In this document: positions 1 to 61,831 of the stretch, in pieces
Layout of the letters: each line of letters begins with the position of its first letter
How positions within the stretch are numbered: position 1 is the first letter of the stretch
From: Candidatus Babelota bacterium
GTDB taxonomy: Bacteria; Babelota; Babeliae; Babelales; GCA-2401785
Reading direction: 5' to 3'
Length of the DNA stretch: 61,831 nt
Assembly (NCBI GenBank): GCA_042576345.1
Contig: JBHPCE010000001.1
Location: 1-61,831 of the forward strand
Notes under the pieces: model-generated
What the model was told of the DNA's origin: nothing
Seen by the model: only the letters and a program-made list of their open reading frames with translations
The model's database searches: none
Program-made: the position numbers and the translations under genes

Positions 1-1
1 G

Positions 2-1384
2 CTCAAAGTTCATGATTTGGTTTTAAGCCGAGATTTGCAAGGCAATTTGATACACGTTCGAATAAAATCGATTAAAAAACACAAAGTAGATTATATTTTT
101 GGAGTTTACACAGAGGGCTCAAGGCAACGCTACATCTCACTTTCACCATCTCAAACTTTGTACGACCCAGTGCGAGACGAGTGGGTTCAGGCTCAACACA
201 TAGACAAAAACACAGTTCTTTTGGATTCAGATGGCAATCATGTTGCCGTGACCAAAGTTGTCGTTCAAAAAGTTCCACAAAGGCATTTGGACAAAAATAT
301 TAGCAGTTGCTTTGCATATCCGTTTGAGCTTGAGCATTCAAATGTATTTTTCATCGTTGCCAGAAACTACAGCAATCCTTCCACTTTTCGATACATCCTA
401 GCCCACAATGGTCTACCCGCGCTTCTGCCCATAGCTGCAACGGCCTCGTTTTCTTTCGGTTCCTCGTTATCTTCATTAACCCTTACTGGAGCGACATTAA
501 GTGTCGGTAAAATTGGTCTTTCGCTGGGAATTGGGCTAACAGGAGTCGGCGTTGCCGTTTGCGTTGGCATCGCTGGCTACAAGGTTTTCAACTACTTTTT
601 CACAAAAAAACCACCAGAATTCATCGAGAGGGCAGGCAAAATTGATTCCTGGGCAAGTGACCCAAGGCCAAAGCGCACAGGAAACGCCATTGCGGCCCTT
701 CGTGACAGCGGCGAGCTTGGCGTGGTTGGAATCCAAAACTCCCAAACTCCGACTGAAAGCCCTCATCCAGCCATAACAGTCTTTGAAAATGACAATCCTT
801 CGGTAGGAATTATCGACTATGCTTTGAACTTGAATGATGAAAATCAAAAGGGAGATAAAGAAAAAGCAAAACAAAAAGATGAAGACAACGAAGTTTGTGC
901 TGCCGCCGGAGGTGGGCCACCGAAAAAGCCAGAAGATGATGACGACAAAGATGAAGAAAAAAAAGATGAGCAATCATCGGATAAAGAAGACAAAAATCAA
1001 GATAAACCAAAACAAGAAAAACCAATAGAAGATCTTGACAAAGAAACTATCATTAAAAAATTATCGGCTCTAGGTGCTGGATCTGTTGAAAAACTTCGAA
1101 GAAACTGGAAAACAATAAATCATTTTTTAAAACATACCAAGAGAGAACTTAAAAGAGCTCTTAAAAACTTTAAAAAACTTAAAAATACACATATAGAAAA
1201 AAGAAGAAATTACAATCGAGATCCCTACAAATACGACAATTTAGGAAAGTTAAAAAACGCAAAATCTCAGGAAGAAATAAACCGAACAATTTCAACACGT
1301 GACAATGAATTGGGCAATCAAATTTCTTTTCAAAATTTTTGTATAACTATAATCATTGCCTTATTGGATCTTAAAAAAGGGTAA
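2..1384 (+). CDS. Hint (Hedgehog/intein-like) domain protein with its 5' end outside the window. It carries a glycine-zipper hydrophobic segment and a charged C-terminal region, and is a candidate polymorphic-toxin-type protein.
   Basis: The frame is open back to base 2 (LKVHDLVLSRD...), so the TTG at 17 is probably not the true start. The block order DLVLSRD..GNL..V.I / EWVQAQHI.KNTVLLDSDGN.V.V / FELEHSNVFFIV....YILAHN matches Hint/bacterial intein-like domains that end in HN. This is followed by GIGLTGVGVAVCVGIAG and a K/E/D-rich tail. Confidence 0.5.
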   Translation, partial: LKVHDLVLSRDLQGNLIHVRIKSIKKHKVDYIFGVYTEGSRQRYISLSPSQTLYDPVRDEWVQAQHIDKNTVLLDSDGNHVAVTKVVVQKVPQRHLDKNISSCFAYPFELEHSNVFFIVARNYSNPSTFRYILAHNGLPALLPIAATASFSFGSSLSSLTLTGATLSVGKIGLSLGIGLTGVGVAVCVGIAGYKVFNYFFTKKPPEFIERAGKIDSWASDPRPKRTGNAIAALRDSGELGVVGIQNSQTPTESPHPAITVFENDNPSVGIIDYALNLNDENQKGDKEKAKQKDEDNEVCAAAGGGPPKKPEDDDDKDEEKKDEQSSDKEDKNQDKPKQEKPIEDLDKETIIKKLSALGAGSVEKLRRNWKTINHFLKHTKRELKRALKNFKKLKNTHIEKRRNYNRDPYKYDNLGKLKNAKSQEEINRTISTRDNELGNQISFQNFCITIIIALLDLKKG

Positions 1385-1389
1385 GTTTT

Positions 1390-1983
1390 ATGGAAATAAA
1401 GATTGACTATTTTGAATACATCTGTAACAGAATTATTTATGAAACTATATCTATGGGGTTTACCTCTATAGACATTAATGAATTTGATTTTTATTGGTGC
1501 ATTGTAGCAAGTGAGGAATATGATGACGATCCTCCCGAAGTTTGTATGGGCTCCTTGCTTGATGAGCGGGAATGGCTCTATTCAGTCTTAGACGATTCTG
1601 AAGACAACATGCCCATTATTTGCCACTACGAATGGCTTAGTCGTGTGATACAGGCTTTAAGTTATTTGGTTTTCAAGGGCAAAAAGCCAAATAAAACAGT
1701 CGATGAAACTATAGAAGTCAAAACAATCTCTCGCATTTTTGACGCCTTGGTTTTGGAGCCCAAAAAGCATGGAATAAGTTTTTTTAATATCGACTTTGAC
1801 CATCACTGGGATATAAAAATTGAAGATTTATTTGACACTTCTAAACAACCTGTACCTGTAAAATGCTCCTTGGGAAAAGATTATAAATGTTTGAAAGACA
1901 TGCTTGAAACAAATCAATTTAAACTTGCAGAGGCTCTGGAATGTTTGGCTCATTTAACAAAGGCAATCGGTTATTATAGCTAA
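1390..1983 (+). CDS. Small cytoplasmic protein, paralog 1 of 3 (candidate immunity protein)
   Basis: The ATG lies 5 nt after the upstream stop. The motif FDFYW...C.GSL.DE.EWL is shared with the next two ORFs. The protein itself looks like two copies of one module: FDFYWCIV...GSLLDEREWL...LSYL and DFDHHWDIKI...CSLGKDYKCL...AIGYY. Confidence 0.7.
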   Translation: MEIKIDYFEYICNRIIYETISMGFTSIDINEFDFYWCIVASEEYDDDPPEVCMGSLLDEREWLYSVLDDSEDNMPIICHYEWLSRVIQALSYLVFKGKKPNKTVDETIEVKTISRIFDALVLEPKKHGISFFNIDFDHHWDIKIEDLFDTSKQPVPVKCSLGKDYKCLKDMLETNQFKLAEALECLAHLTKAIGYYS

Positions 1984-2025
1984 AGGAAATTATCCCTTTT
2001 ATTAAATCAAAAAGGCTTAAGAAAG

Positions 2026-2690
2026 ATGCCACAAACAATATTTATCGCCCTCGAAAAACTAGAACAAGTCGGCTTGCGCATTTTCGAAGATGCTAAACAT
2101 CTATCACCCAAAAATCTTTGTTTAAATTGCATAAGTATCGATTACTGCTGGACCGCTTGTCCGGAAAACAAAAAACCTTCTTCCAAAAACCTGATGCCTG
2201 CATAGGTTCATTAAGCTCAAATTGGGAATGGTTGTCGAAAGTCTTGAATGGTCAAAACAGCTTTTCAGTAACTGATTTTGAAATGCTTGGTAAAATGCTT
2301 TGTGCGTTTGGATATTTTATGCAAACACCTAGTTGTATGAATTCAGAATGTTCATGTGGCGATTCAGAAAAGGTATCTCTAGCCAACCTAAAAAGCTTGT
2401 TCAATATATTCATTGACGCGATGAGTAAAAACAATTTTTATGACCTAGACTGCCAATCTATAGGCATTAATTATTGGGGCTTTAAAACGAACGAAAAGTA
2501 CAACTTCGAAAATAAAGAAACGGCCCCTGAGCCAACTAAATTTATAATCAAAGATACCTGGAACAAATTTCTGTCATTACGTAAGCACAATGCCATTTCG
2601 CTTGGAGATAGGCTTTCAATTTTGGGAGACATAATAAACATTTGCGGTGAAGTTGTATCCAATTCTGAACAACCATGGCTTTTATTTTGA
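2026..2690 (+). pseudogene. Paralog 2 of 3, disrupted by a -1 nt frameshift
   Basis: The ATG at 2026 gives MPQTIFIALEKLEQVGLRIFEDAKHLSPKNLCLNCISIDYCWTACPENKK... and stops at 2203-2205. The rest of the homology (KPDACIGSLSSNWEWLSKVL...) continues in the frame of tracked ORF 2118-2690. One extra base in the A-runs at 2170-2175 or 2184-2188 would join the two frames. Confidence 0.65.
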
Positions 2691-2696
2691 GGAAAT

Positions 2697-3314
2697 TTGT
2701 CAGTGACTCTAAAAATTAGCGAGCTAGAAGCTCTGTCGATATATGGTCTTAAAAATTTAACCAAATTAAAAATTGAGTCATTTGATTTCTCTTCTACAGA
2801 TTTTTATTGGGTAGTTTTTAGAGAAGATATGACTAAAAAGGGTGTAGCCCCTACCAATCTGGGTGTTGGATCTCTGCAGGATGAGTGGGAATGGCTTCAA
2901 GATATTTTTGATGATGAACAAATTGCCGTGACAATGGATTTCAACTACCTGGGGAGCCTTACCAGAACTATAAGCTATCTTATTTCCAATGGTTTGTTCT
3001 CTTCTAAGGCCTCAAATCAACAGTTCAACAAGCCTGTAAGAGTTGCGAAAATTCAAGATCTGTATGAAGCAATTTTTAAGAGTATTTTGGAATGTAGAAT
3101 TGAGGAAGTGGCTGTTGAGCATAATTTTTACTGGGTACTGGATATAGAAGATTCTTATTGTTTTGAAAAGATTCCAAAACCACGACAAAGGAAATTGACG
3201 GATGATATGAAATTCTTACGAGAGCAGATGAAAAACAAAAAAATGGATCACGACACTTTGGCTTTGTTTTTTGAGCGTCTTGGTAGCGTAATTAGGCTTG
3301 CAGATTTTCTTTAG
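2697..3314 (+). CDS. Paralog 3 of 3 (candidate immunity protein)
   Basis: It carries TDFYWVVF...GVGSLQDEWEWLQDIF plus a second module HNFYWVLDIED.... The GTG at 2703 sits 9 nt after GAGGA and may be the real start rather than the TTG at 2697. Confidence 0.7.
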   Translation: MSVTLKISELEALSIYGLKNLTKLKIESFDFSSTDFYWVVFREDMTKKGVAPTNLGVGSLQDEWEWLQDIFDDEQIAVTMDFNYLGSLTRTISYLISNGLFSSKASNQQFNKPVRVAKIQDLYEAIFKSILECRIEEVAVEHNFYWVLDIEDSYCFEKIPKPRQRKLTDDMKFLREQMKNKKMDHDTLALFFERLGSVIRLADFL

Positions 3315-3328
3315 AACTGAAAACGCTT

Positions 3329-4009
3329 CTAGCACCTGGACAAACTACCACCCTCCAGGTGATACACTTCATCCATCCGGTTCCACACCGTTTTGTCATG
3401 CGTACAAACTATTAAGCCATTTCCATGTTTTTCCTTGCCCCTTAGCAAAAGCTGGGTAATTTTTTCTGCGTTTTCCGCATCCAAGTTGCCTGTAGGCTCA
3501 TCTGCAAGAATGAATGAGGGAAGATTCATCATCGCCCGCACCAAGGCCACACGCTGTTGTTGTCCCCCAGAAAGTTGATTTGGAAAAAGGTCAATTTGCT
3601 TTTCAAGCCCAACTTCGCAGAGTAACTCCTTTGCTCTTCTGCTAGCATAATCCTCCTTGATTCCCCCAATTATTCCCGAAATAGCGGCGTTCTGGAGAAC
3701 TGACAGCTCACCAATCAGATAGTGAAACTGAAACATAAAGCCTATGGTTTTCCTCCTAAAATCGTTCACACTGTCTTCGCTCATCTTGAAAATGTCTTGC
3801 TCTCCAAGTTTAACCGTACCAGAGCTGGGATTGTCCAACCCTCCCAAAAGATGCATCAGTGTGGATTTTCCGCTTCCAGAAGCACCGGTTATAGCGTAAG
3901 ATCTTCCCTGCTCAAAAGAAACAGAAATGTCCTGCAAAACATTGGTCACTTTGCCACAATCTTGGACATAGGACTTTGAAAGGTTTTCCGCTGTGAGAGT
4001 TTGTTTCAT
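3329..4009 (-). CDS. ABC transporter ATP-binding protein, LolD/MacB/FtsE type
   Basis: Walker A is GASGSGKST, the signature is [14 protein letters not shown] and Walker B is [11 protein letters not shown]. The H-loop reads [20 protein letters not shown] resembles the LolD-type Q-loop region. Confidence 0.9.
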
Positions 4010-4584
4010 TTTTTTAACTTTTCTCTTTCTTCTATAAGTTTCTTATTTTCTATATACAATTCACGCCCCTTTTCATCCAAACGATTATTAAGTTCAGTAT
4101 ACATCTGGAGTAATTCACTGCTACGCAAAACTTCCTTTTTGAGGTCCTTACTTTTTTTTTCCCAATTACCAAATATCGAATCCCACCTTTTTACTATCCA
4201 ACCGCAATCACAAGATAAAGCCCTCGCTAAAAATAGTGGATAAGCAAAAAGCAAGACGACAAATGTAAAATACGAACAAAGAATCGTTTTAAAATGTACT
4301 TTGCTGATATCAATCTGCAAACGAGATTTATAATCGTCTGAATATCGATGCGAAAACCCAATGACTTTACCAAGATAATCTCTAAAACTAATCGTTTTAC
4401 CGGCCTTCTCACACTCCATTTTATATCCTTTAATCGCATAAAAAATTGTGAAACAAAGTGGAACAGGCATAAGACTGATCGCACACATTGTAGGCTTTCC
4501 ACAGCCCCCCATCAAGGGCATATTCAACATAGCAAAAAGTAAAAAAAAGGGCCAAACCAGCCTATAAATTCCACTGCAAACCAT
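4006..4584 (-). CDS. Membrane protein with a C-terminal coiled coil, paralog of 4587-5186
   Basis: It has roughly 3 hydrophobic segments followed by a K/E-rich helix ([50 protein letters not shown]). Its stop overlaps the ABC gene start by 4 nt. It shares ECxxAxKxxSFxxYL with the upstream ORF. Confidence 0.6.
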   Translation of the reverse strand: MVCSGIYRLVWPFFLLFAMLNMPLMGGCGKPTMCAISLMPVPLCFTIFYAIKGYKMECEKAGKTISFRDYLGKVIGFSHRYSDDYKSRLQIDISKVHFKTILCSYFTFVVLLFAYPLFLARALSCDCGWIVKRWDSIFGNWEKKSKDLKKEVLRSSELLQMYTELNNRLDEKGRELYIENKKLIEEREKLKK

Positions 4585-4586
4585 CT

Positions 4587-5186
4587 TTAAACACCTCTAC
4601 CTCTAGTCTTTAACCAAGTATCCATGGCTTTATTTTGCAAATTTAACGCTTCATTAAATTCTCTATAAAATCTTTCAGGCAATGGATTGCCGGCCTCAAG
4701 AGCCTCAAACCTTATGGTAAGATGATTTTCAAATAAATCATTTAGATCTCTTAGTAATTCCAAGTCGCGCGCTGTTATATTGTACTCTTTTTTAATTTTC
4801 CTCAGCGACCTATGCTTTGATTCTACTTGAACCAATCGATCATATAAACAATCAAAAGCTGCAACTTCAGTAAATGAAACGACGAGTGCTAATCCAAAAC
4901 AAATAAAAACCCACACACGCAACCTTCTTATTGGATTACCTTGAGAAATTTTTTTGTCTTCACTAAAAATGTTTTTCAAGTACTCTTTAAATGAAAGCCT
5001 TTTATCAGCAAGCTTACATTCCGCTTTGTAACTTAAATTAAAAATAAAAGTTGATGCTGCCGTGGTCAAAAAACAAACCGGCAACGTGGCAACTGCAAAT
5101 GTTTGTAGCTCACTAAATGAATTGCTGGGTGCTCCATAACACAAAACGCCCATGAACAGAACTAACAACCTCTTAATCTTTTTCAT
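4587..5186 (-). CDS. Membrane protein with a C-terminal helical domain, paralog of 4006-4584
   Basis: It has the same layout of three hydrophobic segments. Its stop abuts the next start with a 2-nt gap. Confidence 0.6.
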   Translation of the reverse strand: MKKIKRLLVLFMGVLCYGAPSNSFSELQTFAVATLPVCFLTTAASTFIFNLSYKAECKLADKRLSFKEYLKNIFSEDKKISQGNPIRRLRVWVFICFGLALVVSFTEVAAFDCLYDRLVQVESKHRSLRKIKKEYNITARDLELLRDLNDLFENHLTIRFEALEAGNPLPERFYREFNEALNLQNKAMDTWLKTRGRGV

Positions 5187-5422
5187 TATCCACCATGTAA
5201 AACGGAAAAAACATTAGCAAGGTCATGGTAACACGATAAGTTTAGCGCGTCAAATCCACGTTATCACGGTCCAAATCTCTCTCTGAAAGCCTGCCCTCGA
5301 ACATTTCAAATGGAGTGTTTGGGCACTTTATTGCTTTATATAAGGTAAATTAGTTAGGGTAACAACCAGTTACGGGGGAATGGAGGTTCCCTTGGCGGTG
5401 TACAAATGTTGCACGCCTACAG

Positions 5423-7789
5423 ATGGGGGTGATCATGAAGAACGAAGAAAAGGAAAGGGAAAAAGAAGCGATTCCCTGTACTCTTCCAGTAATTCCTACA
5501 GTCGACGTAGTCGTATTTCCACAAATGGTTGTTCCGCTTCTCGTACTCGACGAGAAAATCATTGGCGGAGTTTCAAGAGCGGCCGAAAACGACAAAAATG
5601 TACTGATAGTTGCAACCAAGGATCAGCCTGTTGGCTATGACGGCCCAATTGGCACACAAGATCTATTTAGCGTTGGAACCATCGGAAGGGTCTTGAGAGC
5701 AATGACACTTTCTGACGGGAGCATAAAAGTACTCGTTCAAGGAATCAGCCGAGCAAAAATCAAAAACATCACAACAGAAGGCGATGAACTCCAATCGGAA
5801 GTCGAAGAAGTTATATTTAACGTCTGCGAAGATAGAGAAGAAGAAGTCGAAATTAAAATGCGTGAAATGCTCGCCTATGTAGAACAGGTCGGCGAAAGAG
5901 TCCGCGACTATGGACGTGATTTTCAAGTCGTTATGTCGCAAATTCAAGATCCTGAGAGGCTCGTCGATTTTGTAATCTCTCACATGGGTGTCAGCGTCAA
6001 GCACTCACAAATCTTGCTCGAGAAAAATAATATCTTAGACTTACTGGACGGTGTTTTTGAGTTATTCAGAAATGAAGTTGAGCTCGCATCCGTTCAAGAA
6101 GACGTAAAAGTTACTGCCAGAGACTCCATCGACCGCTCACAGCGCGAGTACTTCCTCAAAGAACAGCTCAGAGCAATCCAAAAAGAGCTTGGTGAGTCGA
6201 GTGATTCAGAAAACGACGATTTAAAAGAAAAATTAAGAACGCTGCCATTGTCTGACGAAGCACGAGAAGAAGCTGAAAGGCAGCTGAGAAGATTGGAACA
6301 CACATCGCAAGACTCTCTTGAAGCCACTGTAATTCGAAACCACCTTGAATGGCTCTTTGGGATGCCATGGGGCGTTAAAACAGAAGATATTTGTGAGATA
6401 AAACATGCACAAACAATCTTGGACGAAGACCACTTTGGGCTTGAAAAAGTTAAAGACCGAATCTTAGATTACCTCTCAGTCCGCATGTTCCAGAACGAAT
6501 ACCACGCACCACTGCTCTGTTTAACCGGCCCTCCAGGGGTCGGTAAAACTTCTTTGGGCAAATCCGTTGCTCGCTGCTTAGGCCGAAAGTTTGTCAGAAT
6601 TTCTCTGGGTGGCGTTCATGATGAATCCGAAATACGAGGACACAGACGAACCTACGTAGGCGCTCTTCCTGGCCGAGTCGTTCAGTCCATGAGAAAAGCT
6701 GGCAGCATGAACCCAGTCTTGATGATCGACGAGGTCGACAAACTTGGTCAGTCAAACCGAGGAGATCCAGCTGCAGCGCTTTTAGAAGTTTTAGATCCAG
6801 AACAAAATTCAACATTTTATGACAACTACCTCGGCGTTCCGTTCGATCTTTCTCACGTCATGTTCATCGCAACTTCCAATGACGCCAGCTCAATCCCACC
6901 CGCTCTTCGTGACAGAATGGAAGTCATCGATCTTTCCGGATATTCCAAGCAGGAAAAAGTTCAAATCGCAACCGGGCACTTGGTAGGAAAAGCAATCAAA
7001 AACGCCGGGCTTGAAGAAAAAGGTATTGAATTTTCCGATGAACTTATTGGCGACATCATATCCAGCTATACGCGAGAGGCTGGGGTAAGAGAACTCGAAC
7101 GCTTCATCAGAAGAATATGCGCAAAATTTGCCAGATCCCTGGTTGAAAAAGGTGAAAAAGTAACGTTTACACACGACAACCTTCAACAATATCTTGGGCC
7201 AAGACGAATCCGGTGCGAAAAGGGCACTGGTGAGCGTAAGATTGGCGTTTGCAACGGCCTTGCATGGACACCATATGGAGGACAGGTTCTTCAAGTAGAA
7301 GCCGTTTTAATGCCCGGGCACGGAAAGCTTATTTTGACTGGACAACTTGGTGATGTAATGAAGGAATCAGCTCAAGCTGCCTTGAGCTACATCAGATCAC
7401 ACGCTGACAGATTTAAAATTGACGTCAACGCTTTTGAAGATTTCGACTTACACATACACCTACCTGCAGGTGCAATTCCAAAAGACGGGCCCTCTGCGGG
7501 CATCACACTCCTAGCATCTGTTCTGTCTGTCTTCACAAAAAGACCGCTGGACGGAACCTTTGCGATGACCGGCGAAGTTGATCTTCAAGGCACAATGCTT
7601 CCAATCGGCGGCCTTAAAGAGAAAGTTCTAGCAGCCAAGCAATATGGCGTCAAAACCGTGATTTTGCCAAAAGAAAATGAATGCGACGCGCAAGATGCCC
7701 TTAAATACGCCGAAGGCTTGGACCTGATGTTTGTCGAAAACGTTGAACAAGCATTGGACCGAATACTGCTTCCAGTTGAGAAATTTTAA
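5423..7789 (+). CDS. lon: ATP-dependent Lon protease (LonA), copy 1
   Basis: It has a LonA N-domain, Walker A GPPGVGKTS, Walker B VLMIDEVDK, the catalytic serine motif PKDGPSAGIT and a downstream GGLKEKVLAAK. An alternative start is the ATG at 5435, preceded by GGGGGTG. Confidence 0.95.
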   Translation: MGVIMKNEEKEREKEAIPCTLPVIPTVDVVVFPQMVVPLLVLDEKIIGGVSRAAENDKNVLIVATKDQPVGYDGPIGTQDLFSVGTIGRVLRAMTLSDGSIKVLVQGISRAKIKNITTEGDELQSEVEEVIFNVCEDREEEVEIKMREMLAYVEQVGERVRDYGRDFQVVMSQIQDPERLVDFVISHMGVSVKHSQILLEKNNILDLLDGVFELFRNEVELASVQEDVKVTARDSIDRSQREYFLKEQLRAIQKELGESSDSENDDLKEKLRTLPLSDEAREEAERQLRRLEHTSQDSLEATVIRNHLEWLFGMPWGVKTEDICEIKHAQTILDEDHFGLEKVKDRILDYLSVRMFQNEYHAPLLCLTGPPGVGKTSLGKSVARCLGRKFVRISLGGVHDESEIRGHRRTYVGALPGRVVQSMRKAGSMNPVLMIDEVDKLGQSNRGDPAAALLEVLDPEQNSTFYDNYLGVPFDLSHVMFIATSNDASSIPPALRDRMEVIDLSGYSKQEKVQIATGHLVGKAIKNAGLEEKGIEFSDELIGDIISSYTREAGVRELERFIRRICAKFARSLVEKGEKVTFTHDNLQQYLGPRRIRCEKGTGERKIGVCNGLAWTPYGGQVLQVEAVLMPGHGKLILTGQLGDVMKESAQAALSYIRSHADRFKIDVNAFEDFDLHIHLPAGAIPKDGPSAGITLLASVLSVFTKRPLDGTFAMTGEVDLQGTMLPIGGLKEKVLAAKQYGVKTVILPKENECDAQDALKYAEGLDLMFVENVEQALDRILLPVEKF

Positions 7790-7803
7790 AAAATAACTTC
7801 GTT

Positions 7804-7824
7804 TGGGCGGCCACGTGCCGCCCA
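7804..7824 (+). terminator. GC-rich hairpin downstream of lon
   Basis: The sequence is tGGGCGGC-cacgt-GCCGCCCa. No clear T-tract follows. Confidence 0.45.
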
Positions 7825-7875
7825 GCTCTCATTTTATAGCAATAAACCTATAGTATGCTTCAGATTTCTCTTTAA

Positions 7876-8045
7876 TGTCATCCCAGACTCGATCTGGGAT
7901 CTAGTCCCTTTTTTTGCCAAAAAATAATTTGGTTCGTGAAATTTGATCAAAGCGCCTTGAGCTGAAAAACCCCTATTCAAGCACCATTCAGCATAAAGCA
8001 TTCTGGATTAAGCGGTCTAGATCCCAGATCAAGTCTGGGATGACA
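7876..8045 (+). mobile_element. MITE copy 1 (nested-palindromic, roughly 170 bp)
   Basis: The termini tgtcatcccagactcgatctgggatctag ... ctagatcccagatcaagtctgggatgaca are inverted repeats of each other. Each terminus is also itself a hairpin (atcccaga/tctgggat). Boundaries are uncertain by about 12 bp. Confidence 0.85.
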
Positions 8046-8372
8046 ATTGAAAAAAATAAGTTTAAAACGCTGTCCCCTCAGCCTCCTGCAGGTGTAAATA
8101 CCTAAAGGTGCGCTACTATATCACCTGCTCAGGGCTGTTCTGAAATCAAAACAAAAAAAGCCCCCATAAAATGTTGCAGAATGCGTTTTTTTCACCTTTT
8201 CGCCCATTTTTAAACAAATTTGCAAAAACATTTTTTATAATATATCATAACCTCATGATGGTCTTTAAGAGGACCTGCAAAATGCAGCCTAAGTTGGATA
8301 GCTGCACTGCGAGACGGTCTCGCAACGGGGAAATGCCCCGAATGTATGTTTAATTAACCAAAAGAGAGGTTA

Positions 8373-9680
8373 ATGATGAAGAAAAATATATTGATAGTTC
8401 TTGCCATGGCGTTGTTTGCGGGCGGCGTGAGTTTTAGTGCTCATGCGAGTGACAACGTAGATCCTATGGTTAAAGCACTACAGGACGCTGGTTTTGGAAA
8501 GGGTGAATTAGAGGATTGGCAAAACTGTGATATAACAAGCTTAACTCATCTTAATTTATTCGAAGGAAAATCTTTTCACGAATATGCACAAACTGCCCAA
8601 GAAGCCGCAACCGTAGCTAAGAAACTGCAAGCCAAAGGAATTTCCAGTATGAGCCTTGACACAATTGTATCAATCGTTCATGGCAGAGATAGTCTTGATG
8701 CCGCAATAGAAAGACTCGCGAGCAAAAAAGAAAAAGAAGAAGAAGAAGAAGAGTACGATGATCTAAGCGATGACCATGGCGAAGGCCGCGGTGGTGACGA
8801 AGACGCTGTCGGCGGCGGTGATGGCTATGAAGGCGGCGGTGAAGGAGGCGGTGAAGGCGCTGTCGGTGAAGGCGGCGGTAAAGAAGACGACGATGCTGAC
8901 GACGGCCCCACAACCCCAAGATCTTCCTCACCAGACCAAGGCGTAGAAGGCGGCTACGAAGAAGGCGATGACTACGACGAAGAAGGCGGCGGCGGTGAAG
9001 GCTACGAGGAAGGTGGCTACGAGGAAGAAGGCTACGAAGAAGGCGGCAGAGATAACAACGTCGTATCTTGCCCAAACTGTGTTCATATGAACAATCCTGG
9101 ATCTACTGAATGCGCAAAATGCTTTAGCCCGCTTAGTAAACCAAACTACAATCTTTGCAGAAATTGTAAGCGATTTAGCAATTGCCAAGAAACTACATGT
9201 CCATTTTGTAATGGAACTCTAGATAAATATAATCCTCCAAAAGATTCCGGCGAACATCACGATGATGGCGACGATGACAAAACTGGATGGTTATGTACAA
9301 GCTGTTTTAAAATGAACACTATTCAAGCCAATGAATGCGCATACTGCCACCAACATATTAATCTAGGGTCCCAGGACAATGATTCCGACAAAGACTCTGG
9401 TCATTACTCAACCCTCACGCAACTGTTCTGGGCAGGAAAATATAATCTTGGAGCTGTAACAACAATTTCTGGCTCAGCAGCACTTGCTCTTTACATCGCT
9501 GCAAAAGTAGCTAAACACAGAGGCTGCAGCGCAAAAGTTGTAAAAACCTTGAAACAGCTTGCGATAGCTGGGGGCACATTGGGTGCTGGCGCATTTGTTT
9601 GGAACGGTGGAAGCATGTTGTTTGATAATCTATCGTCAGCTTGTGATAAAGACGAAAAAGCTCCAACTCCAATCAAATAA
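8373..9680 (+). CDS. Secreted acidic G/E/D-rich protein with RanBP2-type zinc fingers and a C-terminal hydrophobic hairpin
   Basis: The signal peptide reads MMKKNILIVLAMALFAGGVSFSAHA. CPNCVHMNNPGSTECAKC and WLCTSCFKMNTIQANECAYC fit (W)xCx2Cx3Nx6Cx2C. A third Cys4/5 ribbon is CRNCKRFSNCQETTCPFC. The RBS GAGAGG lies upstream. Confidence 0.8.
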   Translation: MMKKNILIVLAMALFAGGVSFSAHASDNVDPMVKALQDAGFGKGELEDWQNCDITSLTHLNLFEGKSFHEYAQTAQEAATVAKKLQAKGISSMSLDTIVSIVHGRDSLDAAIERLASKKEKEEEEEEYDDLSDDHGEGRGGDEDAVGGGDGYEGGGEGGGEGAVGEGGGKEDDDADDGPTTPRSSSPDQGVEGGYEEGDDYDEEGGGGEGYEEGGYEEEGYEEGGRDNNVVSCPNCVHMNNPGSTECAKCFSPLSKPNYNLCRNCKRFSNCQETTCPFCNGTLDKYNPPKDSGEHHDDGDDDKTGWLCTSCFKMNTIQANECAYCHQHINLGSQDNDSDKDSGHYSTLTQLFWAGKYNLGAVTTISGSAALALYIAAKVAKHRGCSAKVVKTLKQLAIAGGTLGAGAFVWNGGSMLFDNLSSACDKDEKAPTPIK

Positions 9681-9714
9681 TAATCTAGACAACGTTTAAA
9701 TTAACTTAAAACCG

Positions 9715-9737
9715 TGGGGGCGGATTTACCGGCCCCA
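9715..9737. terminator. Hairpin between convergent genes
   Basis: The sequence is tggggGcgg-attta-ccgGcccca with one G.G mismatch. It is followed by a T-rich stretch. Confidence 0.4.
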
Positions 9738-9741
9738 TCTC

Positions 9742-10788
9742 TTATTTTGTAGCTATGTACTCAAGAACGTCCAAGTTCCTTGGAAAAAAATCCTTATTTT
9801 TTCTGGATTCGCACCAAATTTTCTTTGTCTCATCACTCGAGCAACGCTCAATAAGCCCGTCTATCGAACAAAGAACATTTTCTGGAATAATTACCACTTT
9901 TGTCTTCCTTCCTGTGGTCATGTACACAACAGAAGCCGCAAAGAGACTTTCACTGTCGCACAATCCCTTAAGACAGGTTTTTTCAAGATGCGTAAAATTG
10001 AGCTGTATCGACAACTGCTTATTCTCAATTGATATCCCTCTTTTGCCTCCTTTAGCTTTCCAGCCTAAGTAATTGCACCCCGCAAGACTCCACAGAGCTT
10101 TGTTAAGCTCTATAAACTCATGTTCCATCCTGCCGACAACAGTTGTGTAATAATTTGTAACGCTTTTTAAAACTTCAAAAACCTGCCGCAACTCACTCAC
10201 ACTCAATAGTCTGGAATAACAATCTAGTTCGCGATTCTCACTTCTTGAAAAACTGGTTAAAATTCCAGGCATCAAAATAGCGGCAACGCCTCCTTTGTAC
10301 CTCAAAGATATTGTGAACGGCACTTCCCAACGAACGCTAAACCCAGTTTCCACTTCCTCGTGTGGCCAGGAAAAGTGGCAATAATTTGGAAACTCTTTTG
10401 TCAAAAACATCGAAAAAGTACGTTCGATAGGCGAATTCATGTACTCTGCGACAAGCTCACAAAGCTCTTCTGGAGAATCCTCCCAGGCGTTGTAAACAAT
10501 ATTTTTAAGTTCACAGCAGTTTCTTATCTCTCGCTGGTTAAGCTCTGTTGAAGAGATGGATACAGTGGTCAAAACGCCCAATAATGAAAATACAGATTTT
10601 AACCTCTTTGTCATCCCAGGCTTTGACCTGGGATCTAAACCGATTAATCCCAAATAATTTAACAGAAAATCTTGCTTAGAGCGGCATTCAGACTTTGTTT
10701 CCTTGATCATTTTTATCAAAAAACGGAATAGATCCCAGATCAAGTCTGGGATGACAGATTTGTCTAAAAACGACGCTAACAACTTCAT
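9742..10788 (-). CDS. Hypothetical protein whose annotated 5' end runs through a MITE
   Basis: The ORF of 348 aa has no recognisable motif. Residues 1-59 are a translation of MITE copy 2 (VIPDLIWDL, GLDPRSKPGM). A more likely start is the ATG at 10614, inside the MITE terminus gggATGaca, which gives MTKRLKSVFSLLGVLTTV.... Confidence 0.55.
   Translation of the reverse strand: MKLLASFLDKSVIPDLIWDLFRFLIKMIKETKSECRSKQDFLLNYLGLIGLDPRSKPGMTKRLKSVFSLLGVLTTVSISSTELNQREIRNCCELKNIVYNAWEDSPEELCELVAEYMNSPIERTFSMFLTKEFPNYCHFSWPHEEVETGFSVRWEVPFTISLRYKGGVAAILMPGILTSFSRSENRELDCYSRLLSVSELRQVFEVLKSVTNYYTTVVGRMEHEFIELNKALWSLAGCNYLGWKAKGGKRGISIENKQLSIQLNFTHLEKTCLKGLCDSESLFAASVVYMTTGRKTKVVIIPENVLCSIDGLIERCSSDETKKIWCESRKNKDFFPRNLDVLEYIATK
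10609..10756 (-). mobile_element. MITE copy 2 (shorter, inverted orientation)
   Basis: The termini are tgtcatcccaggctttgacctgggatc ... gatcccagatcaagtctgggatgaca. The internal sequence aligns to the reverse complement of copy 1. Confidence 0.8.
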
Positions 10789-10896
10789 ACGCTCAAAACC
10801 TCCATTTGCCTAGCTGCATAGATTTTAAGTCGTCAAACAAAACCTTTGGGACTACTTTTACACGCAAATATGCCCATAAATCAAGCAAAAAAGCTC

Positions 10897-12105
10897 TTAA
10901 ATGAACAAGCTTACAACAGCAGCATTCAAAAGGTTTACCAGAGTGCCACCCAACAAAGCTCTTAGACCAAGCCTTATTAAAACACCCCTCTTGGAAGGCA
11001 CCAGAGAGCCCAGCCCCCCAATTTGAATCCCTATCGATGGAAGACTTGCAAATCCACACAGTGCGTAAGTCATTATGGCCAAAGAACGCTCAGAAAGATT
11101 AGCTTTTAAGAGGCCCATATAACCCACAAATTCGTTTATAATTAGTTTCTTCCCCAGAACAGACCCCGCCGCTAAACTTTCGCTTCCCGGAATTCCTATG
11201 ATTCTAGCCACAAACGAAAAAATAAACCCCAAGATGGTTTCAAATGTGTACGCTGTGCCAAAAATCAAAGTGGTAATCTTGGCCATCAAAAAATTGGCCA
11301 TAGCGATCAAGCTTATAAATGAGATGAGCATTGCCATAACATTAAGCGCTAAACCTAAACCATCTGTTGTTCCTGTAGAAATCGCATCAATAACATTTGA
11401 AGTTGTAGGCTGTGCAACCTGATCTGTTTTTTCAATATCTGCTTCCGTTTCTGGCATCAGAATTTTTGAAATTAAAATTGAAGATGGAACGGCCATTACA
11501 CTCGCTGTCAAAAGGTGAGATACGGGAATCCCAAGAGATGCATACACGGCCAAAATAGCGCCACTTATTGTCGCCATTCCACTGACCATTACAAGAAATA
11601 TCTGAGAATCGCTCATGCTCGAAATGTAATTTTTCACCAAAAGAGGCGCTTCGGTTTGGCCCAGTAGAATGTTGGCAACAGCACAAAGCGTTTCTGCCCC
11701 AGCTGTCCCCAAAAACGGCCTTATAACCTTGGAAATGCCCGAAACCACCACCTGGATTACACCAATGTGAAACAAAAGTGACATAAACGCGCTAAAAAAT
11801 ATTATTAATGATGCAACCTTTATGGCAAAAATTAACTTCCACGGTCCCGCAGGATCAGCAAGCTCTCCAAAAACAAACCCAGCCCCACTACCGGCAAAAT
11901 CTTGTAGTGAGACAACTGCCGAAGCACAGTATGAAAAAAGAGTTTGCCCAAATGAAGTTTTTAGAATCAAGACACACAAGATCACCTGAAAAATAAGAGC
12001 TTTTAATGCGTAGTCTAAGCGTATTTTAGACCTGTTTACGGAAAACGCGTAAGCTGTTAACAAAATTGAAAAAATACCAATTAAACCCGTAAATTGGCCA
12101 AGCAT
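10897..12105 (-). CDS. nupC: Concentrative nucleoside transporter (NupC/CNT family)
   Basis: It is a polytopic protein of 402 aa. It carries the CNT-type motifs GKKLIINEFVGY and GFASLPSIGIQIGG. Confidence 0.8.
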   Translation of the reverse strand: MLGQFTGLIGIFSILLTAYAFSVNRSKIRLDYALKALIFQVILCVLILKTSFGQTLFSYCASAVVSLQDFAGSGAGFVFGELADPAGPWKLIFAIKVASLIIFFSAFMSLLFHIGVIQVVVSGISKVIRPFLGTAGAETLCAVANILLGQTEAPLLVKNYISSMSDSQIFLVMVSGMATISGAILAVYASLGIPVSHLLTASVMAVPSSILISKILMPETEADIEKTDQVAQPTTSNVIDAISTGTTDGLGLALNVMAMLISFISLIAMANFLMAKITTLIFGTAYTFETILGFIFSFVARIIGIPGSESLAAGSVLGKKLIINEFVGYMGLLKANLSERSLAIMTYALCGFASLPSIGIQIGGLGSLVPSKRGVLIRLGLRALLGGTLVNLLNAAVVSLFI

Positions 12106-12158
12106 CCAGGTCTCCTTTCACGCCAAAAACCGATAGAATTCTTCAAATTTCCCTTTAA

Positions 12159-12328
12159 TGTCATCCCAGACTTGATCTGGGATCTATACCTTTTTTTTGC
12201 TAAAAAAATATTTTGGTTCATGAAATTTTATCTTATCAGTTTAAGCTCGTAATCCTTGTTAACGCATCTTTCGTCATGAAGTTTCCTGTATTAAGCGGCC
12301 TAGATCCCAGATCGAGTCTGGGATGACA
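12159..12328 (+). mobile_element. MITE copy 3
   Basis: It has the same termini and internal sequence as copy 1 (gggatctataccttttttttgctaaaaaaatattttggttcatgaaatt...). Confidence 0.85.
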
Positions 12329-12425
12329 ATAGGTTAAAAAAATCGCTTAAACACCCTGCTCCAAAAATTCTCCTCACGACAACCAACTAAGAACGCCTTG
12401 CCATACATCCAAAAATTTTTTGATT

Positions 12426-13481
12426 CTAAACATCGATATTTTTTGTTCTCTTTTCCCGATCAGCAGCCATAAGAGGACCTATAACATCATCTAAATCGCC
12501 CTGCATTACAAGGTCCAATTTTTTCAGTGTCAAGCCAATGCGGTGGTCTGTAACACGATTTTGTGGAAAATTATACGTACGAATTTTCTCAGATCTCTCT
12601 CCTGTACCAACTTGCTCCTTACGCGCTGAGCTTCTCTCTTGTTCCAGCCTCTCACGCTCAGCTTCAAAAAGCCTTGATCTAAGAACCTTTAAAGCTTTTT
12701 CCCGATTTTTCAGCTGTGATCGCTCTTCCTGACAACTAACGACAACCCCGGTCGGAACATGTGTTATACGCACAGCAGAATCTGTTGTATTGACATGCTG
12801 CCCACCTGCGCCACTGGCCCTAAAAGTGTCAATCCGAAGGTCTGAAGGATTTATTGAAATATCAACTTCGCTTGCTTCTGGCATTACAGCAACTGTGATT
12901 GTTGAAGTGTGAATTCTTCCAGCAGCCTCTGTTGTTGGAACCCTTTGCACTCTGTGAACACCTGCCTCATGTTTGAAGAGCGCAAACGCACCCTTTCCCT
13001 TGACGTACATTACAATTTCTCTAAATCCACCAACTTCTGTTGGACTCTCGGATGTCACCGAAACCGTCCACCCTTTGTTTTGGGCATATGCACTGTACAT
13101 CTTGAAAAGATCTGCAACAAACAAAGATGCTTCCTGGCCACCAGCACCTGCTCTAAGCTCTAAAAACGCCGGTTTTGCATCGCACACATCTGGTGGCGAT
13201 AAAATATCTTCAAGCTCATGCATAAGCTCTTCACGGCGCCCTTTAGCGTCTTTTAGCTCATCTTCGTACAAGGCCTTGAGCTCATCGTCTAACTCTGCAC
13301 CACGCTTGCACTCACGAATTTCTAGGTCCAGCTTGTTCATTTCATCATGCAATGATAAAAGCCGCCCAAGTTGGGCGGCTCTTCTTTGAAGACTTACACG
13401 CTTTTCACGGGGAACGGAGGCATCGGCCAATTTGTCAGATATCTCAGAAAACTCTTTACGTAATTCCGGCCAATCTATCAT
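12426..13481 (-). CDS. prfA: Peptide chain release factor 1
   Basis: It has the GGQ motif ([23 protein letters not shown]). The RF1-type tripeptide region reads [18 protein letters not shown], with no SPF motif. Confidence 0.9.
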
Positions 13482-13514
13482 TAGCTCCCCCGCTGCAAAG
13501 AAAAAGTATAAAAC

Positions 13515-13754
13515 TTACTTTTTTTTGTTCTTTTTATTTTTCTTGGCACCATCACCAACATTTGCATACCTGGCTTGGAATTTTTCAATTCGCCCAGCCC
13601 TGTCCACAAACTTTTGTTGACCAGTGAAAAACGGATGGCAAGCAGAACATATATCGATTTCTATCTTAGACTTTGTAGAAACTGTCGAAAACTTGTTTCC
13701 GCAAGCACAAACCACCGTGGATTCAAATCTTTCCGGATGAATTCCTTTTTTCAT
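13515..13754 (-). CDS. rpmE: 50S ribosomal protein L31 with a K-rich C-terminal tail
   Basis: The translation reads MKKGIHPE...CACGN...[28 protein letters not shown]. The start is set at the internal ATG (13754) of tracked ORF 13515-13787. Confidence 0.9.
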
Positions 13755-13774
13755 AACTTTCACATCTCCAGCAA

Positions 13775-14806
13775 TCACCCGCCGCAAACTTTTTTTACGC
13801 TGCGACGCAATTTACCAATCACTTCCACTCTTCGAACATCCACTCCCAACTTAATTCCCAAGTTGTAAGAGGCAAAATCTGGCCAAATAACATGGGAAAT
13901 AAGCTGATTACACCAATTATCTCCCAAAACTCTCGGTCTGTAAAGCTGAGTATTATTTTCCCTCACGATATCGCAAAACTTATCTACGGCGTATGCCAAT
14001 TTCTTGTCCAAAAATTCCGTTGTAAAAACCAATGCTGCAGCAGGTTTCGAATTTTCACCAAAGCCCTCTATTAAATTGTGGTGAGCTTCTGGCAATCCAG
14101 AAAAAACAGCTCTAATTTTGGAATTCTCATTGAATTGTGTCTGAGCCCTGTAAGCCGCCCAAAAAGTATCACCGCTAACACCAAAAATATGCAAATCACG
14201 ATTTTCAAAATCTATTTCTAAAAAGTCGCTGTATTCACGCTTGTCAGAAAAAACCTCAACAACGCGTTCTATGTGCGTATTCAAATCATCTATTAAATTG
14301 GCAATTTCGACAAAACCTAAATTATCAATCAAAGAAAGTAATATCCCAACAAACCTGCCCAGCTCTTCGCGCGGCGTAGCACCAGTTTTAGGAGTATTCA
14401 AAACCCATGCTCCAGCCTTGCAAGCCTTTTCTGCCAAAATTCCGCCGACAGTAATCGCGCACAAATTCGCACCACAACCAACTACCCTGTCCAGAACATC
14501 CAAAATTTCCCAAGTATTTCCCGAATGAGAAACCAAAACCAAAAGATCCCCGCGGCCTAAATCAACCGGTATATCAAACGGATCCGATGCCAAAACTTTT
14601 GTACAGCCATTCCTAGAAGAGATCATGGAAACAATCTTCCCGGCTATGCCAGAGCCACCAATGCCGGTAATTACAACCCTGGAAAGCTTTTCTGAAAGAA
14701 TTTCACTATTATTTTCGAAAAAGTCCTTAGCGAGCTTAACTCCCTCACGAAACTTTTTCGGCCACAACAAGTACTCAGACACAACATAATCTCCAAAAAT
14801 AGGCAA
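13775..14806 (-). CDS. SIS-domain bifunctional phosphoglucose/phosphomannose isomerase-like protein
   Basis: It carries GIGGSGIAG and [12 protein letters not shown] motifs. Its length (343 aa) fits the PGI/PMI family. Confidence 0.7.
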
Positions 14807-14809
14807 AAA

Positions 14810-15667
14810 TCAAAGTTTGATTATTGAGGCCTCATCCCTTAAAATCTTTACATATTCACTATATCTCTTCTGCTTTTCCGCCTCTATCAGTTGCCTGCTT
14901 ATCTCCACACGCCTTTCATCAAGAGTTTTCAACCTTTTGGGAAATCGTTTAACCATCATAATTATCTGCTGCCCAACCTCGCTCTTGAAAGGCTTAGAAA
15001 TAGCTCCCTCAGGCATTCTTGAAACAAACTTCATATTTTCAGCAAGTTGCTTTTTATCAATTTTTCCTAGTTCAATCCAATCGAAATCTACCCCGCACCT
15101 ATCTTTTACCAACTTTTCCGCTTCTTCATCACTCAAGAAGGCCGATTTAAGCTCGTACGCTTCTTCTACGCAAACAGGATGTTTTTTGTAAAATTCAACA
15201 ACCTTTTTTTCTACAACATTTTCCTGATCAGAAAGAACGCTGTTTTTAAGTCTAGCCACCATGCCAACCCTGAAAAATTGTTTCTCCAAGCGCCTTTTTG
15301 AAAGGCCCAGCTGCCTAAGCCATTTGTCCCAAGCCTCGTCGCTACACCCAGAAAGACCGTTTGAACGCTTTAATCCGTTTGCTTGTGCTTCTATCTCCAC
15401 AGGACTAACCGTTATACCGTATTCAACAGCCTTTTGAACCAGAAGTTCTTCGTCAATTATTTGATCTTGCTTGAGTGGTTTTAAATTATTATCTAATCTC
15501 GGCTCAGATAAATCTGAATTTAAAAAACGAACACCGTTTACAACCACAACACTCTTGTCAACCAACTTTTTTCCGCTCTCCTTTTTTCCTGCAAGGCAAA
15601 AATTTGCAGCAAAAAACAAAAAAAGACAAAACCTGAAACTAGCTAAAAGCATTCTTCCAAGCACCAT
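14810..15667 (-). CDS. Periplasmic SurA-like chaperone / PPIase-related protein
   Basis: It has a signal peptide. Its N-terminal region (VVVVNGVRFLNSDL..., IDEELLVQKAVEYGITVS) resembles the SurA N-domain. The assignment is by resemblance only. Confidence 0.5.
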   Translation of the reverse strand: MVLGRMLLASFRFCLFLFFAANFCLAGKKESGKKLVDKSVVVVNGVRFLNSDLSEPRLDNNLKPLKQDQIIDEELLVQKAVEYGITVSPVEIEAQANGLKRSNGLSGCSDEAWDKWLRQLGLSKRRLEKQFFRVGMVARLKNSVLSDQENVVEKKVVEFYKKHPVCVEEAYELKSAFLSDEEAEKLVKDRCGVDFDWIELGKIDKKQLAENMKFVSRMPEGAISKPFKSEVGQQIIMMVKRFPKRLKTLDERRVEISRQLIEAEKQKRYSEYVKILRDEASIIKL

Positions 15668-15748
15668 TTTCTCCTCAGTTTAAACAAACATTTACTGAAA
15701 AAAGGGAGGGCCCTCGAGCCCTCCCTCAGACCTTTCAGAAAATATAGC

Positions 15749-16711
15749 TTATTTTCTGAAAAAATCCTCATTAACTTTAAGCGATGATCCCTCTTTGAAG
15801 CCTTCAAGCTTCGAATTAAGAATTTCACCAAAAGCCTTTTCTTCGAGCATTGATTTGATTTGAGGTTTTACCTCGTCAAACTTGTAGAATTCTGCATCTT
15901 TTTTGTCCATTACAAAGACAACCCAGAATTCCTTGTCACCAACTTCAACGATGCCTGCACCTGGGAATTTTTTCATTCCGAGAGCTTTTTTGGCAACCTT
16001 GTCAGGAGCACCTCTAAATGCCGCCTCTGTCACTCTACCAAAGTCTCTGTAGGTGGCTTTTTTGGCAGCCTTTGCGGCCTTTTCAAAGTCAGCAATTGTC
16101 TTGGCACTAACACTTGTTGCAAAGTTCTTAGCATCTTCCTCGCTAGCAAATTTTGCACCAGCAAGTCTTACTCCACCAGCAACTTTTGTGTAGCGTTCTT
16201 TATTGTTATCAAACTCTTTCTGAATCTCTGAGTCCTTGACGGTTATCTCTCCGCGCATGCTTGCAACGAATTTTTCTACTACCAAAGCATCTTCTAATGC
16301 TTCAACTCTGTCAGCAAGTTCACGCTTGAACTCCGAAGAATCTTTTATTTTGTTATCAGATCCCCAAACTTCCTTGATTAAAATTACGTTTAACCAATCA
16401 TTAAGAAGTTTTAATTTTGCTTCGGATGGAACCGTTGCAGGATCAATATCTTTTGTATAAGCGTTAGCTTGAAGCATCTGCCTCAATTTGTCATTAAAAG
16501 CACTTTCCATAATCACAGGCTTACCGCGAATCTCCGCCAAGACAGCGCCAGTACCTTTAGCCCCGGTAACACCTTCGGCTATCACCTGCCTAGGTTTAGC
16601 TTTTTTGCCAAAAATCCAGGACCAATCGCATCCCGGTATCAAAAACAATACAGCACATAAAGCAATACCAGACATTGCCTTTGCTGCGTTAGACCTCTTT
16701 AGCAGTTTCAT
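15749..16711 (-). CDS. Lipoprotein, SurA/PpiD/PrsA-like chaperone
   Basis: The start is trimmed to the ATG at 16711, which has a GAGGGA RBS 7 nt upstream. This gives MKLLKRSNAAKAMSGIALCAVLFLIPGC with a lipobox. The longer tracked ORF to 16942 would overlap the divergent gene. Confidence 0.55.
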   Translation of the reverse strand: MKLLKRSNAAKAMSGIALCAVLFLIPGCDWSWIFGKKAKPRQVIAEGVTGAKGTGAVLAEIRGKPVIMESAFNDKLRQMLQANAYTKDIDPATVPSEAKLKLLNDWLNVILIKEVWGSDNKIKDSSEFKRELADRVEALEDALVVEKFVASMRGEITVKDSEIQKEFDNNKERYTKVAGGVRLAGAKFASEEDAKNFATSVSAKTIADFEKAAKAAKKATYRDFGRVTEAAFRGAPDKVAKKALGMKKFPGAGIVEVGDKEFWVVFVMDKKDAEFYKFDEVKPQIKSMLEEKAFGEILNSKLEGFKEGSSLKVNEDFFRK

Positions 16712-16924
16712 ATTCGTTTCCCTCATAAGTAAGAACTGCCAACAAAACAACAACATACTTAGCAAATGTACCACAGAACAGCATATTTTCAAGGAAAATA
16801 ATGAAAATTTTACAACATCATTTCCAACAAGGTAAAACCAATGAAAAAAGTTTGCACTTTCTTGTATTTTTGATAGCGTAGCCAAATTCAAAGACCACAA
16901 AAAACATTCTGAAAGGGGAAAGGA

Positions 16925-17935
16925 ATGAGAGAGAGGACTCAATGCTTTGTAACGTACATACTTATTATCACTTTTATTTACTCTTACATCTGCGATTCTA
17001 GTGAAAAGATTTCCAGAGAAGAACTATCCGAAATGCCATTAGCATCGCATTCAAAACTAAGTCAAGTGTTCGAAGACAAACAAAATCTTGCAAATACCCT
17101 ACTTAACGTAACTCTTCTACCGGAGGATTTAATAAGGTATTGCATAGTGCCATACATAGGATTTACCAGAGCACACACATACGACGGAGCCAGGCTCACC
17201 CACACAATTCTTTTTGATGAGGCTGGCAATATTTACCAACACAATCACGCCGTTGGACTCGTTAAATATGAGGAAGCAAAGATGGAATTTAAAAAAATAA
17301 GAGAAGTGGACCAAAAACTTTTAAACGAAATTATGGAAGATACAAAAAAACAGGAAGAGTTGAAAAGACAATATGAAGGCGCCGAATCTATAAACTATTC
17401 GGACATCCCCTGTGCAAACTTTTTGGATTTAGAGGATCTTAACAGAGATTTCAAGTTCTCATTCAAGGAAGACGAGTACTTTGTTACACAAAACGGCCAA
17501 TGCTACAAAGACACAGAAGAAAGGCTTGTCAGATGTATCTTTGCACACAACAAGAGAGACTTTAGAAAAGAATTTCTAAATCAAACAAGCGGCTTAATGC
17601 GCCTCTTATCACCTTCAACGTGGATTGCTTTGGGAGGAATCGTTGGCTGCATTCTCATAGGTAAGTTCAAAGAAAAAGAAATTAAAAAAATTAAATCAAA
17701 AAAAATACACCGACGTGAAAAAAGAGCCCAAATTAAAAAGCTTGAGGAAAAAGTTCAAAAATGGCTTTTGCTCTCATATGGTGCTTCAGCACTCGGCTTT
17801 ATAGTGGCAACTCTTTACGATGGAGAGCGCCTATCCGACTCAAACTGCCCAGAAGACTACATACAAGCACTCTTAAGCTGTCCAATCAACGTCACCGCAA
17901 GACAAGCTTGGATGAAGGCGACAGGCAAAATCTAG
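16925..17935 (+). CDS. Hypothetical membrane protein with a TM - basic loop - TM hairpin
   Basis: The N-terminus is signal-like. The hairpin reads WIALGGIVGCILIG - KFKEKEIKKIKSKKIHRREKRAQIKKLEEKVQK - WLLLSYGASALGFIVATLY. Confidence 0.6.
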   Translation: MRERTQCFVTYILIITFIYSYICDSSEKISREELSEMPLASHSKLSQVFEDKQNLANTLLNVTLLPEDLIRYCIVPYIGFTRAHTYDGARLTHTILFDEAGNIYQHNHAVGLVKYEEAKMEFKKIREVDQKLLNEIMEDTKKQEELKRQYEGAESINYSDIPCANFLDLEDLNRDFKFSFKEDEYFVTQNGQCYKDTEERLVRCIFAHNKRDFRKEFLNQTSGLMRLLSPSTWIALGGIVGCILIGKFKEKEIKKIKSKKIHRREKRAQIKKLEEKVQKWLLLSYGASALGFIVATLYDGERLSDSNCPEDYIQALLSCPINVTARQAWMKATGKI

Positions 17936-18000
17936 CCATAGCAAATAATGCTTAAATTTAGACAAGTTAAATATTGAATTTTCCCGTATTTTTTCTCTAA

Positions 18001-18170
18001 TGTCATCCCAGACTCGATCTGGGATCTCTTCCTCTTAATTTAAACAGCCTTGCTATGAAAGGCGCTTGAATAGACATTTCCCAGCTTAAAACATTCCTGT
18101 TCAAATTCTATGAACCAAAACATTTTATGGCAAAAAAAGGACTAGATCCCAGATCAAGTCTGGGATGACA
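18001..18170 (-). mobile_element. MITE copy 4 (inverted orientation)
   Basis: It has the same termini. Its reverse complement aligns with copy 1 (gggatctagtcctttttttgccataaaatgttttggttcatagaa...). Confidence 0.85.
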
Positions 18171-18202
18171 GATTTGTTTAGACATGAGAAATTTTGGCCA
18201 TA

Positions 18203-20605
18203 TCACTTCTTTTTTGAAGAACTCTTTTTCGTTGCCACCTTTTTCTTTGAAAAGGGTGATTTTACCAAAGTTTCTTTTAAAACCTCGTCCATAGTTTTGA
18301 CATAAACAATTTTGATGTCGCCACCAAGCTCTTTTTCGAATTCCTTGATGTCATTTTTGTTTTCCTCTGGAACTATCACTGTTTCAAATCCCAGGCGTCT
18401 TGCAGCCAAAAGCTTTTCTCTTAAACCGCCCACAGGAAGCACTCTTCCGCGCAATGTAACTTCTCCAGTCATTGCAATTTTGTCTTTTACTGCAATTTTG
18501 GTCAAAACAGAAGCTATCGCCGCACCAATTGTTATACCAGCAGAAGGACCGTCTTTTGGAATTGCGCCTTCTGGAATATGAATGTGAATATCCGAGCCAG
18601 AATAAAAATCAGTTTTTACACCTAGTTCTTTTGCTATGGCCCTTATGTAACTGAGCGCAGCCTGGGCCGACTCGTGCATAACCTCTCCAAGCTGTCCTGT
18701 GACAGTTAACTCGCCCTTACCCTTGAAAAATGTAACTTCCACTTCTAAAACGTCGCCGCCAACCTCTGTCCAAGCAAGTCCAGTTGCAACGCCACAGACG
18801 CCTTTTGTGAAAGTATGATGTGCTTTAAAATGAGGAGCTCCAAGCCATTCTTCCAATTTTTTTTCTGTGATGACAACTTTCTTGGGAGGCTTTTCTCCAA
18901 TTAAAAGCTGAATTGCTTTTCTGTAAAGCTTTGCGATCAGTCTTTCCAACTGACGCACTCCAGCCTCTTTTGTGTACTCTTTGATAACTTTTTTGACAAT
19001 GGCATCAGAACATTGAACTTGAGCAGGTTTTAAATCGTATTGCTTCAAAAGTTTTGACATCAGATGCTTTGTTGCAATTTCTAACTTTTCCTCCTGTGTG
19101 TAGCCAGAAAGATAAACAATCTCCATCCTATCAAAAAGAGGAGCCGGAATGTGATCCATAACATTTGCGGTTGTTACAAAAAGAACCTTAGAAAGGTCAT
19201 ATTCAACTTCTACAAAGTGATCCACAAAGCCTTTATTTTGCTCGGGATCCAAAACTTCCAACAATGCCGATGCGGGGTCTCCCCTCATGTCCGAAGACAT
19301 CTTGTCCACTTCGTCAAGCAAAATAAGCGGATTGATAACTTTTGCTTTTTTCATTGCCTGGACAATTTTGCCAGGCATTGCACCTATGTAAGTTCTTCTA
19401 TGGCCGCGTATTTCCGCCTCATCTCTAACACCACCAAGTGAGATCCTGACGAACTTTCTACCCATCGCCTTGGCAATAGATGCGGCCAAAGAGGTTTTTC
19501 CAACACCAGGAGGGCCAACAAGGCAAATTATTGGCGCACGTTCAAGCTTTTCTCCAGCAAACTTTTTGGCCGCCAAAAACTCAATAATCCTTTCCTTGGC
19601 CTTCTTCATGCCAGAATGAGTGGAATCTAAAATTTCTTCTGCCTCAGCCAAGCCAACCTTGTCTTTTGTCTGCTTGTACCACGGCACAGAGGTCAGCCAG
19701 TCAACAAAATTGCGACTCACAGCCGCTTCCGGCGATGATGCAGGCATTTGCTCCAACCTTCGGCATTCCGAAAGTACTTTTTCCTTAGCCTCTTCTGGCA
19801 ACTTTAATTTTTTAACCTTTTTCCGCAAACTCTCTATTTCCTGAGTGATATCTTCTCGCCCAAGCTCACGCTGTATTGCCCGGATTTGCTCGTTGAGATA
19901 ATAATCGCGCTGATGTTTTTCGATCTGACTTTGAACTCTTTTGCGCACACTCTTTTCGGCCTTAAAAACCTCTATTTCGTTCTGAATTAAGGCACATAGA
20001 TGTATTGCTCTTTCTTTAACATCAAGCATTTCCAATAGATTTTGTTTTTCCTTAAAATCCATCTGAACATGAACAGCAACCGAATCGACCAGCGTTTCAA
20101 GATCACTTACAGATTTCAGCGGTGTTAAAGCATCCGGAGAAATTCTATCGTTGTAGGACACATATTCTTTGAATGACAGGAAAATGCGCCTTGAAAGGGC
20201 CTTACGCTCTGTAGCACTCTCCACACCAATAGACTCAACGTCTTGTACAACAGCGTCCAGATAATCTTCTGCATCACCCGGTTCTATGACCCGCGCGCGC
20301 CTAATTCCCTCGACCAAGAGCTTCATTGTGCCGTCTGCATCCTTTTTCATCTGCAAAATCACAGCACGAGTTCCATACTCATAAACATCAGAAACTTTGG
20401 GTCTGACAACCTCACTCAATTTTTGAGACGTCAAAAAGACAGCCCTATCACTCTTGAGCGCCTCTTCAACGGCTCTCACAGAGATATCGCGGCCCACTCG
20501 GACCGGCAAAATCCCCTTTGGGAGCGCCACAACGTTTTTTAGAGGCAAAATGGGAAGAAGCCTTCCCTGAAAAACTTGATCTTTTTTTTCTGCATCTTTA
20601 GGCAT
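18203..20605 (-). CDS. lon: ATP-dependent Lon protease (LonA), copy 2
   Basis: It carries GPPGVGKTS, LILLDEVDK, PKDGPSAGIT and GGLREKLLAARR. The RBS AAGGAA lies upstream. The C-terminal tail is K-rich. Confidence 0.95.
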   Translation of the reverse strand: MPKDAEKKDQVFQGRLLPILPLKNVVALPKGILPVRVGRDISVRAVEEALKSDRAVFLTSQKLSEVVRPKVSDVYEYGTRAVILQMKKDADGTMKLLVEGIRRARVIEPGDAEDYLDAVVQDVESIGVESATERKALSRRIFLSFKEYVSYNDRISPDALTPLKSVSDLETLVDSVAVHVQMDFKEKQNLLEMLDVKERAIHLCALIQNEIEVFKAEKSVRKRVQSQIEKHQRDYYLNEQIRAIQRELGREDITQEIESLRKKVKKLKLPEEAKEKVLSECRRLEQMPASSPEAAVSRNFVDWLTSVPWYKQTKDKVGLAEAEEILDSTHSGMKKAKERIIEFLAAKKFAGEKLERAPIICLVGPPGVGKTSLAASIAKAMGRKFVRISLGGVRDEAEIRGHRRTYIGAMPGKIVQAMKKAKVINPLILLDEVDKMSSDMRGDPASALLEVLDPEQNKGFVDHFVEVEYDLSKVLFVTTANVMDHIPAPLFDRMEIVYLSGYTQEEKLEIATKHLMSKLLKQYDLKPAQVQCSDAIVKKVIKEYTKEAGVRQLERLIAKLYRKAIQLLIGEKPPKKVVITEKKLEEWLGAPHFKAHHTFTKGVCGVATGLAWTEVGGDVLEVEVTFFKGKGELTVTGQLGEVMHESAQAALSYIRAIAKELGVKTDFYSGSDIHIHIPEGAIPKDGPSAGITIGAAIASVLTKIAVKDKIAMTGEVTLRGRVLPVGGLREKLLAARRLGFETVIVPEENKNDIKEFEKELGGDIKIVYVKTMDEVLKETLVKSPFSKKKVATKKSSSKKK

Positions 20606-20837
20606 GTTTTTCCTTAATTTATGAGTCTTTTTTCAAATCAGTTTCCATTTATAAGTCCACAACACATCACTCTGACTGTCAACAAGCAAAATCCTAAAGC
20701 CCTTCTTTAAATTTTGTCAAATTAACCTGCAGGCCTAAAAAACCACAAATTTTCTGTTCAAAATTGCTACAACACAATCACCATTTTACCATTTGAAAAC
20801 ATTTTTAATAAACACTCGAGCAAAAGCAATTTCGCGT

Positions 20838-20866
20838 TTGCACTTTCAAAATAGCTACAATATACT
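20838..20866 (+). promoter_or_regulatory. Candidate sigma70-type promoter upstream of the nucleotide transporter genes
   Basis: The layout is TTGCAC - 17 nt - TATACT. It lies about 170 nt upstream of the ATG at 21034. Confidence 0.3.
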
Positions 20867-21033
20867 GAAAATCGATCGTTTCTAGATTATGGCCTAACTG
20901 AAAGGAAAACTCGATTTGAAAGGCCTCAAATCAAATATCAACACCTTTACTTGTCCACGGTCTTCTGTTTCGAAGTTGTATAAAAATATACGCAGGTTGC
21001 ATTTTTTACAACAGTTTTTATAGAGGGGTTCAT

Positions 21034-22437
21034 ATGAACAATTATGGCCAAGAGAATGTAAGTCAAACTTCAAAACAAGGTTGGTTTAAGCATATTTGGC
21101 CATTCACAGGCGTTGAAAGCCAAAGAACCTTTTACTTCTCAGTTATCTTTTCATGTATCATTTTCTCTTATTCGATAATAAAACCACTCAAAGACACCAT
21201 TTTCATAGGCTTTATAGGCCCATCTTATCTTCCTTGGGCCAAACTTTTGATGCTGGCATCTCTGCCAATCTTCATGCCCCTTTATTCAGCCGCTGACAAC
21301 AAAGAAAAAAGAAATCGTGCGATAATGATTTTTAGTACATTCTACGGCCTAGTTTGCCTTATATTCGCCGTACTTTTCCTGAGTCCAACGATGGGCATTG
21401 CAAACACAGCAACCGGCCCAGGCAGAATTCTTGGATGGATTTTTTATGCAATAATGGATTTTTTCTCGATAGCAGTTGTTGCAACTTTTTGGGCCATGAT
21501 CAACTCTATCAGCACCCCAAACACGGCTAAAAAACAATATGGTATAATGGTTGCAGCCTCTAGAGGTCTTGGTGCGATAGCTGCCGGCCTTGGAACCGTC
21601 CTTACCTGGATAGGCATAAAAGACACAACATCTATCCCAACTATGATTGCTCTTGCCGGCATAAGCCTTGTTTTATGTACATTTTTAGCACACAAGATGT
21701 TTAAAAAGATCCCTCAAGATCACTTAAAAGGATACTCCGACGAACACGAAAAAGATAAAAGCAAATCATCAGTACCGAAAAACGCCTGGTCAAACCTAAA
21801 GACCCTTGTCACAAGGCCATATACATTTGGAATGTTCTGGCTTTTGTGTAGTTTTGAATTAATTTCTGCTTTGATGAACTACAGGATGCAATGCCTCATT
21901 GCACAATCTGCCAAAACAATCGGTGGAATCGGCAAGTTCATGTTTGCCTACACCTTTATTTTCCAAATTTTGGGACTTCTACTGGCTCTTTTTGGAACGA
22001 CAAAACTTCTCAAAAATTTTGGAGTCAGGTTCAGCCTTTTACTAACCCCGCTTATTGTTCTTTTACTCTCGTTCAGCCTAGTTTTCCTTAACAATTTGGC
22101 TGTGATAACAACATTAATGATATCGCTCAGAACACTTAACTACAGCCTTGATGTACCTGTTAAAGAAATATTATTTATCCCAACAACCCACAACATTCAA
22201 TATCAGGTTAAAGGCTGGATCGCATCTTTTGGAAAAACAATCTCAAAAACCACCGGTTCTTTGTTTAACGGCATAGCCGCAACTGCTTCTGCAAGAATTT
22301 TCTTGCGGACAGTAACGTATGCGCCCATTGTTTTAAGTTTTTTCTGGATTTTAACCGCCTTCATCGTTGGCAAAACATACAAAAAAGCTATAGATGCAGG
22401 AGCTGTGATCGGAGAAGACGACGTATCCACGGAGTGA
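21034..22437 (+). CDS. Tlc/NTT-family nucleotide transporter (ATP/ADP translocase-like), copy 1
   Basis: It is a polytopic protein of 467 aa. The N-terminal SIIKPLKDTIF corresponds to the LRSIKDGF box of Rickettsia Tlc. FWAMINSISTPNTAKKQYG corresponds to FWQFANQIT..EAKRFY. The C-terminal IP....KG.I..FGK...K..G box is also present. Confidence 0.65.
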   Translation: MNNYGQENVSQTSKQGWFKHIWPFTGVESQRTFYFSVIFSCIIFSYSIIKPLKDTIFIGFIGPSYLPWAKLLMLASLPIFMPLYSAADNKEKRNRAIMIFSTFYGLVCLIFAVLFLSPTMGIANTATGPGRILGWIFYAIMDFFSIAVVATFWAMINSISTPNTAKKQYGIMVAASRGLGAIAAGLGTVLTWIGIKDTTSIPTMIALAGISLVLCTFLAHKMFKKIPQDHLKGYSDEHEKDKSKSSVPKNAWSNLKTLVTRPYTFGMFWLLCSFELISALMNYRMQCLIAQSAKTIGGIGKFMFAYTFIFQILGLLLALFGTTKLLKNFGVRFSLLLTPLIVLLLSFSLVFLNNLAVITTLMISLRTLNYSLDVPVKEILFIPTTHNIQYQVKGWIASFGKTISKTTGSLFNGIAATASARIFLRTVTYAPIVLSFFWILTAFIVGKTYKKAIDAGAVIGEDDVSTE

Positions 22438-22515
22438 AAAGTTTAGATTCATGATTAAGTCCCAGCTTGCAAAAAACAACTCAGCAAAACTTTAATACAA
22501 CGCAGGAGAATAAAG

Positions 22516-23898
22516 ATGATAATCAAGAGGATAACTGAGCTCATAAAAAAACTAAGATCTTTAGACAAAGAAACTGCTAAAAAAATAATTTATCTCTCAT
22601 CAATTTATGCCCTTCTGATCTTCACATATTCCACCATCAGGCCAATTAAAGACGCCATATTCCTGGCAATGGTCGGAGCAAAGTTCCAACCAATTGCAAA
22701 ACTTGCAGTGATGGCCTTTTCGCCATTTTTTATAATTTTCTACTCAGCCATTGTCACAAGGATGAACCGAAAAAGGGCTTCTATGTCGCTCATAGGCGGA
22801 TATGCTGCCGCCTGCATCGCCCTTTCCTTAGCGTGCCTTCACCCTGTCCTTGGTATTTTGAACACTATAACGTCGCCATTCAGAATTTTAGGTTGGACAG
22901 CATACGCACTATTTGACATGTATCCTTTGGCCGTTATGACTTGTTTTTGGGCCCTTACAAGCTCAATCAGCACGCCAGACAAAGCCAGCACCCAATACGG
23001 CATAATGTCTGCCACATCAAGATTGGGCGGAATAATTGCATCAGGTTTTGGTTACATCGTAATGAAAAGTTCAATGCCAGTATATGCCACAATACCCGCA
23101 CTTACAGCGCTTTCTGGAACAATGCTTTTTGCAACCACTCTTCTGATCAAATCTATGTTCAAAAACATAAACAAAGAAAATCTAAAAGGTTACACTGATC
23201 AGAAAGCTGGATCGCCAACCAAAAGAAAAAAACCCGGTCTCTTAGAAGGTCTCAAGGCTGTTGTCAGAGAACCTTACGCATTCGGGATATTCACAATATT
23301 TTGTTCTTACGAGCTTATTTCAGCACTGGCAACGTTTAGAACTCAATGTTTGATCACGGCCCAGACGGCTCATTCAATGCAAAAAATAGGTTCCTACGTT
23401 TTTGGATACACTTTTATTTTCCAATCAATCGGCTTTTTCATAGCTCTTTTTGGAACAACCACTTTGCCAAAAAAACTTGGTATGAAAATCAGCCTTCTCA
23501 TAACACCAGCAATATTATTTATCTTTTCAGCAGCTCTTATCGGCAACCTAAATTTATACTCTTTGACCGCAATGATGATCGCCATGAAGGCCTTAAATTA
23601 CGGTTTTAACATACCGGTACGTGAAATGCTCTTCATCCCAACAAGCCGAAACATCCAGTTTATGGCAAAGGGCTGGATCGACTCATTCGGAAAAACCTTC
23701 AGTAAAGCCACAGGATCTGTAATGAACTTGGCTTCGACAATGCCACACCTATCTTCCCTTTCCGTAATGCTCGCGCCCATATCTCTAGCAATCAGCGCAG
23801 TCTGGGGCATCATCGCAATGGCTCTTGGAAACAAGTTCCAAAATGCGGTCAAAAAATCAGAGGTTATAGGACAAAAACAGCCAAAAAAGACACATTGA
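22516..23898 (+). CDS. Tlc/NTT-family nucleotide transporter, copy 2
   Basis: It is a paralog of the preceding gene (STIRPIKDAIF, FWALTSSISTPDKASTQYG, FIPTSRNIQFMAKGWIDSFGKTFSKATGS). Confidence 0.65.
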   Translation: MIIKRITELIKKLRSLDKETAKKIIYLSSIYALLIFTYSTIRPIKDAIFLAMVGAKFQPIAKLAVMAFSPFFIIFYSAIVTRMNRKRASMSLIGGYAAACIALSLACLHPVLGILNTITSPFRILGWTAYALFDMYPLAVMTCFWALTSSISTPDKASTQYGIMSATSRLGGIIASGFGYIVMKSSMPVYATIPALTALSGTMLFATTLLIKSMFKNINKENLKGYTDQKAGSPTKRKKPGLLEGLKAVVREPYAFGIFTIFCSYELISALATFRTQCLITAQTAHSMQKIGSYVFGYTFIFQSIGFFIALFGTTTLPKKLGMKISLLITPAILFIFSAALIGNLNLYSLTAMMIAMKALNYGFNIPVREMLFIPTSRNIQFMAKGWIDSFGKTFSKATGSVMNLASTMPHLSSLSVMLAPISLAISAVWGIIAMALGNKFQNAVKKSEVIGQKQPKKTH

Positions 23899-23915
23899 AG
23901 CAATCGAAAAAAAAT

Positions 23916-23944
23916 TTTACATCTCAAAAAATACATGTTATTAT
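23916..23944 (+). promoter_or_regulatory. Conserved promoter box A (TTTACA-17-TATTAT)
   Basis: The sequence tttaca tctcaaaaaatacatgt tattat recurs almost unchanged at 25114-25142. Confidence 0.5.
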
Positions 23945-24097
23945 ACCTATCGAGTTACAAACGTATAAAGTCTATTTTACTACTGCGTTTCATGAGCTTA
24001 ATTATTAAAAGGCTCCGCCACTCAACAGTTTTGGCATAGAGATAATCCAGAAAAATGTAAAAAAAATATATCGACGTTTTAAAAAAGGAAAATTATC

Positions 24098-24835
24098 ATG
24101 TATCTGAAAAATAAATCATTTTCACTTCTGTCATTTCTTCTGATTGCATTTTCTACTGGTTTAAAACCAAAGGAGGTCACAAATGATCAAGAAAAATGGA
24201 GACGCATAGCAAAATATTTGGTTTGTAAAGACGAAGTTATAAGTTACGCAAAAAGTTATGGAACAAAGTGGGGCGCAGTTATTCTTGCCCTTTCAACATC
24301 ATCTTTAACCATATTAGTGTATAAAGCATTTCTTATTAAAAATTTATTTAAAGATGCGGTCTTACCTAGACAACCTAATGATCAAAACTCAATTTTAAGT
24401 AATATTCCTCCCAGCATAGCAATCGCTGCTATACCATTTTCTATTTTCAGTGTAATTGGCGCAATCGCAGGAAGATATGGAGCCGGCAAAACCGCCTCTA
24501 AGTCTATCGATAAGATTAAAACCAATCGCATTAAAAAACTGTTTTTTCGAACAGAAAGGTGGCTTGAAAAAAACACTCCTGAAGAGGTAAAAACCTTAAT
24601 CATAAAATACAAGGAAACTGCAGACGTACGCCCAATAGAAGATCAAGATTTTATACTAATTTCAAATAAAATAGAAAAACTGTGGGAAGAAAATTCTCAA
24701 AATGAAGATAATTTGGCTGAATTGACTGAAAAGGAAATAGATGAATTAAGAAAAGATATTTGGACGGTATTTCGGAATGCATTGTTTATCGGCTCAAATA
24801 ACAACGGCAATGGTTTTAAGCTTACTTTTCTGTAA
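24098..24835 (+). CDS. Hypothetical membrane protein with a hydrophobic hairpin
   Basis: It has a signal-like N-terminus and two hydrophobic segments (AVILALSTSSLTILVYKAFLI ... IAIAAIPFSIFSVIGAIAG). The RBS AAGGA lies upstream. Confidence 0.6.
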   Translation: MYLKNKSFSLLSFLLIAFSTGLKPKEVTNDQEKWRRIAKYLVCKDEVISYAKSYGTKWGAVILALSTSSLTILVYKAFLIKNLFKDAVLPRQPNDQNSILSNIPPSIAIAAIPFSIFSVIGAIAGRYGAGKTASKSIDKIKTNRIKKLFFRTERWLEKNTPEEVKTLIIKYKETADVRPIEDQDFILISNKIEKLWEENSQNEDNLAELTEKEIDELRKDIWTVFRNALFIGSNNNGNGFKLTFL

Positions 24836-25113
24836 AAATTTTGTTGTAGGTAACCCTTCGCACCACCCAATCCACATAGCTATAAAAAAAATACGGAATT
24901 CCGATTTTAGCGGACCGTGGAACCAGCTGCTACACGGCAAATCAGGCGCTACGCAACAAGATAAGGGAGGCAGTTCAACACTCTACTTTTGCTCTACACA
25001 AAACGTGTAAATTAAAGAAGGACTGTTTTCGCCCTCGTATTTAACGGTAAAGCCATGCAAAATCATTCAGATCAAAGCTCTGGTAAGTGACTTACGGAAG
25101 CAGAAAATAACAT

Positions 25114-25142
25114 TTTACATCTCATAAAATGTGTGTTATTAT
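25114..25142 (+). promoter_or_regulatory. Conserved promoter box B (TTTACA-17-TATTAT)
   Basis: The sequence is tttaca tctcataaaatgtgtgt tattat. Its flanks are also similar to those of box A. Confidence 0.5.
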
Positions 25143-25188
25143 GCATATTGAGTAGTTTTCTAGTTGAGTTTTTAAGAAAGAACATGGA

Positions 25189-25908
25189 GTGGTTGACATG
25201 AAGATGAAAAATATATTTATGGGCATTATTGCGATATTCCTTTCACAAAACATAATCAAAACAACAGAACCATCCCCCTTGACAGTACTTAAAGAGGATG
25301 GAATAAATTTACAGGAAGCGGAAGACATAAGTTCTCGTTTAAATTTGCAACAAAAAATAGATGCGACCAAACAAATCATTAAATCTAGGAGTTCGGCTAC
25401 TGTTACATTTAAACTTAACGGAAAGTTTTACTTCTTTACGCCATTTACAAAAAAATGGTACGTAATTGGATCGTCAAAAGAAACTTCCGAACTTAATGAT
25501 GATGATCTAAAAGAAATCTCTGAGAAAGAATTGCAAAAACTCATACCACCAACAATTATTGGATCGCCAAAAGAAATTTCCGAACTTAATTTCGAAAACG
25601 TTACCTTAGGCTCACTAAAATCACCCTACGCTCTCCTTACAGCCTCGGGAATTTTAATCCCTGTGGGAACGTTAATCTACTACATTATAAAATCAAAAAA
25701 TAAAGGCATGGGCGATAAAATTAAACAAGCGTTCAGAAAATTGTTAAGAAACAAGATTCTGCTTGCATCTTCACTGACACTTTTGACTGTAGGAATCGGC
25801 TCCAAGTGCCTCAACAGAGTGTTCGAAAGTGAAGGGCCATGTAAAACATTTGTTGATTTCATGAACAAGCCATTGGAAGGCTGGAAGAAGTCTGGCGATG
25901 ACGACTAA
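25189..25908 (+). CDS. Secreted/membrane protein, family member A, with a shared C-terminal hairpin module
   Basis: It has a signal peptide and an internal repeat (GSSKETSELN / GSPKEISELN). The C-terminal module ENVTLGSLKSPYALLTASGILIPVGTLIYYIIKSKNKGMGDKIKQ... is shared with 26244-27020. The ATG at 25198 may be the true start. Confidence 0.65.
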   Translation: MVDMKMKNIFMGIIAIFLSQNIIKTTEPSPLTVLKEDGINLQEAEDISSRLNLQQKIDATKQIIKSRSSATVTFKLNGKFYFFTPFTKKWYVIGSSKETSELNDDDLKEISEKELQKLIPPTIIGSPKEISELNFENVTLGSLKSPYALLTASGILIPVGTLIYYIIKSKNKGMGDKIKQAFRKLLRNKILLASSLTLLTVGIGSKCLNRVFESEGPCKTFVDFMNKPLEGWKKSGDDD

Positions 25909-27020
25909 TCAAAGAATCTTTTTAGTTTTGGCCTTTGGCGCTTTTACGTTGGGATTGAGGGCGACTGACGAAACACAAAGCCTCATAGAACAAATAAAAC
26001 GTTGCCAAGACTTCACGAAAACCGAAGGAAAAAGTACTGAAAAGATTTTTAAAAGTATGAATCCGGGCCAAAAGGTTACGTTGGAAGGCGATCTTACCAT
26101 TTACAGAATCAGTGTTGGTGGAAAACCTAAATATGCCCTTAAAGCAAACTATGATGAAAGCGATTTCGCCCTATATGATAATTTAGATGATTTAAGAAAA
26201 ATATTCACAGAAAGTAACTTTCCAAGTATAAAATCTCAAATACATGTACAACACGATAACTCCCCCCCCCCCAAAAATTGGATTTAACATTACTGTTGAC
26301 GGAATAGATTTTTCATGCCAGGGAAACCAAAAACGTGAATGGGATGTTTTTGAAAATGAAGTTAAAAGAAAGCCAACCTATAAAGAACTTTTACTCATAA
26401 CAGAAAAATGCATTTCCTTATCCAAAGCTCATAAATATTACAGAATATTCACTCCAAAACTTCCAATATCCTTTCACGGAAATCCTTTCGTTCATCTCGG
26501 GTTTAAGCCGCCAAAGCCAAAGCCAAAGCCAAAGCCAAAGCAAGAGCCAGCAGATGACGATACTGATAAGGCGCCTCTAGAAAACGTTACCTTAGGCTCA
26601 CTAAAATCACCCTACGCTCTCCTTACAGCCTCGGGAATTTTAATCCCTGTGGGAACGTTAATCTACTACATTATAAAATCAAAAAATAAAGGCATGGGCG
26701 ATAAAATTAAACAAGCCCTCGGCAAACTTGTCAAAAACAAAATTGCACTCCTATCCTCACTCACACTTTTGACCGTAGGAATCGGTTCAAAATGCCTCAA
26801 TGGAGTGTTTTCAGATGAAGGACTATGCAATACCGTTTTTGATTTCATGAACACACCTCTGGGAAGCTCAAAGAAGTCTGAGGTAGGTAGACTCGAAGAA
26901 TTTGAAGATTTATACCCAGAAATTACCACTGGCCCCATTGGTGGTGGCTTACATGACGATAGTGATAACTCACGTCTTCTTCACGGTGAAGAAAATACAG
27001 AGTACGCTGATCAAAGTTGA
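25898..27020 (+). pseudogene. Family member B, split into two ORFs (25898-26287 and 26244-27020) by a C11 homopolymer. It is either a phase-variable gene in the OFF state or a homopolymer sequencing error.
   Basis: The first ORF has a signal peptide (MTTNQRIFLVLAFGAFTLGLRA) and ends ...HDNSPPPKNWI*. The second reads ...TPPPPKIGFNITVDG... and lacks its own signal peptide or RBS. A run of C10 or C13 would fuse them in frame. Confidence 0.6.
26262..26272 (+). repeat. Homopolymeric C11 tract
   Basis: Counted directly: t26261, then 11 C, then aaaaa. Confidence 0.95.
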
Positions 27021-27034
27021 CTCTAAGAGTAACC

Positions 27035-27583
27035 CTAAATCGCGCATAGCCCTAGCAATGCCACAATGCTTGCAAGAACTGACTTTCTCCAAACACAAAC
27101 ATCGTCGCGCGACTCGTAGATAAAAATTCCATGATTACCATATTTCATTGGCCAACCAATTGTGCTTGGATTTTCTATTTCAAACTCGCTCAATATTTTT
27201 GAATGATCACTTTTTTGGCGGTTAAGGCTACAAGACTTAAACGACCTGACGTTTTTGTTGAACGTCAGGTCGTTCATCGTTTTTGCCGATTCTACGGGAT
27301 TTTTCCAGACATCATCCGGGGGAGCCTCAAACTCTCCATGATGAAATCCTGCAATTCCATGAAGACAGTCAAAGTCGGGGTTGTCGACAAGATAGGCCGC
27401 TTTCTTAAGACCAAACCTTCCAGGGTTGGAAATGTCATACAGCACCAACTGCGCAAGACCATCGACGTGATGATTTTGAACAATTTTATGCGGCAGGGCC
27501 AAAATGCCGTCCACAAGGCCACGTTCGCTGGCGCTCAGTATATCGCCGCGATCTTTTACTGCATCCATTTCCTTTTCCCCCAA
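27035..27583 (-). CDS. Hypothetical protein with a hydrophobic C-terminal tail
   Basis: The ORF is 182 aa with no recognised motif. Confidence 0.5.
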   Translation of the reverse strand: MGEKEMDAVKDRGDILSASERGLVDGILALPHKIVQNHHVDGLAQLVLYDISNPGRFGLKKAAYLVDNPDFDCLHGIAGFHHGEFEAPPDDVWKNPVESAKTMNDLTFNKNVRSFKSCSLNRQKSDHSKILSEFEIENPSTIGWPMKYGNHGIFIYESRDDVCVWRKSVLASIVALLGLCAI

Positions 27584-27675
27584 ATAGACACATCACAAAG
27601 TGTATAAGATGCGCCCTAAAAACAACACTCGAATATTAACACCTTTTCCCTTGTTAAAACAACAAACTGCCATTT

Positions 27676-29193
27676 TTAAATAGCTACTCTTACAGCCTTT
27701 TCTTCTTCAACAACCTTCACCATTGAGTCGACAAGTTTGTTAAGCCCAACGGCTCTAGAAGCTTTAACCAAAACAAGAGCACCTGGCTTCATAATTTTGC
27801 CCAACAGCTCCTTTGCATCTTGTACACTTTCTACAGTTGTAGTCCTTAAAGTAATCGGTACAGTCTTTGCTACAAATTTTGCCCTCTCACCTATCAAAAT
27901 TACGTGAGAAAAACTTCTAACGTGTCTGAAAACCCTACCAACCTGGCGATGCCAAAAAATCTCTTTCTCGCCAAGTTCAAGCATGTCTCCAAGAACTGCT
28001 ATTTTCTGTTCCGCATGCATTGCATCAACAGCCTCTAAAGCTGCCCTCATGCTTTCCGGACTCGCGTTGTAGCAATCGCTTATAATCAAACTCTTTCCGT
28101 CAGCCGACAGTCTTGTTTCAAACCTTTCTGGTACACCAGAAAATTCTTGAACTGCAGCGATAATTTTAGCATCTTCAACCCCAAGAACGGTTGAAACCGC
28201 CATTGCTGCAAGAGAATTTTGTACAACACCTTCGTGCCAACCCTTTAATGAAACTTCAACTCTCGTTTTGTAAAGTTTAAGCCTGAAATTCGTTTTATAC
28301 TCTCCCTCATCCGACCTGACACGCCTCACTTTTCTAGCCTGAACCTGATTTTTTGTCTTTTGACCAAATTTAACAACCGGGCACAGAAACGACCTTTCTG
28401 CAAGCTCAGCCTGATCTCCGTTTACAACGCCAATATCCGTAGCCCCAAAATTTTTGAAAAGCTGACACTTTTCTATGGCAACTTCTGATGTCGACTCCAA
28501 ACCCTCAAGATGGTTATGTGCAACGCAGGTCACAGCACCTATTGTCGGTCTTAAAAGATCTGCAATTTGCGCCATCTCTCCCTTTGAATTGATCCCGATT
28601 TCAAAAACCCCAACTTCGTGCTCAGGATTCATCTTAAGAATAGATAAGGAAACGCCTAAAATCGTATTGTAGTTTCCTCTAGAGACTAATGCTTTTTTTT
28701 CAGCTTTTTTCAAAATCAACTTGACCATCTCTTTGGTTGTTGTCTTACCCAGTGAACCAGTTATTCCAACTATTGGGCATGTAAACGTCGATCGCCAAGA
28801 ATATGCTAGCTTGATCAGAGATTGAACTGTCGATTCCACACAGATTATCAATTTTCCGTGCAACAATTTTTCTGGAACATCATTTAAAAAATTTAGGCCT
28901 GATTTTTCGATAATCAAACCGGCCGCTCCAGATTTTAGCGCTTGCAATATAAACAAGTGTCCATCAACACGTGCGCCTGGAATGGCACAGTAAATTTCTC
29001 CTTTTTTTATTGTACGACTATCTATCGAAAACTCACACCCAAGACCGGAGTCGCTCTCTAATTCAATCTCCGTTTTACTACACTCACTACAGCTGCAACT
29101 TTTCAGACCACTCCGCTCACCGTCACCACCGAGCCCAATCCAAAAATCTGAACCTTCGAGCACAGCCTTGAGAAAATCCCCCATAATCCTCAT
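27676..29193 (-). CDS. murF: UDP-N-acetylmuramoyl-tripeptide--D-alanyl-D-alanine ligase
   Basis: It carries GITGSLGKTTTKEM and DCYNASPESMRAALEAV, the MurF-type C-terminal motif. Confidence 0.85.
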   Translation of the reverse strand: MRIMGDFLKAVLEGSDFWIGLGGDGERSGLKSCSCSECSKTEIELESDSGLGCEFSIDSRTIKKGEIYCAIPGARVDGHLFILQALKSGAAGLIIEKSGLNFLNDVPEKLLHGKLIICVESTVQSLIKLAYSWRSTFTCPIVGITGSLGKTTTKEMVKLILKKAEKKALVSRGNYNTILGVSLSILKMNPEHEVGVFEIGINSKGEMAQIADLLRPTIGAVTCVAHNHLEGLESTSEVAIEKCQLFKNFGATDIGVVNGDQAELAERSFLCPVVKFGQKTKNQVQARKVRRVRSDEGEYKTNFRLKLYKTRVEVSLKGWHEGVVQNSLAAMAVSTVLGVEDAKIIAAVQEFSGVPERFETRLSADGKSLIISDCYNASPESMRAALEAVDAMHAEQKIAVLGDMLELGEKEIFWHRQVGRVFRHVRSFSHVILIGERAKFVAKTVPITLRTTTVESVQDAKELLGKIMKPGALVLVKASRAVGLNKLVDSMVKVVEEEKAVRVAI

Positions 29194-29388
29194 CGCGTAC
29201 TATTCCTTCCAAAAAAATAAATTTAAAAAATGTACATATAAAACTCAAAACTCAATTGCTCCATACTGAAAAACTACGTAGTTACGCGCCGCTGTCAAGG
29301 GGTATGCACATTACAAAAACACTAAAATCGACCCTTTGCCCCTATCTTTGAGCCATAAAAATCTTGAAAAATAAATAAAAAACGTTGT

Positions 29389-31152
29389 TTAGAGCACCTT
29401 ACGAGGCTTACTACCTTGCGCTGGAGCTACAATTCCTTCTCGTTCTAGCTGATCAATTATTCTGGCAGATCTATTAAAACCTATTTTTAATTGTCGTTGC
29501 AGCATTGAAATCGAAATTTCATCCCTAGATTTTACAAACTCAACGGCATTTCCATACAAATCGTCCAACTCATCCACCTCAAAACCACTTCCCAAAATTT
29601 CAATATCTTTCAGCTCAACATAATTCGGAATGGCTGCTGCGCGTAAATAACTAGCCAAGCGCTCAACCTGATCACCTAAAACAAATGAACCGTGCAACCT
29701 ACGCAGGTACGGTACCGAAGGATGCATGAAAAGCATATCACCACGTCCAATCAACTTTTCTGCACCTGACGCATCCAAAATTGTCCTAGAATCAACTTTT
29801 GACGAAACTCTAAAGGCAATCCTGCTTGGAAAATTAACTTTTATTAAACCGGTCACAACGTCGACAGATGGACGTTGCGTGGCGACAACCATGTGTATCC
29901 CTGCAGCACGAGCCATTTGAGCAATTCTTACTAAATATCCTTCAACATCTCTTCCACCAATCATCATAAGGTCGGCAAGTTCATCTACAACAACCACAAT
30001 AAAGGGCATCTTTTCAAATTCATCATCACAACCCAAAACTTCTAATTTTTCTTGATACTCAGAAATATTACGAACACCCAACTTTGCCATAAACTCGTAT
30101 CGACGCTCCATTTCGAAGGACAGCCACTTGAGCGCACTTGTAGCTTTTTCGACATGGGTAATTACAGGAAAAAGAAGATACGGAATGTCGTAGTACGGCG
30201 CAAATTCAAGACGCTTTGGATCAATTAAAACTAACTTCAACTCATCAGGATTTTTTGACATCAAAAGACTGGAGATTATTGAGTGCATACACACCGACTT
30301 TCCAGACCCAGTTGAACCTGCAACCAAGAGATGAGGCATTTGGGAAAGATCTTCTATTACGGGTTGTCCAACACCATCGGCACCCAAAACCAAAGGAAGC
30401 TTTGCTCTATTTTTTTGCCATACTGGTGAACACAAAAGTTCATCAAAAAATACACTCTGAGGTTTTTTATGAGCAATTTCAAATCCAACAGCATTTTTCC
30501 CGGGAATCGGCGCCAAAATTCTGACACTCATAGCCGTCATGGCCATTGTCAAATCATCTTCAAGCGCCAAAATTTTACTTATTTTCGTCTCTGCAGCAGG
30601 CCTGTACTCAAATTGAGTAATGACCGGTCCTGGCCTGATTGCGGTAATTTTTCCTTTTATTCCAAATTTTCCGAGCTTTTCTTCCAAAAGTTTTGCCAAA
30701 TTTTCAGCCTCTTCCATATCAACGCAAATTTCACTGTCACGGCTGCACCGACTCTGCAAAATAACATCAATATCGGGCGGCAGTTTAACACCACTTTCCA
30801 GAACCATTGAACTATGAGCGGATTTCGTCTTTCTCTGAGCCTTTTTTGCAGGAATTCTCTTAACCTGTTTTGTCGACGTTTTTGAAATCGAAACATCATC
30901 AAATATGTAGACAATTTTGGGCCAAACAAAACTAAACAATTGCCACAATCTTATGGGCAAAATTACAAATTCGAACATCATAAAATTTATAACAAACATG
31001 AGAGGCCGCAAAAATAACCAAGCAAAAGAAAAGAAGACAAAAGTTAAAACTCTAAAAATTCCCCAAGAAATTTTACAGATTATCTTCCAAAGGAAAAGTA
31101 AAAAAATTGTTTCCCAATCATTTCGGTAAGCCTGTCTTTTTCTGCGTGACAT
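29389..31152 (-). CDS. ftsK: DNA translocase FtsK/SpoIIIE
   Basis: It has N-terminal TM segments, Walker A VAGSTGSGKSV, Walker B VVVVDELADLMM, and ATQRPSVDVVTGLIKVNFPSRIAFRVSSKVDSRTILD. A C-terminal gamma-like domain is present. Confidence 0.9.
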   Translation of the reverse strand: MSRRKRQAYRNDWETIFLLFLWKIICKISWGIFRVLTFVFFSFAWLFLRPLMFVINFMMFEFVILPIRLWQLFSFVWPKIVYIFDDVSISKTSTKQVKRIPAKKAQRKTKSAHSSMVLESGVKLPPDIDVILQSRCSRDSEICVDMEEAENLAKLLEEKLGKFGIKGKITAIRPGPVITQFEYRPAAETKISKILALEDDLTMAMTAMSVRILAPIPGKNAVGFEIAHKKPQSVFFDELLCSPVWQKNRAKLPLVLGADGVGQPVIEDLSQMPHLLVAGSTGSGKSVCMHSIISSLLMSKNPDELKLVLIDPKRLEFAPYYDIPYLLFPVITHVEKATSALKWLSFEMERRYEFMAKLGVRNISEYQEKLEVLGCDDEFEKMPFIVVVVDELADLMMIGGRDVEGYLVRIAQMARAAGIHMVVATQRPSVDVVTGLIKVNFPSRIAFRVSSKVDSRTILDASGAEKLIGRGDMLFMHPSVPYLRRLHGSFVLGDQVERLASYLRAAAIPNYVELKDIEILGSGFEVDELDDLYGNAVEFVKSRDEISISMLQRQLKIGFNRSARIIDQLEREGIVAPAQGSKPRKVL

Positions 31153-31705
31153 AATTTCGCCCCCAAAACTTAAAAATCTTTAAATCATCTCTGTAAGTCT
31201 AGAGGATAAGTAGACAGAATTTCGAGAAACCCCATCTACGCATACAACGATTTACTCAGTATTATCGCACGATTTGTAAAACTCTTGTAAAGAGGGTGCT
31301 ACCGGCTTTAGCCTTGGTTCGAAAACGCGAAAACATTGACAGGAAGCGCTCAAGAGAACGGTAGATGAGCTGTGAGCTCTTGCAGATACACTTCAGAAAA
31401 TTATACGATTATGGTTGCCTCAAATCTGGCAAGGTGTGCTAGAAAGATGAGGTATTTAGTTGTAACGTATGTTTTTTCTTAATGAGAGGAGGACAGTAAA
31501 AAACACTGCCTCCACAGGGCAAGCGCTATTGCGTTTGTCTATCTATCCTGGAAACTGAGCATTCCGTGGAGTGTGACAGATTGACAGTGATAGAGCGAGG
31601 GGTAGTAAGTGCGTATAGGCCACTGAACGTGGTCTTTTTGGAAGTGAGTTTGGTCGTCTCTGGGCAAAATGCCCTGTAGAAAGACAGACGGAGAAGGAAT
31701 TCATA

Positions 31706-33160
31706 ATGAACAGAAGCGTAACGCGCTTGCTCGCAGCCGCGCTCTTAGTCAGTACTGCGGCTATCGCGGGATCGAAGACGGAAACAAACCGTCCCTTTAT
31801 AAACACAAAGGACTTCAGAAACAGAGTGGAATCATTAACAATATTCCACAAAGCTCTGGCTTACGAGTCAGACAAGTTAATCGGCGGCAATGTACAAGTT
31901 GTGCCATTTTATCTTCAACAAAAAGATTCATCACGAGATGAACTTGGTAAGGGTTTCGGTGTAGACCACCTACAAAACATTATATTCGATGATGCAACGG
32001 GAATTGCTGCCGCACCCTCTACCAATGGCTACGTGGATGCTGGTTATCTAATTCACGAGGAAGACAGCTCCACAGACGGTACTGCATACAGCAAACTAGA
32101 AATAAAACCGAGACACAAAGCATATGGTGTAAACGTCGACTACTGCCACAAACTAGACGAACTTGCAGATGGACTGTGGTTCAGAGTTTGCACAGGTCTT
32201 GTAAAAGTAGAACATTTACTTGGCCTTACATGGGCTTCAGAAGCACAGGTTGACACAACACACCCATATGTTTCTCAATACCTTGATGGCTCCACAGAAA
32301 CTACCGACGCTGCCGACTTAACTAAACTACTAACACACGGCAAGATGGATGGTGAAACTAGAGATGAGTCGGGTTTCAACGACGTTGAAGCAATGATTGG
32401 CTGGAACTTCGTTGAAAAAGACAATGCAAAAATGGCTCTTTCAGTCGGAATTGTAATTCCAACAGGTAACGAGCCAACAGCAGAATATCGTTTTGAACCT
32501 CTGTACGGCACACGCCACTTCCAATTTGGCGTTGGTCTTACAGGTTGTGGCACACTGTGGGAAAAAGACGAAAACAAATTTAAAGCTGTTTTCGATGCCC
32601 ACTACAGGTATGCATTTGAGCGTGAAGTAAAACGTTTGGTTGGTATTAAAGACACCGATTATGGCTTTTACTATCTCCTACAACAAACAGGCGCTGCAGC
32701 TGCGACAAAACTTATTCCTGCTGCCAACTTGCTGGCAATGGATCTTAAGGTAACACCTGGAAGCTCCTTTGATGGTACAGCAATGCTAACCTTCTGCTCC
32801 AAGTGGTTTGTAGTTGATGCTGGTTACAACTTTTATGGTTGCCAATCACAAAAACCAACCATAAAAGACTGGACAGACGACACCTACTACAAAGTAGATA
32901 AGGCGTACGATACAAGTGCAACATGGGCAACAAACGCCTCAGCACTTCAAGGTACAGCAATTAACAAAACCAATCTCGACAAAGACATCGACAGCCAGAT
33001 GATCCACAAAGTCTTTGCTGCGGCAGGCGTTGTAACCACCGAATGGGATTATCCTGTAACATTCGGAATTGGTGGTTCAATAGAGTTTGTCCAAGGAGCT
33101 AAGAAGCAAATTACACCTGCCAACTACGAAGTATTTGGCAAAGTTGGAATTTCCTTCTAG
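31706..33160 (+). CDS. Putative outer-membrane beta-barrel protein (porin-like), paralog 1
   Basis: The signal peptide reads MNRSVTRLLAAALLVSTAAIAG. The sequence is rich in aromatic/Gly alternation. It ends in a C-terminal Phe (FGKVGISF). Confidence 0.6.
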   Translation: MNRSVTRLLAAALLVSTAAIAGSKTETNRPFINTKDFRNRVESLTIFHKALAYESDKLIGGNVQVVPFYLQQKDSSRDELGKGFGVDHLQNIIFDDATGIAAAPSTNGYVDAGYLIHEEDSSTDGTAYSKLEIKPRHKAYGVNVDYCHKLDELADGLWFRVCTGLVKVEHLLGLTWASEAQVDTTHPYVSQYLDGSTETTDAADLTKLLTHGKMDGETRDESGFNDVEAMIGWNFVEKDNAKMALSVGIVIPTGNEPTAEYRFEPLYGTRHFQFGVGLTGCGTLWEKDENKFKAVFDAHYRYAFEREVKRLVGIKDTDYGFYYLLQQTGAAAATKLIPAANLLAMDLKVTPGSSFDGTAMLTFCSKWFVVDAGYNFYGCQSQKPTIKDWTDDTYYKVDKAYDTSATWATNASALQGTAINKTNLDKDIDSQMIHKVFAAAGVVTTEWDYPVTFGIGGSIEFVQGAKKQITPANYEVFGKVGISF

Positions 33161-33182
33161 GAAAACTCCTACAAAGTCTAGC

Positions 33183-33204
33183 GGGGCTGAAATAATTCAG
33201 CCCC
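33183..33204 (+). terminator. Hairpin 1 downstream of OMP paralog 1
   Basis: The sequence is GGGGCTGAA-ataa-TTCAGCCCC. Confidence 0.6.
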
Positions 33205-33230
33205 ACAGACATACAAAAAAGATACCATCC

Positions 33231-33263
33231 GAGGGTCGCAGTATGCGACCCTCAGATTTTTTT
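33231..33263 (+). terminator. Rho-independent terminator
   Basis: GAGGGTCGCA-gta-TGCGACCCTC forms a 10-bp stem. It is followed by agaTTTTTTT. Confidence 0.85.
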
Positions 33264-33675
33264 AAAAAAAATAGCAAAAATAACATTCCTAATTATTTTT
33301 TTTTCACCGTCCATAGGTGCCAAAACACAACTCTTAAAAATTAATTGCCAAATCTAAAAAACTTTAGCGGAACAACGCTTTTAACCCCTAAAAGTAATAA
33401 GACTTTTGCGAAAATTACGTATATCCTCTCCAGTGGAACTGATCCATGCAAAACCCAAACCCTTGTCAAGGTCTTAAAAGGGGTTTATGTTAATCGGCGA
33501 TCGTTCTATATCTTAGGGGAAAAGTCTTTGAAACAAAGGCAGATTAAAAGAGAGGAGGGAAAGAGCCCCTCCAGAATATTCGAGGGGCAAGGGTGTTGAG
33601 CATTATTTCTTCAAAAGTTGATTTCGGTCTTATAGGTCTTAGAAAATTTAAATTTTTATAGTTGGGGGATTTCGA

Positions 33676-35148
33676 ATGAACCGATCAATTTCGCGTTTGC
33701 TCGCGTCCGTGCTCATCGTAAGCTGTGCTTTCGTAGCAAATGCAGTAACAAGCTCGGAAACAAATAGCACCATGTTAAGACTAAGGGATTATCGTAACCG
33801 TGCCGAAATGGCAACAATATTTCACAAAGCAGTTGAACTTAAATCAGATGATAGAGCAAATGGCAACTTAGAAATCATGCCATTCTATCGTCAAACATAT
33901 CACAGGGATAAACTCGGTAAAGGTATTGGTGTAAACCACAAAAACACATTCACAATCAAAGACACAGCTGTTGGAACAGGCGTTGCAACTGCACCTGTAT
34001 CAGGGGCAGACGTCAACGGTGCATACTTAATTCACAAATTGGATGCTGCTGGTAGCTCATACTACACAACAGTAAACCTAAAACCAAAACACTATGCATT
34101 CGGTGCAAACATCGACTTCTTCATGAACCTAGACAACCTTGTAGAAGGTCTGTACTTTGACGTGAATACAGCTATTGCCAAAGCATACAACAAAGTTGGA
34201 TTGATTCTTAGCAGCACACAAAACGTTGCTACATATCCAACATGGGAAACCTACTTTACAGGAGCAGCTGGAACAGTCGCCAACAACGAACAAAATGCTC
34301 TTGCTAAAGCAAAACTGAACTATGACAGCTATGTAGATAAAGGCGGAGTTGAAGATCCAGAACTCTTGATCGGCTACAATTTTGTAGACAACGATTCAGG
34401 AAAAGTAAGCGTAAACGTCGGAGCTTCTATTCCAACAGGCACAGACCCAACACGCGAATACACATTTGAGCCTCTTGTAGGTAGCCGCCACTTCAAGCTT
34501 GGCCTTGGCCTTAAAGCTTGCGCCAATCTATGGGAAAGCGAAAAGGAAGGTGGAACAAAACAAGAGCTTAAAGCCGTGTTCGACCTCAACTATCGTTATG
34601 CCTTCAAACGCGACATGTTGTTAACTCCACGTCTCAAAGTTAATGGCACAGCAACACAATGGGGTCACTACTACCTCATAGGTGAAATTACAGCAGCAAG
34701 CACCACAGCATTCGATCCTGCAGCAAACATCATCACACTTACCTATGAAGTAAAACCAGGCAACATGTTTGATGGAAACGCCTTGCTTTCATACAGTCAT
34801 GGATGCTTTGTTGGAGACCTTGGTGTAGCAGTTGAATTTAAAGAGTCACACACACCAACACTAAAAAGCTCATGGGATGACACCAAATATGGTGTAGCAT
34901 ATGACGATTCAAGTCTTGCATCAGATGCCTTCACAACATCCGAGAGCGTTGCATTGCTTAAGGCTCACTTTGATCCAAAAATCGAAAGCATGTGCCTATT
35001 CAAAGTCTTTGCAGCAGCTGGTGCAGTTATGACCGACTGGGATTATCCTGTCACCTTCGGCGTTGGTGCTGACGTTGACATCGCAAGCAAACAGCAGATC
35101 ACTCCAGAAAACTGGAAGGTCTTCGGCAAGGTCGGCATTACCTTTTAA
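33676..35148 (+). CDS. Putative outer-membrane beta-barrel protein (porin-like), paralog 2
   Basis: It begins MNRSISRLLASVLIVSCAFVANA and ends FGKVGITF. It shares blocks with paralog 1 (NLEIMPFY, GAYLIH, EPL.G.RHF.LG.GL, KVFAAAG.V.T.WDYPVTFG.G). Confidence 0.6.
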   Translation: MNRSISRLLASVLIVSCAFVANAVTSSETNSTMLRLRDYRNRAEMATIFHKAVELKSDDRANGNLEIMPFYRQTYHRDKLGKGIGVNHKNTFTIKDTAVGTGVATAPVSGADVNGAYLIHKLDAAGSSYYTTVNLKPKHYAFGANIDFFMNLDNLVEGLYFDVNTAIAKAYNKVGLILSSTQNVATYPTWETYFTGAAGTVANNEQNALAKAKLNYDSYVDKGGVEDPELLIGYNFVDNDSGKVSVNVGASIPTGTDPTREYTFEPLVGSRHFKLGLGLKACANLWESEKEGGTKQELKAVFDLNYRYAFKRDMLLTPRLKVNGTATQWGHYYLIGEITAASTTAFDPAANIITLTYEVKPGNMFDGNALLSYSHGCFVGDLGVAVEFKESHTPTLKSSWDDTKYGVAYDDSSLASDAFTTSESVALLKAHFDPKIESMCLFKVFAAAGAVMTDWDYPVTFGVGADVDIASKQQITPENWKVFGKVGITF

Positions 35149-35215
35149 AAAAGGTACGCTGAGTTTCTACCGTCACGCAGTTAACTCTGCTGGCGGCGGA
35201 AGACCGAAATCAAAC

Positions 35216-35249
35216 AAAGGGTCGCTCTGTGCGGCCCTTTGTTATTTTT
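35216..35249 (+). terminator. Rho-independent terminator
   Basis: AAAGGGTCGC-tctgt-GCGGCCCTTT forms a stem with one G.T pair. It is followed by gttaTTTTT. Confidence 0.75.
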
Positions 35250-35351
35250 CACCCAATCACCTAACCTCCAATTATTGCATTACCCAAACACCCTCCAGTA
35301 GGCTTTTTTGCGTCACTTTTAGCTCTTAAAGAAAACTGGAGGCAAAGCAAA

Positions 35352-37814
35352 ATGAAAACCTTTGCAAAAAATAACAAAAAATTGGCCATAACCTTTATCA
35401 TCGTCTCTACAACTTTGTTTGCAGATATTCCAGCTTCTTATGAAAGGCTTTTTCGCGAGCAAGAAAGTCACATAAAGGGCTTGGAAGAACAGCTTTCTCT
35501 TGTCAGTACAGAGTTAGAAAAAGAAAAAGCTAATTCAGCACAACTGCGTGAGCTAACAGAAAAGCACCAAGGCCTTTTACACAGTTTTGACAAACTAAAA
35601 CTTATAAAAACAAAAATTCAAAAGGAGCTCGCACAGACAAAAGAACGCCTGTCTGATCTGAAAAAATATTACTCTCTTGAACTTAAAGAGGCTGATATCC
35701 GCGAAAAAAGAATGCTGCGCGCAAGCACCAAGGTCACCGACACCTTGCACGAGCGCGAAAAAAGAATCTCTGAATTGGAGGGCCGAATCTTGGCACTCAC
35801 AACCGACATAAAGCAATCACACGCTCGCTATGTGGAACTTGCCAGCGGCCTTGAAGCAAAACAAAAAATAGAATCAAAAAAACAAGCCGCATTCAAACGA
35901 GAGTTTGAAAACATGCGAATCGATTTTGAGAAAACCCACAGACAAGCTTCTATCAAAGAACAGGAGCTCGAAAAAACTCTTAGAGAAAACAAAACATTAA
36001 ACACTCTTCTTTCAGCAACAAGAGAAGAAGCCAACAAAGCTTTTACCTCGCGGATGAAATCACTGAAAAACAAATATGAGCATGCAGAAAAAGAAATTGT
36101 AAAACACAAAGAAACTAGGAAAAAAATAGAGAAAAAAATGGCCAACATGCGCAAAGAACTCAATATGACCAACACAATTCTTCACACAACGTCCAAAACA
36201 AAAAATGCCCTGTTCAACGAAAAAATTGAACTAAAAAAACTTCTCGTGGAAACTGCAAAAGACCTGGAATACAAAATTGAACGCTTAGAAAAAGATTTAG
36301 ATAACTACAAATTTGCGTCGGCCGAAAAAGATAAGCTGATAGCAGAAATGAAGGAAACTCATGAAAAATTCGACAAAGTTTTAGCAGAGAAAAATCACGC
36401 ACAAGAAAGAGCTTACAACTACAAACGTGATTTGGAACAAACAACCACCCTTCTCTCTTCACTAACCCAAGAAATCAAAAACCTGAAAACCGAAAAGAAA
36501 ACTTTAAAAGAACATGCAGAAAGCATCATTAATAAAAACAAAGAACTAGCACATAAAAATATCCAGTTCAAAGGCGTTTCCAATGACCTTGATACCGCCT
36601 TAAGTGAACTAGAAACCACAAAATCACTCCTAAGACAAAAAGATGAACAACTACAGGCGTATATGAACATGGAAGTGAAAACAAAACGTTCCATAAACGA
36701 TCTTAAAATTGAATTTGCCGACACTGTAGCACTTTTAGACACATCAAAAGGATTTGGTTCCCGTCGAGATGTAAGCGAAAAAATCTCGAAAAAATTGATT
36801 GACCTGAGTGGTGCCTTGGCAAGAGAAACCGAAATTAATGCAATGCTTAGAAAAGAACTTGCATTGATAAAAGAAGAAGTTGAAAGCAAGCTGCTTTCCT
36901 TGACCGCCTCGCTAGATAAAGTTGAGCGTGAACGAAATGTATTGTCGATAACAGAAACGGCATTCAGGGACAAAATTGGTGCACTCGACAGCATGGTTAG
37001 GGGTGTGCTCATAAACCGCGAGGGAGATCTTGGCGAAAAAATCGCAGAACTCGCCCTAAACCTGAAGCGCTCACAAACCGCTACAGAATCTTTAAGACAA
37101 AAATTAGCAAGGAAAAGAAGAGGAGCTGCCGCTGTTTCTCAAAGGCACAAGTTGGAACTCACATCAATGGCAAAAGATCTGAAAATATTCAGAAAACAGC
37201 TTGGACAGTCTCAAGAAAAACTAGTAGCACAGGCAAATGAACATCGCAAAGAAAACGAAGCTATCGTCAAAAAACAGGCTCACATCACATGTGACTTAGA
37301 AAATGCCCTTTCTGGAATTCGTGATCGGGATAAAAAAATTGAAAAACTTACCGCTGCAAACGAGACAATAAAAACAAAAACTCAACAACTTCTCGCCTCT
37401 CTTGGTTTTGACGGAGAAAAAGGAAAAGAAGCCCTGAAAGCAAATTACTTAAGAATGATTGCCGAAAAAGAATTAAGTTCTATTCCATTTAGCGACCTTC
37501 AAAGCGGAAAAGCACGCCTTTCCTCGGGTCTTGTAAGCATTCTGAAAGATGGACGTGTTTTAGGACAAATGATAGAAGATTATGGAATGGCAGCTTACAT
37601 CGACAACGCCAGCAGTAAAGACAAATGCGGAACACTTTATAAATTATTCTTGGCAAAAAAACGCCTTACCCCAGAGCCCGACAAAAATCTCTCACCGCTA
37701 TTTAAACGCTATACCTCGATTGCCCAAAAACATCTCAAAACAAAAAAAATTGGCAAGATTGCTTTGCACGACCTTGAAGCGAGAGAAAACCCTCTGTCAC
37801 AAGCCATTTTTTAA
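35352..37814 (+). CDS. Large coiled-coil protein (820 aa) with an N-terminal hydrophobic anchor/signal
   Basis: KKLAITFIIVSTTLFA is followed by roughly 700 aa of heptad-like, K/E/L/Q-rich sequence. The RBS GGAGG lies upstream. Confidence 0.7.
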   Translation: MKTFAKNNKKLAITFIIVSTTLFADIPASYERLFREQESHIKGLEEQLSLVSTELEKEKANSAQLRELTEKHQGLLHSFDKLKLIKTKIQKELAQTKERLSDLKKYYSLELKEADIREKRMLRASTKVTDTLHEREKRISELEGRILALTTDIKQSHARYVELASGLEAKQKIESKKQAAFKREFENMRIDFEKTHRQASIKEQELEKTLRENKTLNTLLSATREEANKAFTSRMKSLKNKYEHAEKEIVKHKETRKKIEKKMANMRKELNMTNTILHTTSKTKNALFNEKIELKKLLVETAKDLEYKIERLEKDLDNYKFASAEKDKLIAEMKETHEKFDKVLAEKNHAQERAYNYKRDLEQTTTLLSSLTQEIKNLKTEKKTLKEHAESIINKNKELAHKNIQFKGVSNDLDTALSELETTKSLLRQKDEQLQAYMNMEVKTKRSINDLKIEFADTVALLDTSKGFGSRRDVSEKISKKLIDLSGALARETEINAMLRKELALIKEEVESKLLSLTASLDKVERERNVLSITETAFRDKIGALDSMVRGVLINREGDLGEKIAELALNLKRSQTATESLRQKLARKRRGAAAVSQRHKLELTSMAKDLKIFRKQLGQSQEKLVAQANEHRKENEAIVKKQAHITCDLENALSGIRDRDKKIEKLTAANETIKTKTQQLLASLGFDGEKGKEALKANYLRMIAEKELSSIPFSDLQSGKARLSSGLVSILKDGRVLGQMIEDYGMAAYIDNASSKDKCGTLYKLFLAKKRLTPEPDKNLSPLFKRYTSIAQKHLKTKKIGKIALHDLEARENPLSQAIF

Positions 37815-37893
37815 GAACAATTTTCGTCCTTGCCACATCACTTTTTTTCTTCTACAGTGAGACACATGTTTTATCATAAAAAGCCATAGGAGC

Positions 37894-39297
37894 TTGGTTA
37901 TGGGAACAAGGGCAGGAGGCCAAATTTCACAAAAACCAGGTTCTGGCAAGGGCGAAAATTATACAAAAATAATTCGATACTGGATACCCGAACTTTTGTC
38001 ATCGACACTTCTCTTTTCGCTTCCCTTCATCCTGGACGCATATTTTGTTGCAAAACTTAGATCCACATCAACCTATGGAGCCCTTGGTGTTGCAAGCTCC
38101 CTTATGCACACTTTGATGAAGTTTTCAGAAGCAATCATGGTCGCTTCAGTTTTTATCATCGGAAAACACAATGGAGCAGGTAACCAAAAAGAGTGTGGTA
38201 AATCTCTAGGAGACGCTTTCTGGAGCACCGTCATCCTTGGCTCCATACAATTCGTAGCAGTTTTTTCGGCATCTAGCCACTTTTTTCACTGGGTTGGGGT
38301 GTCTGAAAAAATTGCAAGAGTTGGAATTCCGTTTCTTAAAATTCAATCATTGGCAGTATTTTTTGCCTTTATTTTCCAAGCTTTCTTAGGTTTTTTCAGA
38401 GGTGTTAAAAACACGAAAACTCCTTTTTACATCAACTTAATTGGCGTTGCCGCATTCATACTTCTGGACTACCTTTTCATTTTTGGAAAATTCGGCATCC
38501 CAGAAATGGGCCTAATGGGATCAGCAATAGCCTCGCTTGCAAGGTTTTTTCTTCTCACAATCATTGCAGTCGCATACATCCTTGTTTCAAAAAAATACAG
38601 GGCATACTTTGATCAATCTTTTTTCAGATCTTGTAGACCAAAAAACATGATAAAACTTATAAAATTAAGTATTCCCGTAATGCTCGACAAAACAGCTCTT
38701 GCAACATCATACATTTGGCTTTTTAAAATGGCTGCTCCTCTTGGAACACTGGCACTTGCATCGATGAACGCGATATACAATCTTGAACGTTTCGCATTTT
38801 TGCCGGCAATCGCATTTGCCCAAATTGTCACATTCTTGGTCAGCAACAGCCTTGGCGCAAAAGATTATAAATCGGCACAGGAAAATATAAAAAAAGTACT
38901 TTTTCTCTCCATGTTCTTTGTCATGGTTGCGCTTGCTGTACTCTGCTGGAATGCAGAGCTTTTTATTGGAATATTCGACCATAAATGTGATTTTACTGCT
39001 TTTGCCGCATCGGCTTTAACCATCCTGAGCCCTCTTGTTGCATTCGACTTGTTGCAACTGATTTTTGCAGCATCGCTCAGAGGCGCCGGAAACATGAACA
39101 CCGTCATGTGGACACGCATCATAGGCTGCGGGCTTTTCTTTGTTCCCCTCTCAAGGTCAATTCACTGGCTCCCCATTACGGACGAATGGGTCAAGTTTGT
39201 GCTCATCTACGGCACTTTCTACCTTAACACAGCTTTAATGTCCCTGGTTTTCATGATCAAAATCTGGAACAACGGCTGGGATAAGAAAGAACTTTAA
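37894..39297 (+). CDS. MATE-family efflux transporter
   Basis: It has 12-TM-like hydropathy. The MATE-type N-terminus reads IIRYWIPELLSSTLLFSLPFILDAYFVAKL...ALGVASSL. The ATG at 37900 is an alternative start. Confidence 0.7.
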   Translation: MVMGTRAGGQISQKPGSGKGENYTKIIRYWIPELLSSTLLFSLPFILDAYFVAKLRSTSTYGALGVASSLMHTLMKFSEAIMVASVFIIGKHNGAGNQKECGKSLGDAFWSTVILGSIQFVAVFSASSHFFHWVGVSEKIARVGIPFLKIQSLAVFFAFIFQAFLGFFRGVKNTKTPFYINLIGVAAFILLDYLFIFGKFGIPEMGLMGSAIASLARFFLLTIIAVAYILVSKKYRAYFDQSFFRSCRPKNMIKLIKLSIPVMLDKTALATSYIWLFKMAAPLGTLALASMNAIYNLERFAFLPAIAFAQIVTFLVSNSLGAKDYKSAQENIKKVLFLSMFFVMVALAVLCWNAELFIGIFDHKCDFTAFAASALTILSPLVAFDLLQLIFAASLRGAGNMNTVMWTRIIGCGLFFVPLSRSIHWLPITDEWVKFVLIYGTFYLNTALMSLVFMIKIWNNGWDKKEL

Positions 39298-39344
39298 CAC
39301 ATAAATCATCTTTTTGACAAAAATAGGCACTTTTCAAAGAAAAT

Positions 39345-39373
39345 TTGACGCAAAATACATATTCTTATAAAAT
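39345..39373 (+). promoter_or_regulatory. Candidate promoter of the Cys-rich protein gene
   Basis: The layout is TTGACG - 17 nt - TAAAAT. It lies about 55 nt upstream of the ATG at 39430. Confidence 0.4.
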
Positions 39374-39429
39374 GTCAGTATAGTTAGCAAGATCTAAATT
39401 TAAACACAATTATTAAAAATAGGTAGAAA

Positions 39430-42400
39430 ATGCTGCAGTTTTATTTTATTAGAAAATTTATACCCGTTTTATGCGTGTATTTCTTAGCATCCACGTTCAT
39501 CTTTAAACAGCAATGTTATTGCACAGATGATATTGTTGAAGTTGCAGAATGTCTTTGTGGATGCGCAAGGGATATGTGTACAGACGGCTGCTGCCAAGTA
39601 AAAGATTGTATTGGTAGCTGTACTTCATGCTCCTGCGGAGGCTGCTCCTTCGATTACTGTGGAGGTTGCGAAAAAGACTGCGGAGCCTTTTGCTCCGGCT
39701 GCTCAGGATTCTGTAGCGGAATCGGAAGTTGTTTCAAGTGTGAATGTGGAGATGGAATAGGCGGAATTTGCAGCGGATGCTGGGATTGTGCCGCTGGTGG
39801 AAGAACTGATCACTACTGGCGTTCCGATAATCTGGACGTCCAAGGTGCATTAACAACATACAGCAACTTTGAACAAGCCAGTAATATGGTTCATCAAGCA
39901 GCTGCTTGTTGCCAACTGTGCGGTCTGGCCGCTTGTGGGCTTGCTTCATGTTGCAGCTCATGCAGTTGTCGCTCATGCTCAGGACCTAGTAAGCCAGTCG
40001 AACATAAACCTATGCCTAAAAAACAAAAAAAAGAATTTAAAAAAACCGTAAAAACCTTAAAGAAAATGGATAAAAAAGCCCGTGAAATAATGCCCCAATG
40101 GCTTAGAGCATACAGTATGGATAAAAGCAAACTGTTACGTAAGATGGATAAAAGCAAACTGTTACGTAAGGCGGAAGACAAACTTCAACATTTTATTGCT
40201 ACCTACGGGCTAAACAAATATTCTGGATTAGCATTATTCAGGGCCACTTACAAAGCCCTTCAACACTCCCCCCCTACAAAAGATGACTATGGTAGTTTAT
40301 GGTCCAAATTAGCCGGATCTATAGACCGCCGCTTTGGAATTCACTCACTTCCAAGTGAAACGCGCACGTTCCATACCGCTAGTGATATATTATCGAAGCA
40401 TAGATTTGGTTATCATAAGCATCTTAGAGACCAACTGATAGGATCCAAAACACCTTGTGGATTAAGCCCATATACCCAAACAGGAAAACAAATATGCGAA
40501 AAACTGCACCTACTCGGCCCTATTCAAGCTACAAATGAACAAGAAGAACAAATAGAAGCCGAACCCAAAGAATTGAAAGAAGAAGATAAACATGGAACAG
40601 AAGGAGCCCCCCACACCCAGCCAAAAAGGTATCTCACATCAACCAAACTCACACAAATGCTCGCGGCAAAACAGATAGCAAAAGCTGTGATTGATGGGAG
40701 AAAAATAAAGAAAAAAAATATCAAAAAGTTAGAACACTCTGCAGGAAGTGTAACAACAACAGCACTTAATACGGTATTAGATCAAATGATGAACCATAAT
40801 TTAACGGACAAAACCACAAAACCCAACAATTATTTAGAAGTTGCTACAAAACTACTGCCAGGCGTTAACCCTGAAATATTTACTGCAAACTGGTGCATTA
40901 AAAGATTAAAAGAAATTAAAGATAGCGCATCACGAAACAATTCCTTATGCCAAATGCTCGGAAAAATTTTTGATTATTGTATAGAAAAAATGGGCTCCGA
41001 AAGCGGGTTAGAGGATTCTAAAATCAGGTTAGAGGCTTCTAAAATCAAGTTAAAAGTAAGATGGTCTTCAACAAATAACGGTGACCATGTCGATGAGCAA
41101 TTAGAACCTACCTACCCTATGCCCAGTTGTAAACAAAGAAGTAAATGGGAAGAGTGTTTTTATCCGATGCCAGAATTGTGGTATCTAATGCCATCTTATT
41201 TTGCAGGAAAACAACGCGATTATATTAAAGATGGAATCGAACAGGCTGTAGTAATGGCTATGCAACCAGACGGTGGTGTGCAAAACTCAATCTTCGAAAG
41301 AATATTTCTCTTTTCACTATTTCCAAGATGGTTAGAGCCCGTGGCCTTTTTAACTAAAGGGAAACCTCAACCAAGGGAACTTGGGCCAATGTTCACTAAA
41401 TTTAGAGATAAATCCTTCAAATTCATGGAAAAATATGAAGATCCTAAGCTTGCTAATACCCCGTTTCTCTTAACAGTCATGAAAAGCGCTAGGCAAGTTG
41501 CACGATTCCATGATCCGACAAAAGAAAAATCCGTAAATGACGCAATGATCCAGGCACTAAAAAGAATCATTAAACCACAAGAATCGTATATCAGAAAGCA
41601 ACTATTTGAATCAATTTTACCACCAAAGGAAGCTCCAGACGAACCAGAGCCAGAGCCAGAGCCAGAACCTGAGCATGAGCCTAAGCCAGAACCAGAGCCG
41701 GAAAAAGAGCCAGAACCAGAGCGAAAGCAACAAGCGGCACTTCCTGTGGTTTCAGACGAGCCTGCTGTAGTTCCAGACGAGCCTGCTGTAGTTCCAGACG
41801 AGCCTGTAGTTCCAGACGAGCCTGCTGTAGTTCCAGACGAGCCTGCTGTAGTTCCAGACGAGCCTGCTGTAGTTCCAGACGAGCCTGCTGTAGTTCCAGA
41901 CGAGCCTGCTGTAGTTCCAGACGAGCCTGCTGTAGTTCCAGACGAGCCTGCTGTAGTTTCAGACGAGCCTGCTGTAGTTCCAGACGAACCAGAGCCAAAG
42001 CCAGAACCAGCAACAACACCAAAGAAAGGTAAAAAAAAATGGCAAAGGTTGGCATTCTTATTAAAAGCCGGCCTTAAGGCCACGGCAACAGCACAGGAAA
42101 CAAATACAAATAGAACTGAAACCGGATCCAGTACGACTCAATCCGAACTCGCTGCGACTATAGACACTCCTGATATAGAAGCGCCAAAAACCAACAAAAC
42201 GCAAACAACGTCATGCCATACCGATTCCACAGCAGTAAAACTAAAAACTTTTATATCAAAGCCGAATGTTGCTGTAGCATTTGTTGGAGGAGCAGCGCTA
42301 ACCACACACTCCATCTGTTTGTTTAATAACGCAATAAAAATAGCAACAACTACACTTGGCATGAGGCCAAACGAGGCCTTTAAATACGCCATCAAAAAGC

Positions 42401-42546
42401 TTGTTCGTCAACTGGCACCGTGGAAAAACCCCGTCAGTGCGGTATGTCTAGCATCTATGATTACTTGTATTGCAGCTGAGTTTTTCCCCAAAAACTCATT
42501 CAATAGCCCAAGATATACCCCTCAGTTATCCGATACAAAGGCCTAA
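39430..42546 (+). CDS. Large secreted/membrane protein with a Cys-rich N-terminal region, a K-rich region, a P/E-rich spacer, DEPAVVP tandem repeats and a C-terminal hydrophobic hairpin
   Basis: The ORF is 1038 aa with an N-terminal hydrophobic segment. Cysteines are dense between about aa 29 and 185. The spacer reads EPEPEPEPEPEH..., followed by 11 DEPAVVP units. Confidence 0.75.
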   Translation: MLQFYFIRKFIPVLCVYFLASTFIFKQQCYCTDDIVEVAECLCGCARDMCTDGCCQVKDCIGSCTSCSCGGCSFDYCGGCEKDCGAFCSGCSGFCSGIGSCFKCECGDGIGGICSGCWDCAAGGRTDHYWRSDNLDVQGALTTYSNFEQASNMVHQAAACCQLCGLAACGLASCCSSCSCRSCSGPSKPVEHKPMPKKQKKEFKKTVKTLKKMDKKAREIMPQWLRAYSMDKSKLLRKMDKSKLLRKAEDKLQHFIATYGLNKYSGLALFRATYKALQHSPPTKDDYGSLWSKLAGSIDRRFGIHSLPSETRTFHTASDILSKHRFGYHKHLRDQLIGSKTPCGLSPYTQTGKQICEKLHLLGPIQATNEQEEQIEAEPKELKEEDKHGTEGAPHTQPKRYLTSTKLTQMLAAKQIAKAVIDGRKIKKKNIKKLEHSAGSVTTTALNTVLDQMMNHNLTDKTTKPNNYLEVATKLLPGVNPEIFTANWCIKRLKEIKDSASRNNSLCQMLGKIFDYCIEKMGSESGLEDSKIRLEASKIKLKVRWSSTNNGDHVDEQLEPTYPMPSCKQRSKWEECFYPMPELWYLMPSYFAGKQRDYIKDGIEQAVVMAMQPDGGVQNSIFERIFLFSLFPRWLEPVAFLTKGKPQPRELGPMFTKFRDKSFKFMEKYEDPKLANTPFLLTVMKSARQVARFHDPTKEKSVNDAMIQALKRIIKPQESYIRKQLFESILPPKEAPDEPEPEPEPEPEHEPKPEPEPEKEPEPERKQQAALPVVSDEPAVVPDEPAVVPDEPVVPDEPAVVPDEPAVVPDEPAVVPDEPAVVPDEPAVVPDEPAVVPDEPAVVSDEPAVVPDEPEPKPEPATTPKKGKKKWQRLAFLLKAGLKATATAQETNTNRTETGSSTTQSELAATIDTPDIEAPKTNKTQTTSCHTDSTAVKLKTFISKPNVAVAFVGGAALTTHSICLFNNAIKIATTTLGMRPNEAFKYAIKKLVRQLAPWKNPVSAVCLASMITCIAAEFFPKNSFNSPRYTPQLSDTKA
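40117..40170 (+). repeat. Perfect 27-bp tandem duplication (MDKSKLLRK x2)
   Basis: The unit atggataaaagcaaactgttacgtaag occurs twice in tandem. Confidence 0.9.
41755..41982 (+). repeat. In-frame 21-bp tandem repeat array (11 units, one of them 18 bp)
   Basis: The unit is gacgagcctgctgtagttcca (DEPAVVP). The units are nearly identical; one lacks gct and one has ttt for ttc. Confidence 0.95.
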
Positions 42547-42664
42547 CGGCATAACCAAATTGACAAAATCACAACATAAGTTATTATCTTTGCAATGCCA
42601 CTTTGGCAAAGTCTTTTCGCAATGCTGTCTAACTAATCACTAAATTGTGCACTAAGGAGTCCTC

Positions 42665-43987
42665 ATGGTAAAAGATCTTTTATACTTGATAAGCGATCAT
42701 GTCCTTTGGATTCCTTTTACTTTCATGTTTGGAGTAAGTGTCCTCCTAACAATAAAATCTCGTTTTGTTCAGATAAGAGCTCTACCAAAAATTTTCAAAA
42801 TACTTTTTTCAAAAACAAAACCATGCAACAGTTTATGCGGACATACGATATCACCTAGAAGCGCACTCTTTGTATCGCTATCCACGTGCATTGGAATGGG
42901 TAATATTGCAGGTCCCATCATAGCCATAGGGCTTGGAGGTCCTGGTGCACTTGCAGGATTTATAGTTGCATCTTTGTTTGGTTCTGCAGTGGGTTTTGTA
43001 GAGGTTTATCTTTCAATATCTCACAGAAAAAAACGTAAAGATGGATCGATTCAGGGCGGAGCAATGCCATATCTAGATTCGTATTTCAAACCTTGGCTTG
43101 CAACTTTGTACGCATACTCCATGGGAGTCTTAATGCTTTCCTGGTCAGCAAGTCAGGCCAACCAGCTAGCGGTTCTTTTAGAAACAAAAGGCATCCCGAC
43201 AATGGCCACAGGAATACTTTTGACAATAGCTGTAACATTCATTTTAATCGGGGGCATTACACGTCTTGGAGCACTGTGTAACAAACTAGTACCAACTATG
43301 TTTGTAGGGTATTGCATTGCAACTCTTTGGATAATTTGCGTTAACTACCAAAATATCCCATACACATTCAAATTGATGTTTTCCGCTCTATTTTCTCCTG
43401 TTGGCATTACAGGAATTACAATGGGCTATGGCATGCAACAGGCCATTAGATGGGGCCTTGCACGAGCTATGCAGGCAACAGAAACGGGAACCGGAGCCTT
43501 AACTTTTCCACACTCAACTGCAAGAAACACAACACCTTACAATCAGGGGATTTTGGCTATAGCGACAACTTTTGGAAACGGAATCATATGCCTTTTAACT
43601 GGTCTGACAATTATGACAAGCGGCGTTTGGACACAACCAGGCGCAACTTTTGATGTCAGAATGTTTACCAGCGTGCTTGCGACACATTTCCCAGTGTTTG
43701 GGCCAAATATATTTATTTTTTGTTCGCTACTTTTTGCATTTGGAACAGTTGTTGGTAACAACTACAATGGAAGTGAGTGTTTTCTCCACTTAACCCGCAA
43801 CAGGTGGATATGGCTGTACCACGCAATCTCTGGACTTGCGGTTTTTGTTGGATGCATCATGGATGTTAAATTCATATGGACTTTGATAGATTTTTTCATA
43901 CTCCCAGTTGTCATACCGCATATGATTGCTATAGTAATTCTCGCCTTTAGAAAAGGAAAAATTCAATATCAAGAGGATGCATCATGA
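42665..43987 (+). CDS. Sodium:alanine (amino acid carrier, AGCS) family symporter
   Basis: It has an AGCS-like N-terminus (VLWIPFTFMFGVSVLLTIKSRFVQIRALPKIF) and the box GLGGPGALAGF. The RBS AAGGAG lies upstream. Confidence 0.7.
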   Translation: MVKDLLYLISDHVLWIPFTFMFGVSVLLTIKSRFVQIRALPKIFKILFSKTKPCNSLCGHTISPRSALFVSLSTCIGMGNIAGPIIAIGLGGPGALAGFIVASLFGSAVGFVEVYLSISHRKKRKDGSIQGGAMPYLDSYFKPWLATLYAYSMGVLMLSWSASQANQLAVLLETKGIPTMATGILLTIAVTFILIGGITRLGALCNKLVPTMFVGYCIATLWIICVNYQNIPYTFKLMFSALFSPVGITGITMGYGMQQAIRWGLARAMQATETGTGALTFPHSTARNTTPYNQGILAIATTFGNGIICLLTGLTIMTSGVWTQPGATFDVRMFTSVLATHFPVFGPNIFIFCSLLFAFGTVVGNNYNGSECFLHLTRNRWIWLYHAISGLAVFVGCIMDVKFIWTLIDFFILPVVIPHMIAIVILAFRKGKIQYQEDAS

Positions 43988-44262
43988 GTGATTTGAGCAC
44001 ACAGGAACTCGAAAAACTTGCTAAGCTTTCTGGCCTTGCACTTAGCGAGGAAGAATCAAAAGCATTTGAAGGACAACTTAAGCAGCTTTTAGATTACACA
44101 GAAGAAATCACTAATTTATCTCTCGGGGCAGAAGTAGAGGCCACCAGAAGCGTTAATGTTTTTAGAGAAGACAAGGTGATCAAAAAGAAAACTGATGATG
44201 TCACAGGAACTGTTTCGAAATTTGAAAACAATTACTTTGTTGTTCCAAAAGTGCTCGACTAG
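43984..44262 (+). CDS. gatC: Asp/Glu-tRNA amidotransferase subunit C
   Basis: The translation reads LSTQELEKLAKLSGLALSEEESKAFEGQLKQLLDYTEEI. The length is 92 aa. The start overlaps the upstream stop (ATGA). Confidence 0.85.
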   Translation: MSDLSTQELEKLAKLSGLALSEEESKAFEGQLKQLLDYTEEITNLSLGAEVEATRSVNVFREDKVIKKKTDDVTGTVSKFENNYFVVPKVLD

Positions 44263-44274
44263 GGAGAGTTTGCT

Positions 44275-45705
44275 TTGAAAGCTTTCGATACAATCAAGGA
44301 AATCAAAGAGAAAATAGAAAACCGCGAGATCTCGCCATCTGAGGTAACCGCATTTTTCAGGGAAAGACTCAAAAAATATAATCCAGAACTAAACGTTGCA
44401 ATCGAGATATTCGAGGACACAAAACAAGAAAATATTGAGTCAGGCCTTTTAGGCGGCATCCCCGGAATTTTAAAGGATAATATTTGCCAGAAACGAAGGG
44501 TGACTTCCGCCGGCTCCAAAATTTTAAAAAATTTTAAAGCTCCGTATGATGCCGCGGTCTCGAAAAGACTGAAAGCCGCAGGTGCACCGATAATCGGCCG
44601 CGCAAATTGCGACGAATTTGCAATGGGCTGTACTGGAGAATTCACCGCATACGGACCGACAAAAAATCCCTGGAATACTGCACATGTTCCGGGAGGCTCA
44701 AGTTCTGGATCTGCAGCGGCTGTTGCAGCTGGACTTGTTCCGTGGGCGATTGGAACTGAAACTGGAGGCTCTGTTAGACAACCTGCAGCTTTTTGTAATC
44801 TTGTGGGTCTGTACCCTACTTACGGCCTGCATTCAAGATACGGAATCATTGCATTCGGCTCTTCACTCGACCAGCCAGGTCCAATCACAAGAACTGTTTA
44901 CGACAACGCTCTTTTGACTTCAGTTATTGCTGGACATGATCCAAAAGATTCAACATCTCTTCCCGAGCCCAAACGCGACTACACAAGGAAATTGAACGGC
45001 AAGTTACCCGAAAACATAACGATTGGCATCATAAAAGATTCGATTGAATCTGAGGGTGTTTGCGAGGAAGTTAAAAAATCTTTTAAAAACAGTGTTCACG
45101 AACTTGAAAAACTCGGGGCAAAAATTAAGTATATCGACATCCCGGACCTCAAGTATGGAATCTCTGTGTACTTCGTCATCAGCCGCGCAGAGGCGGCATC
45201 AAACCTCTCTCGAATCGACGGTGCAATAATCGGTGATAGAGTGGACTCAGACACTCTTGGAGAAATGTACATTAAAACCAGAAGTGAAGGGTTTGGCCCT
45301 GAAGTAAAACGTAGAATTTTAATGGGTAACTACGTACTTTCTGCCGCCCACAGAAGCTTTTACGAAAAGGCCTCTCACGTCAGAGCAATGATTCGAGCAG
45401 AGTTCGAAAAAGCGCTCAGTGAAGTTGATATCCTGACAAGTCCGACAACATCTGCACTTCCCTTTGAATTTGGACAATTAGAAACCGATCCTTTGAAAAT
45501 TTATATGGGAGACTACTTCAATTGCCCAAGCTGTGTTGCAGGACTTCCTGCCATTTCTGTGCCTTCGGGATTCTCTCAAAGCGGCCTTCCAATTGGGATC
45601 CAGTTCATAGGACCAAGGCTTTCGGAGGAAATGTTGTTCCAGGTTGGACATGCCTACGAAAAACACCATCCACTCTACAAAAAACACCCGGAAGGCTATG
45701 AATAA
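44275..45705 (+). CDS. gatA: Asp/Glu-tRNA amidotransferase subunit A
   Basis: It has the amidase signature GGSSSGSAAAVAAG and the box GTETGGSVRQPAAFC. The TTG start follows AGGGAGAG. Confidence 0.9.
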   Translation: MKAFDTIKEIKEKIENREISPSEVTAFFRERLKKYNPELNVAIEIFEDTKQENIESGLLGGIPGILKDNICQKRRVTSAGSKILKNFKAPYDAAVSKRLKAAGAPIIGRANCDEFAMGCTGEFTAYGPTKNPWNTAHVPGGSSSGSAAAVAAGLVPWAIGTETGGSVRQPAAFCNLVGLYPTYGLHSRYGIIAFGSSLDQPGPITRTVYDNALLTSVIAGHDPKDSTSLPEPKRDYTRKLNGKLPENITIGIIKDSIESEGVCEEVKKSFKNSVHELEKLGAKIKYIDIPDLKYGISVYFVISRAEAASNLSRIDGAIIGDRVDSDTLGEMYIKTRSEGFGPEVKRRILMGNYVLSAAHRSFYEKASHVRAMIRAEFEKALSEVDILTSPTTSALPFEFGQLETDPLKIYMGDYFNCPSCVAGLPAISVPSGFSQSGLPIGIQFIGPRLSEEMLFQVGHAYEKHHPLYKKHPEGYE

Positions 45706-46675
45706 GATTGATAATTTTTGGACTCAAAAAATAAATATCGGCAAACTTTCTATTCCAAGGTTTATGTCGGCACCAATGGACGGCATAACCGACTCTCCTT
45801 TCAGAAGGCTGATCAGAAAATATTCACCAGAAGAACTGGTTTTCGGGGAAATGTGTCATGTGGCGACCGCCGCACACAACAAAAAAAGCTCTCTTTTAAA
45901 ATTTGATAAAATCGAGCATCCCATCTGCTTTCAATTTTCCAACAACAGACCTCTTTTCATAGAAGAAGCGGTCAACCGCGTTATAGACCTCGGTTTCGAC
46001 ATGATCGACATGAACTCCGGATGTCCCGCAAGACAAGTTATAAAATCCGGCTCCGGCTCTGCCCTGATGGCCAACATTCCAATGCTAATAAAACTTTTAA
46101 AAAGAACTAGGGAAGTTATAGACGGAAGAGTTCCATTTTCAATAAAAATCAGAGCTGGATTTAAAGAAAAAAATGCCCTAGATGTAGCTCTTGCAGCGCA
46201 AGATACCGGTATTGACATGATCACAATACATCCAAGGCTCCAGACAGGCGGCTTCACTTCTACACTAGACATCGACCTTGTCGCACAAATAAAAAAGAAA
46301 ATATCGGTTCCTTTAGTTTTTTCTGGAAACATCAATTCTTTTGCGAGAGCGAAAAAGATGTACGATTTTACCGGCGTTGATGGATTCATGATCGGCCGCG
46401 CCTTATGGGGCGCTCCATGGAAAATTCTGGAAATCCACACAGAAATGCTTGGCGAAAAATTTGAAGTTGGACACAGGCAAGCCGTACAATGCGCCATTGA
46501 ACACCTAAAGCTGAATATTGAGCATTACGGAGAAGCTGGGGTACAAAAAATTAAGCAACAACTCCCGCAATACATCCGTGGAGTCAAAAACGCTGCAAAA
46601 ATGCGAAATACGCTTGTTCGAATAAATGATCGGGAAGAAATGCTACACACCCTTGAACATCTCTCTGAAGAGTAA
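45698..46675 (+). CDS. dus: tRNA-dihydrouridine synthase
   Basis: It carries APMDGITDSPFRRL, IDMNSGCPARQV and ITIHPR. The start is set at the ATG at 45698, which overlaps the gatA stop. Confidence 0.85.
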   Translation: MNKIDNFWTQKINIGKLSIPRFMSAPMDGITDSPFRRLIRKYSPEELVFGEMCHVATAAHNKKSSLLKFDKIEHPICFQFSNNRPLFIEEAVNRVIDLGFDMIDMNSGCPARQVIKSGSGSALMANIPMLIKLLKRTREVIDGRVPFSIKIRAGFKEKNALDVALAAQDTGIDMITIHPRLQTGGFTSTLDIDLVAQIKKKISVPLVFSGNINSFARAKKMYDFTGVDGFMIGRALWGAPWKILEIHTEMLGEKFEVGHRQAVQCAIEHLKLNIEHYGEAGVQKIKQQLPQYIRGVKNAAKMRNTLVRINDREEMLHTLEHLSEE

Positions 46676-46691
46676 ATTTGAGGCTTTACAA

Positions 46692-47504
46692 ATGACAAAC
46701 GCAAGTCGCTGGAAGCTACTAAAGCTCGCTCTTGTATTCATCGTCATCGCATTTTTATTTAAACAACCAAAGATTCTCAAAAAAATCACATCGGTAGCCA
46801 CTTTTCCAATAATTTTTGTGGCATCAAAAATTACCATGCCCTTTAAAAAGGCATTTAGAAAAATCAAACAAATACTTACAAAAAATAGCAAAATAGCGTC
46901 TCTCATAAACGAAAACGAATCTTTGATAGAAGAAAATGTACACCTGAGAGCTACCATCGATTACCTTGAAAGAAGTGCAGATCTTTTCTCGTTTACACAA
47001 CGTTACTCTCAAAAAAATCTTGTACTAAGCCAAATTTTGCTGACAAATTTTTCGCCGGAAGGACACTACTTTTTTATCGACAAGGGAAGTTCTAGCGGCG
47101 TAACCAAAGAATCTTGCGCCGTCTTTAAATCTCATCTTCTTGGAAAAGTGGAGGAAGTTTTCCGCAATCACAGCCTCGTAAGAATAATCACAGACAAAAA
47201 ATGTAAAGTTGCCGCAAGGATTTCCAGAAAAAACACTCTGTGCCTCAGTACAGGCAACACCAGAGCCCTGGAGTTTGATGTTTGCTGCGTTCAAAACACA
47301 AGAAACCTAAAAATTGGCGATCTTGTCATTTCCAGCGGAAAAGGAATGATTGTCCCAGAAGGCTTTGTTTTGGGCAAAATAATTGAAATTTTACCACCCA
47401 CTTCACAATCAATCTCCGATGACTGGAAAATTAAAGCAAAACCACTTGTTGATATTAAAAACTTAGAATTTTGTCACATAATTCCGTACGAAGGATTAAT
47501 TTAA
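46692..47504 (+). CDS. mreC: Rod shape-determining protein MreC
   Basis: It has an N-terminal TM segment, a coiled segment ENESLIEENVHLRATIDYLE, and the C-terminal box LVISSGKGMIVPEGFVLGKIIEI. The start is set at the internal ATG at 46692. Confidence 0.75.
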   Translation: MTNASRWKLLKLALVFIVIAFLFKQPKILKKITSVATFPIIFVASKITMPFKKAFRKIKQILTKNSKIASLINENESLIEENVHLRATIDYLERSADLFSFTQRYSQKNLVLSQILLTNFSPEGHYFFIDKGSSSGVTKESCAVFKSHLLGKVEEVFRNHSLVRIITDKKCKVAARISRKNTLCLSTGNTRALEFDVCCVQNTRNLKIGDLVISSGKGMIVPEGFVLGKIIEILPPTSQSISDDWKIKAKPLVDIKNLEFCHIIPYEGLI

Positions 47505-48178
47505 GCCTTTTGGGAATTTGTCGTCTCTGCAACATCATTCATGCTGAACATAATCGCCTGATTAAAATCGTCCAAAAGTTTTTTTACCTTGCTAGAAAGA
47601 CCCCGTTTTTTTGGCTCTTTTGTTACCCTCCAGTCACCTATGGGAAAGTTCAAAAACGCCCCCATTGGCGTTCCCTTGTAGAAAAGACTGCCACCGGGAC
47701 TGATGATTTTTTTGATAGAAACGCGCCTGCTGAGCTTTATATCTTTCCCCACCGTCAAACCATTTGGAAGAGTTGCACCAAAACCGGGAACAACGCAGTA
47801 TCCCTCTTTAAGCTTTACGATGTCGTAAAAAATATTGCCGCCAATGGAAGGATTATCTCGAACATACGGCCCCCGCCAATTCTTCGGATATGCCAGGTTT
47901 ATGTTGCCAACCTCGGATCCGACAAAACTTTTTATGGTCAAAAAATCGACAGGAACCCGAGTTCTTTGAACGTCTGTTATTGCACACGACTTGTCGATAT
48001 CTTCCAAAATAGAGGCGATTTTACGGATATCTCTGTTTATCAAACGTGCCTGATCCCACGTTCTGGCATAAAAAACCCAGACCATAGAGCCTGCTATGAG
48101 TAAAAACAGAAACGCCGAAGCCGCTACTGGAAACCGCTCTTCTAACCACTTTATTTCCATCATCATCCTCCTCCTCAT
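47501..48178 (-). CDS. Hypothetical protein with an N-terminal TM anchor
   Basis: The ORF is 225 aa. The anchor reads FPVAASAFLFLLIAGSMVWVF. No family was recognised. Confidence 0.55.
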   Translation of the reverse strand: MRRRMMMEIKWLEERFPVAASAFLFLLIAGSMVWVFYARTWDQARLINRDIRKIASILEDIDKSCAITDVQRTRVPVDFLTIKSFVGSEVGNINLAYPKNWRGPYVRDNPSIGGNIFYDIVKLKEGYCVVPGFGATLPNGLTVGKDIKLSRRVSIKKIISPGGSLFYKGTPMGAFLNFPIGDWRVTKEPKKRGLSSKVKKLLDDFNQAIMFSMNDVAETTNSQKA

Positions 48179-48190
48179 TTTTTTTTAAAC

Positions 48191-48838
48191 CTAGCCCCAA
48201 AACCTGATTCCAGCCATTGTAAGGTTAAACAACAGATAAACGCCAATTCCAAAAAATGCCACACCCATGAGTGACGTGATGAAAGTTTGAAAACGCTCTG
48301 AGAAAAAATTACCAACACGCGATGCCAGCAAACTGACAAGTGAAAGCGTGAAAAACGCACCAGAAGAAACAGCCGTACCACTGTAAAGAATCACATGCAT
48401 CGGCAACCTCTGAACTATGTATTGAGAAAATAGTTTTGCCGCCACACCGGCGTAAAACAAAATTGCGATGGGGTTGGATAGTGTTATCAGTGCGGCGCTG
48501 AACGCCATCCAAAAAAATCCACCACGCCCAACAACGGGTATTTGTTGTATTGCGTGCCTGGCAATCAAAACCCTAATGCCCATAAAAATCAGAAAAATAC
48601 CACCAACAAGCTCTAACGTATGAACAATCCAACCGTCGTAGTAAGAAACCTGAAGTAGCCCTGCAAGCGCTAATCCAAAAAATGTACCCTCTACGATTGA
48701 TGTTCCAAGAGCACTAAATACCCCAGAAAAAAATCCTCGTGTCACCGCTCGCTGCATAACGAGCATAAAAATTGGACCGGCAAACCAACCACCTATCGCA
48801 CCGACCAAGAACGACTTGATAATCATTTCCATCAACAT
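48191..48838 (-). CDS. LysE/RhtB-family amino-acid exporter
   Basis: It has six hydrophobic segments. The LysE-type N-terminus reads FLVGAIGGWFAGPIFMLVMQRAVTRG. The start is set at the ATG at 48838, preceded by GGAGGTG. Confidence 0.7.
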   Translation of the reverse strand: MLMEMIIKSFLVGAIGGWFAGPIFMLVMQRAVTRGFFSGVFSALGTSIVEGTFFGLALAGLLQVSYYDGWIVHTLELVGGIFLIFMGIRVLIARHAIQQIPVVGRGGFFWMAFSAALITLSNPIAILFYAGVAAKLFSQYIVQRLPMHVILYSGTAVSSGAFFTLSLVSLLASRVGNFFSERFQTFITSLMGVAFFGIGVYLLFNLTMAGIRFWG

Positions 48839-49093
48839 CCCCGCACCTCCATTTTTTGCGCACCGCTTTTCGCTCACCGCGCGCTATGCAATTTGCAATT
48901 TAATTATATTACCCAAAAAGCCATAAAATAAAGAGTATTGAAAGTGTAAATTTCTACAAACAACTAAAAGTCGCAAGGGTCAAAAACTTCCAACTCAATT
49001 TTTTCAACAATCCAAAACCCTCTTTTTTTGTTAGTATGTCTTTACTTCGCATTCAAATATGGACTCAAAAGCAAAAATCGAAAGCACGAAAAT

Positions 49094-50440
49094 ATGGGTA
49101 ACCTAGCATTTGGAACAGATGGTATCCGCGCAAAATCGAACTCAGAAATATTCAAACCCGAGAATATAAGCCGCATTGCAAGCGCCATATCGTTCTGGAC
49201 AAAAGACAAAGTAAACAAAAGTGAGCCTTGTATTCTTATAATTTCTGACACCAGAAAATCTTGTGACACAATAAAAAAGCACCTTACAGAAAGCCTAAAT
49301 TACTACGGATGCAATGTGTTGGATGCTGGGGTTCTTCCGACTCCAGCCGCACTAGTAATTTTAAAAAAACACCCAGAAATTGACTCTGCCGTTGTAATTT
49401 CGGCTTCTCACAACCCAGCCGAGTACAACGGAATAAAAATATTTGGGTCAGAAGGCAAACTTTCTGAAATAGACGAAATACTGGTATGCGAGGCATTTGA
49501 AAAAAACATCTCCCCAACCCCTAAAAATATTACAGGAACTGCGAAAAAATGGGAAAATAGCGCAATTTTTTATGAAGAAAAGATTTTGATCCCATTTTCT
49601 ACGAATCTTCTTGCAGGCAAAAAAATCGCACTCGATTGCGCCAATGGCGCGGCTTTCAGGGTTGCTCCAAATATTTTTCGTTCTCTGGGAGCCCAAGTAA
49701 CCACGATTGGAAATACACCAGACGGCACAAACATAAACAAGGGCGTAGGTTCCGAATATCCCGGCGCTTTGGCAAAAGCAGTTTTGGAAAACAACGCAGA
49801 TCTTGGCATAGCATTCGACGGCGATGCCGACAGAATTTTGGCAATAAACTCCAAAGGTAAAAAAAGAGACGGTGATGACATCGCTTACATTATATCTAAA
49901 CATCCCGACTTTATGGAAAACACAAAAATAGTTGGAACAATCATGACCAATGAAGGCCTAAGACATCAGCTCGATCAAGAAGGTAAAACTTTTGTCAGAA
50001 CAAAAGTTGGCGACAAATATGTTTCGCGAAAAATGCAGGAAATTAATTCAAACTTAGGTTCAGAGCCCTCCGGACACGTTATCATAAGATCTCACATCCC
50101 TTGCAGCGACGGTATTTTCGCAGCACTCAAGCTTTGCGAAACACTTTGTGAAACCGATAACTGGGAAATGAAATCATTCAAAAAATTTCACCAAAAAACA
50201 ATCAACGTTAAAACCGAAATTCGCAAAAATTTGTCCGAACCACCTTACTCAAATATCATCGAATCATGCAAAAATGATCTCAACGGCGGCAGGGTCGTGG
50301 TACGCTACTCAGGCACAGAACCTTTGCTTCGCGTAATGGTGGAGGCAAAATCAAAAAATGAGTGCGAAAATAGCGCACTAAAACTGGCAAGTGAATTAAA
50401 AAAAGCTCTGGATGAGCACATTATTAGGAGAAAACAATGA
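49094..50440 (+). CDS. glmM: Phosphoglucosamine mutase
   Basis: It carries GTDGIRA, SASHNPAEYNGIKIF, FDGDADR and GSEPSGH. The start is set at the internal ATG at 49094. Confidence 0.9.
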   Translation: MGNLAFGTDGIRAKSNSEIFKPENISRIASAISFWTKDKVNKSEPCILIISDTRKSCDTIKKHLTESLNYYGCNVLDAGVLPTPAALVILKKHPEIDSAVVISASHNPAEYNGIKIFGSEGKLSEIDEILVCEAFEKNISPTPKNITGTAKKWENSAIFYEEKILIPFSTNLLAGKKIALDCANGAAFRVAPNIFRSLGAQVTTIGNTPDGTNINKGVGSEYPGALAKAVLENNADLGIAFDGDADRILAINSKGKKRDGDDIAYIISKHPDFMENTKIVGTIMTNEGLRHQLDQEGKTFVRTKVGDKYVSRKMQEINSNLGSEPSGHVIIRSHIPCSDGIFAALKLCETLCETDNWEMKSFKKFHQKTINVKTEIRKNLSEPPYSNIIESCKNDLNGGRVVVRYSGTEPLLRVMVEAKSKNECENSALKLASELKKALDEHIIRRKQ

Positions 50441-51114
50441 TAAGATCCTTATGGGAAGGCATAAAAGCAATTGTACATTACATCAAAAGCTTGTTCATGG
50501 CTGGAATTTTTACACTGCTACCATTGGCTGTTACAGCCCTTGTTGTAAAATTTTTCTACGGAATTTCATACGGCCTTTTGGCACCATTTGACTACATAGA
50601 TCTACTCCTGATGGGATCTGCAATATTACTTGTGGGCCTTCTTGGTCGATTCATAATCACAAGAGCAATTATCAACCCCATAGAAAGGCTGATTAAAAGA
50701 ATTCCAATTTTGGGTGCATTTTACTCCGGAATAAAGACCATGGTCGATTTCTTCAACGTTTCTGGACACCCAGAGCGCAAAAGACAGGCAGTTCTAATCC
50801 CCTATCCCAAAGACGATTTTTACAGCGTAGCTTTTGTTGTGGGCCCAGCCGACAAGGACTTTCAAAGCCTCCTTCCAGGCCAAAATCCAGAAAACAAAGA
50901 CAAAATAATGAAAGTGTTTATTCCAACAACACATGTACACTTCGGCTTTTTCACACTCATCCCAGAAAGTAAAATAATTTATACCGACATAAAACTCGAA
51001 GAGGCCGTTAAAACAATACTTTCCTGTGGAATCATTGTTCCAGCAAGCTTGAGGAAAAAGAAAATAACTCATCAGGAACAAAAACCTCTAGCGGATGAAA
51101 AAACAAACCAATAA
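50437..51114 (+). CDS. DUF502-like membrane protein
   Basis: It has two N-terminal TM segments with GIFTLLPLAVTALVV, followed by a soluble domain. The start overlaps the glmM stop. Confidence 0.5.
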   Translation: MIRSLWEGIKAIVHYIKSLFMAGIFTLLPLAVTALVVKFFYGISYGLLAPFDYIDLLLMGSAILLVGLLGRFIITRAIINPIERLIKRIPILGAFYSGIKTMVDFFNVSGHPERKRQAVLIPYPKDDFYSVAFVVGPADKDFQSLLPGQNPENKDKIMKVFIPTTHVHFGFFTLIPESKIIYTDIKLEEAVKTILSCGIIVPASLRKKKITHQEQKPLADEKTNQ

Positions 51115-51205
51115 AAACACTAGCTGATTGATTTACAAGACCGCGTTTTTTTAGCCTCTTTTCCACAAGAACCCAAGCTCAAGTCAAATGTAAAAGGGGA
51201 AGGCG

Positions 51206-52186
51206 GTGAACAGAAAAAGTTTTTTTGCAATGAGTTTTTTTTGCACGTGTCTTCTGGGTGTTGCGCTAAATTCATTTCACCCAAAACGCTCAGAACCGCT
51301 AATGATCGAAAATGAGCCTGTAACGCGCCAGCCTATGCGAAATAAGAATTTCGAAGCAATCTCCACCAGTAGACTTTGTTCCATTGAGACGAGAACAGAC
51401 GATGACTACACATACATCCACGTCTTTTGTCCAGACAAGTCAGAATGCAAAAAAATCATCTGCGGCGGAATTTTGCCACATCTTTATCCAATCGAAGAAA
51501 CATCATACAACTGGATGACCCGTACAAAGAAGCACAAGCTTTACCAAACACCGCTCCCACTTCCAACAAGATCTACAATATTCAGGTGCATTACCGGAAG
51601 CTCAAAGTTTGGAGGAACGTTGCTAATCGATGAGTACAATAAACATATGCCAATGTGGTGGAAACTGCGATCAATAGGCGAGCTAAAAAGTCTTATCAGC
51701 TACTTTAACGAAAAAGCAGTTCTCAACAATGCAATTCCACAAAATGACAACATTCTTTTTATCTCAGTAGAAGAATATCCGTTTTTGATATCCTCCCAGG
51801 AAGAAGAAGCGGTTCCAATGCTTAGCAAGGCAGAAATGGGCATTTTAAAGACTTATTTTACGGTCGTAGAGGACGAACGGATCATTCAAAACTGCCACCT
51901 TTTTCACAGAACCATGATGATCAGCATGAGCAAAATTGAAAACAGCGACTACAAGCTGGCATCCAACTCACTTCGGCAAACAATTGCCGATTCTTTAGAA
52001 CGCGGCTACAAATCCTTGGGATTTAAAGAAATCGCCCTGATAATCATTTCCGCAAAAGTTATTCATCTACTGCAAAAAGCAGAATCTTCGATGGACGACC
52101 TTTTCAAGGCCGGCCTAAAAAAAACCTTTGACGCCCTACACGACTTTTTGAGAGGCAAATCCAGCGAGGAAGAGAAAAAAGAATAA
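51206..52186 (+). CDS. Hypothetical secreted protein
   Basis: It has a GTG start after AAAGGGGA and a signal-like N-terminus. No motif was recognised. Confidence 0.5.
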   Translation: MNRKSFFAMSFFCTCLLGVALNSFHPKRSEPLMIENEPVTRQPMRNKNFEAISTSRLCSIETRTDDDYTYIHVFCPDKSECKKIICGGILPHLYPIEETSYNWMTRTKKHKLYQTPLPLPTRSTIFRCITGSSKFGGTLLIDEYNKHMPMWWKLRSIGELKSLISYFNEKAVLNNAIPQNDNILFISVEEYPFLISSQEEEAVPMLSKAEMGILKTYFTVVEDERIIQNCHLFHRTMMISMSKIENSDYKLASNSLRQTIADSLERGYKSLGFKEIALIIISAKVIHLLQKAESSMDDLFKAGLKKTFDALHDFLRGKSSEEEKKE

Positions 52187-52195
52187 CAATTCAAC

Positions 52196-53731
52196 CTAAG
52201 TCTTCGTCTCCTCGGCAACTTTAAGACTGACAGAGTTTTCTTTAGAAATTCGCAAACGCTTTACCAGCGAAAAAGAGTCCTTCAGTACCTTCTTTGAATC
52301 AAAAACACCAAGAACACCTACGTGATTTTTTAACACAACAAATTCGTCATTCTTCAAAGATCTTTCAACCTCTCTTCTAAAATCTTTTAGAGTATTCGTC
52401 TCAACATCACCAACAGATTTTATCAGATCTCCCATACGAATGCATTGCCCGGTAGCACTCGCTTCACAAGTCGGAATCACGTATGTAACTATCAATGCTG
52501 GACGACCTGTACAAACTTCCATTAACAAATATTTAGCAAGAAGGGGATTGTGTTTTTCGAAGGCTCTAACATGAGATTTAGACAGCTCCATCACGACAAA
52601 TCCTGCACCAAAAACCTCGTAATCAATTTTTTCATAACCAAAGAACAAATTTCTTACAGGGGGAACATTGGTATTCTTCTTTTTTTCTTTTAGCTTCAAT
52701 TTCTTACCAGAACGAAAAACTCCAACTTCTATGTCGGCCCCTAAAGGCAATCGAGAAATCACCTCTAACAATGGAACAGGCTCGTCACTCCAACCAACCG
52801 AAACCAAGCCGTTTCTGTCAATTTTTTTTCCGTTTACCTCACAAATTAGATCTCCCTTTTCAACTCCCATTCTACCCGCAAAACCTTCGGGACAAAGATC
52901 AACCACGTAAACACCTCCCAAACCCTTTGGACACTTCAAAAATTTTAACAACGAAGGTGTTGCTAGTTGCACGGTTACACCACAAAAAAGCCGTCTAACA
53001 ATCTTGGTTTTCTTCATTTCTTCAATCACGGCTTTAACCGAGTCGATTGGAATCATATAACCTACATTCTGAGCATCACTGAATGCAGCAAAATTAATTC
53101 CAACAACCCAACCCTCCTTATTCACAGTTGGACCACCGGAATTTCCATTATTAATCGGTGAAGTGGTTTGCAAACAGATTGAGTTGAAGCCAACAATATC
53201 GAACGTAACAGTCTCCCATCCGGAAACAACCCCCTGAGCACCTTTTAAATGCTCTTGCCCAAGAGGAAATCCCAAAGCTAACGTAGCACTCCCCCTTCTC
53301 ATCTTGTCAGAAGATCCAAATCTTAAAAAAGGAACTTTTTGAAAATTATCTTTTAATTTTTTTATACCCTCATCACACAGTTTAATGAGAGCTAAATCAT
53401 TTTCTGGAGAAATACTTACAACTTCAACATCAAAACGATTCTTTCCAATAGATGGAACCTGTATTTGTACACGTTTTGCATTCGCAACAACGTGATAATT
53501 TGTAATAATCAATCCACTTTCGTCTATTAAAAATCCACTACCACAACACTGAGAAACTTCGCCTTCCTTGTAAGGCTCACTGAAACTGAACCCTGAAAAA
53601 TCGTTAAAAACTTGAACAACAGCATTGCGACACCTTTCCTGCACATCGGCCCAGGAATCGCCAAAAAACCAAGCATTTAAAGGCAAAAAAGACGAAAAAA
53701 CCAAACAACAAAACAATAAACTTTTTTTCAT
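52196..53731 (-). CDS. HtrA/Deg-type trypsin-like serine protease, paralog 1
   Basis: It has a signal peptide. The catalytic triad contexts are ITNYHVV, NDLALIKL and NNGNSGGP. A PDZ-like C-terminal region is present. Confidence 0.8.
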   Translation of the reverse strand: MKKSLLFCCLVFSSFLPLNAWFFGDSWADVQERCRNAVVQVFNDFSGFSFSEPYKEGEVSQCCGSGFLIDESGLIITNYHVVANAKRVQIQVPSIGKNRFDVEVVSISPENDLALIKLCDEGIKKLKDNFQKVPFLRFGSSDKMRRGSATLALGFPLGQEHLKGAQGVVSGWETVTFDIVGFNSICLQTTSPINNGNSGGPTVNKEGWVVGINFAAFSDAQNVGYMIPIDSVKAVIEEMKKTKIVRRLFCGVTVQLATPSLLKFLKCPKGLGGVYVVDLCPEGFAGRMGVEKGDLICEVNGKKIDRNGLVSVGWSDEPVPLLEVISRLPLGADIEVGVFRSGKKLKLKEKKKNTNVPPVRNLFFGYEKIDYEVFGAGFVVMELSKSHVRAFEKHNPLLAKYLLMEVCTGRPALIVTYVIPTCEASATGQCIRMGDLIKSVGDVETNTLKDFRREVERSLKNDEFVVLKNHVGVLGVFDSKKVLKDSFSLVKRLRISKENSVSLKVAEETKT

Positions 53732-53774
53732 TATGCATCCTATCGGTAGAAAAACATTCTATAAAAACTTTAAA

Positions 53775-55472
53775 TCAGCAAACCACACAATTTTTTGATT
53801 CGGCTAGAACCATTGAATGCGTTTTATCATACATGAAAAGATTTGCCAGTCTAGTTTCATCTTCGAAAAGCGGCCTTGTGGCAACAACTGCCAATCTGTC
53901 ATCATCCGTCGTAATCCTTACAAACTCCTTAGATCCAGTCTTTTTGAGCTCCTTTCTGAGCTCCCCAAGAGTTGACACTTTTTTTCCGTTGACCTCATCT
54001 AGAAGTGATCCAACCGTGATAATTCCCCTCATGTTGTGAACCTTCGATGTTGGTTGTATGTGTGTAACAATAAGCCTTTTGTCATATTGATGTTCATCGA
54101 ACGCGTATTTGATAAGCGTTGGGACATTATCACCTAAAATGGCTATATGATTTAATGCAAGCTCCATTATCACAAGCCCACCAAAGACCTCGTAGTCAAC
54201 ATTTTCATAATCGGGATACACAAACCTAATCGGCGGAATCTCATCTTTTTCAAAAACAAACTTAAACTCTTTTCGCTTGCCACCTCTGTAAACGACAAAA
54301 GAAATCTCATCACCAACTACAAGCCGATTCAAAAGATCCATTCCAGAAACCTTGTCCTCACTCCATGTGACAACAACATTGCTCTGGTAATCGAGCAGAT
54401 GGCCATTTATCTCTTTGATCACATCACCTTTTTTAAGACCAACCTTTTCTGTAAGACTCCCTTTCATGACCTTTGTCACATAAAGACCACCACCTTTTGG
54501 AAAATTTAAATATTTTGCCATGTCTTCCGTTGTGTGCTGCATAGCACATCCTAGTCGCGGTTTTCTTAAAAGCTCCACGTTGTGCAAATCCGCAATCGCA
54601 CTTTTGACATCGTTGATTGGAATGACATAGCCAACATTTTGGGCATTGGCTGCACCAGCAAAATTGATGCCAATAACCTCGCCATTACCGTTAAGCGAGG
54701 GACCTCCCGAACTTCCAGGGTTAATTGGCGCCGTCATCTGAAAACAAAGCTGGCCAAAACTACGCTCGCTAAAAATTATGCGTTCCCATCCACTCAAAAT
54801 CCCTTGCGTACTCTTGATATGCTCCATTCCAAGCGGAAAACCAAGAGCCAAAAGCTCTTCACCACGCTGGACATCATCTGAACTCCCAAATTTCAAAGCA
54901 GGAATTTTACCGAATTCTTGTCGCAACCTTGCACATCCATACTCATCGAGTTTTACCAGAGCCAAATCTCTCTCTGGACTAACGCCCAACACATGCGCAT
55001 CAAACCTCTCTTTCCCAAAAACAGGAAGTTGAACTTGAACTCTCAGTGCCTGGGAAACAACATGATAATTTGTGAGAAAATGACCTTTTTCATCAATGAA
55101 AAATCCACTCCCCCTTCCCTCTCCTTGACTAGGCACCTTGTAAGGTTCCAACCAATTAAAGGCCAAGGTATTTGTAAATACCTGAAGAACGGAATTACGA
55201 GCCTTTTTTTGAACTTCAATCCATCTGGACGGCACAATCCCAGGCTTATTTTCCAACTGCTCTGTAAAAACAGCTCTTTTTCTCGAAGCTTCTTTAACCA
55301 CGCTGATTTCACTTTTTATTTTATTAAGATCGGTAGAAATTTCCGAAAACTTTTTGGTGAAACCAAAATCAACCCCAAAAAAACTGTAAAGGATGTAAAA
55401 AATGAAGCCTGTACACAAAACGGGCAAAACAAAATAACGCACAATTTTCACAGAATTTTTTTCAAAAAGCAT
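53775..55472 (-). CDS. HtrA/Deg-type trypsin-like serine protease, paralog 2
   Basis: It has an N-terminal TM segment. The triad contexts are LTNYHVV, RDLALVKL and NPGSSGGP. A PDZ-like region is present. Confidence 0.8.
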   Translation of the reverse strand: MLFEKNSVKIVRYFVLPVLCTGFIFYILYSFFGVDFGFTKKFSEISTDLNKIKSEISVVKEASRKRAVFTEQLENKPGIVPSRWIEVQKKARNSVLQVFTNTLAFNWLEPYKVPSQGEGRGSGFFIDEKGHFLTNYHVVSQALRVQVQLPVFGKERFDAHVLGVSPERDLALVKLDEYGCARLRQEFGKIPALKFGSSDDVQRGEELLALGFPLGMEHIKSTQGILSGWERIIFSERSFGQLCFQMTAPINPGSSGGPSLNGNGEVIGINFAGAANAQNVGYVIPINDVKSAIADLHNVELLRKPRLGCAMQHTTEDMAKYLNFPKGGGLYVTKVMKGSLTEKVGLKKGDVIKEINGHLLDYQSNVVVTWSEDKVSGMDLLNRLVVGDEISFVVYRGGKRKEFKFVFEKDEIPPIRFVYPDYENVDYEVFGGLVIMELALNHIAILGDNVPTLIKYAFDEHQYDKRLIVTHIQPTSKVHNMRGIITVGSLLDEVNGKKVSTLGELRKELKKTGSKEFVRITTDDDRLAVVATRPLFEDETRLANLFMYDKTHSMVLAESKNCVVC

Positions 55473-55493
55473 AGCGGTACTCTAAAAAAAGGA

Positions 55494-56003
55494 TTACTTA
55501 CAAACGCTAACTCTGGCATGGCGAAGAACAACGTCCTTAAACTTGTAACCTTTTCTCAGAACTTCGACAATAGCCCCAGAATCGTGCTTTTCAGATTCTA
55601 CAGAAACTAAAGCTTCGTGAAAATGTGGATCAAAAGGAACCGTACAATCAATTTCTTCAACACCCTGATCTTGCAAAATCTTATTAAACTTCTTTTGAAT
55701 CAGCCTAAAACCTTCCATCCACTCTCTGTCCGAATCTGTTGTTTCAGAAGCTTCTGCTGCGAGCATCGCTAGATCGATATCATCGATCAAAGGCAAAAAT
55801 AGACGTAAAACTGCAGCCTGACTGACAATACCCCACCCAGCGCGTTCTTTTTCTGTCCTTTTTTTGAAATTCTGAAAATCCGCCGTTACACGCAAAAGCC
55901 TCTCAGAGCACTCTTTTAGCTTATTACAATAAGCCCCATCGCTTCTGTTTTCCACTTCAACTTTTTCTACAGCCTCAGCTCCAACGTTCTTTTTATCTTT
56001 CAT
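55494..56003 (-). CDS. grpE: Nucleotide exchange factor GrpE
   Basis: It carries LLRVTADFQNFKKRTEKE and GFRLIQKKFNKILQDQGVEEI...FDPHFHEAL. The start is set at the ATG at 56003. Confidence 0.85.
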   Translation of the reverse strand: MKDKKNVGAEAVEKVEVENRSDGAYCNKLKECSERLLRVTADFQNFKKRTEKERAGWGIVSQAAVLRLFLPLIDDIDLAMLAAEASETTDSDREWMEGFRLIQKKFNKILQDQGVEEIDCTVPFDPHFHEALVSVESEKHDSGAIVEVLRKGYKFKDVVLRHARVSVCK

Positions 56004-56236
56004 CCGACACCCATAAATAACTTTAAATAATAGAAGAACCACGATTTTTAGGAAAAGTAGCCATTCGGTAATCTTACCATAGAAAACCAAATGCTCAAAA
56101 TTTGAATTTCACAAAGCATATGTAACGAAAAAATAAGTGGAAAATTTAGCTAAAGTTGGCAGCAAATTTATCAACATATTCACAAACCAATAGAATATTT
56201 TTTCATACCTCATCAAAAGTCCTTCGCAGTTATTCG

Positions 56237-57244
56237 TCAGGTACTCTCTTGCGCCTTACCAATAACCGACCTTATAGCTGCTTGGATGACTGCCTCTTCT
56301 GCATCATCGTCGAAGACCCAATGTTCCTCGTCCCAGCCACCACCTGCTTTAACCAATAGTTCATCAAATTCATCAACCTTTTTTGCATTATCTAAATAAG
56401 CTAAAAGTGTATCTGCATTTTCTTCAGTAATAATCCCCGTAGCAATCTCTTTTAGCCTAACAAATCCATAGTAATCTTCATTCAACACATCAAAGTACAA
56501 CCTTTCAGCAAGTTTTTTAATAGCCTCATCTTTACTTGTAACTTGCGCAGTCTGCACAACTACCACAGCATCTTCTGCCTCCTTACTACTATCTTCTACT
56601 CCTCTTTCTTTCTCACTACCTCTTTCGCCATCATGAACTGGTTCAACACTGTGCCTTAGAACTCTCATAGTCTGCACAGTAACCGGATTTCCATTTTGAT
56701 CCTTACCTACCACTGTTTCATCTTCACCAAGCTGTCCCCCCACAAATCCCAACATAGTGTCGTCATCACCTTCTTCATCGCCTTGTCCGCCTGCAATAGG
56801 AGCTCCTCCTGGCTTGTCATCGTCTTCTTCTTCTTCTTCTTCTTCTTGTTGTTCTTCTTCTTCTTCTTCTGTTTGTTCTTCTTCTACTGATTCTCCTTTT
56901 CTTCTTTGAAACAGCATATTAATACCGCCCACCAACGCACAACTCATGCAAAGTGCGCGAATTAAGTTTCTTTTTTTATTTTCTTTACTAATGAATGTAA
57001 CCTTTAAAGCCTCTTTAAGGGCTTCTTGAATCGATTCAGATCTCGGCTTTTGTTGGATGAAGTTGTATGCAAACGCAACAACAGATTCAATTCCAGCCCC
57101 AATACCTAAAACAATCCCCAGGCTAGCAATACCCTGCACAAGTTCACTTCTACTTGAAGAATCAGCTCCAGAAGGCGTATCCGTTGCTCCAACCGAAACA
57201 CCTACTGACAAAACAAATAAAACTGTAAAAAACATCTTTTTCAT
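56237..57244 (-). CDS. Secreted acidic (poly-E) protein with a hydrophobic hairpin
   Basis: It has the signal peptide MKKMFFTVLFVLSVGVSVGA, followed by a TM-loop-TM segment. The acidic tract reads EEEQTEEEEEEQQEEEEEEEDDD. Confidence 0.65.
   Translation of the reverse strand: MKKMFFTVLFVLSVGVSVGATDTPSGADSSSRSELVQGIASLGIVLGIGAGIESVVAFAYNFIQQKPRSESIQEALKEALKVTFISKENKKRNLIRALCMSCALVGGINMLFQRRKGESVEEEQTEEEEEEQQEEEEEEEDDDKPGGAPIAGGQGDEEGDDDTMLGFVGGQLGEDETVVGKDQNGNPVTVQTMRVLRHSVEPVHDGERGSEKERGVEDSSKEAEDAVVVVQTAQVTSKDEAIKKLAERLYFDVLNEDYYGFVRLKEIATGIITEENADTLLAYLDNAKKVDEFDELLVKAGGGWDEEHWVFDDDAEEAVIQAAIRSVIGKAQEST
56823..56885 (-). repeat. Imperfect (GAA)n / (CTT)n trinucleotide tract encoding poly-Glu
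   Basis: The plus strand reads tcttcttcttcttcttcttcttcttgttgttcttcttcttcttcttctgtttgttcttcttc. Confidence 0.85.
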
Positions 57245-57573
57245 AACACTTTTCCTTTTTTAATTAAACAATCACTAATCCTTCATACAGCAACCGGCCG
57301 CATAATCCCACTGAACACAATAACGATTATAGACCAAAAAAATAATAATGCAAGTCTTCACACAAAATACATCATTTTTATACAGACTGACAATTCGCCA
57401 CCCTCTTTATCCTTTCGATTTCACTGTTCTAGAACTAAAAATCGACAGTACAATACAGAAGTATGGTTCGAGATTTTCTTTGATGCCGTAGGAGCCCCAA
57501 ACCTAACCTTGGGCCTTTACGACACATTTGTTTTTTGGCAAAAAACCGATAGCTTGATTCAGATTTCCCTATA

Positions 57574-57741
57574 ATGTCATCCCAAACTTGATCTGGGATC
57601 TAGTCCTTTTTTGCCAAAAAAATATCTTGATTCATAAGATTTAATCATCTGAACTTAAGCTCAAAAGCCCCTGTTCAAGCGTCCTTTAAAATAAAATCCT
57701 CTGGATTAAGAGGTCTAGATCCCAGATCAAGTCTGGGATGA
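57574..57741 (+). mobile_element. MITE copy 5
   Basis: The termini are tgtcatcccaaacttgatctgggatctag ... ctagatcccagatcaagtctgggatga. The internal sequence is like copy 1. Confidence 0.85.
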
Positions 57742-57756
57742 TGGACTGAAAAAGTT

Positions 57757-57975
57757 CTAAACCAATGGCAACGGCTGTTTTCGGCCTTGCCAAAACTCTG
57801 GGCCATAGTCAATTAAAAGCTGCTCTCCAGGCTTAATATCTCTTGCAGCTACAAAAACCAAGTGCCATAGCCCTCGGTGGTAGACGTACTCCCCATCAAT
57901 GTTTCTTTTCGAGTCGTGGTTCAGAAACCTGAAATAATTCTCGTGTATTTTGGACCTACAAAAGCCATTAAACAT
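57757..57975 (-). pseudogene. 3' fragment of a second SET-domain gene
   Basis: The 72-aa ORF has a C-terminal 60 aa (NYFRFLNHDSKRNIDGEYVYHRGLWHLVFVAARDIKPGEQLLIDYGPEFWQGRKQPLPLV) that duplicates the C-terminus of 59845-60672. The catalytic N-terminal part is missing. Confidence 0.8.
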
Positions 57976-58090
57976 GCAAATCTACGCGAATTTACGCGCA
58001 AAAAAACAAAACTCGCACTTTTCCTAAAATATTATAATATAAGTAATATAATTAAATGTGGATGATTAATTTTATATAGAAAGGTGGGGC

Positions 58091-59488
58091 GTGGTTAAAA
58101 AATTAATATTATTACCTTTAGCTTTTTTTGGCCTTGGAAGGCCAGCACATCAACTTTCAGCAACGGCAAAAGTAGCTTCTGGTGCATTCTTTGCCGGCGG
58201 CACATTTGTTTTGCTGCGCGACATAGCCAGGTGTATAAAAAAAAGAAAAATAAGTAAAGAAGCTGCAATGCGGATTACAGCAAGTCTTACGGTAATGGGA
58301 CTTTCTGGTTGGCATCTTTATTATGCTTGGCAACAAGCACATGCAGTAGAGCCTGAACCAGAACCAGAGCCTGACGAACCAGCAGTCCCATTGGAAATAC
58401 CATCTGTTCCAAGTGCTGCACATTTATCTGAAGGAGTTCGTGTCAAAATAGGTGGACGAACAATCAGCGATAAAGAAAAGCTAGAGTTTTTTGAACGTAT
58501 AAAGACTAAAGTTGCCTTTGCACAGTTTATAGAATCTCTTTGGACTCATGGCCATTTTGGCGCTAGTACTGAAGATGGATTAGCTTATCCTCTTATTGAA
58601 TTTTCGGATTTGGGAGAACGAGTCTCTTTCGATAATCTTGGACTTTCTTTAAAATCGAATGAAACTGCTTTGCGCAGCATAACCCTTGATGGGTTGTCAC
58701 TTCACGCAAGTTTATATTTGAAACAAGCCTATTTGGCAAGTTTTACGTGTAGATCTGCAAGCTTGATAAGTGTTGTGTTTGATGGGTGCACCACTACCAA
58801 AGCAGATTTTAGTGGGTCTGATTTTGAAAAATGTTATTTGCATGGTGTTGATCTCTGCCATTCCGTAATGTATACACCTCATGGTGAATATGTGGAACAA
58901 GTAATCCAAGTAGCAATTGATCAAGGTGCGCAGTTGGAGGCCACAGAAAAGCTTAAACGTTTTAATGAAGCCTATAATTTTTTAGCTAAATCTGATTTTA
59001 AGACTTGGTTTGAAGGTTGGTCGCATTCTTGTTCGTGTACATACATAAGAGACTCAACAATAAAAGAAACTGATCTTTCTAATGCAGATCTTAGGGTTGT
59101 ACATTTTAACAACGTCGAGTTAATAAATTCAAGTTTTGAACATACAGATTTGAGGCTTTCTCACTTTATTGAATGTAATTTTGATAAAGTATCTTTTGTT
59201 GGTGCTAAAACTCTTGGCGCGTGGTTTCGGGATTGCAATTTAAGTGACTCGGATCTAAGTGGATTAGATTTCTCTAGAACGAATATGAAAAGAACAAACC
59301 TTCGCGGAGCAGATCTTTCTAATACAGTTTTTGCGAAAGCAGATTTGAGAGAAATGGATTTTTCTAATGTTAAATTAATTGAAGGTGCAATCTTCTATGA
59401 TGCTCGGATTGACACTAGCCAAAGAGAAGTGTTGCAAAGCCGTGGCATACCTGAAGAAGCATTGCAAGGTGTTCACTGGGCGGTTTGA
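58091..59488 (+). CDS. Pentapeptide-repeat protein with an N-terminal hydrophobic hairpin and an EP-rich linker
   Basis: The C-terminal half is made of A(D/N)LxX-type pentapeptide repeats (ADLSNADLRVVHFNNVELINSSFEHTDLRLSHFIECNFDKVSF...NLRGADLSNTVFAKADLREMDFSNVKL). The linker reads EPEPEPEPDEPAVP. Confidence 0.8.
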   Translation: MVKKLILLPLAFFGLGRPAHQLSATAKVASGAFFAGGTFVLLRDIARCIKKRKISKEAAMRITASLTVMGLSGWHLYYAWQQAHAVEPEPEPEPDEPAVPLEIPSVPSAAHLSEGVRVKIGGRTISDKEKLEFFERIKTKVAFAQFIESLWTHGHFGASTEDGLAYPLIEFSDLGERVSFDNLGLSLKSNETALRSITLDGLSLHASLYLKQAYLASFTCRSASLISVVFDGCTTTKADFSGSDFEKCYLHGVDLCHSVMYTPHGEYVEQVIQVAIDQGAQLEATEKLKRFNEAYNFLAKSDFKTWFEGWSHSCSCTYIRDSTIKETDLSNADLRVVHFNNVELINSSFEHTDLRLSHFIECNFDKVSFVGAKTLGAWFRDCNLSDSDLSGLDFSRTNMKRTNLRGADLSNTVFAKADLREMDFSNVKLIEGAIFYDARIDTSQREVLQSRGIPEEALQGVHWAV

Positions 59489-59513
59489 AGTCTTAAGTAC
59501 AACACTTCGTTCA

Positions 59514-59772
59514 TTATAAAACAACTCCAGTTTCTTTAAAAATAACTTGCGCAGGTGTCTGAAAATTCAGGGTTTTTCGGGGTCTTCTATTAAGTTTACG
59601 CATAATCTCATTAATTTCATCATCCGATACATCGTCAAAATTTGTGCCCTAAGGCAAATATTGTCTGACAAGGGGGGGGGGGGGGTTGGTTGCACAATTT
59701 CTCCATTGACGCATGTAGTAACGAATTGTGAGCTGTACAAAGACTACTGCAAACTCTCTTTTTTTTTACCCC
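59514..59772 (-). mobile_element. Remnant of an IS30-family transposase gene (3' end only, with an in-frame stop)
   Basis: The minus-strand translation is ...QWRNCATNPPPPLVRQYLP*GTNFDDVSDDEINEIMRKLNRRPRKTLNFQTPAQVIFKE...*. This matches the conserved IS30 C-terminus (WQRG.NENTNGL.RQY.PKGTD...LN.RPRK.L...TP.EVF). Confidence 0.7.
59672..59685 (+). repeat. Homopolymeric G14 tract
   Basis: Counted directly. It lies inside the IS30 remnant, where it reads as PPPP on the minus strand. Confidence 0.95.
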
Positions 59773-59844
59773 TAGGTATTGAACTTCAAATTTCAAAGTA
59801 GGTGGTAGTCAAATCCGCAAACATAACAAAAAAAACATAACCCC

Positions 59845-60672
59845 CTACGCTAGCGGCAACGGCTGTTTTCGGCCTTGCCAAAACTCTGGGCCATAGTCAA
59901 TTAAAAGCTGCTCTCCAGGCTTAATATCTCTGGCTGCTACAAAAACTAAGTGCCACAAGCCCCTGTGGTAGACGTATTCACCATCAACGTTTCTTTTCGA
60001 GTCGTGGTTCAGAAATCTGAAATAATTACCCTCTCTCATAACATCGATTACAAACTGTCTGTCAGGATTAGCCGAGGGATAGTGAAATAAGTAGTCATTT
60101 TGATGGCTTACTTTGTACACCGGCACAATCTGACCTGCGCATTCACCCAGAAAATCGCCTTTTTTTATCTTGCCTTTTGCGTAAACACCATATCCAACCA
60201 GACTGTTTGTCCATCCAACATAGATCGAACCAATTTCCTTGGAATCAAGTTTTTTTCCAAAGCGCTTTACCATATCTTTTTGATAAGTTCGTTCATCCTT
60301 GCAAAGGTTTATTTGAACATCATCGTCAAAAACATCTAAAGTGGAAGCTACAAGAGAATCTTGGTACTGAGCACCTAGCGCAGGAAAGTCCTTTTTCCAA
60401 TATTTTTTACTTTTAAGTGCTGCCAAGTGAGTTATCTTTTCAACACCTTTTGCAGCAACATCTTTTTCCGAAATCTTGGATTCCACAACCTTAAGAGCAT
60501 GCTTTATGATTGGATTACTAGACTTTTTGTACCCAGAAGGCATTCTAAACTTTGATTTTTTTAATATCCCAGAGCCCTTATGCCGCCTAAAACCACCTGC
60601 AAGTGCACAAAAACTATAAAAGCCCATCAGTGTAACTAACATTGTTAAAAATCTTTGTGAATAAACTTTCAT
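59845..60672 (-). CDS. SET-domain protein (putative protein lysine methyltransferase) with a signal/anchor N-terminus
   Basis: It carries GYGVYAKGKIKKGDFLGECAGQIV, FRFLNHDSKRN (in place of the NHSCxPN box) and GEQLLIDYG (the ELxxDY box). Confidence 0.75.
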   Translation of the reverse strand: MKVYSQRFLTMLVTLMGFYSFCALAGGFRRHKGSGILKKSKFRMPSGYKKSSNPIIKHALKVVESKISEKDVAAKGVEKITHLAALKSKKYWKKDFPALGAQYQDSLVASTLDVFDDDVQINLCKDERTYQKDMVKRFGKKLDSKEIGSIYVGWTNSLVGYGVYAKGKIKKGDFLGECAGQIVPVYKVSHQNDYLFHYPSANPDRQFVIDVMREGNYFRFLNHDSKRNVDGEYVYHRGLWHLVFVAARDIKPGEQLLIDYGPEFWQGRKQPLPLA

Positions 60673-60835
60673 GATTCAATTCTCCTTTGCTCATACAATC
60701 CCTACAATCAATAAAATTTTATATCGATCTAAACACTCCGTGCGCAAGTTGTGGCGTTTTCGCTGTATCTTAGTATGATTACTTGTTGTAAGGCTATCAG
60801 TAGCAAAAAACAACTTATTGGCTTTAATTACGGTT

Positions 60836-61831
60836 ATGATTGAACTAAAAAACATTTCACTGACACTTGGGAACAAAGAACTTTTCAGAAATTTTTCCAT
60901 GCTACTTTCCAAAAAACGCCGCATAGGTGTTGTTGGACGCAACGGAAGCGGCAAATCTACCCTTTTAAAACTTGTAACGGGCCTCTTAACGCCAGACTCT
61001 GGCTCTATCGAGACAAAAAAAGGTCAAACAATTGCCTATGTTCCTCAAGAAATGGTTTTTGAGACAACAAAAACTATCTTTCAAGAAGCTATGATGGCCT
61101 TTGAAGATCAAATCCACTCCAAAGAAGCTTTGGATGGGCTGATTGAAAAATACGAATCACAACATACGTCATCGTCTGACGAACTTGCAGAACAAATACA
61201 CACACTTTCCGAAAAAATTAAAGACACAAATTTTAACCAGCTCGAAAAGAAAGCTCAGCAAGCCCTGTTTGGTCTTGGTTTTGACGAGAAACAAATGAAT
61301 CAGCCCGCATCAACACTAAGCGCTGGCTGGAAAATGCGCCTACTTCTGGCAAAACTATTGCTTCAAAATGCCGACTTTTATCTCTTTGATGAACCTACAA
61401 ACCACCTGGATATTGTCGCCAGAGACTGGTTTTTGGACTTCGTACAAAAATCCAATTTCGGTTTTTTACTTGTCAGTCACGACCGATATTTTCTAGATCA
61501 CGCCTGCTCCCACATCTTAGACCTAGATCAAAAACCACCAAAACTTTATGTTGGAACGTACGCTAATTTTTTAGAAAAAAGAAAACACGACTTGGAAATC
61601 TTAAAAGCGGCTGTCGTTAACCAAGAGAGAATGATAAAAGCCAAACTAGCTACAGCAGAGCGATTTCGAGCAAAATCCAGCAAAGCAAAAATGGCTCAAA
61701 GTATTTTCAAAGAAGTAGAAAAAATTGAAAAAATAGAGCTTCCCCAAGAGACAAGTTCAATCAAAATCAAGTTTAAAGATATACCGCGTTCTGGAAAAAT
61801 CACCCTAGAAACCAAGAACTTGTCCAAATCT
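60836..61831 (+). CDS. ABC-F family ATPase, with its 3' end outside the window
   Basis: It begins MIELKNISLTLGNKELF. Walker A is GRNGSGKST, the signature is LSAGWKMRLLLAKLL and Walker B is FYLFDEPTNHLD, followed by an ABC-F-type linker. There is no stop before the window end, so it is absent from the ORF track. Confidence 0.85.
   Translation, partial: MIELKNISLTLGNKELFRNFSMLLSKKRRIGVVGRNGSGKSTLLKLVTGLLTPDSGSIETKKGQTIAYVPQEMVFETTKTIFQEAMMAFEDQIHSKEALDGLIEKYESQHTSSSDELAEQIHTLSEKIKDTNFNQLEKKAQQALFGLGFDEKQMNQPASTLSAGWKMRLLLAKLLLQNADFYLFDEPTNHLDIVARDWFLDFVQKSNFGFLLVSHDRYFLDHACSHILDLDQKPPKLYVGTYANFLEKRKHDLEILKAAVVNQERMIKAKLATAERFRAKSSKAKMAQSIFKEVEKIEKIELPQETSSIKIKFKDIPRSGKITLETKNLSKS

Follow-up and report, generated by a model that had tools for sequence, protein, structure and literature searches.

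The window, by which we mean the whole stretch of DNA analysed (61,831 nucleotides), carries a mosaic locus between grpE and an ABC-F ATPase gene, composed of the following features.

55494–56090, minus strand: grpE, which is conserved and anchors the gap on one side (Pfam GrpE, E 1e-37; 66% identical to L001/L005, two of the related loci described below)
56237–57244, minus strand: gene for an acidic, Glu-rich membrane protein of 335 aa with hydrophobic segments, lineage-specific, inside the SET-grpE gap
57531–57741: MITE of 211 bp, with 34-nt terminal inverted repeats at 57577–57610 and 57708–57741
57757–57939, minus strand: first repeat copy, a relic of 60 codons and the stop codon from the 3′ end of a second SET gene
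57767–57843 (= 59855–59931): identical tract of 77 nt, a tract of recombination or gene conversion between the SET copies
57940–58090: junction and upstream region of the pentapeptide-repeat gene, with no SET homology and no IS end
58091–59488, plus strand: orphan pentapeptide-repeat protein gene, 465 aa (Pfam PF00805, E 3e-27)
59517–59753, minus strand: decayed 3′ end of an IS30-family transposase gene (NF033563 match)
59845–60027, minus strand: second repeat copy, comprising the final 60 codons and the stop codon of the intact SET gene
59845–60672, minus strand: intact SET-domain gene, 275 aa, the resident, syntenic copy (PF00856; orthologues in the same ABC-F/GrpE context)
60836–61831, plus strand: ABC-F ATPase gene cut by the contig end, the other anchor (60% identical to the ABC_tran gene adjoining SET in L001/L005)
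7832–8043, 12122–12326, 18003–18170 and, partial, near 10611–10756: other copies of the MITE

All five components recognised in the initial annotation were confirmed: the intact SET gene and the 3′ fragment of SET, the pentapeptide-repeat gene, the remnant of IS30 and the MITE. The product of the intact SET gene matches the whole of the Pfam SET profile PF00856 (positions 1–105 of 105, E 4.5e-19, 69.3 bits against a cut-off of 22.4), and its best relatives in the PDB are histone lysine methyltransferases of eukaryotes (EHMT2, EZH2 and NSD2; E 3e-10). It contains the sequences RFLNHD and DYG, which we take to be conserved SET motifs, and its N-terminus is signal-peptide-like, with a hydrophobic segment at residues 8–26. 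The relic lies inside a 72-aa open reading frame (57757–57975), of which the first 12 codons are unrelated to SET, as is everything upstream of codon 13, and it covers positions 55–105 only of PF00856 (E 5e-11), so that the SET domain is incomplete and the N-terminal AdoMet-binding half is missing.

The two SET copies form direct repeats, as had been proposed, with coordinates that shift by one base at most. The core of 173 nt (57767–57939 against 59855–60027, at an offset of 2088 bp) carries the same 12 mismatches as counted before, at 93% identity, and the homology extends 10 nt further to both stop codons (57757–57759 and 59845–59847), adding 5 mismatches while P-L-[V/A]-stop is still encoded, so that the full repeat measures 183 nt with 17 mismatches. 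At the other end the homology stops sharply at 57939/57940. Over the full repeat the copies are 91% identical in nucleotides and 97% identical in amino acids; two replacements are present, I/V and, at the last residue, V/A, where a single one (I/V) had been reported.

The alignment of the repeats was used for the calculation of dN/dS. Outside the identical tract dS is 1.0–1.6 and dN is 0.013–0.025, the synonymous sites being almost saturated, and 15 of the 17 changes are synonymous (P = 6e-9 under neutrality), giving a dN/dS of about 0.02. Since the divergence is overwhelmingly synonymous, the relic evolved within a functional gene before it was truncated, and what remains is the dead 3′ terminus of a second SET copy that was once functional and had long diverged from the resident one. 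The proposal that the fragment derives from a second SET paralog evolving under selection before truncation thus stands with respect to past selection, while a paralog is one of two equally viable sources of the second copy, the other being DNA of a related strain integrated by homologous recombination. A recent self-duplication, either as a long target duplication or by slippage, is ruled out by the dS above 1 outside the tract.

The start of the repeats, described earlier as identical over roughly 80 bp and left uninterpreted, is identical over 77 nt (57767–57843 = 59855–59931), and the divergence switches sharply there from 0% within the tract to 12.5%. The tract shows no difference over 15.3 synonymous sites, whereas pS in the flanks is 0.56–0.67, and a run of at least 77 identical nucleotides, given 17 mismatches in 183, has a probability of 0.001. 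On this count the tract is a product of recombination or gene conversion (P about 0.001). A conserved nucleotide element, or other constraint at the nucleotide level, was considered for the tract and rejected, as the relatives are 51–73% identical there, no better than in the flank. That the locus holds the relic of a second functional SET copy together with a recombination tract is, as a general statement, a conclusion in which we have high confidence.

Comparison with four relatives, all of which are distant (SET 45–56% identical) and therefore unable to date the event, showed a common order of ABC-F, one SET gene, zero to two variable genes, GrpE and HtrA, except that a short contig (L004) carries EamA in the place of ABC-F. 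The SET-grpE gap of the relatives is about 65–118 bp, or holds one or two unrelated genes, and the pentapeptide-repeat gene, the acidic protein gene and a second SET gene are absent from all four loci. In the window the same gap consists of 3.75 kb of lineage-specific DNA (56091–59844), in which the acidic protein has no Pfam or NCBIfam family and no counterpart at the relatives' loci. The suggestion of a 2.1-kb insert accordingly holds in that the intervening genes are absent from the relatives, and falls short in that the lineage-specific DNA amounts to 3.75 kb and not only 2.1 kb; the layout that would have spoken against it, two intact SET genes with the same intervening genes and no IS traces, was not seen in the four distant relatives. 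The locus is a small lineage-specific accessory islet of a Candidatus Babeliales genome, placed in the SET-grpE gap, which varies among the relatives too. The relic has retained the neighbourhood downstream, towards grpE, and the intact gene that upstream, towards ABC-F, as expected from an insertion inside one gene, and the SET relic marks the place where the pentapeptide-repeat gene and the decayed transposase were inserted. Neither the I/V position nor the tail codons tell the resident copy apart.

Closer material was sought in sequence collections. A SET alignment scan of genome contigs yielded one locus, L005, at 56% identity, and no genome with a SET gene more than 56% identical was present in the searched collections. 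Neither a protein alignment nor a degenerate DNA pattern for DYGPEFWQGRKQP found a match in metagenome contigs, the scan of viral contigs was likewise empty, and look-ups of the exact products of the SET, acidic protein and pentapeptide-repeat genes returned no records, hence no independent assembly.

Between the repeats the pentapeptide-repeat gene is the sole open reading frame of more than 100 aa. Its product matches PF00805, the family of tandem A(D/N)LXX repeats, with 94.2 bits (cut-off 20.2) in 6 stretches, the repeats lying at residues ~315–440 behind an N-terminal region of roughly 310 aa without family match. It shares a C-terminal right-handed-helix repeat region with pentapeptide-repeat proteins such as Qnr/MfpA and the type III effectors PipB/PipB2, and matches the repeats of Qnr, PipB2 and DotG weakly, far under every equivalog cut-off. 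The homologues found are generic and confined to the repeat region (at most 35% identity over most of the hits listed), with no close homologue among them; the label of an effector-like gene is a guess from the lifestyle of the organism. The base composition of this segment is normal for the genome, so that nothing marks it as foreign, and the 2088-bp unit found no match in plasmid or phage collections.

The transposase remnant matches positions 235–267 of 267 of NF033563 (E 1e-8, 35.1 bits, against a family cut-off of 80), is interrupted by one in-frame stop and has lost about three quarters of the protein from the N-terminal side. It is 45–47% identical to C-terminal pieces of IS30 and retains the C-terminal signature LVRQYLPKG...RPRKTLNFQTP with W-x10-L spacing of that family; unlike an intact IS30 element, with a DDE transposase of roughly 300–380 aa, it keeps about 50–75 C-terminal residues and is a dead fragment. 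A run of 14 G (59672–59685) overlies its NENTNG catalytic-E motif. No inverted repeats were found to bound the remnant, no target duplication was seen in its flanks, and tblastn detected one IS30 piece in the window, in place of the two IS copies around a cargo that make up a composite transposon. With junctions that carry no IS ends, target duplications or integrase, the IS-mediated insertion or rearrangement put forward in the initial annotation is not shown.

The MITE, whose end lies 15 bp from the relic's stop codon, is a short non-coding element with terminal inverted repeats (91% complementary) in multiple copies: the window has at least 4 further copies and 9 matches to the repeat motif, where none would be expected by chance. 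No clear target-site duplication was apparent in the sequence flanking the aligned copies, and no autonomous transposase partner is present in the window. By eye, the terminal repeats of the MITE are unlike the sequence beside the IS30 remnant.

How the second copy arrived is a separate matter, on which we lean, at a little short of an even chance, towards a single homologous crossover of the Campbell type. The donor would have been DNA of a related Babeliales lineage carrying, in order, a SET 3′ end, an already decaying IS30 and the pentapeptide-repeat gene, and it would have integrated by one crossover within the resident SET gene. Such an event would duplicate the homologous segment around a 2088-bp insert and leave the resident gene intact, and the region of strand exchange, identical between the copies afterwards, would be the 77-nt tract; IS30 would be a passenger or neighbour and not a demonstrated agent. 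The layout agrees with what is known of Campbell-type integrations and of island relics at gene 3′ ends, as direct repeats of the homology region flank the insert, with one complete copy and one truncated 3′ relic of the gene, and as the repeats are similar yet non-identical outside the exchange tract. In such cases recombination between the repeats can remove the insert again, and the identical tract is a plausible substrate for the deletion envisaged earlier: a renewed exchange would take out the pentapeptide-repeat gene together with the remnant of IS30, a single hybrid SET gene being left.

The locus differs from these known cases in that no circular donor, plasmid backbone, integrase or att core was found here, and, unlike islands at tRNA or att sites, its repeat is the protein-coding 3′ end of a diverged homologue, the event being deduced and not observed. 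No site-specific integrative island was recognised either, as integrase or recombinase domains are absent (the three small open reading frames in 59547–59801 gave no Pfam family), no tRNA lies within the window, Rfam gave no matches near the locus and a search for inverted repeats bounding the 2088-bp unit found none. Given that there are no terminal inverted repeats, second IS copy, integrase or tRNA, nothing points to a transposition or site-specific route. Against the Campbell-type crossover it counts that a circular intermediate has to be assumed, that the searched collections hold no donor, closer relative or empty site, the nearest SET being 56% identical, and that a second SET paralog may lie elsewhere in the genome, beyond the contig.

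The principal alternative, possible but on the whole doubtful, follows the scenario of the initial annotation: two SET paralogs stood in tandem between ABC-F and grpE in the ancestor, the pentapeptide-repeat gene came in with an insertion associated with IS30, the distal paralog lost its 5′ 645 bp and IS30 most of its length through adjacent deletions, and gene conversion later homogenised 77 nt. The synonymous-only divergence, showing that both copies were long functional, fits this history, as do the adjacency and same orientation of the copies, the IS30 remnant within the interval and the tract, which shows that the copies interact within the genome and which gene conversion between old tandem paralogs would yield just as well as a crossover. 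Yet a single SET gene occurs in every relative context examined, IS ends and target duplications are absent at both junctions, and the IS30 remnant faces the intact gene, not the truncation point at 57940. Moreover, where one crossover explains the layout, the tandem route needs a duplication, long coexistence to dS > 1 without homogenisation, an insertion and two deletions.

It is improbable that the arrangement is an assembly artefact, in which a chimeric metagenome-assembled contig would join two co-occurring related strains via the 77-nt tract, the G14 run or both, the two SET copies then belonging to different chromosomes. The window is the whole of a 61.8-kb contig from an uncultured lineage, the SET copies have diverged to the level of related species, and the G14 homopolymer is highly unusual for a genome of 40% GC and could presumably be an artefact of two-colour chemistry. 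A chimeric join via a shared repeat, however, swaps contexts and would not give a contig with two copies of the repeat; in either case the joint between SET codon 215 and the pentapeptide promoter (57939/57940) has to be present in some actual molecule; the W-x10-L spacing found in the IS30 motif is retained across the G14 run and speaks against a random join at this point; and both outer sides are syntenic with the relatives.

Very improbable is a relic maintained by selection, whether the 72-aa frame is translated into a small protein of its own, which might for instance modulate the complete methyltransferase, or the relic stays silent and serves the expressed SET gene as a donor for conversion or as a partner in repeated exchange of sequence: such a role would account for a reading frame with an ATG, free of frameshifts and stops and with conservative replacements only despite synonymous saturation and a heavily decayed IS neighbour, as well as for the conversion tract, but the C-terminal half of SET alone is left, a recent truncation explains the intact frame equally well, a cassette with almost nil protein differences would create no variation, and no Shine-Dalgarno-like sequence precedes the frame, unlike the SET, pentapeptide-repeat and acidic protein genes (a weak point, as some housekeeping genes here lack one).

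Babeliales are amoeba parasites. The SET methyltransferase of this locus, conserved near grpE and apparently bearing a signal peptide, is a reasonable candidate for a host-targeting enzyme of the clade. Secreted SET-domain lysine methyltransferases are known from bacteria, namely RomA/LegAS4 of Legionella, NUE of Chlamydia, BtSET of Burkholderia and BaSET of Bacillus anthracis (reviewed in PMC10117894). The present protein resembles them in its complete SET domain, with a weak match to the SET part of LegAS4, and in belonging to an intracellular parasite of protists; unlike them it is small and single-domain, with a Sec-type N-terminus and no ankyrin repeats, and is conserved and syntenic in the Babeliales clade, not accessory.

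The locus as such is an ordinary scar of recombination and rearrangement; gene relics, IS remnants and conversion tracts are routine, and current understanding is unchanged by it. It provides a small, clean example of accessory genes being taken up, at an intergenic hot spot used repeatedly, by the reduced genome of a parasite living inside protists (Babeliales/Dependentiae), with homologous recombination between diverged gene copies shown in such a reduced genome.

The initial annotation had described, between 57757 and 60672, a truncated and an intact SET-domain gene forming direct repeats around a pentapeptide-repeat gene and an IS30 remnant, with a MITE next to the truncated copy. This description was accurate, and all of its parts were confirmed with small corrections, as listed below together with a neighboring gene.

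56237-57244, minus strand: lineage-specific Glu-rich membrane protein, 335 aa, with N-terminal hydrophobic segments; no family matched
57531-57741: MITE, 211 bp, with 34-nt terminal inverted repeats, ending 15 bp from the stop codon of the SET fragment
57757-57939, minus strand: SET 3′ fragment, repeating the last 60 codons plus stop of the intact SET gene about 2.1 kb away
Between the SET repeats: upstream region of the pentapeptide gene, 150 bp
58091-59488, plus strand: pentapeptide-repeat gene, 465 aa (PF00805, E = 3e-27)
Between the SET repeats, minus strand: 3′ end of an IS30-family transposase gene (NF033563 positions 235-267 of 267, E = 1e-8)
59845-60672, minus strand: SET gene, 275 aa, SET domain complete (PF00856 positions 1-105 of 105, E = 4.5e-19)

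The intact SET protein carries a hydrophobic segment at its N-terminus (residues 8-26); its closest relatives of solved structure are eukaryotic histone lysine methyltransferases, and its best homologue is a protein named by NCBI from Candidatus Babeliales (Dependentiae). This homologue is the basis for assigning the window, a complete 61.8-kb contig, to an uncultured member of that order, with orthologues of the neighboring genes as further support. SET-domain methyltransferases of this kind serve intracellular bacteria as nucleomodulins (PMC10117894). The repeat search aligned 57767-57939 with 59855-60027 at 93% identity, with 12 mismatches counted in the 57767-57939 span and 5 more in the final 10 nt before the common stop codon. 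The homology ends abruptly at 57939/57940, and the fragment is included in an ORF of 72 aa, which starts with 12 codons unrelated to SET and covers the SET profile in its C-terminal half alone.

The two SET copies differ at 17 nucleotide positions. Fifteen of these changes are synonymous, the two replacements being I/V and a terminal V/A, while random mutation is expected to leave 21% of changes synonymous (P for at least 15 of 17, 6e-9). The Nei-Gojobori estimates for all 60 codons are 0.56 for dS and 0.014 for dN. This predominance of synonymous changes indicates that the fragment descends from a SET gene that had diverged from the resident one about as far as those of related species or genera under strong purifying selection, confirming quantitatively the initial proposal of selection before truncation. 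The pseudogene phase can account for only a small share of the total divergence, because the fragment contains at most two replacements, no stop and no frameshift. The differences are spread very unevenly, with dS of 1.05 for codons 1-32, saturation for codons 58-60, and no difference at 15.3 synonymous sites for codons 33-57. Given 17 mismatches in 183 nt, a mismatch-free run of 77 nt or longer has a probability of about 0.001. The 77-nt tract (57767-57843 and 59855-59931) was compared among the orthologues from three relative loci, L001, L002 and L004, L005 having the same sequence here as L001; the identity was 39-73%, not above that of the flanking segment, and a conserved nucleotide element was thereby ruled out. 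An identity run of this length without nucleotide conservation indicates that a short tract was later exchanged between the two copies through homologous recombination, at a crossover site or in a gene conversion.

The gene order was compared with four independent relative contexts, L001/L005, L002/L003, L004 and one JGI contig (the last as a gene list only), of which the SET proteins are 56%, 45%, 46% and 45% identical, respectively, to that of the window. The order of ABC-F (opposite strand), a single SET gene, and then GrpE plus HtrA, as in the window at 52196-61831, was found in three of the four, the short contig L004 carrying EamA upstream of SET in place of ABC-F. The flanking genes were confirmed by tblastn as orthologous to those of the window (ABC-F, 60%; GrpE, 66%; HtrA1, 70.5%; HtrA2, 50%), and Babeliales relatives at 45-56% SET identity share the order ABC-F, secreted-type SET, GrpE, HtrA (HtrA). 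Downstream of grpE, the window encodes two HtrA-like serine proteases in tandem (52196-53731 and 53775-55472, minus strand), a paralogous pair shared with L005 and the JGI contig. Because the window is the whole contig, its end truncates the ABC-F gene at 60836. In L001, L004 and L005, SET and GrpE are separated by about 65-118 bp; the spacer contains CN-hydrolase and PAD_porph (agmatine-deiminase-like) genes in L002 and one unrelated hypothetical gene (307 aa) in the JGI contig, and extends over 3.75 kb in the window (56091-59844), with the IS30 remnant, the pentapeptide gene, the SET fragment, the MITE and the Glu-rich membrane-protein gene. The long Glu-rich tract of the latter is encoded by a GAA/GAG-type repeat (56799-56906). 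The second SET copy, the pentapeptide gene and the Glu-rich gene, queried as three pieces, gave no counterpart in the relative loci. No relative carries two SET genes, and two intact SET genes with the same genes between them, the arrangement named beforehand as counter-evidence, were absent from all four contexts. The relatives are too distant for dating the event.

For the pentapeptide protein, the homologue search yielded generic repeat matches only and no close homologue. The IS30 remnant, read as LVRQYLP*GTNFDD...RPRKTLNFQTPAQV, shares 45-47% identity with other IS30 C-termini, scores far under the NF033563 family cut-off, contains one in-frame stop and lacks about the N-terminal three quarters. 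A run of 14 G (59672-59685) occupies the expected place of the catalytic NENTNG motif, with the W-x10-L spacing kept; this run, the sole long G run in a contig of 40% GC, could either have arisen by genuine mutation or be a poly-G artefact of sequencing. Elsewhere, a C11 homopolymer (26262-26272) is located where the ORFs 25898-26287 and 26244-27020, neither with a Pfam match, overlap, which suggests that one gene was broken in two by a frameshift in the homopolymer, arising from phase variation or sequencing error.

As to the origin of the locus, the ancestral upstream neighbor stays with the intact SET gene and the ancestral downstream side with the fragment. Donor DNA bearing a diverged SET 3′ end in linkage with the pentapeptide gene and the IS30 remnant could have recombined with the resident SET gene by a single homologous crossover, giving the present layout; the split of contexts between the copies and the identical tract embedded in diverged flanks fit such a product. 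We tentatively prefer this route, at somewhat below even probability, because it needs fewer events and because a tandem SET pair is present in none of the sampled relatives. An old tandem SET duplication, with later truncation of the distal copy and then gene conversion, predicts the observed layout equally well, and is only somewhat less probable in view of the additional events and the same absence of tandem pairs; the present data do not discriminate between the two. The delivery of an effector-like gene by an IS, as initially proposed, would agree with the presence of the IS30 remnant, but nothing points to catalysis by IS30: no inverted repeats bound the 2088-bp unit, no second IS30 copy and no tRNA gene is present in the window, and no integrase domain was found by Pfam in the small ORFs of the interval. 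The unit resembled no known plasmid or phage, and the IS30 remnant is truncated on the side toward the intact SET gene, away from the place where the SET fragment breaks off. An assembly chimera, for which the G14 run is a point of suspicion, is unlikely from the topology. A functional role for the SET fragment is improbable, as it includes only one half of the domain and encodes nearly the same protein sequence as the intact copy, so that exchange would yield no variation.

The MITE next to the fragment belongs to an abundant family (at least 4.5 copies in the 62 kb), whose members are about 210 bp long and have 34-nt terminal inverted repeats with the core CATCCCAGACTTGATCTGGGATCTAG. Besides the copy at 57531-57741, at least three full copies (7832-8043, 12122-12326 and 18003-18170) and one partial copy (about 10611-10756) were detected in the window, all in short intergenic spacers and mostly about 15-100 bp from a stop codon; no autonomous partner was found in the window. 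Two full-length Lon protease paralogs (5423-7789, plus strand; 18203-20605, minus strand) each have a MITE copy close behind. The 62-kb window contains no tRNA genes.

Each component of the locus, SET-domain methyltransferase, pentapeptide-repeat protein, dead IS30 and MITE, belongs to a well-known class, and together they form a recombination scar of a standard kind; what is new is only another instance, in a poorly sampled lineage. Judging from the varied spacer contents of the window and its relatives, the gap between SET and GrpE is a recurrent site for accessory DNA.
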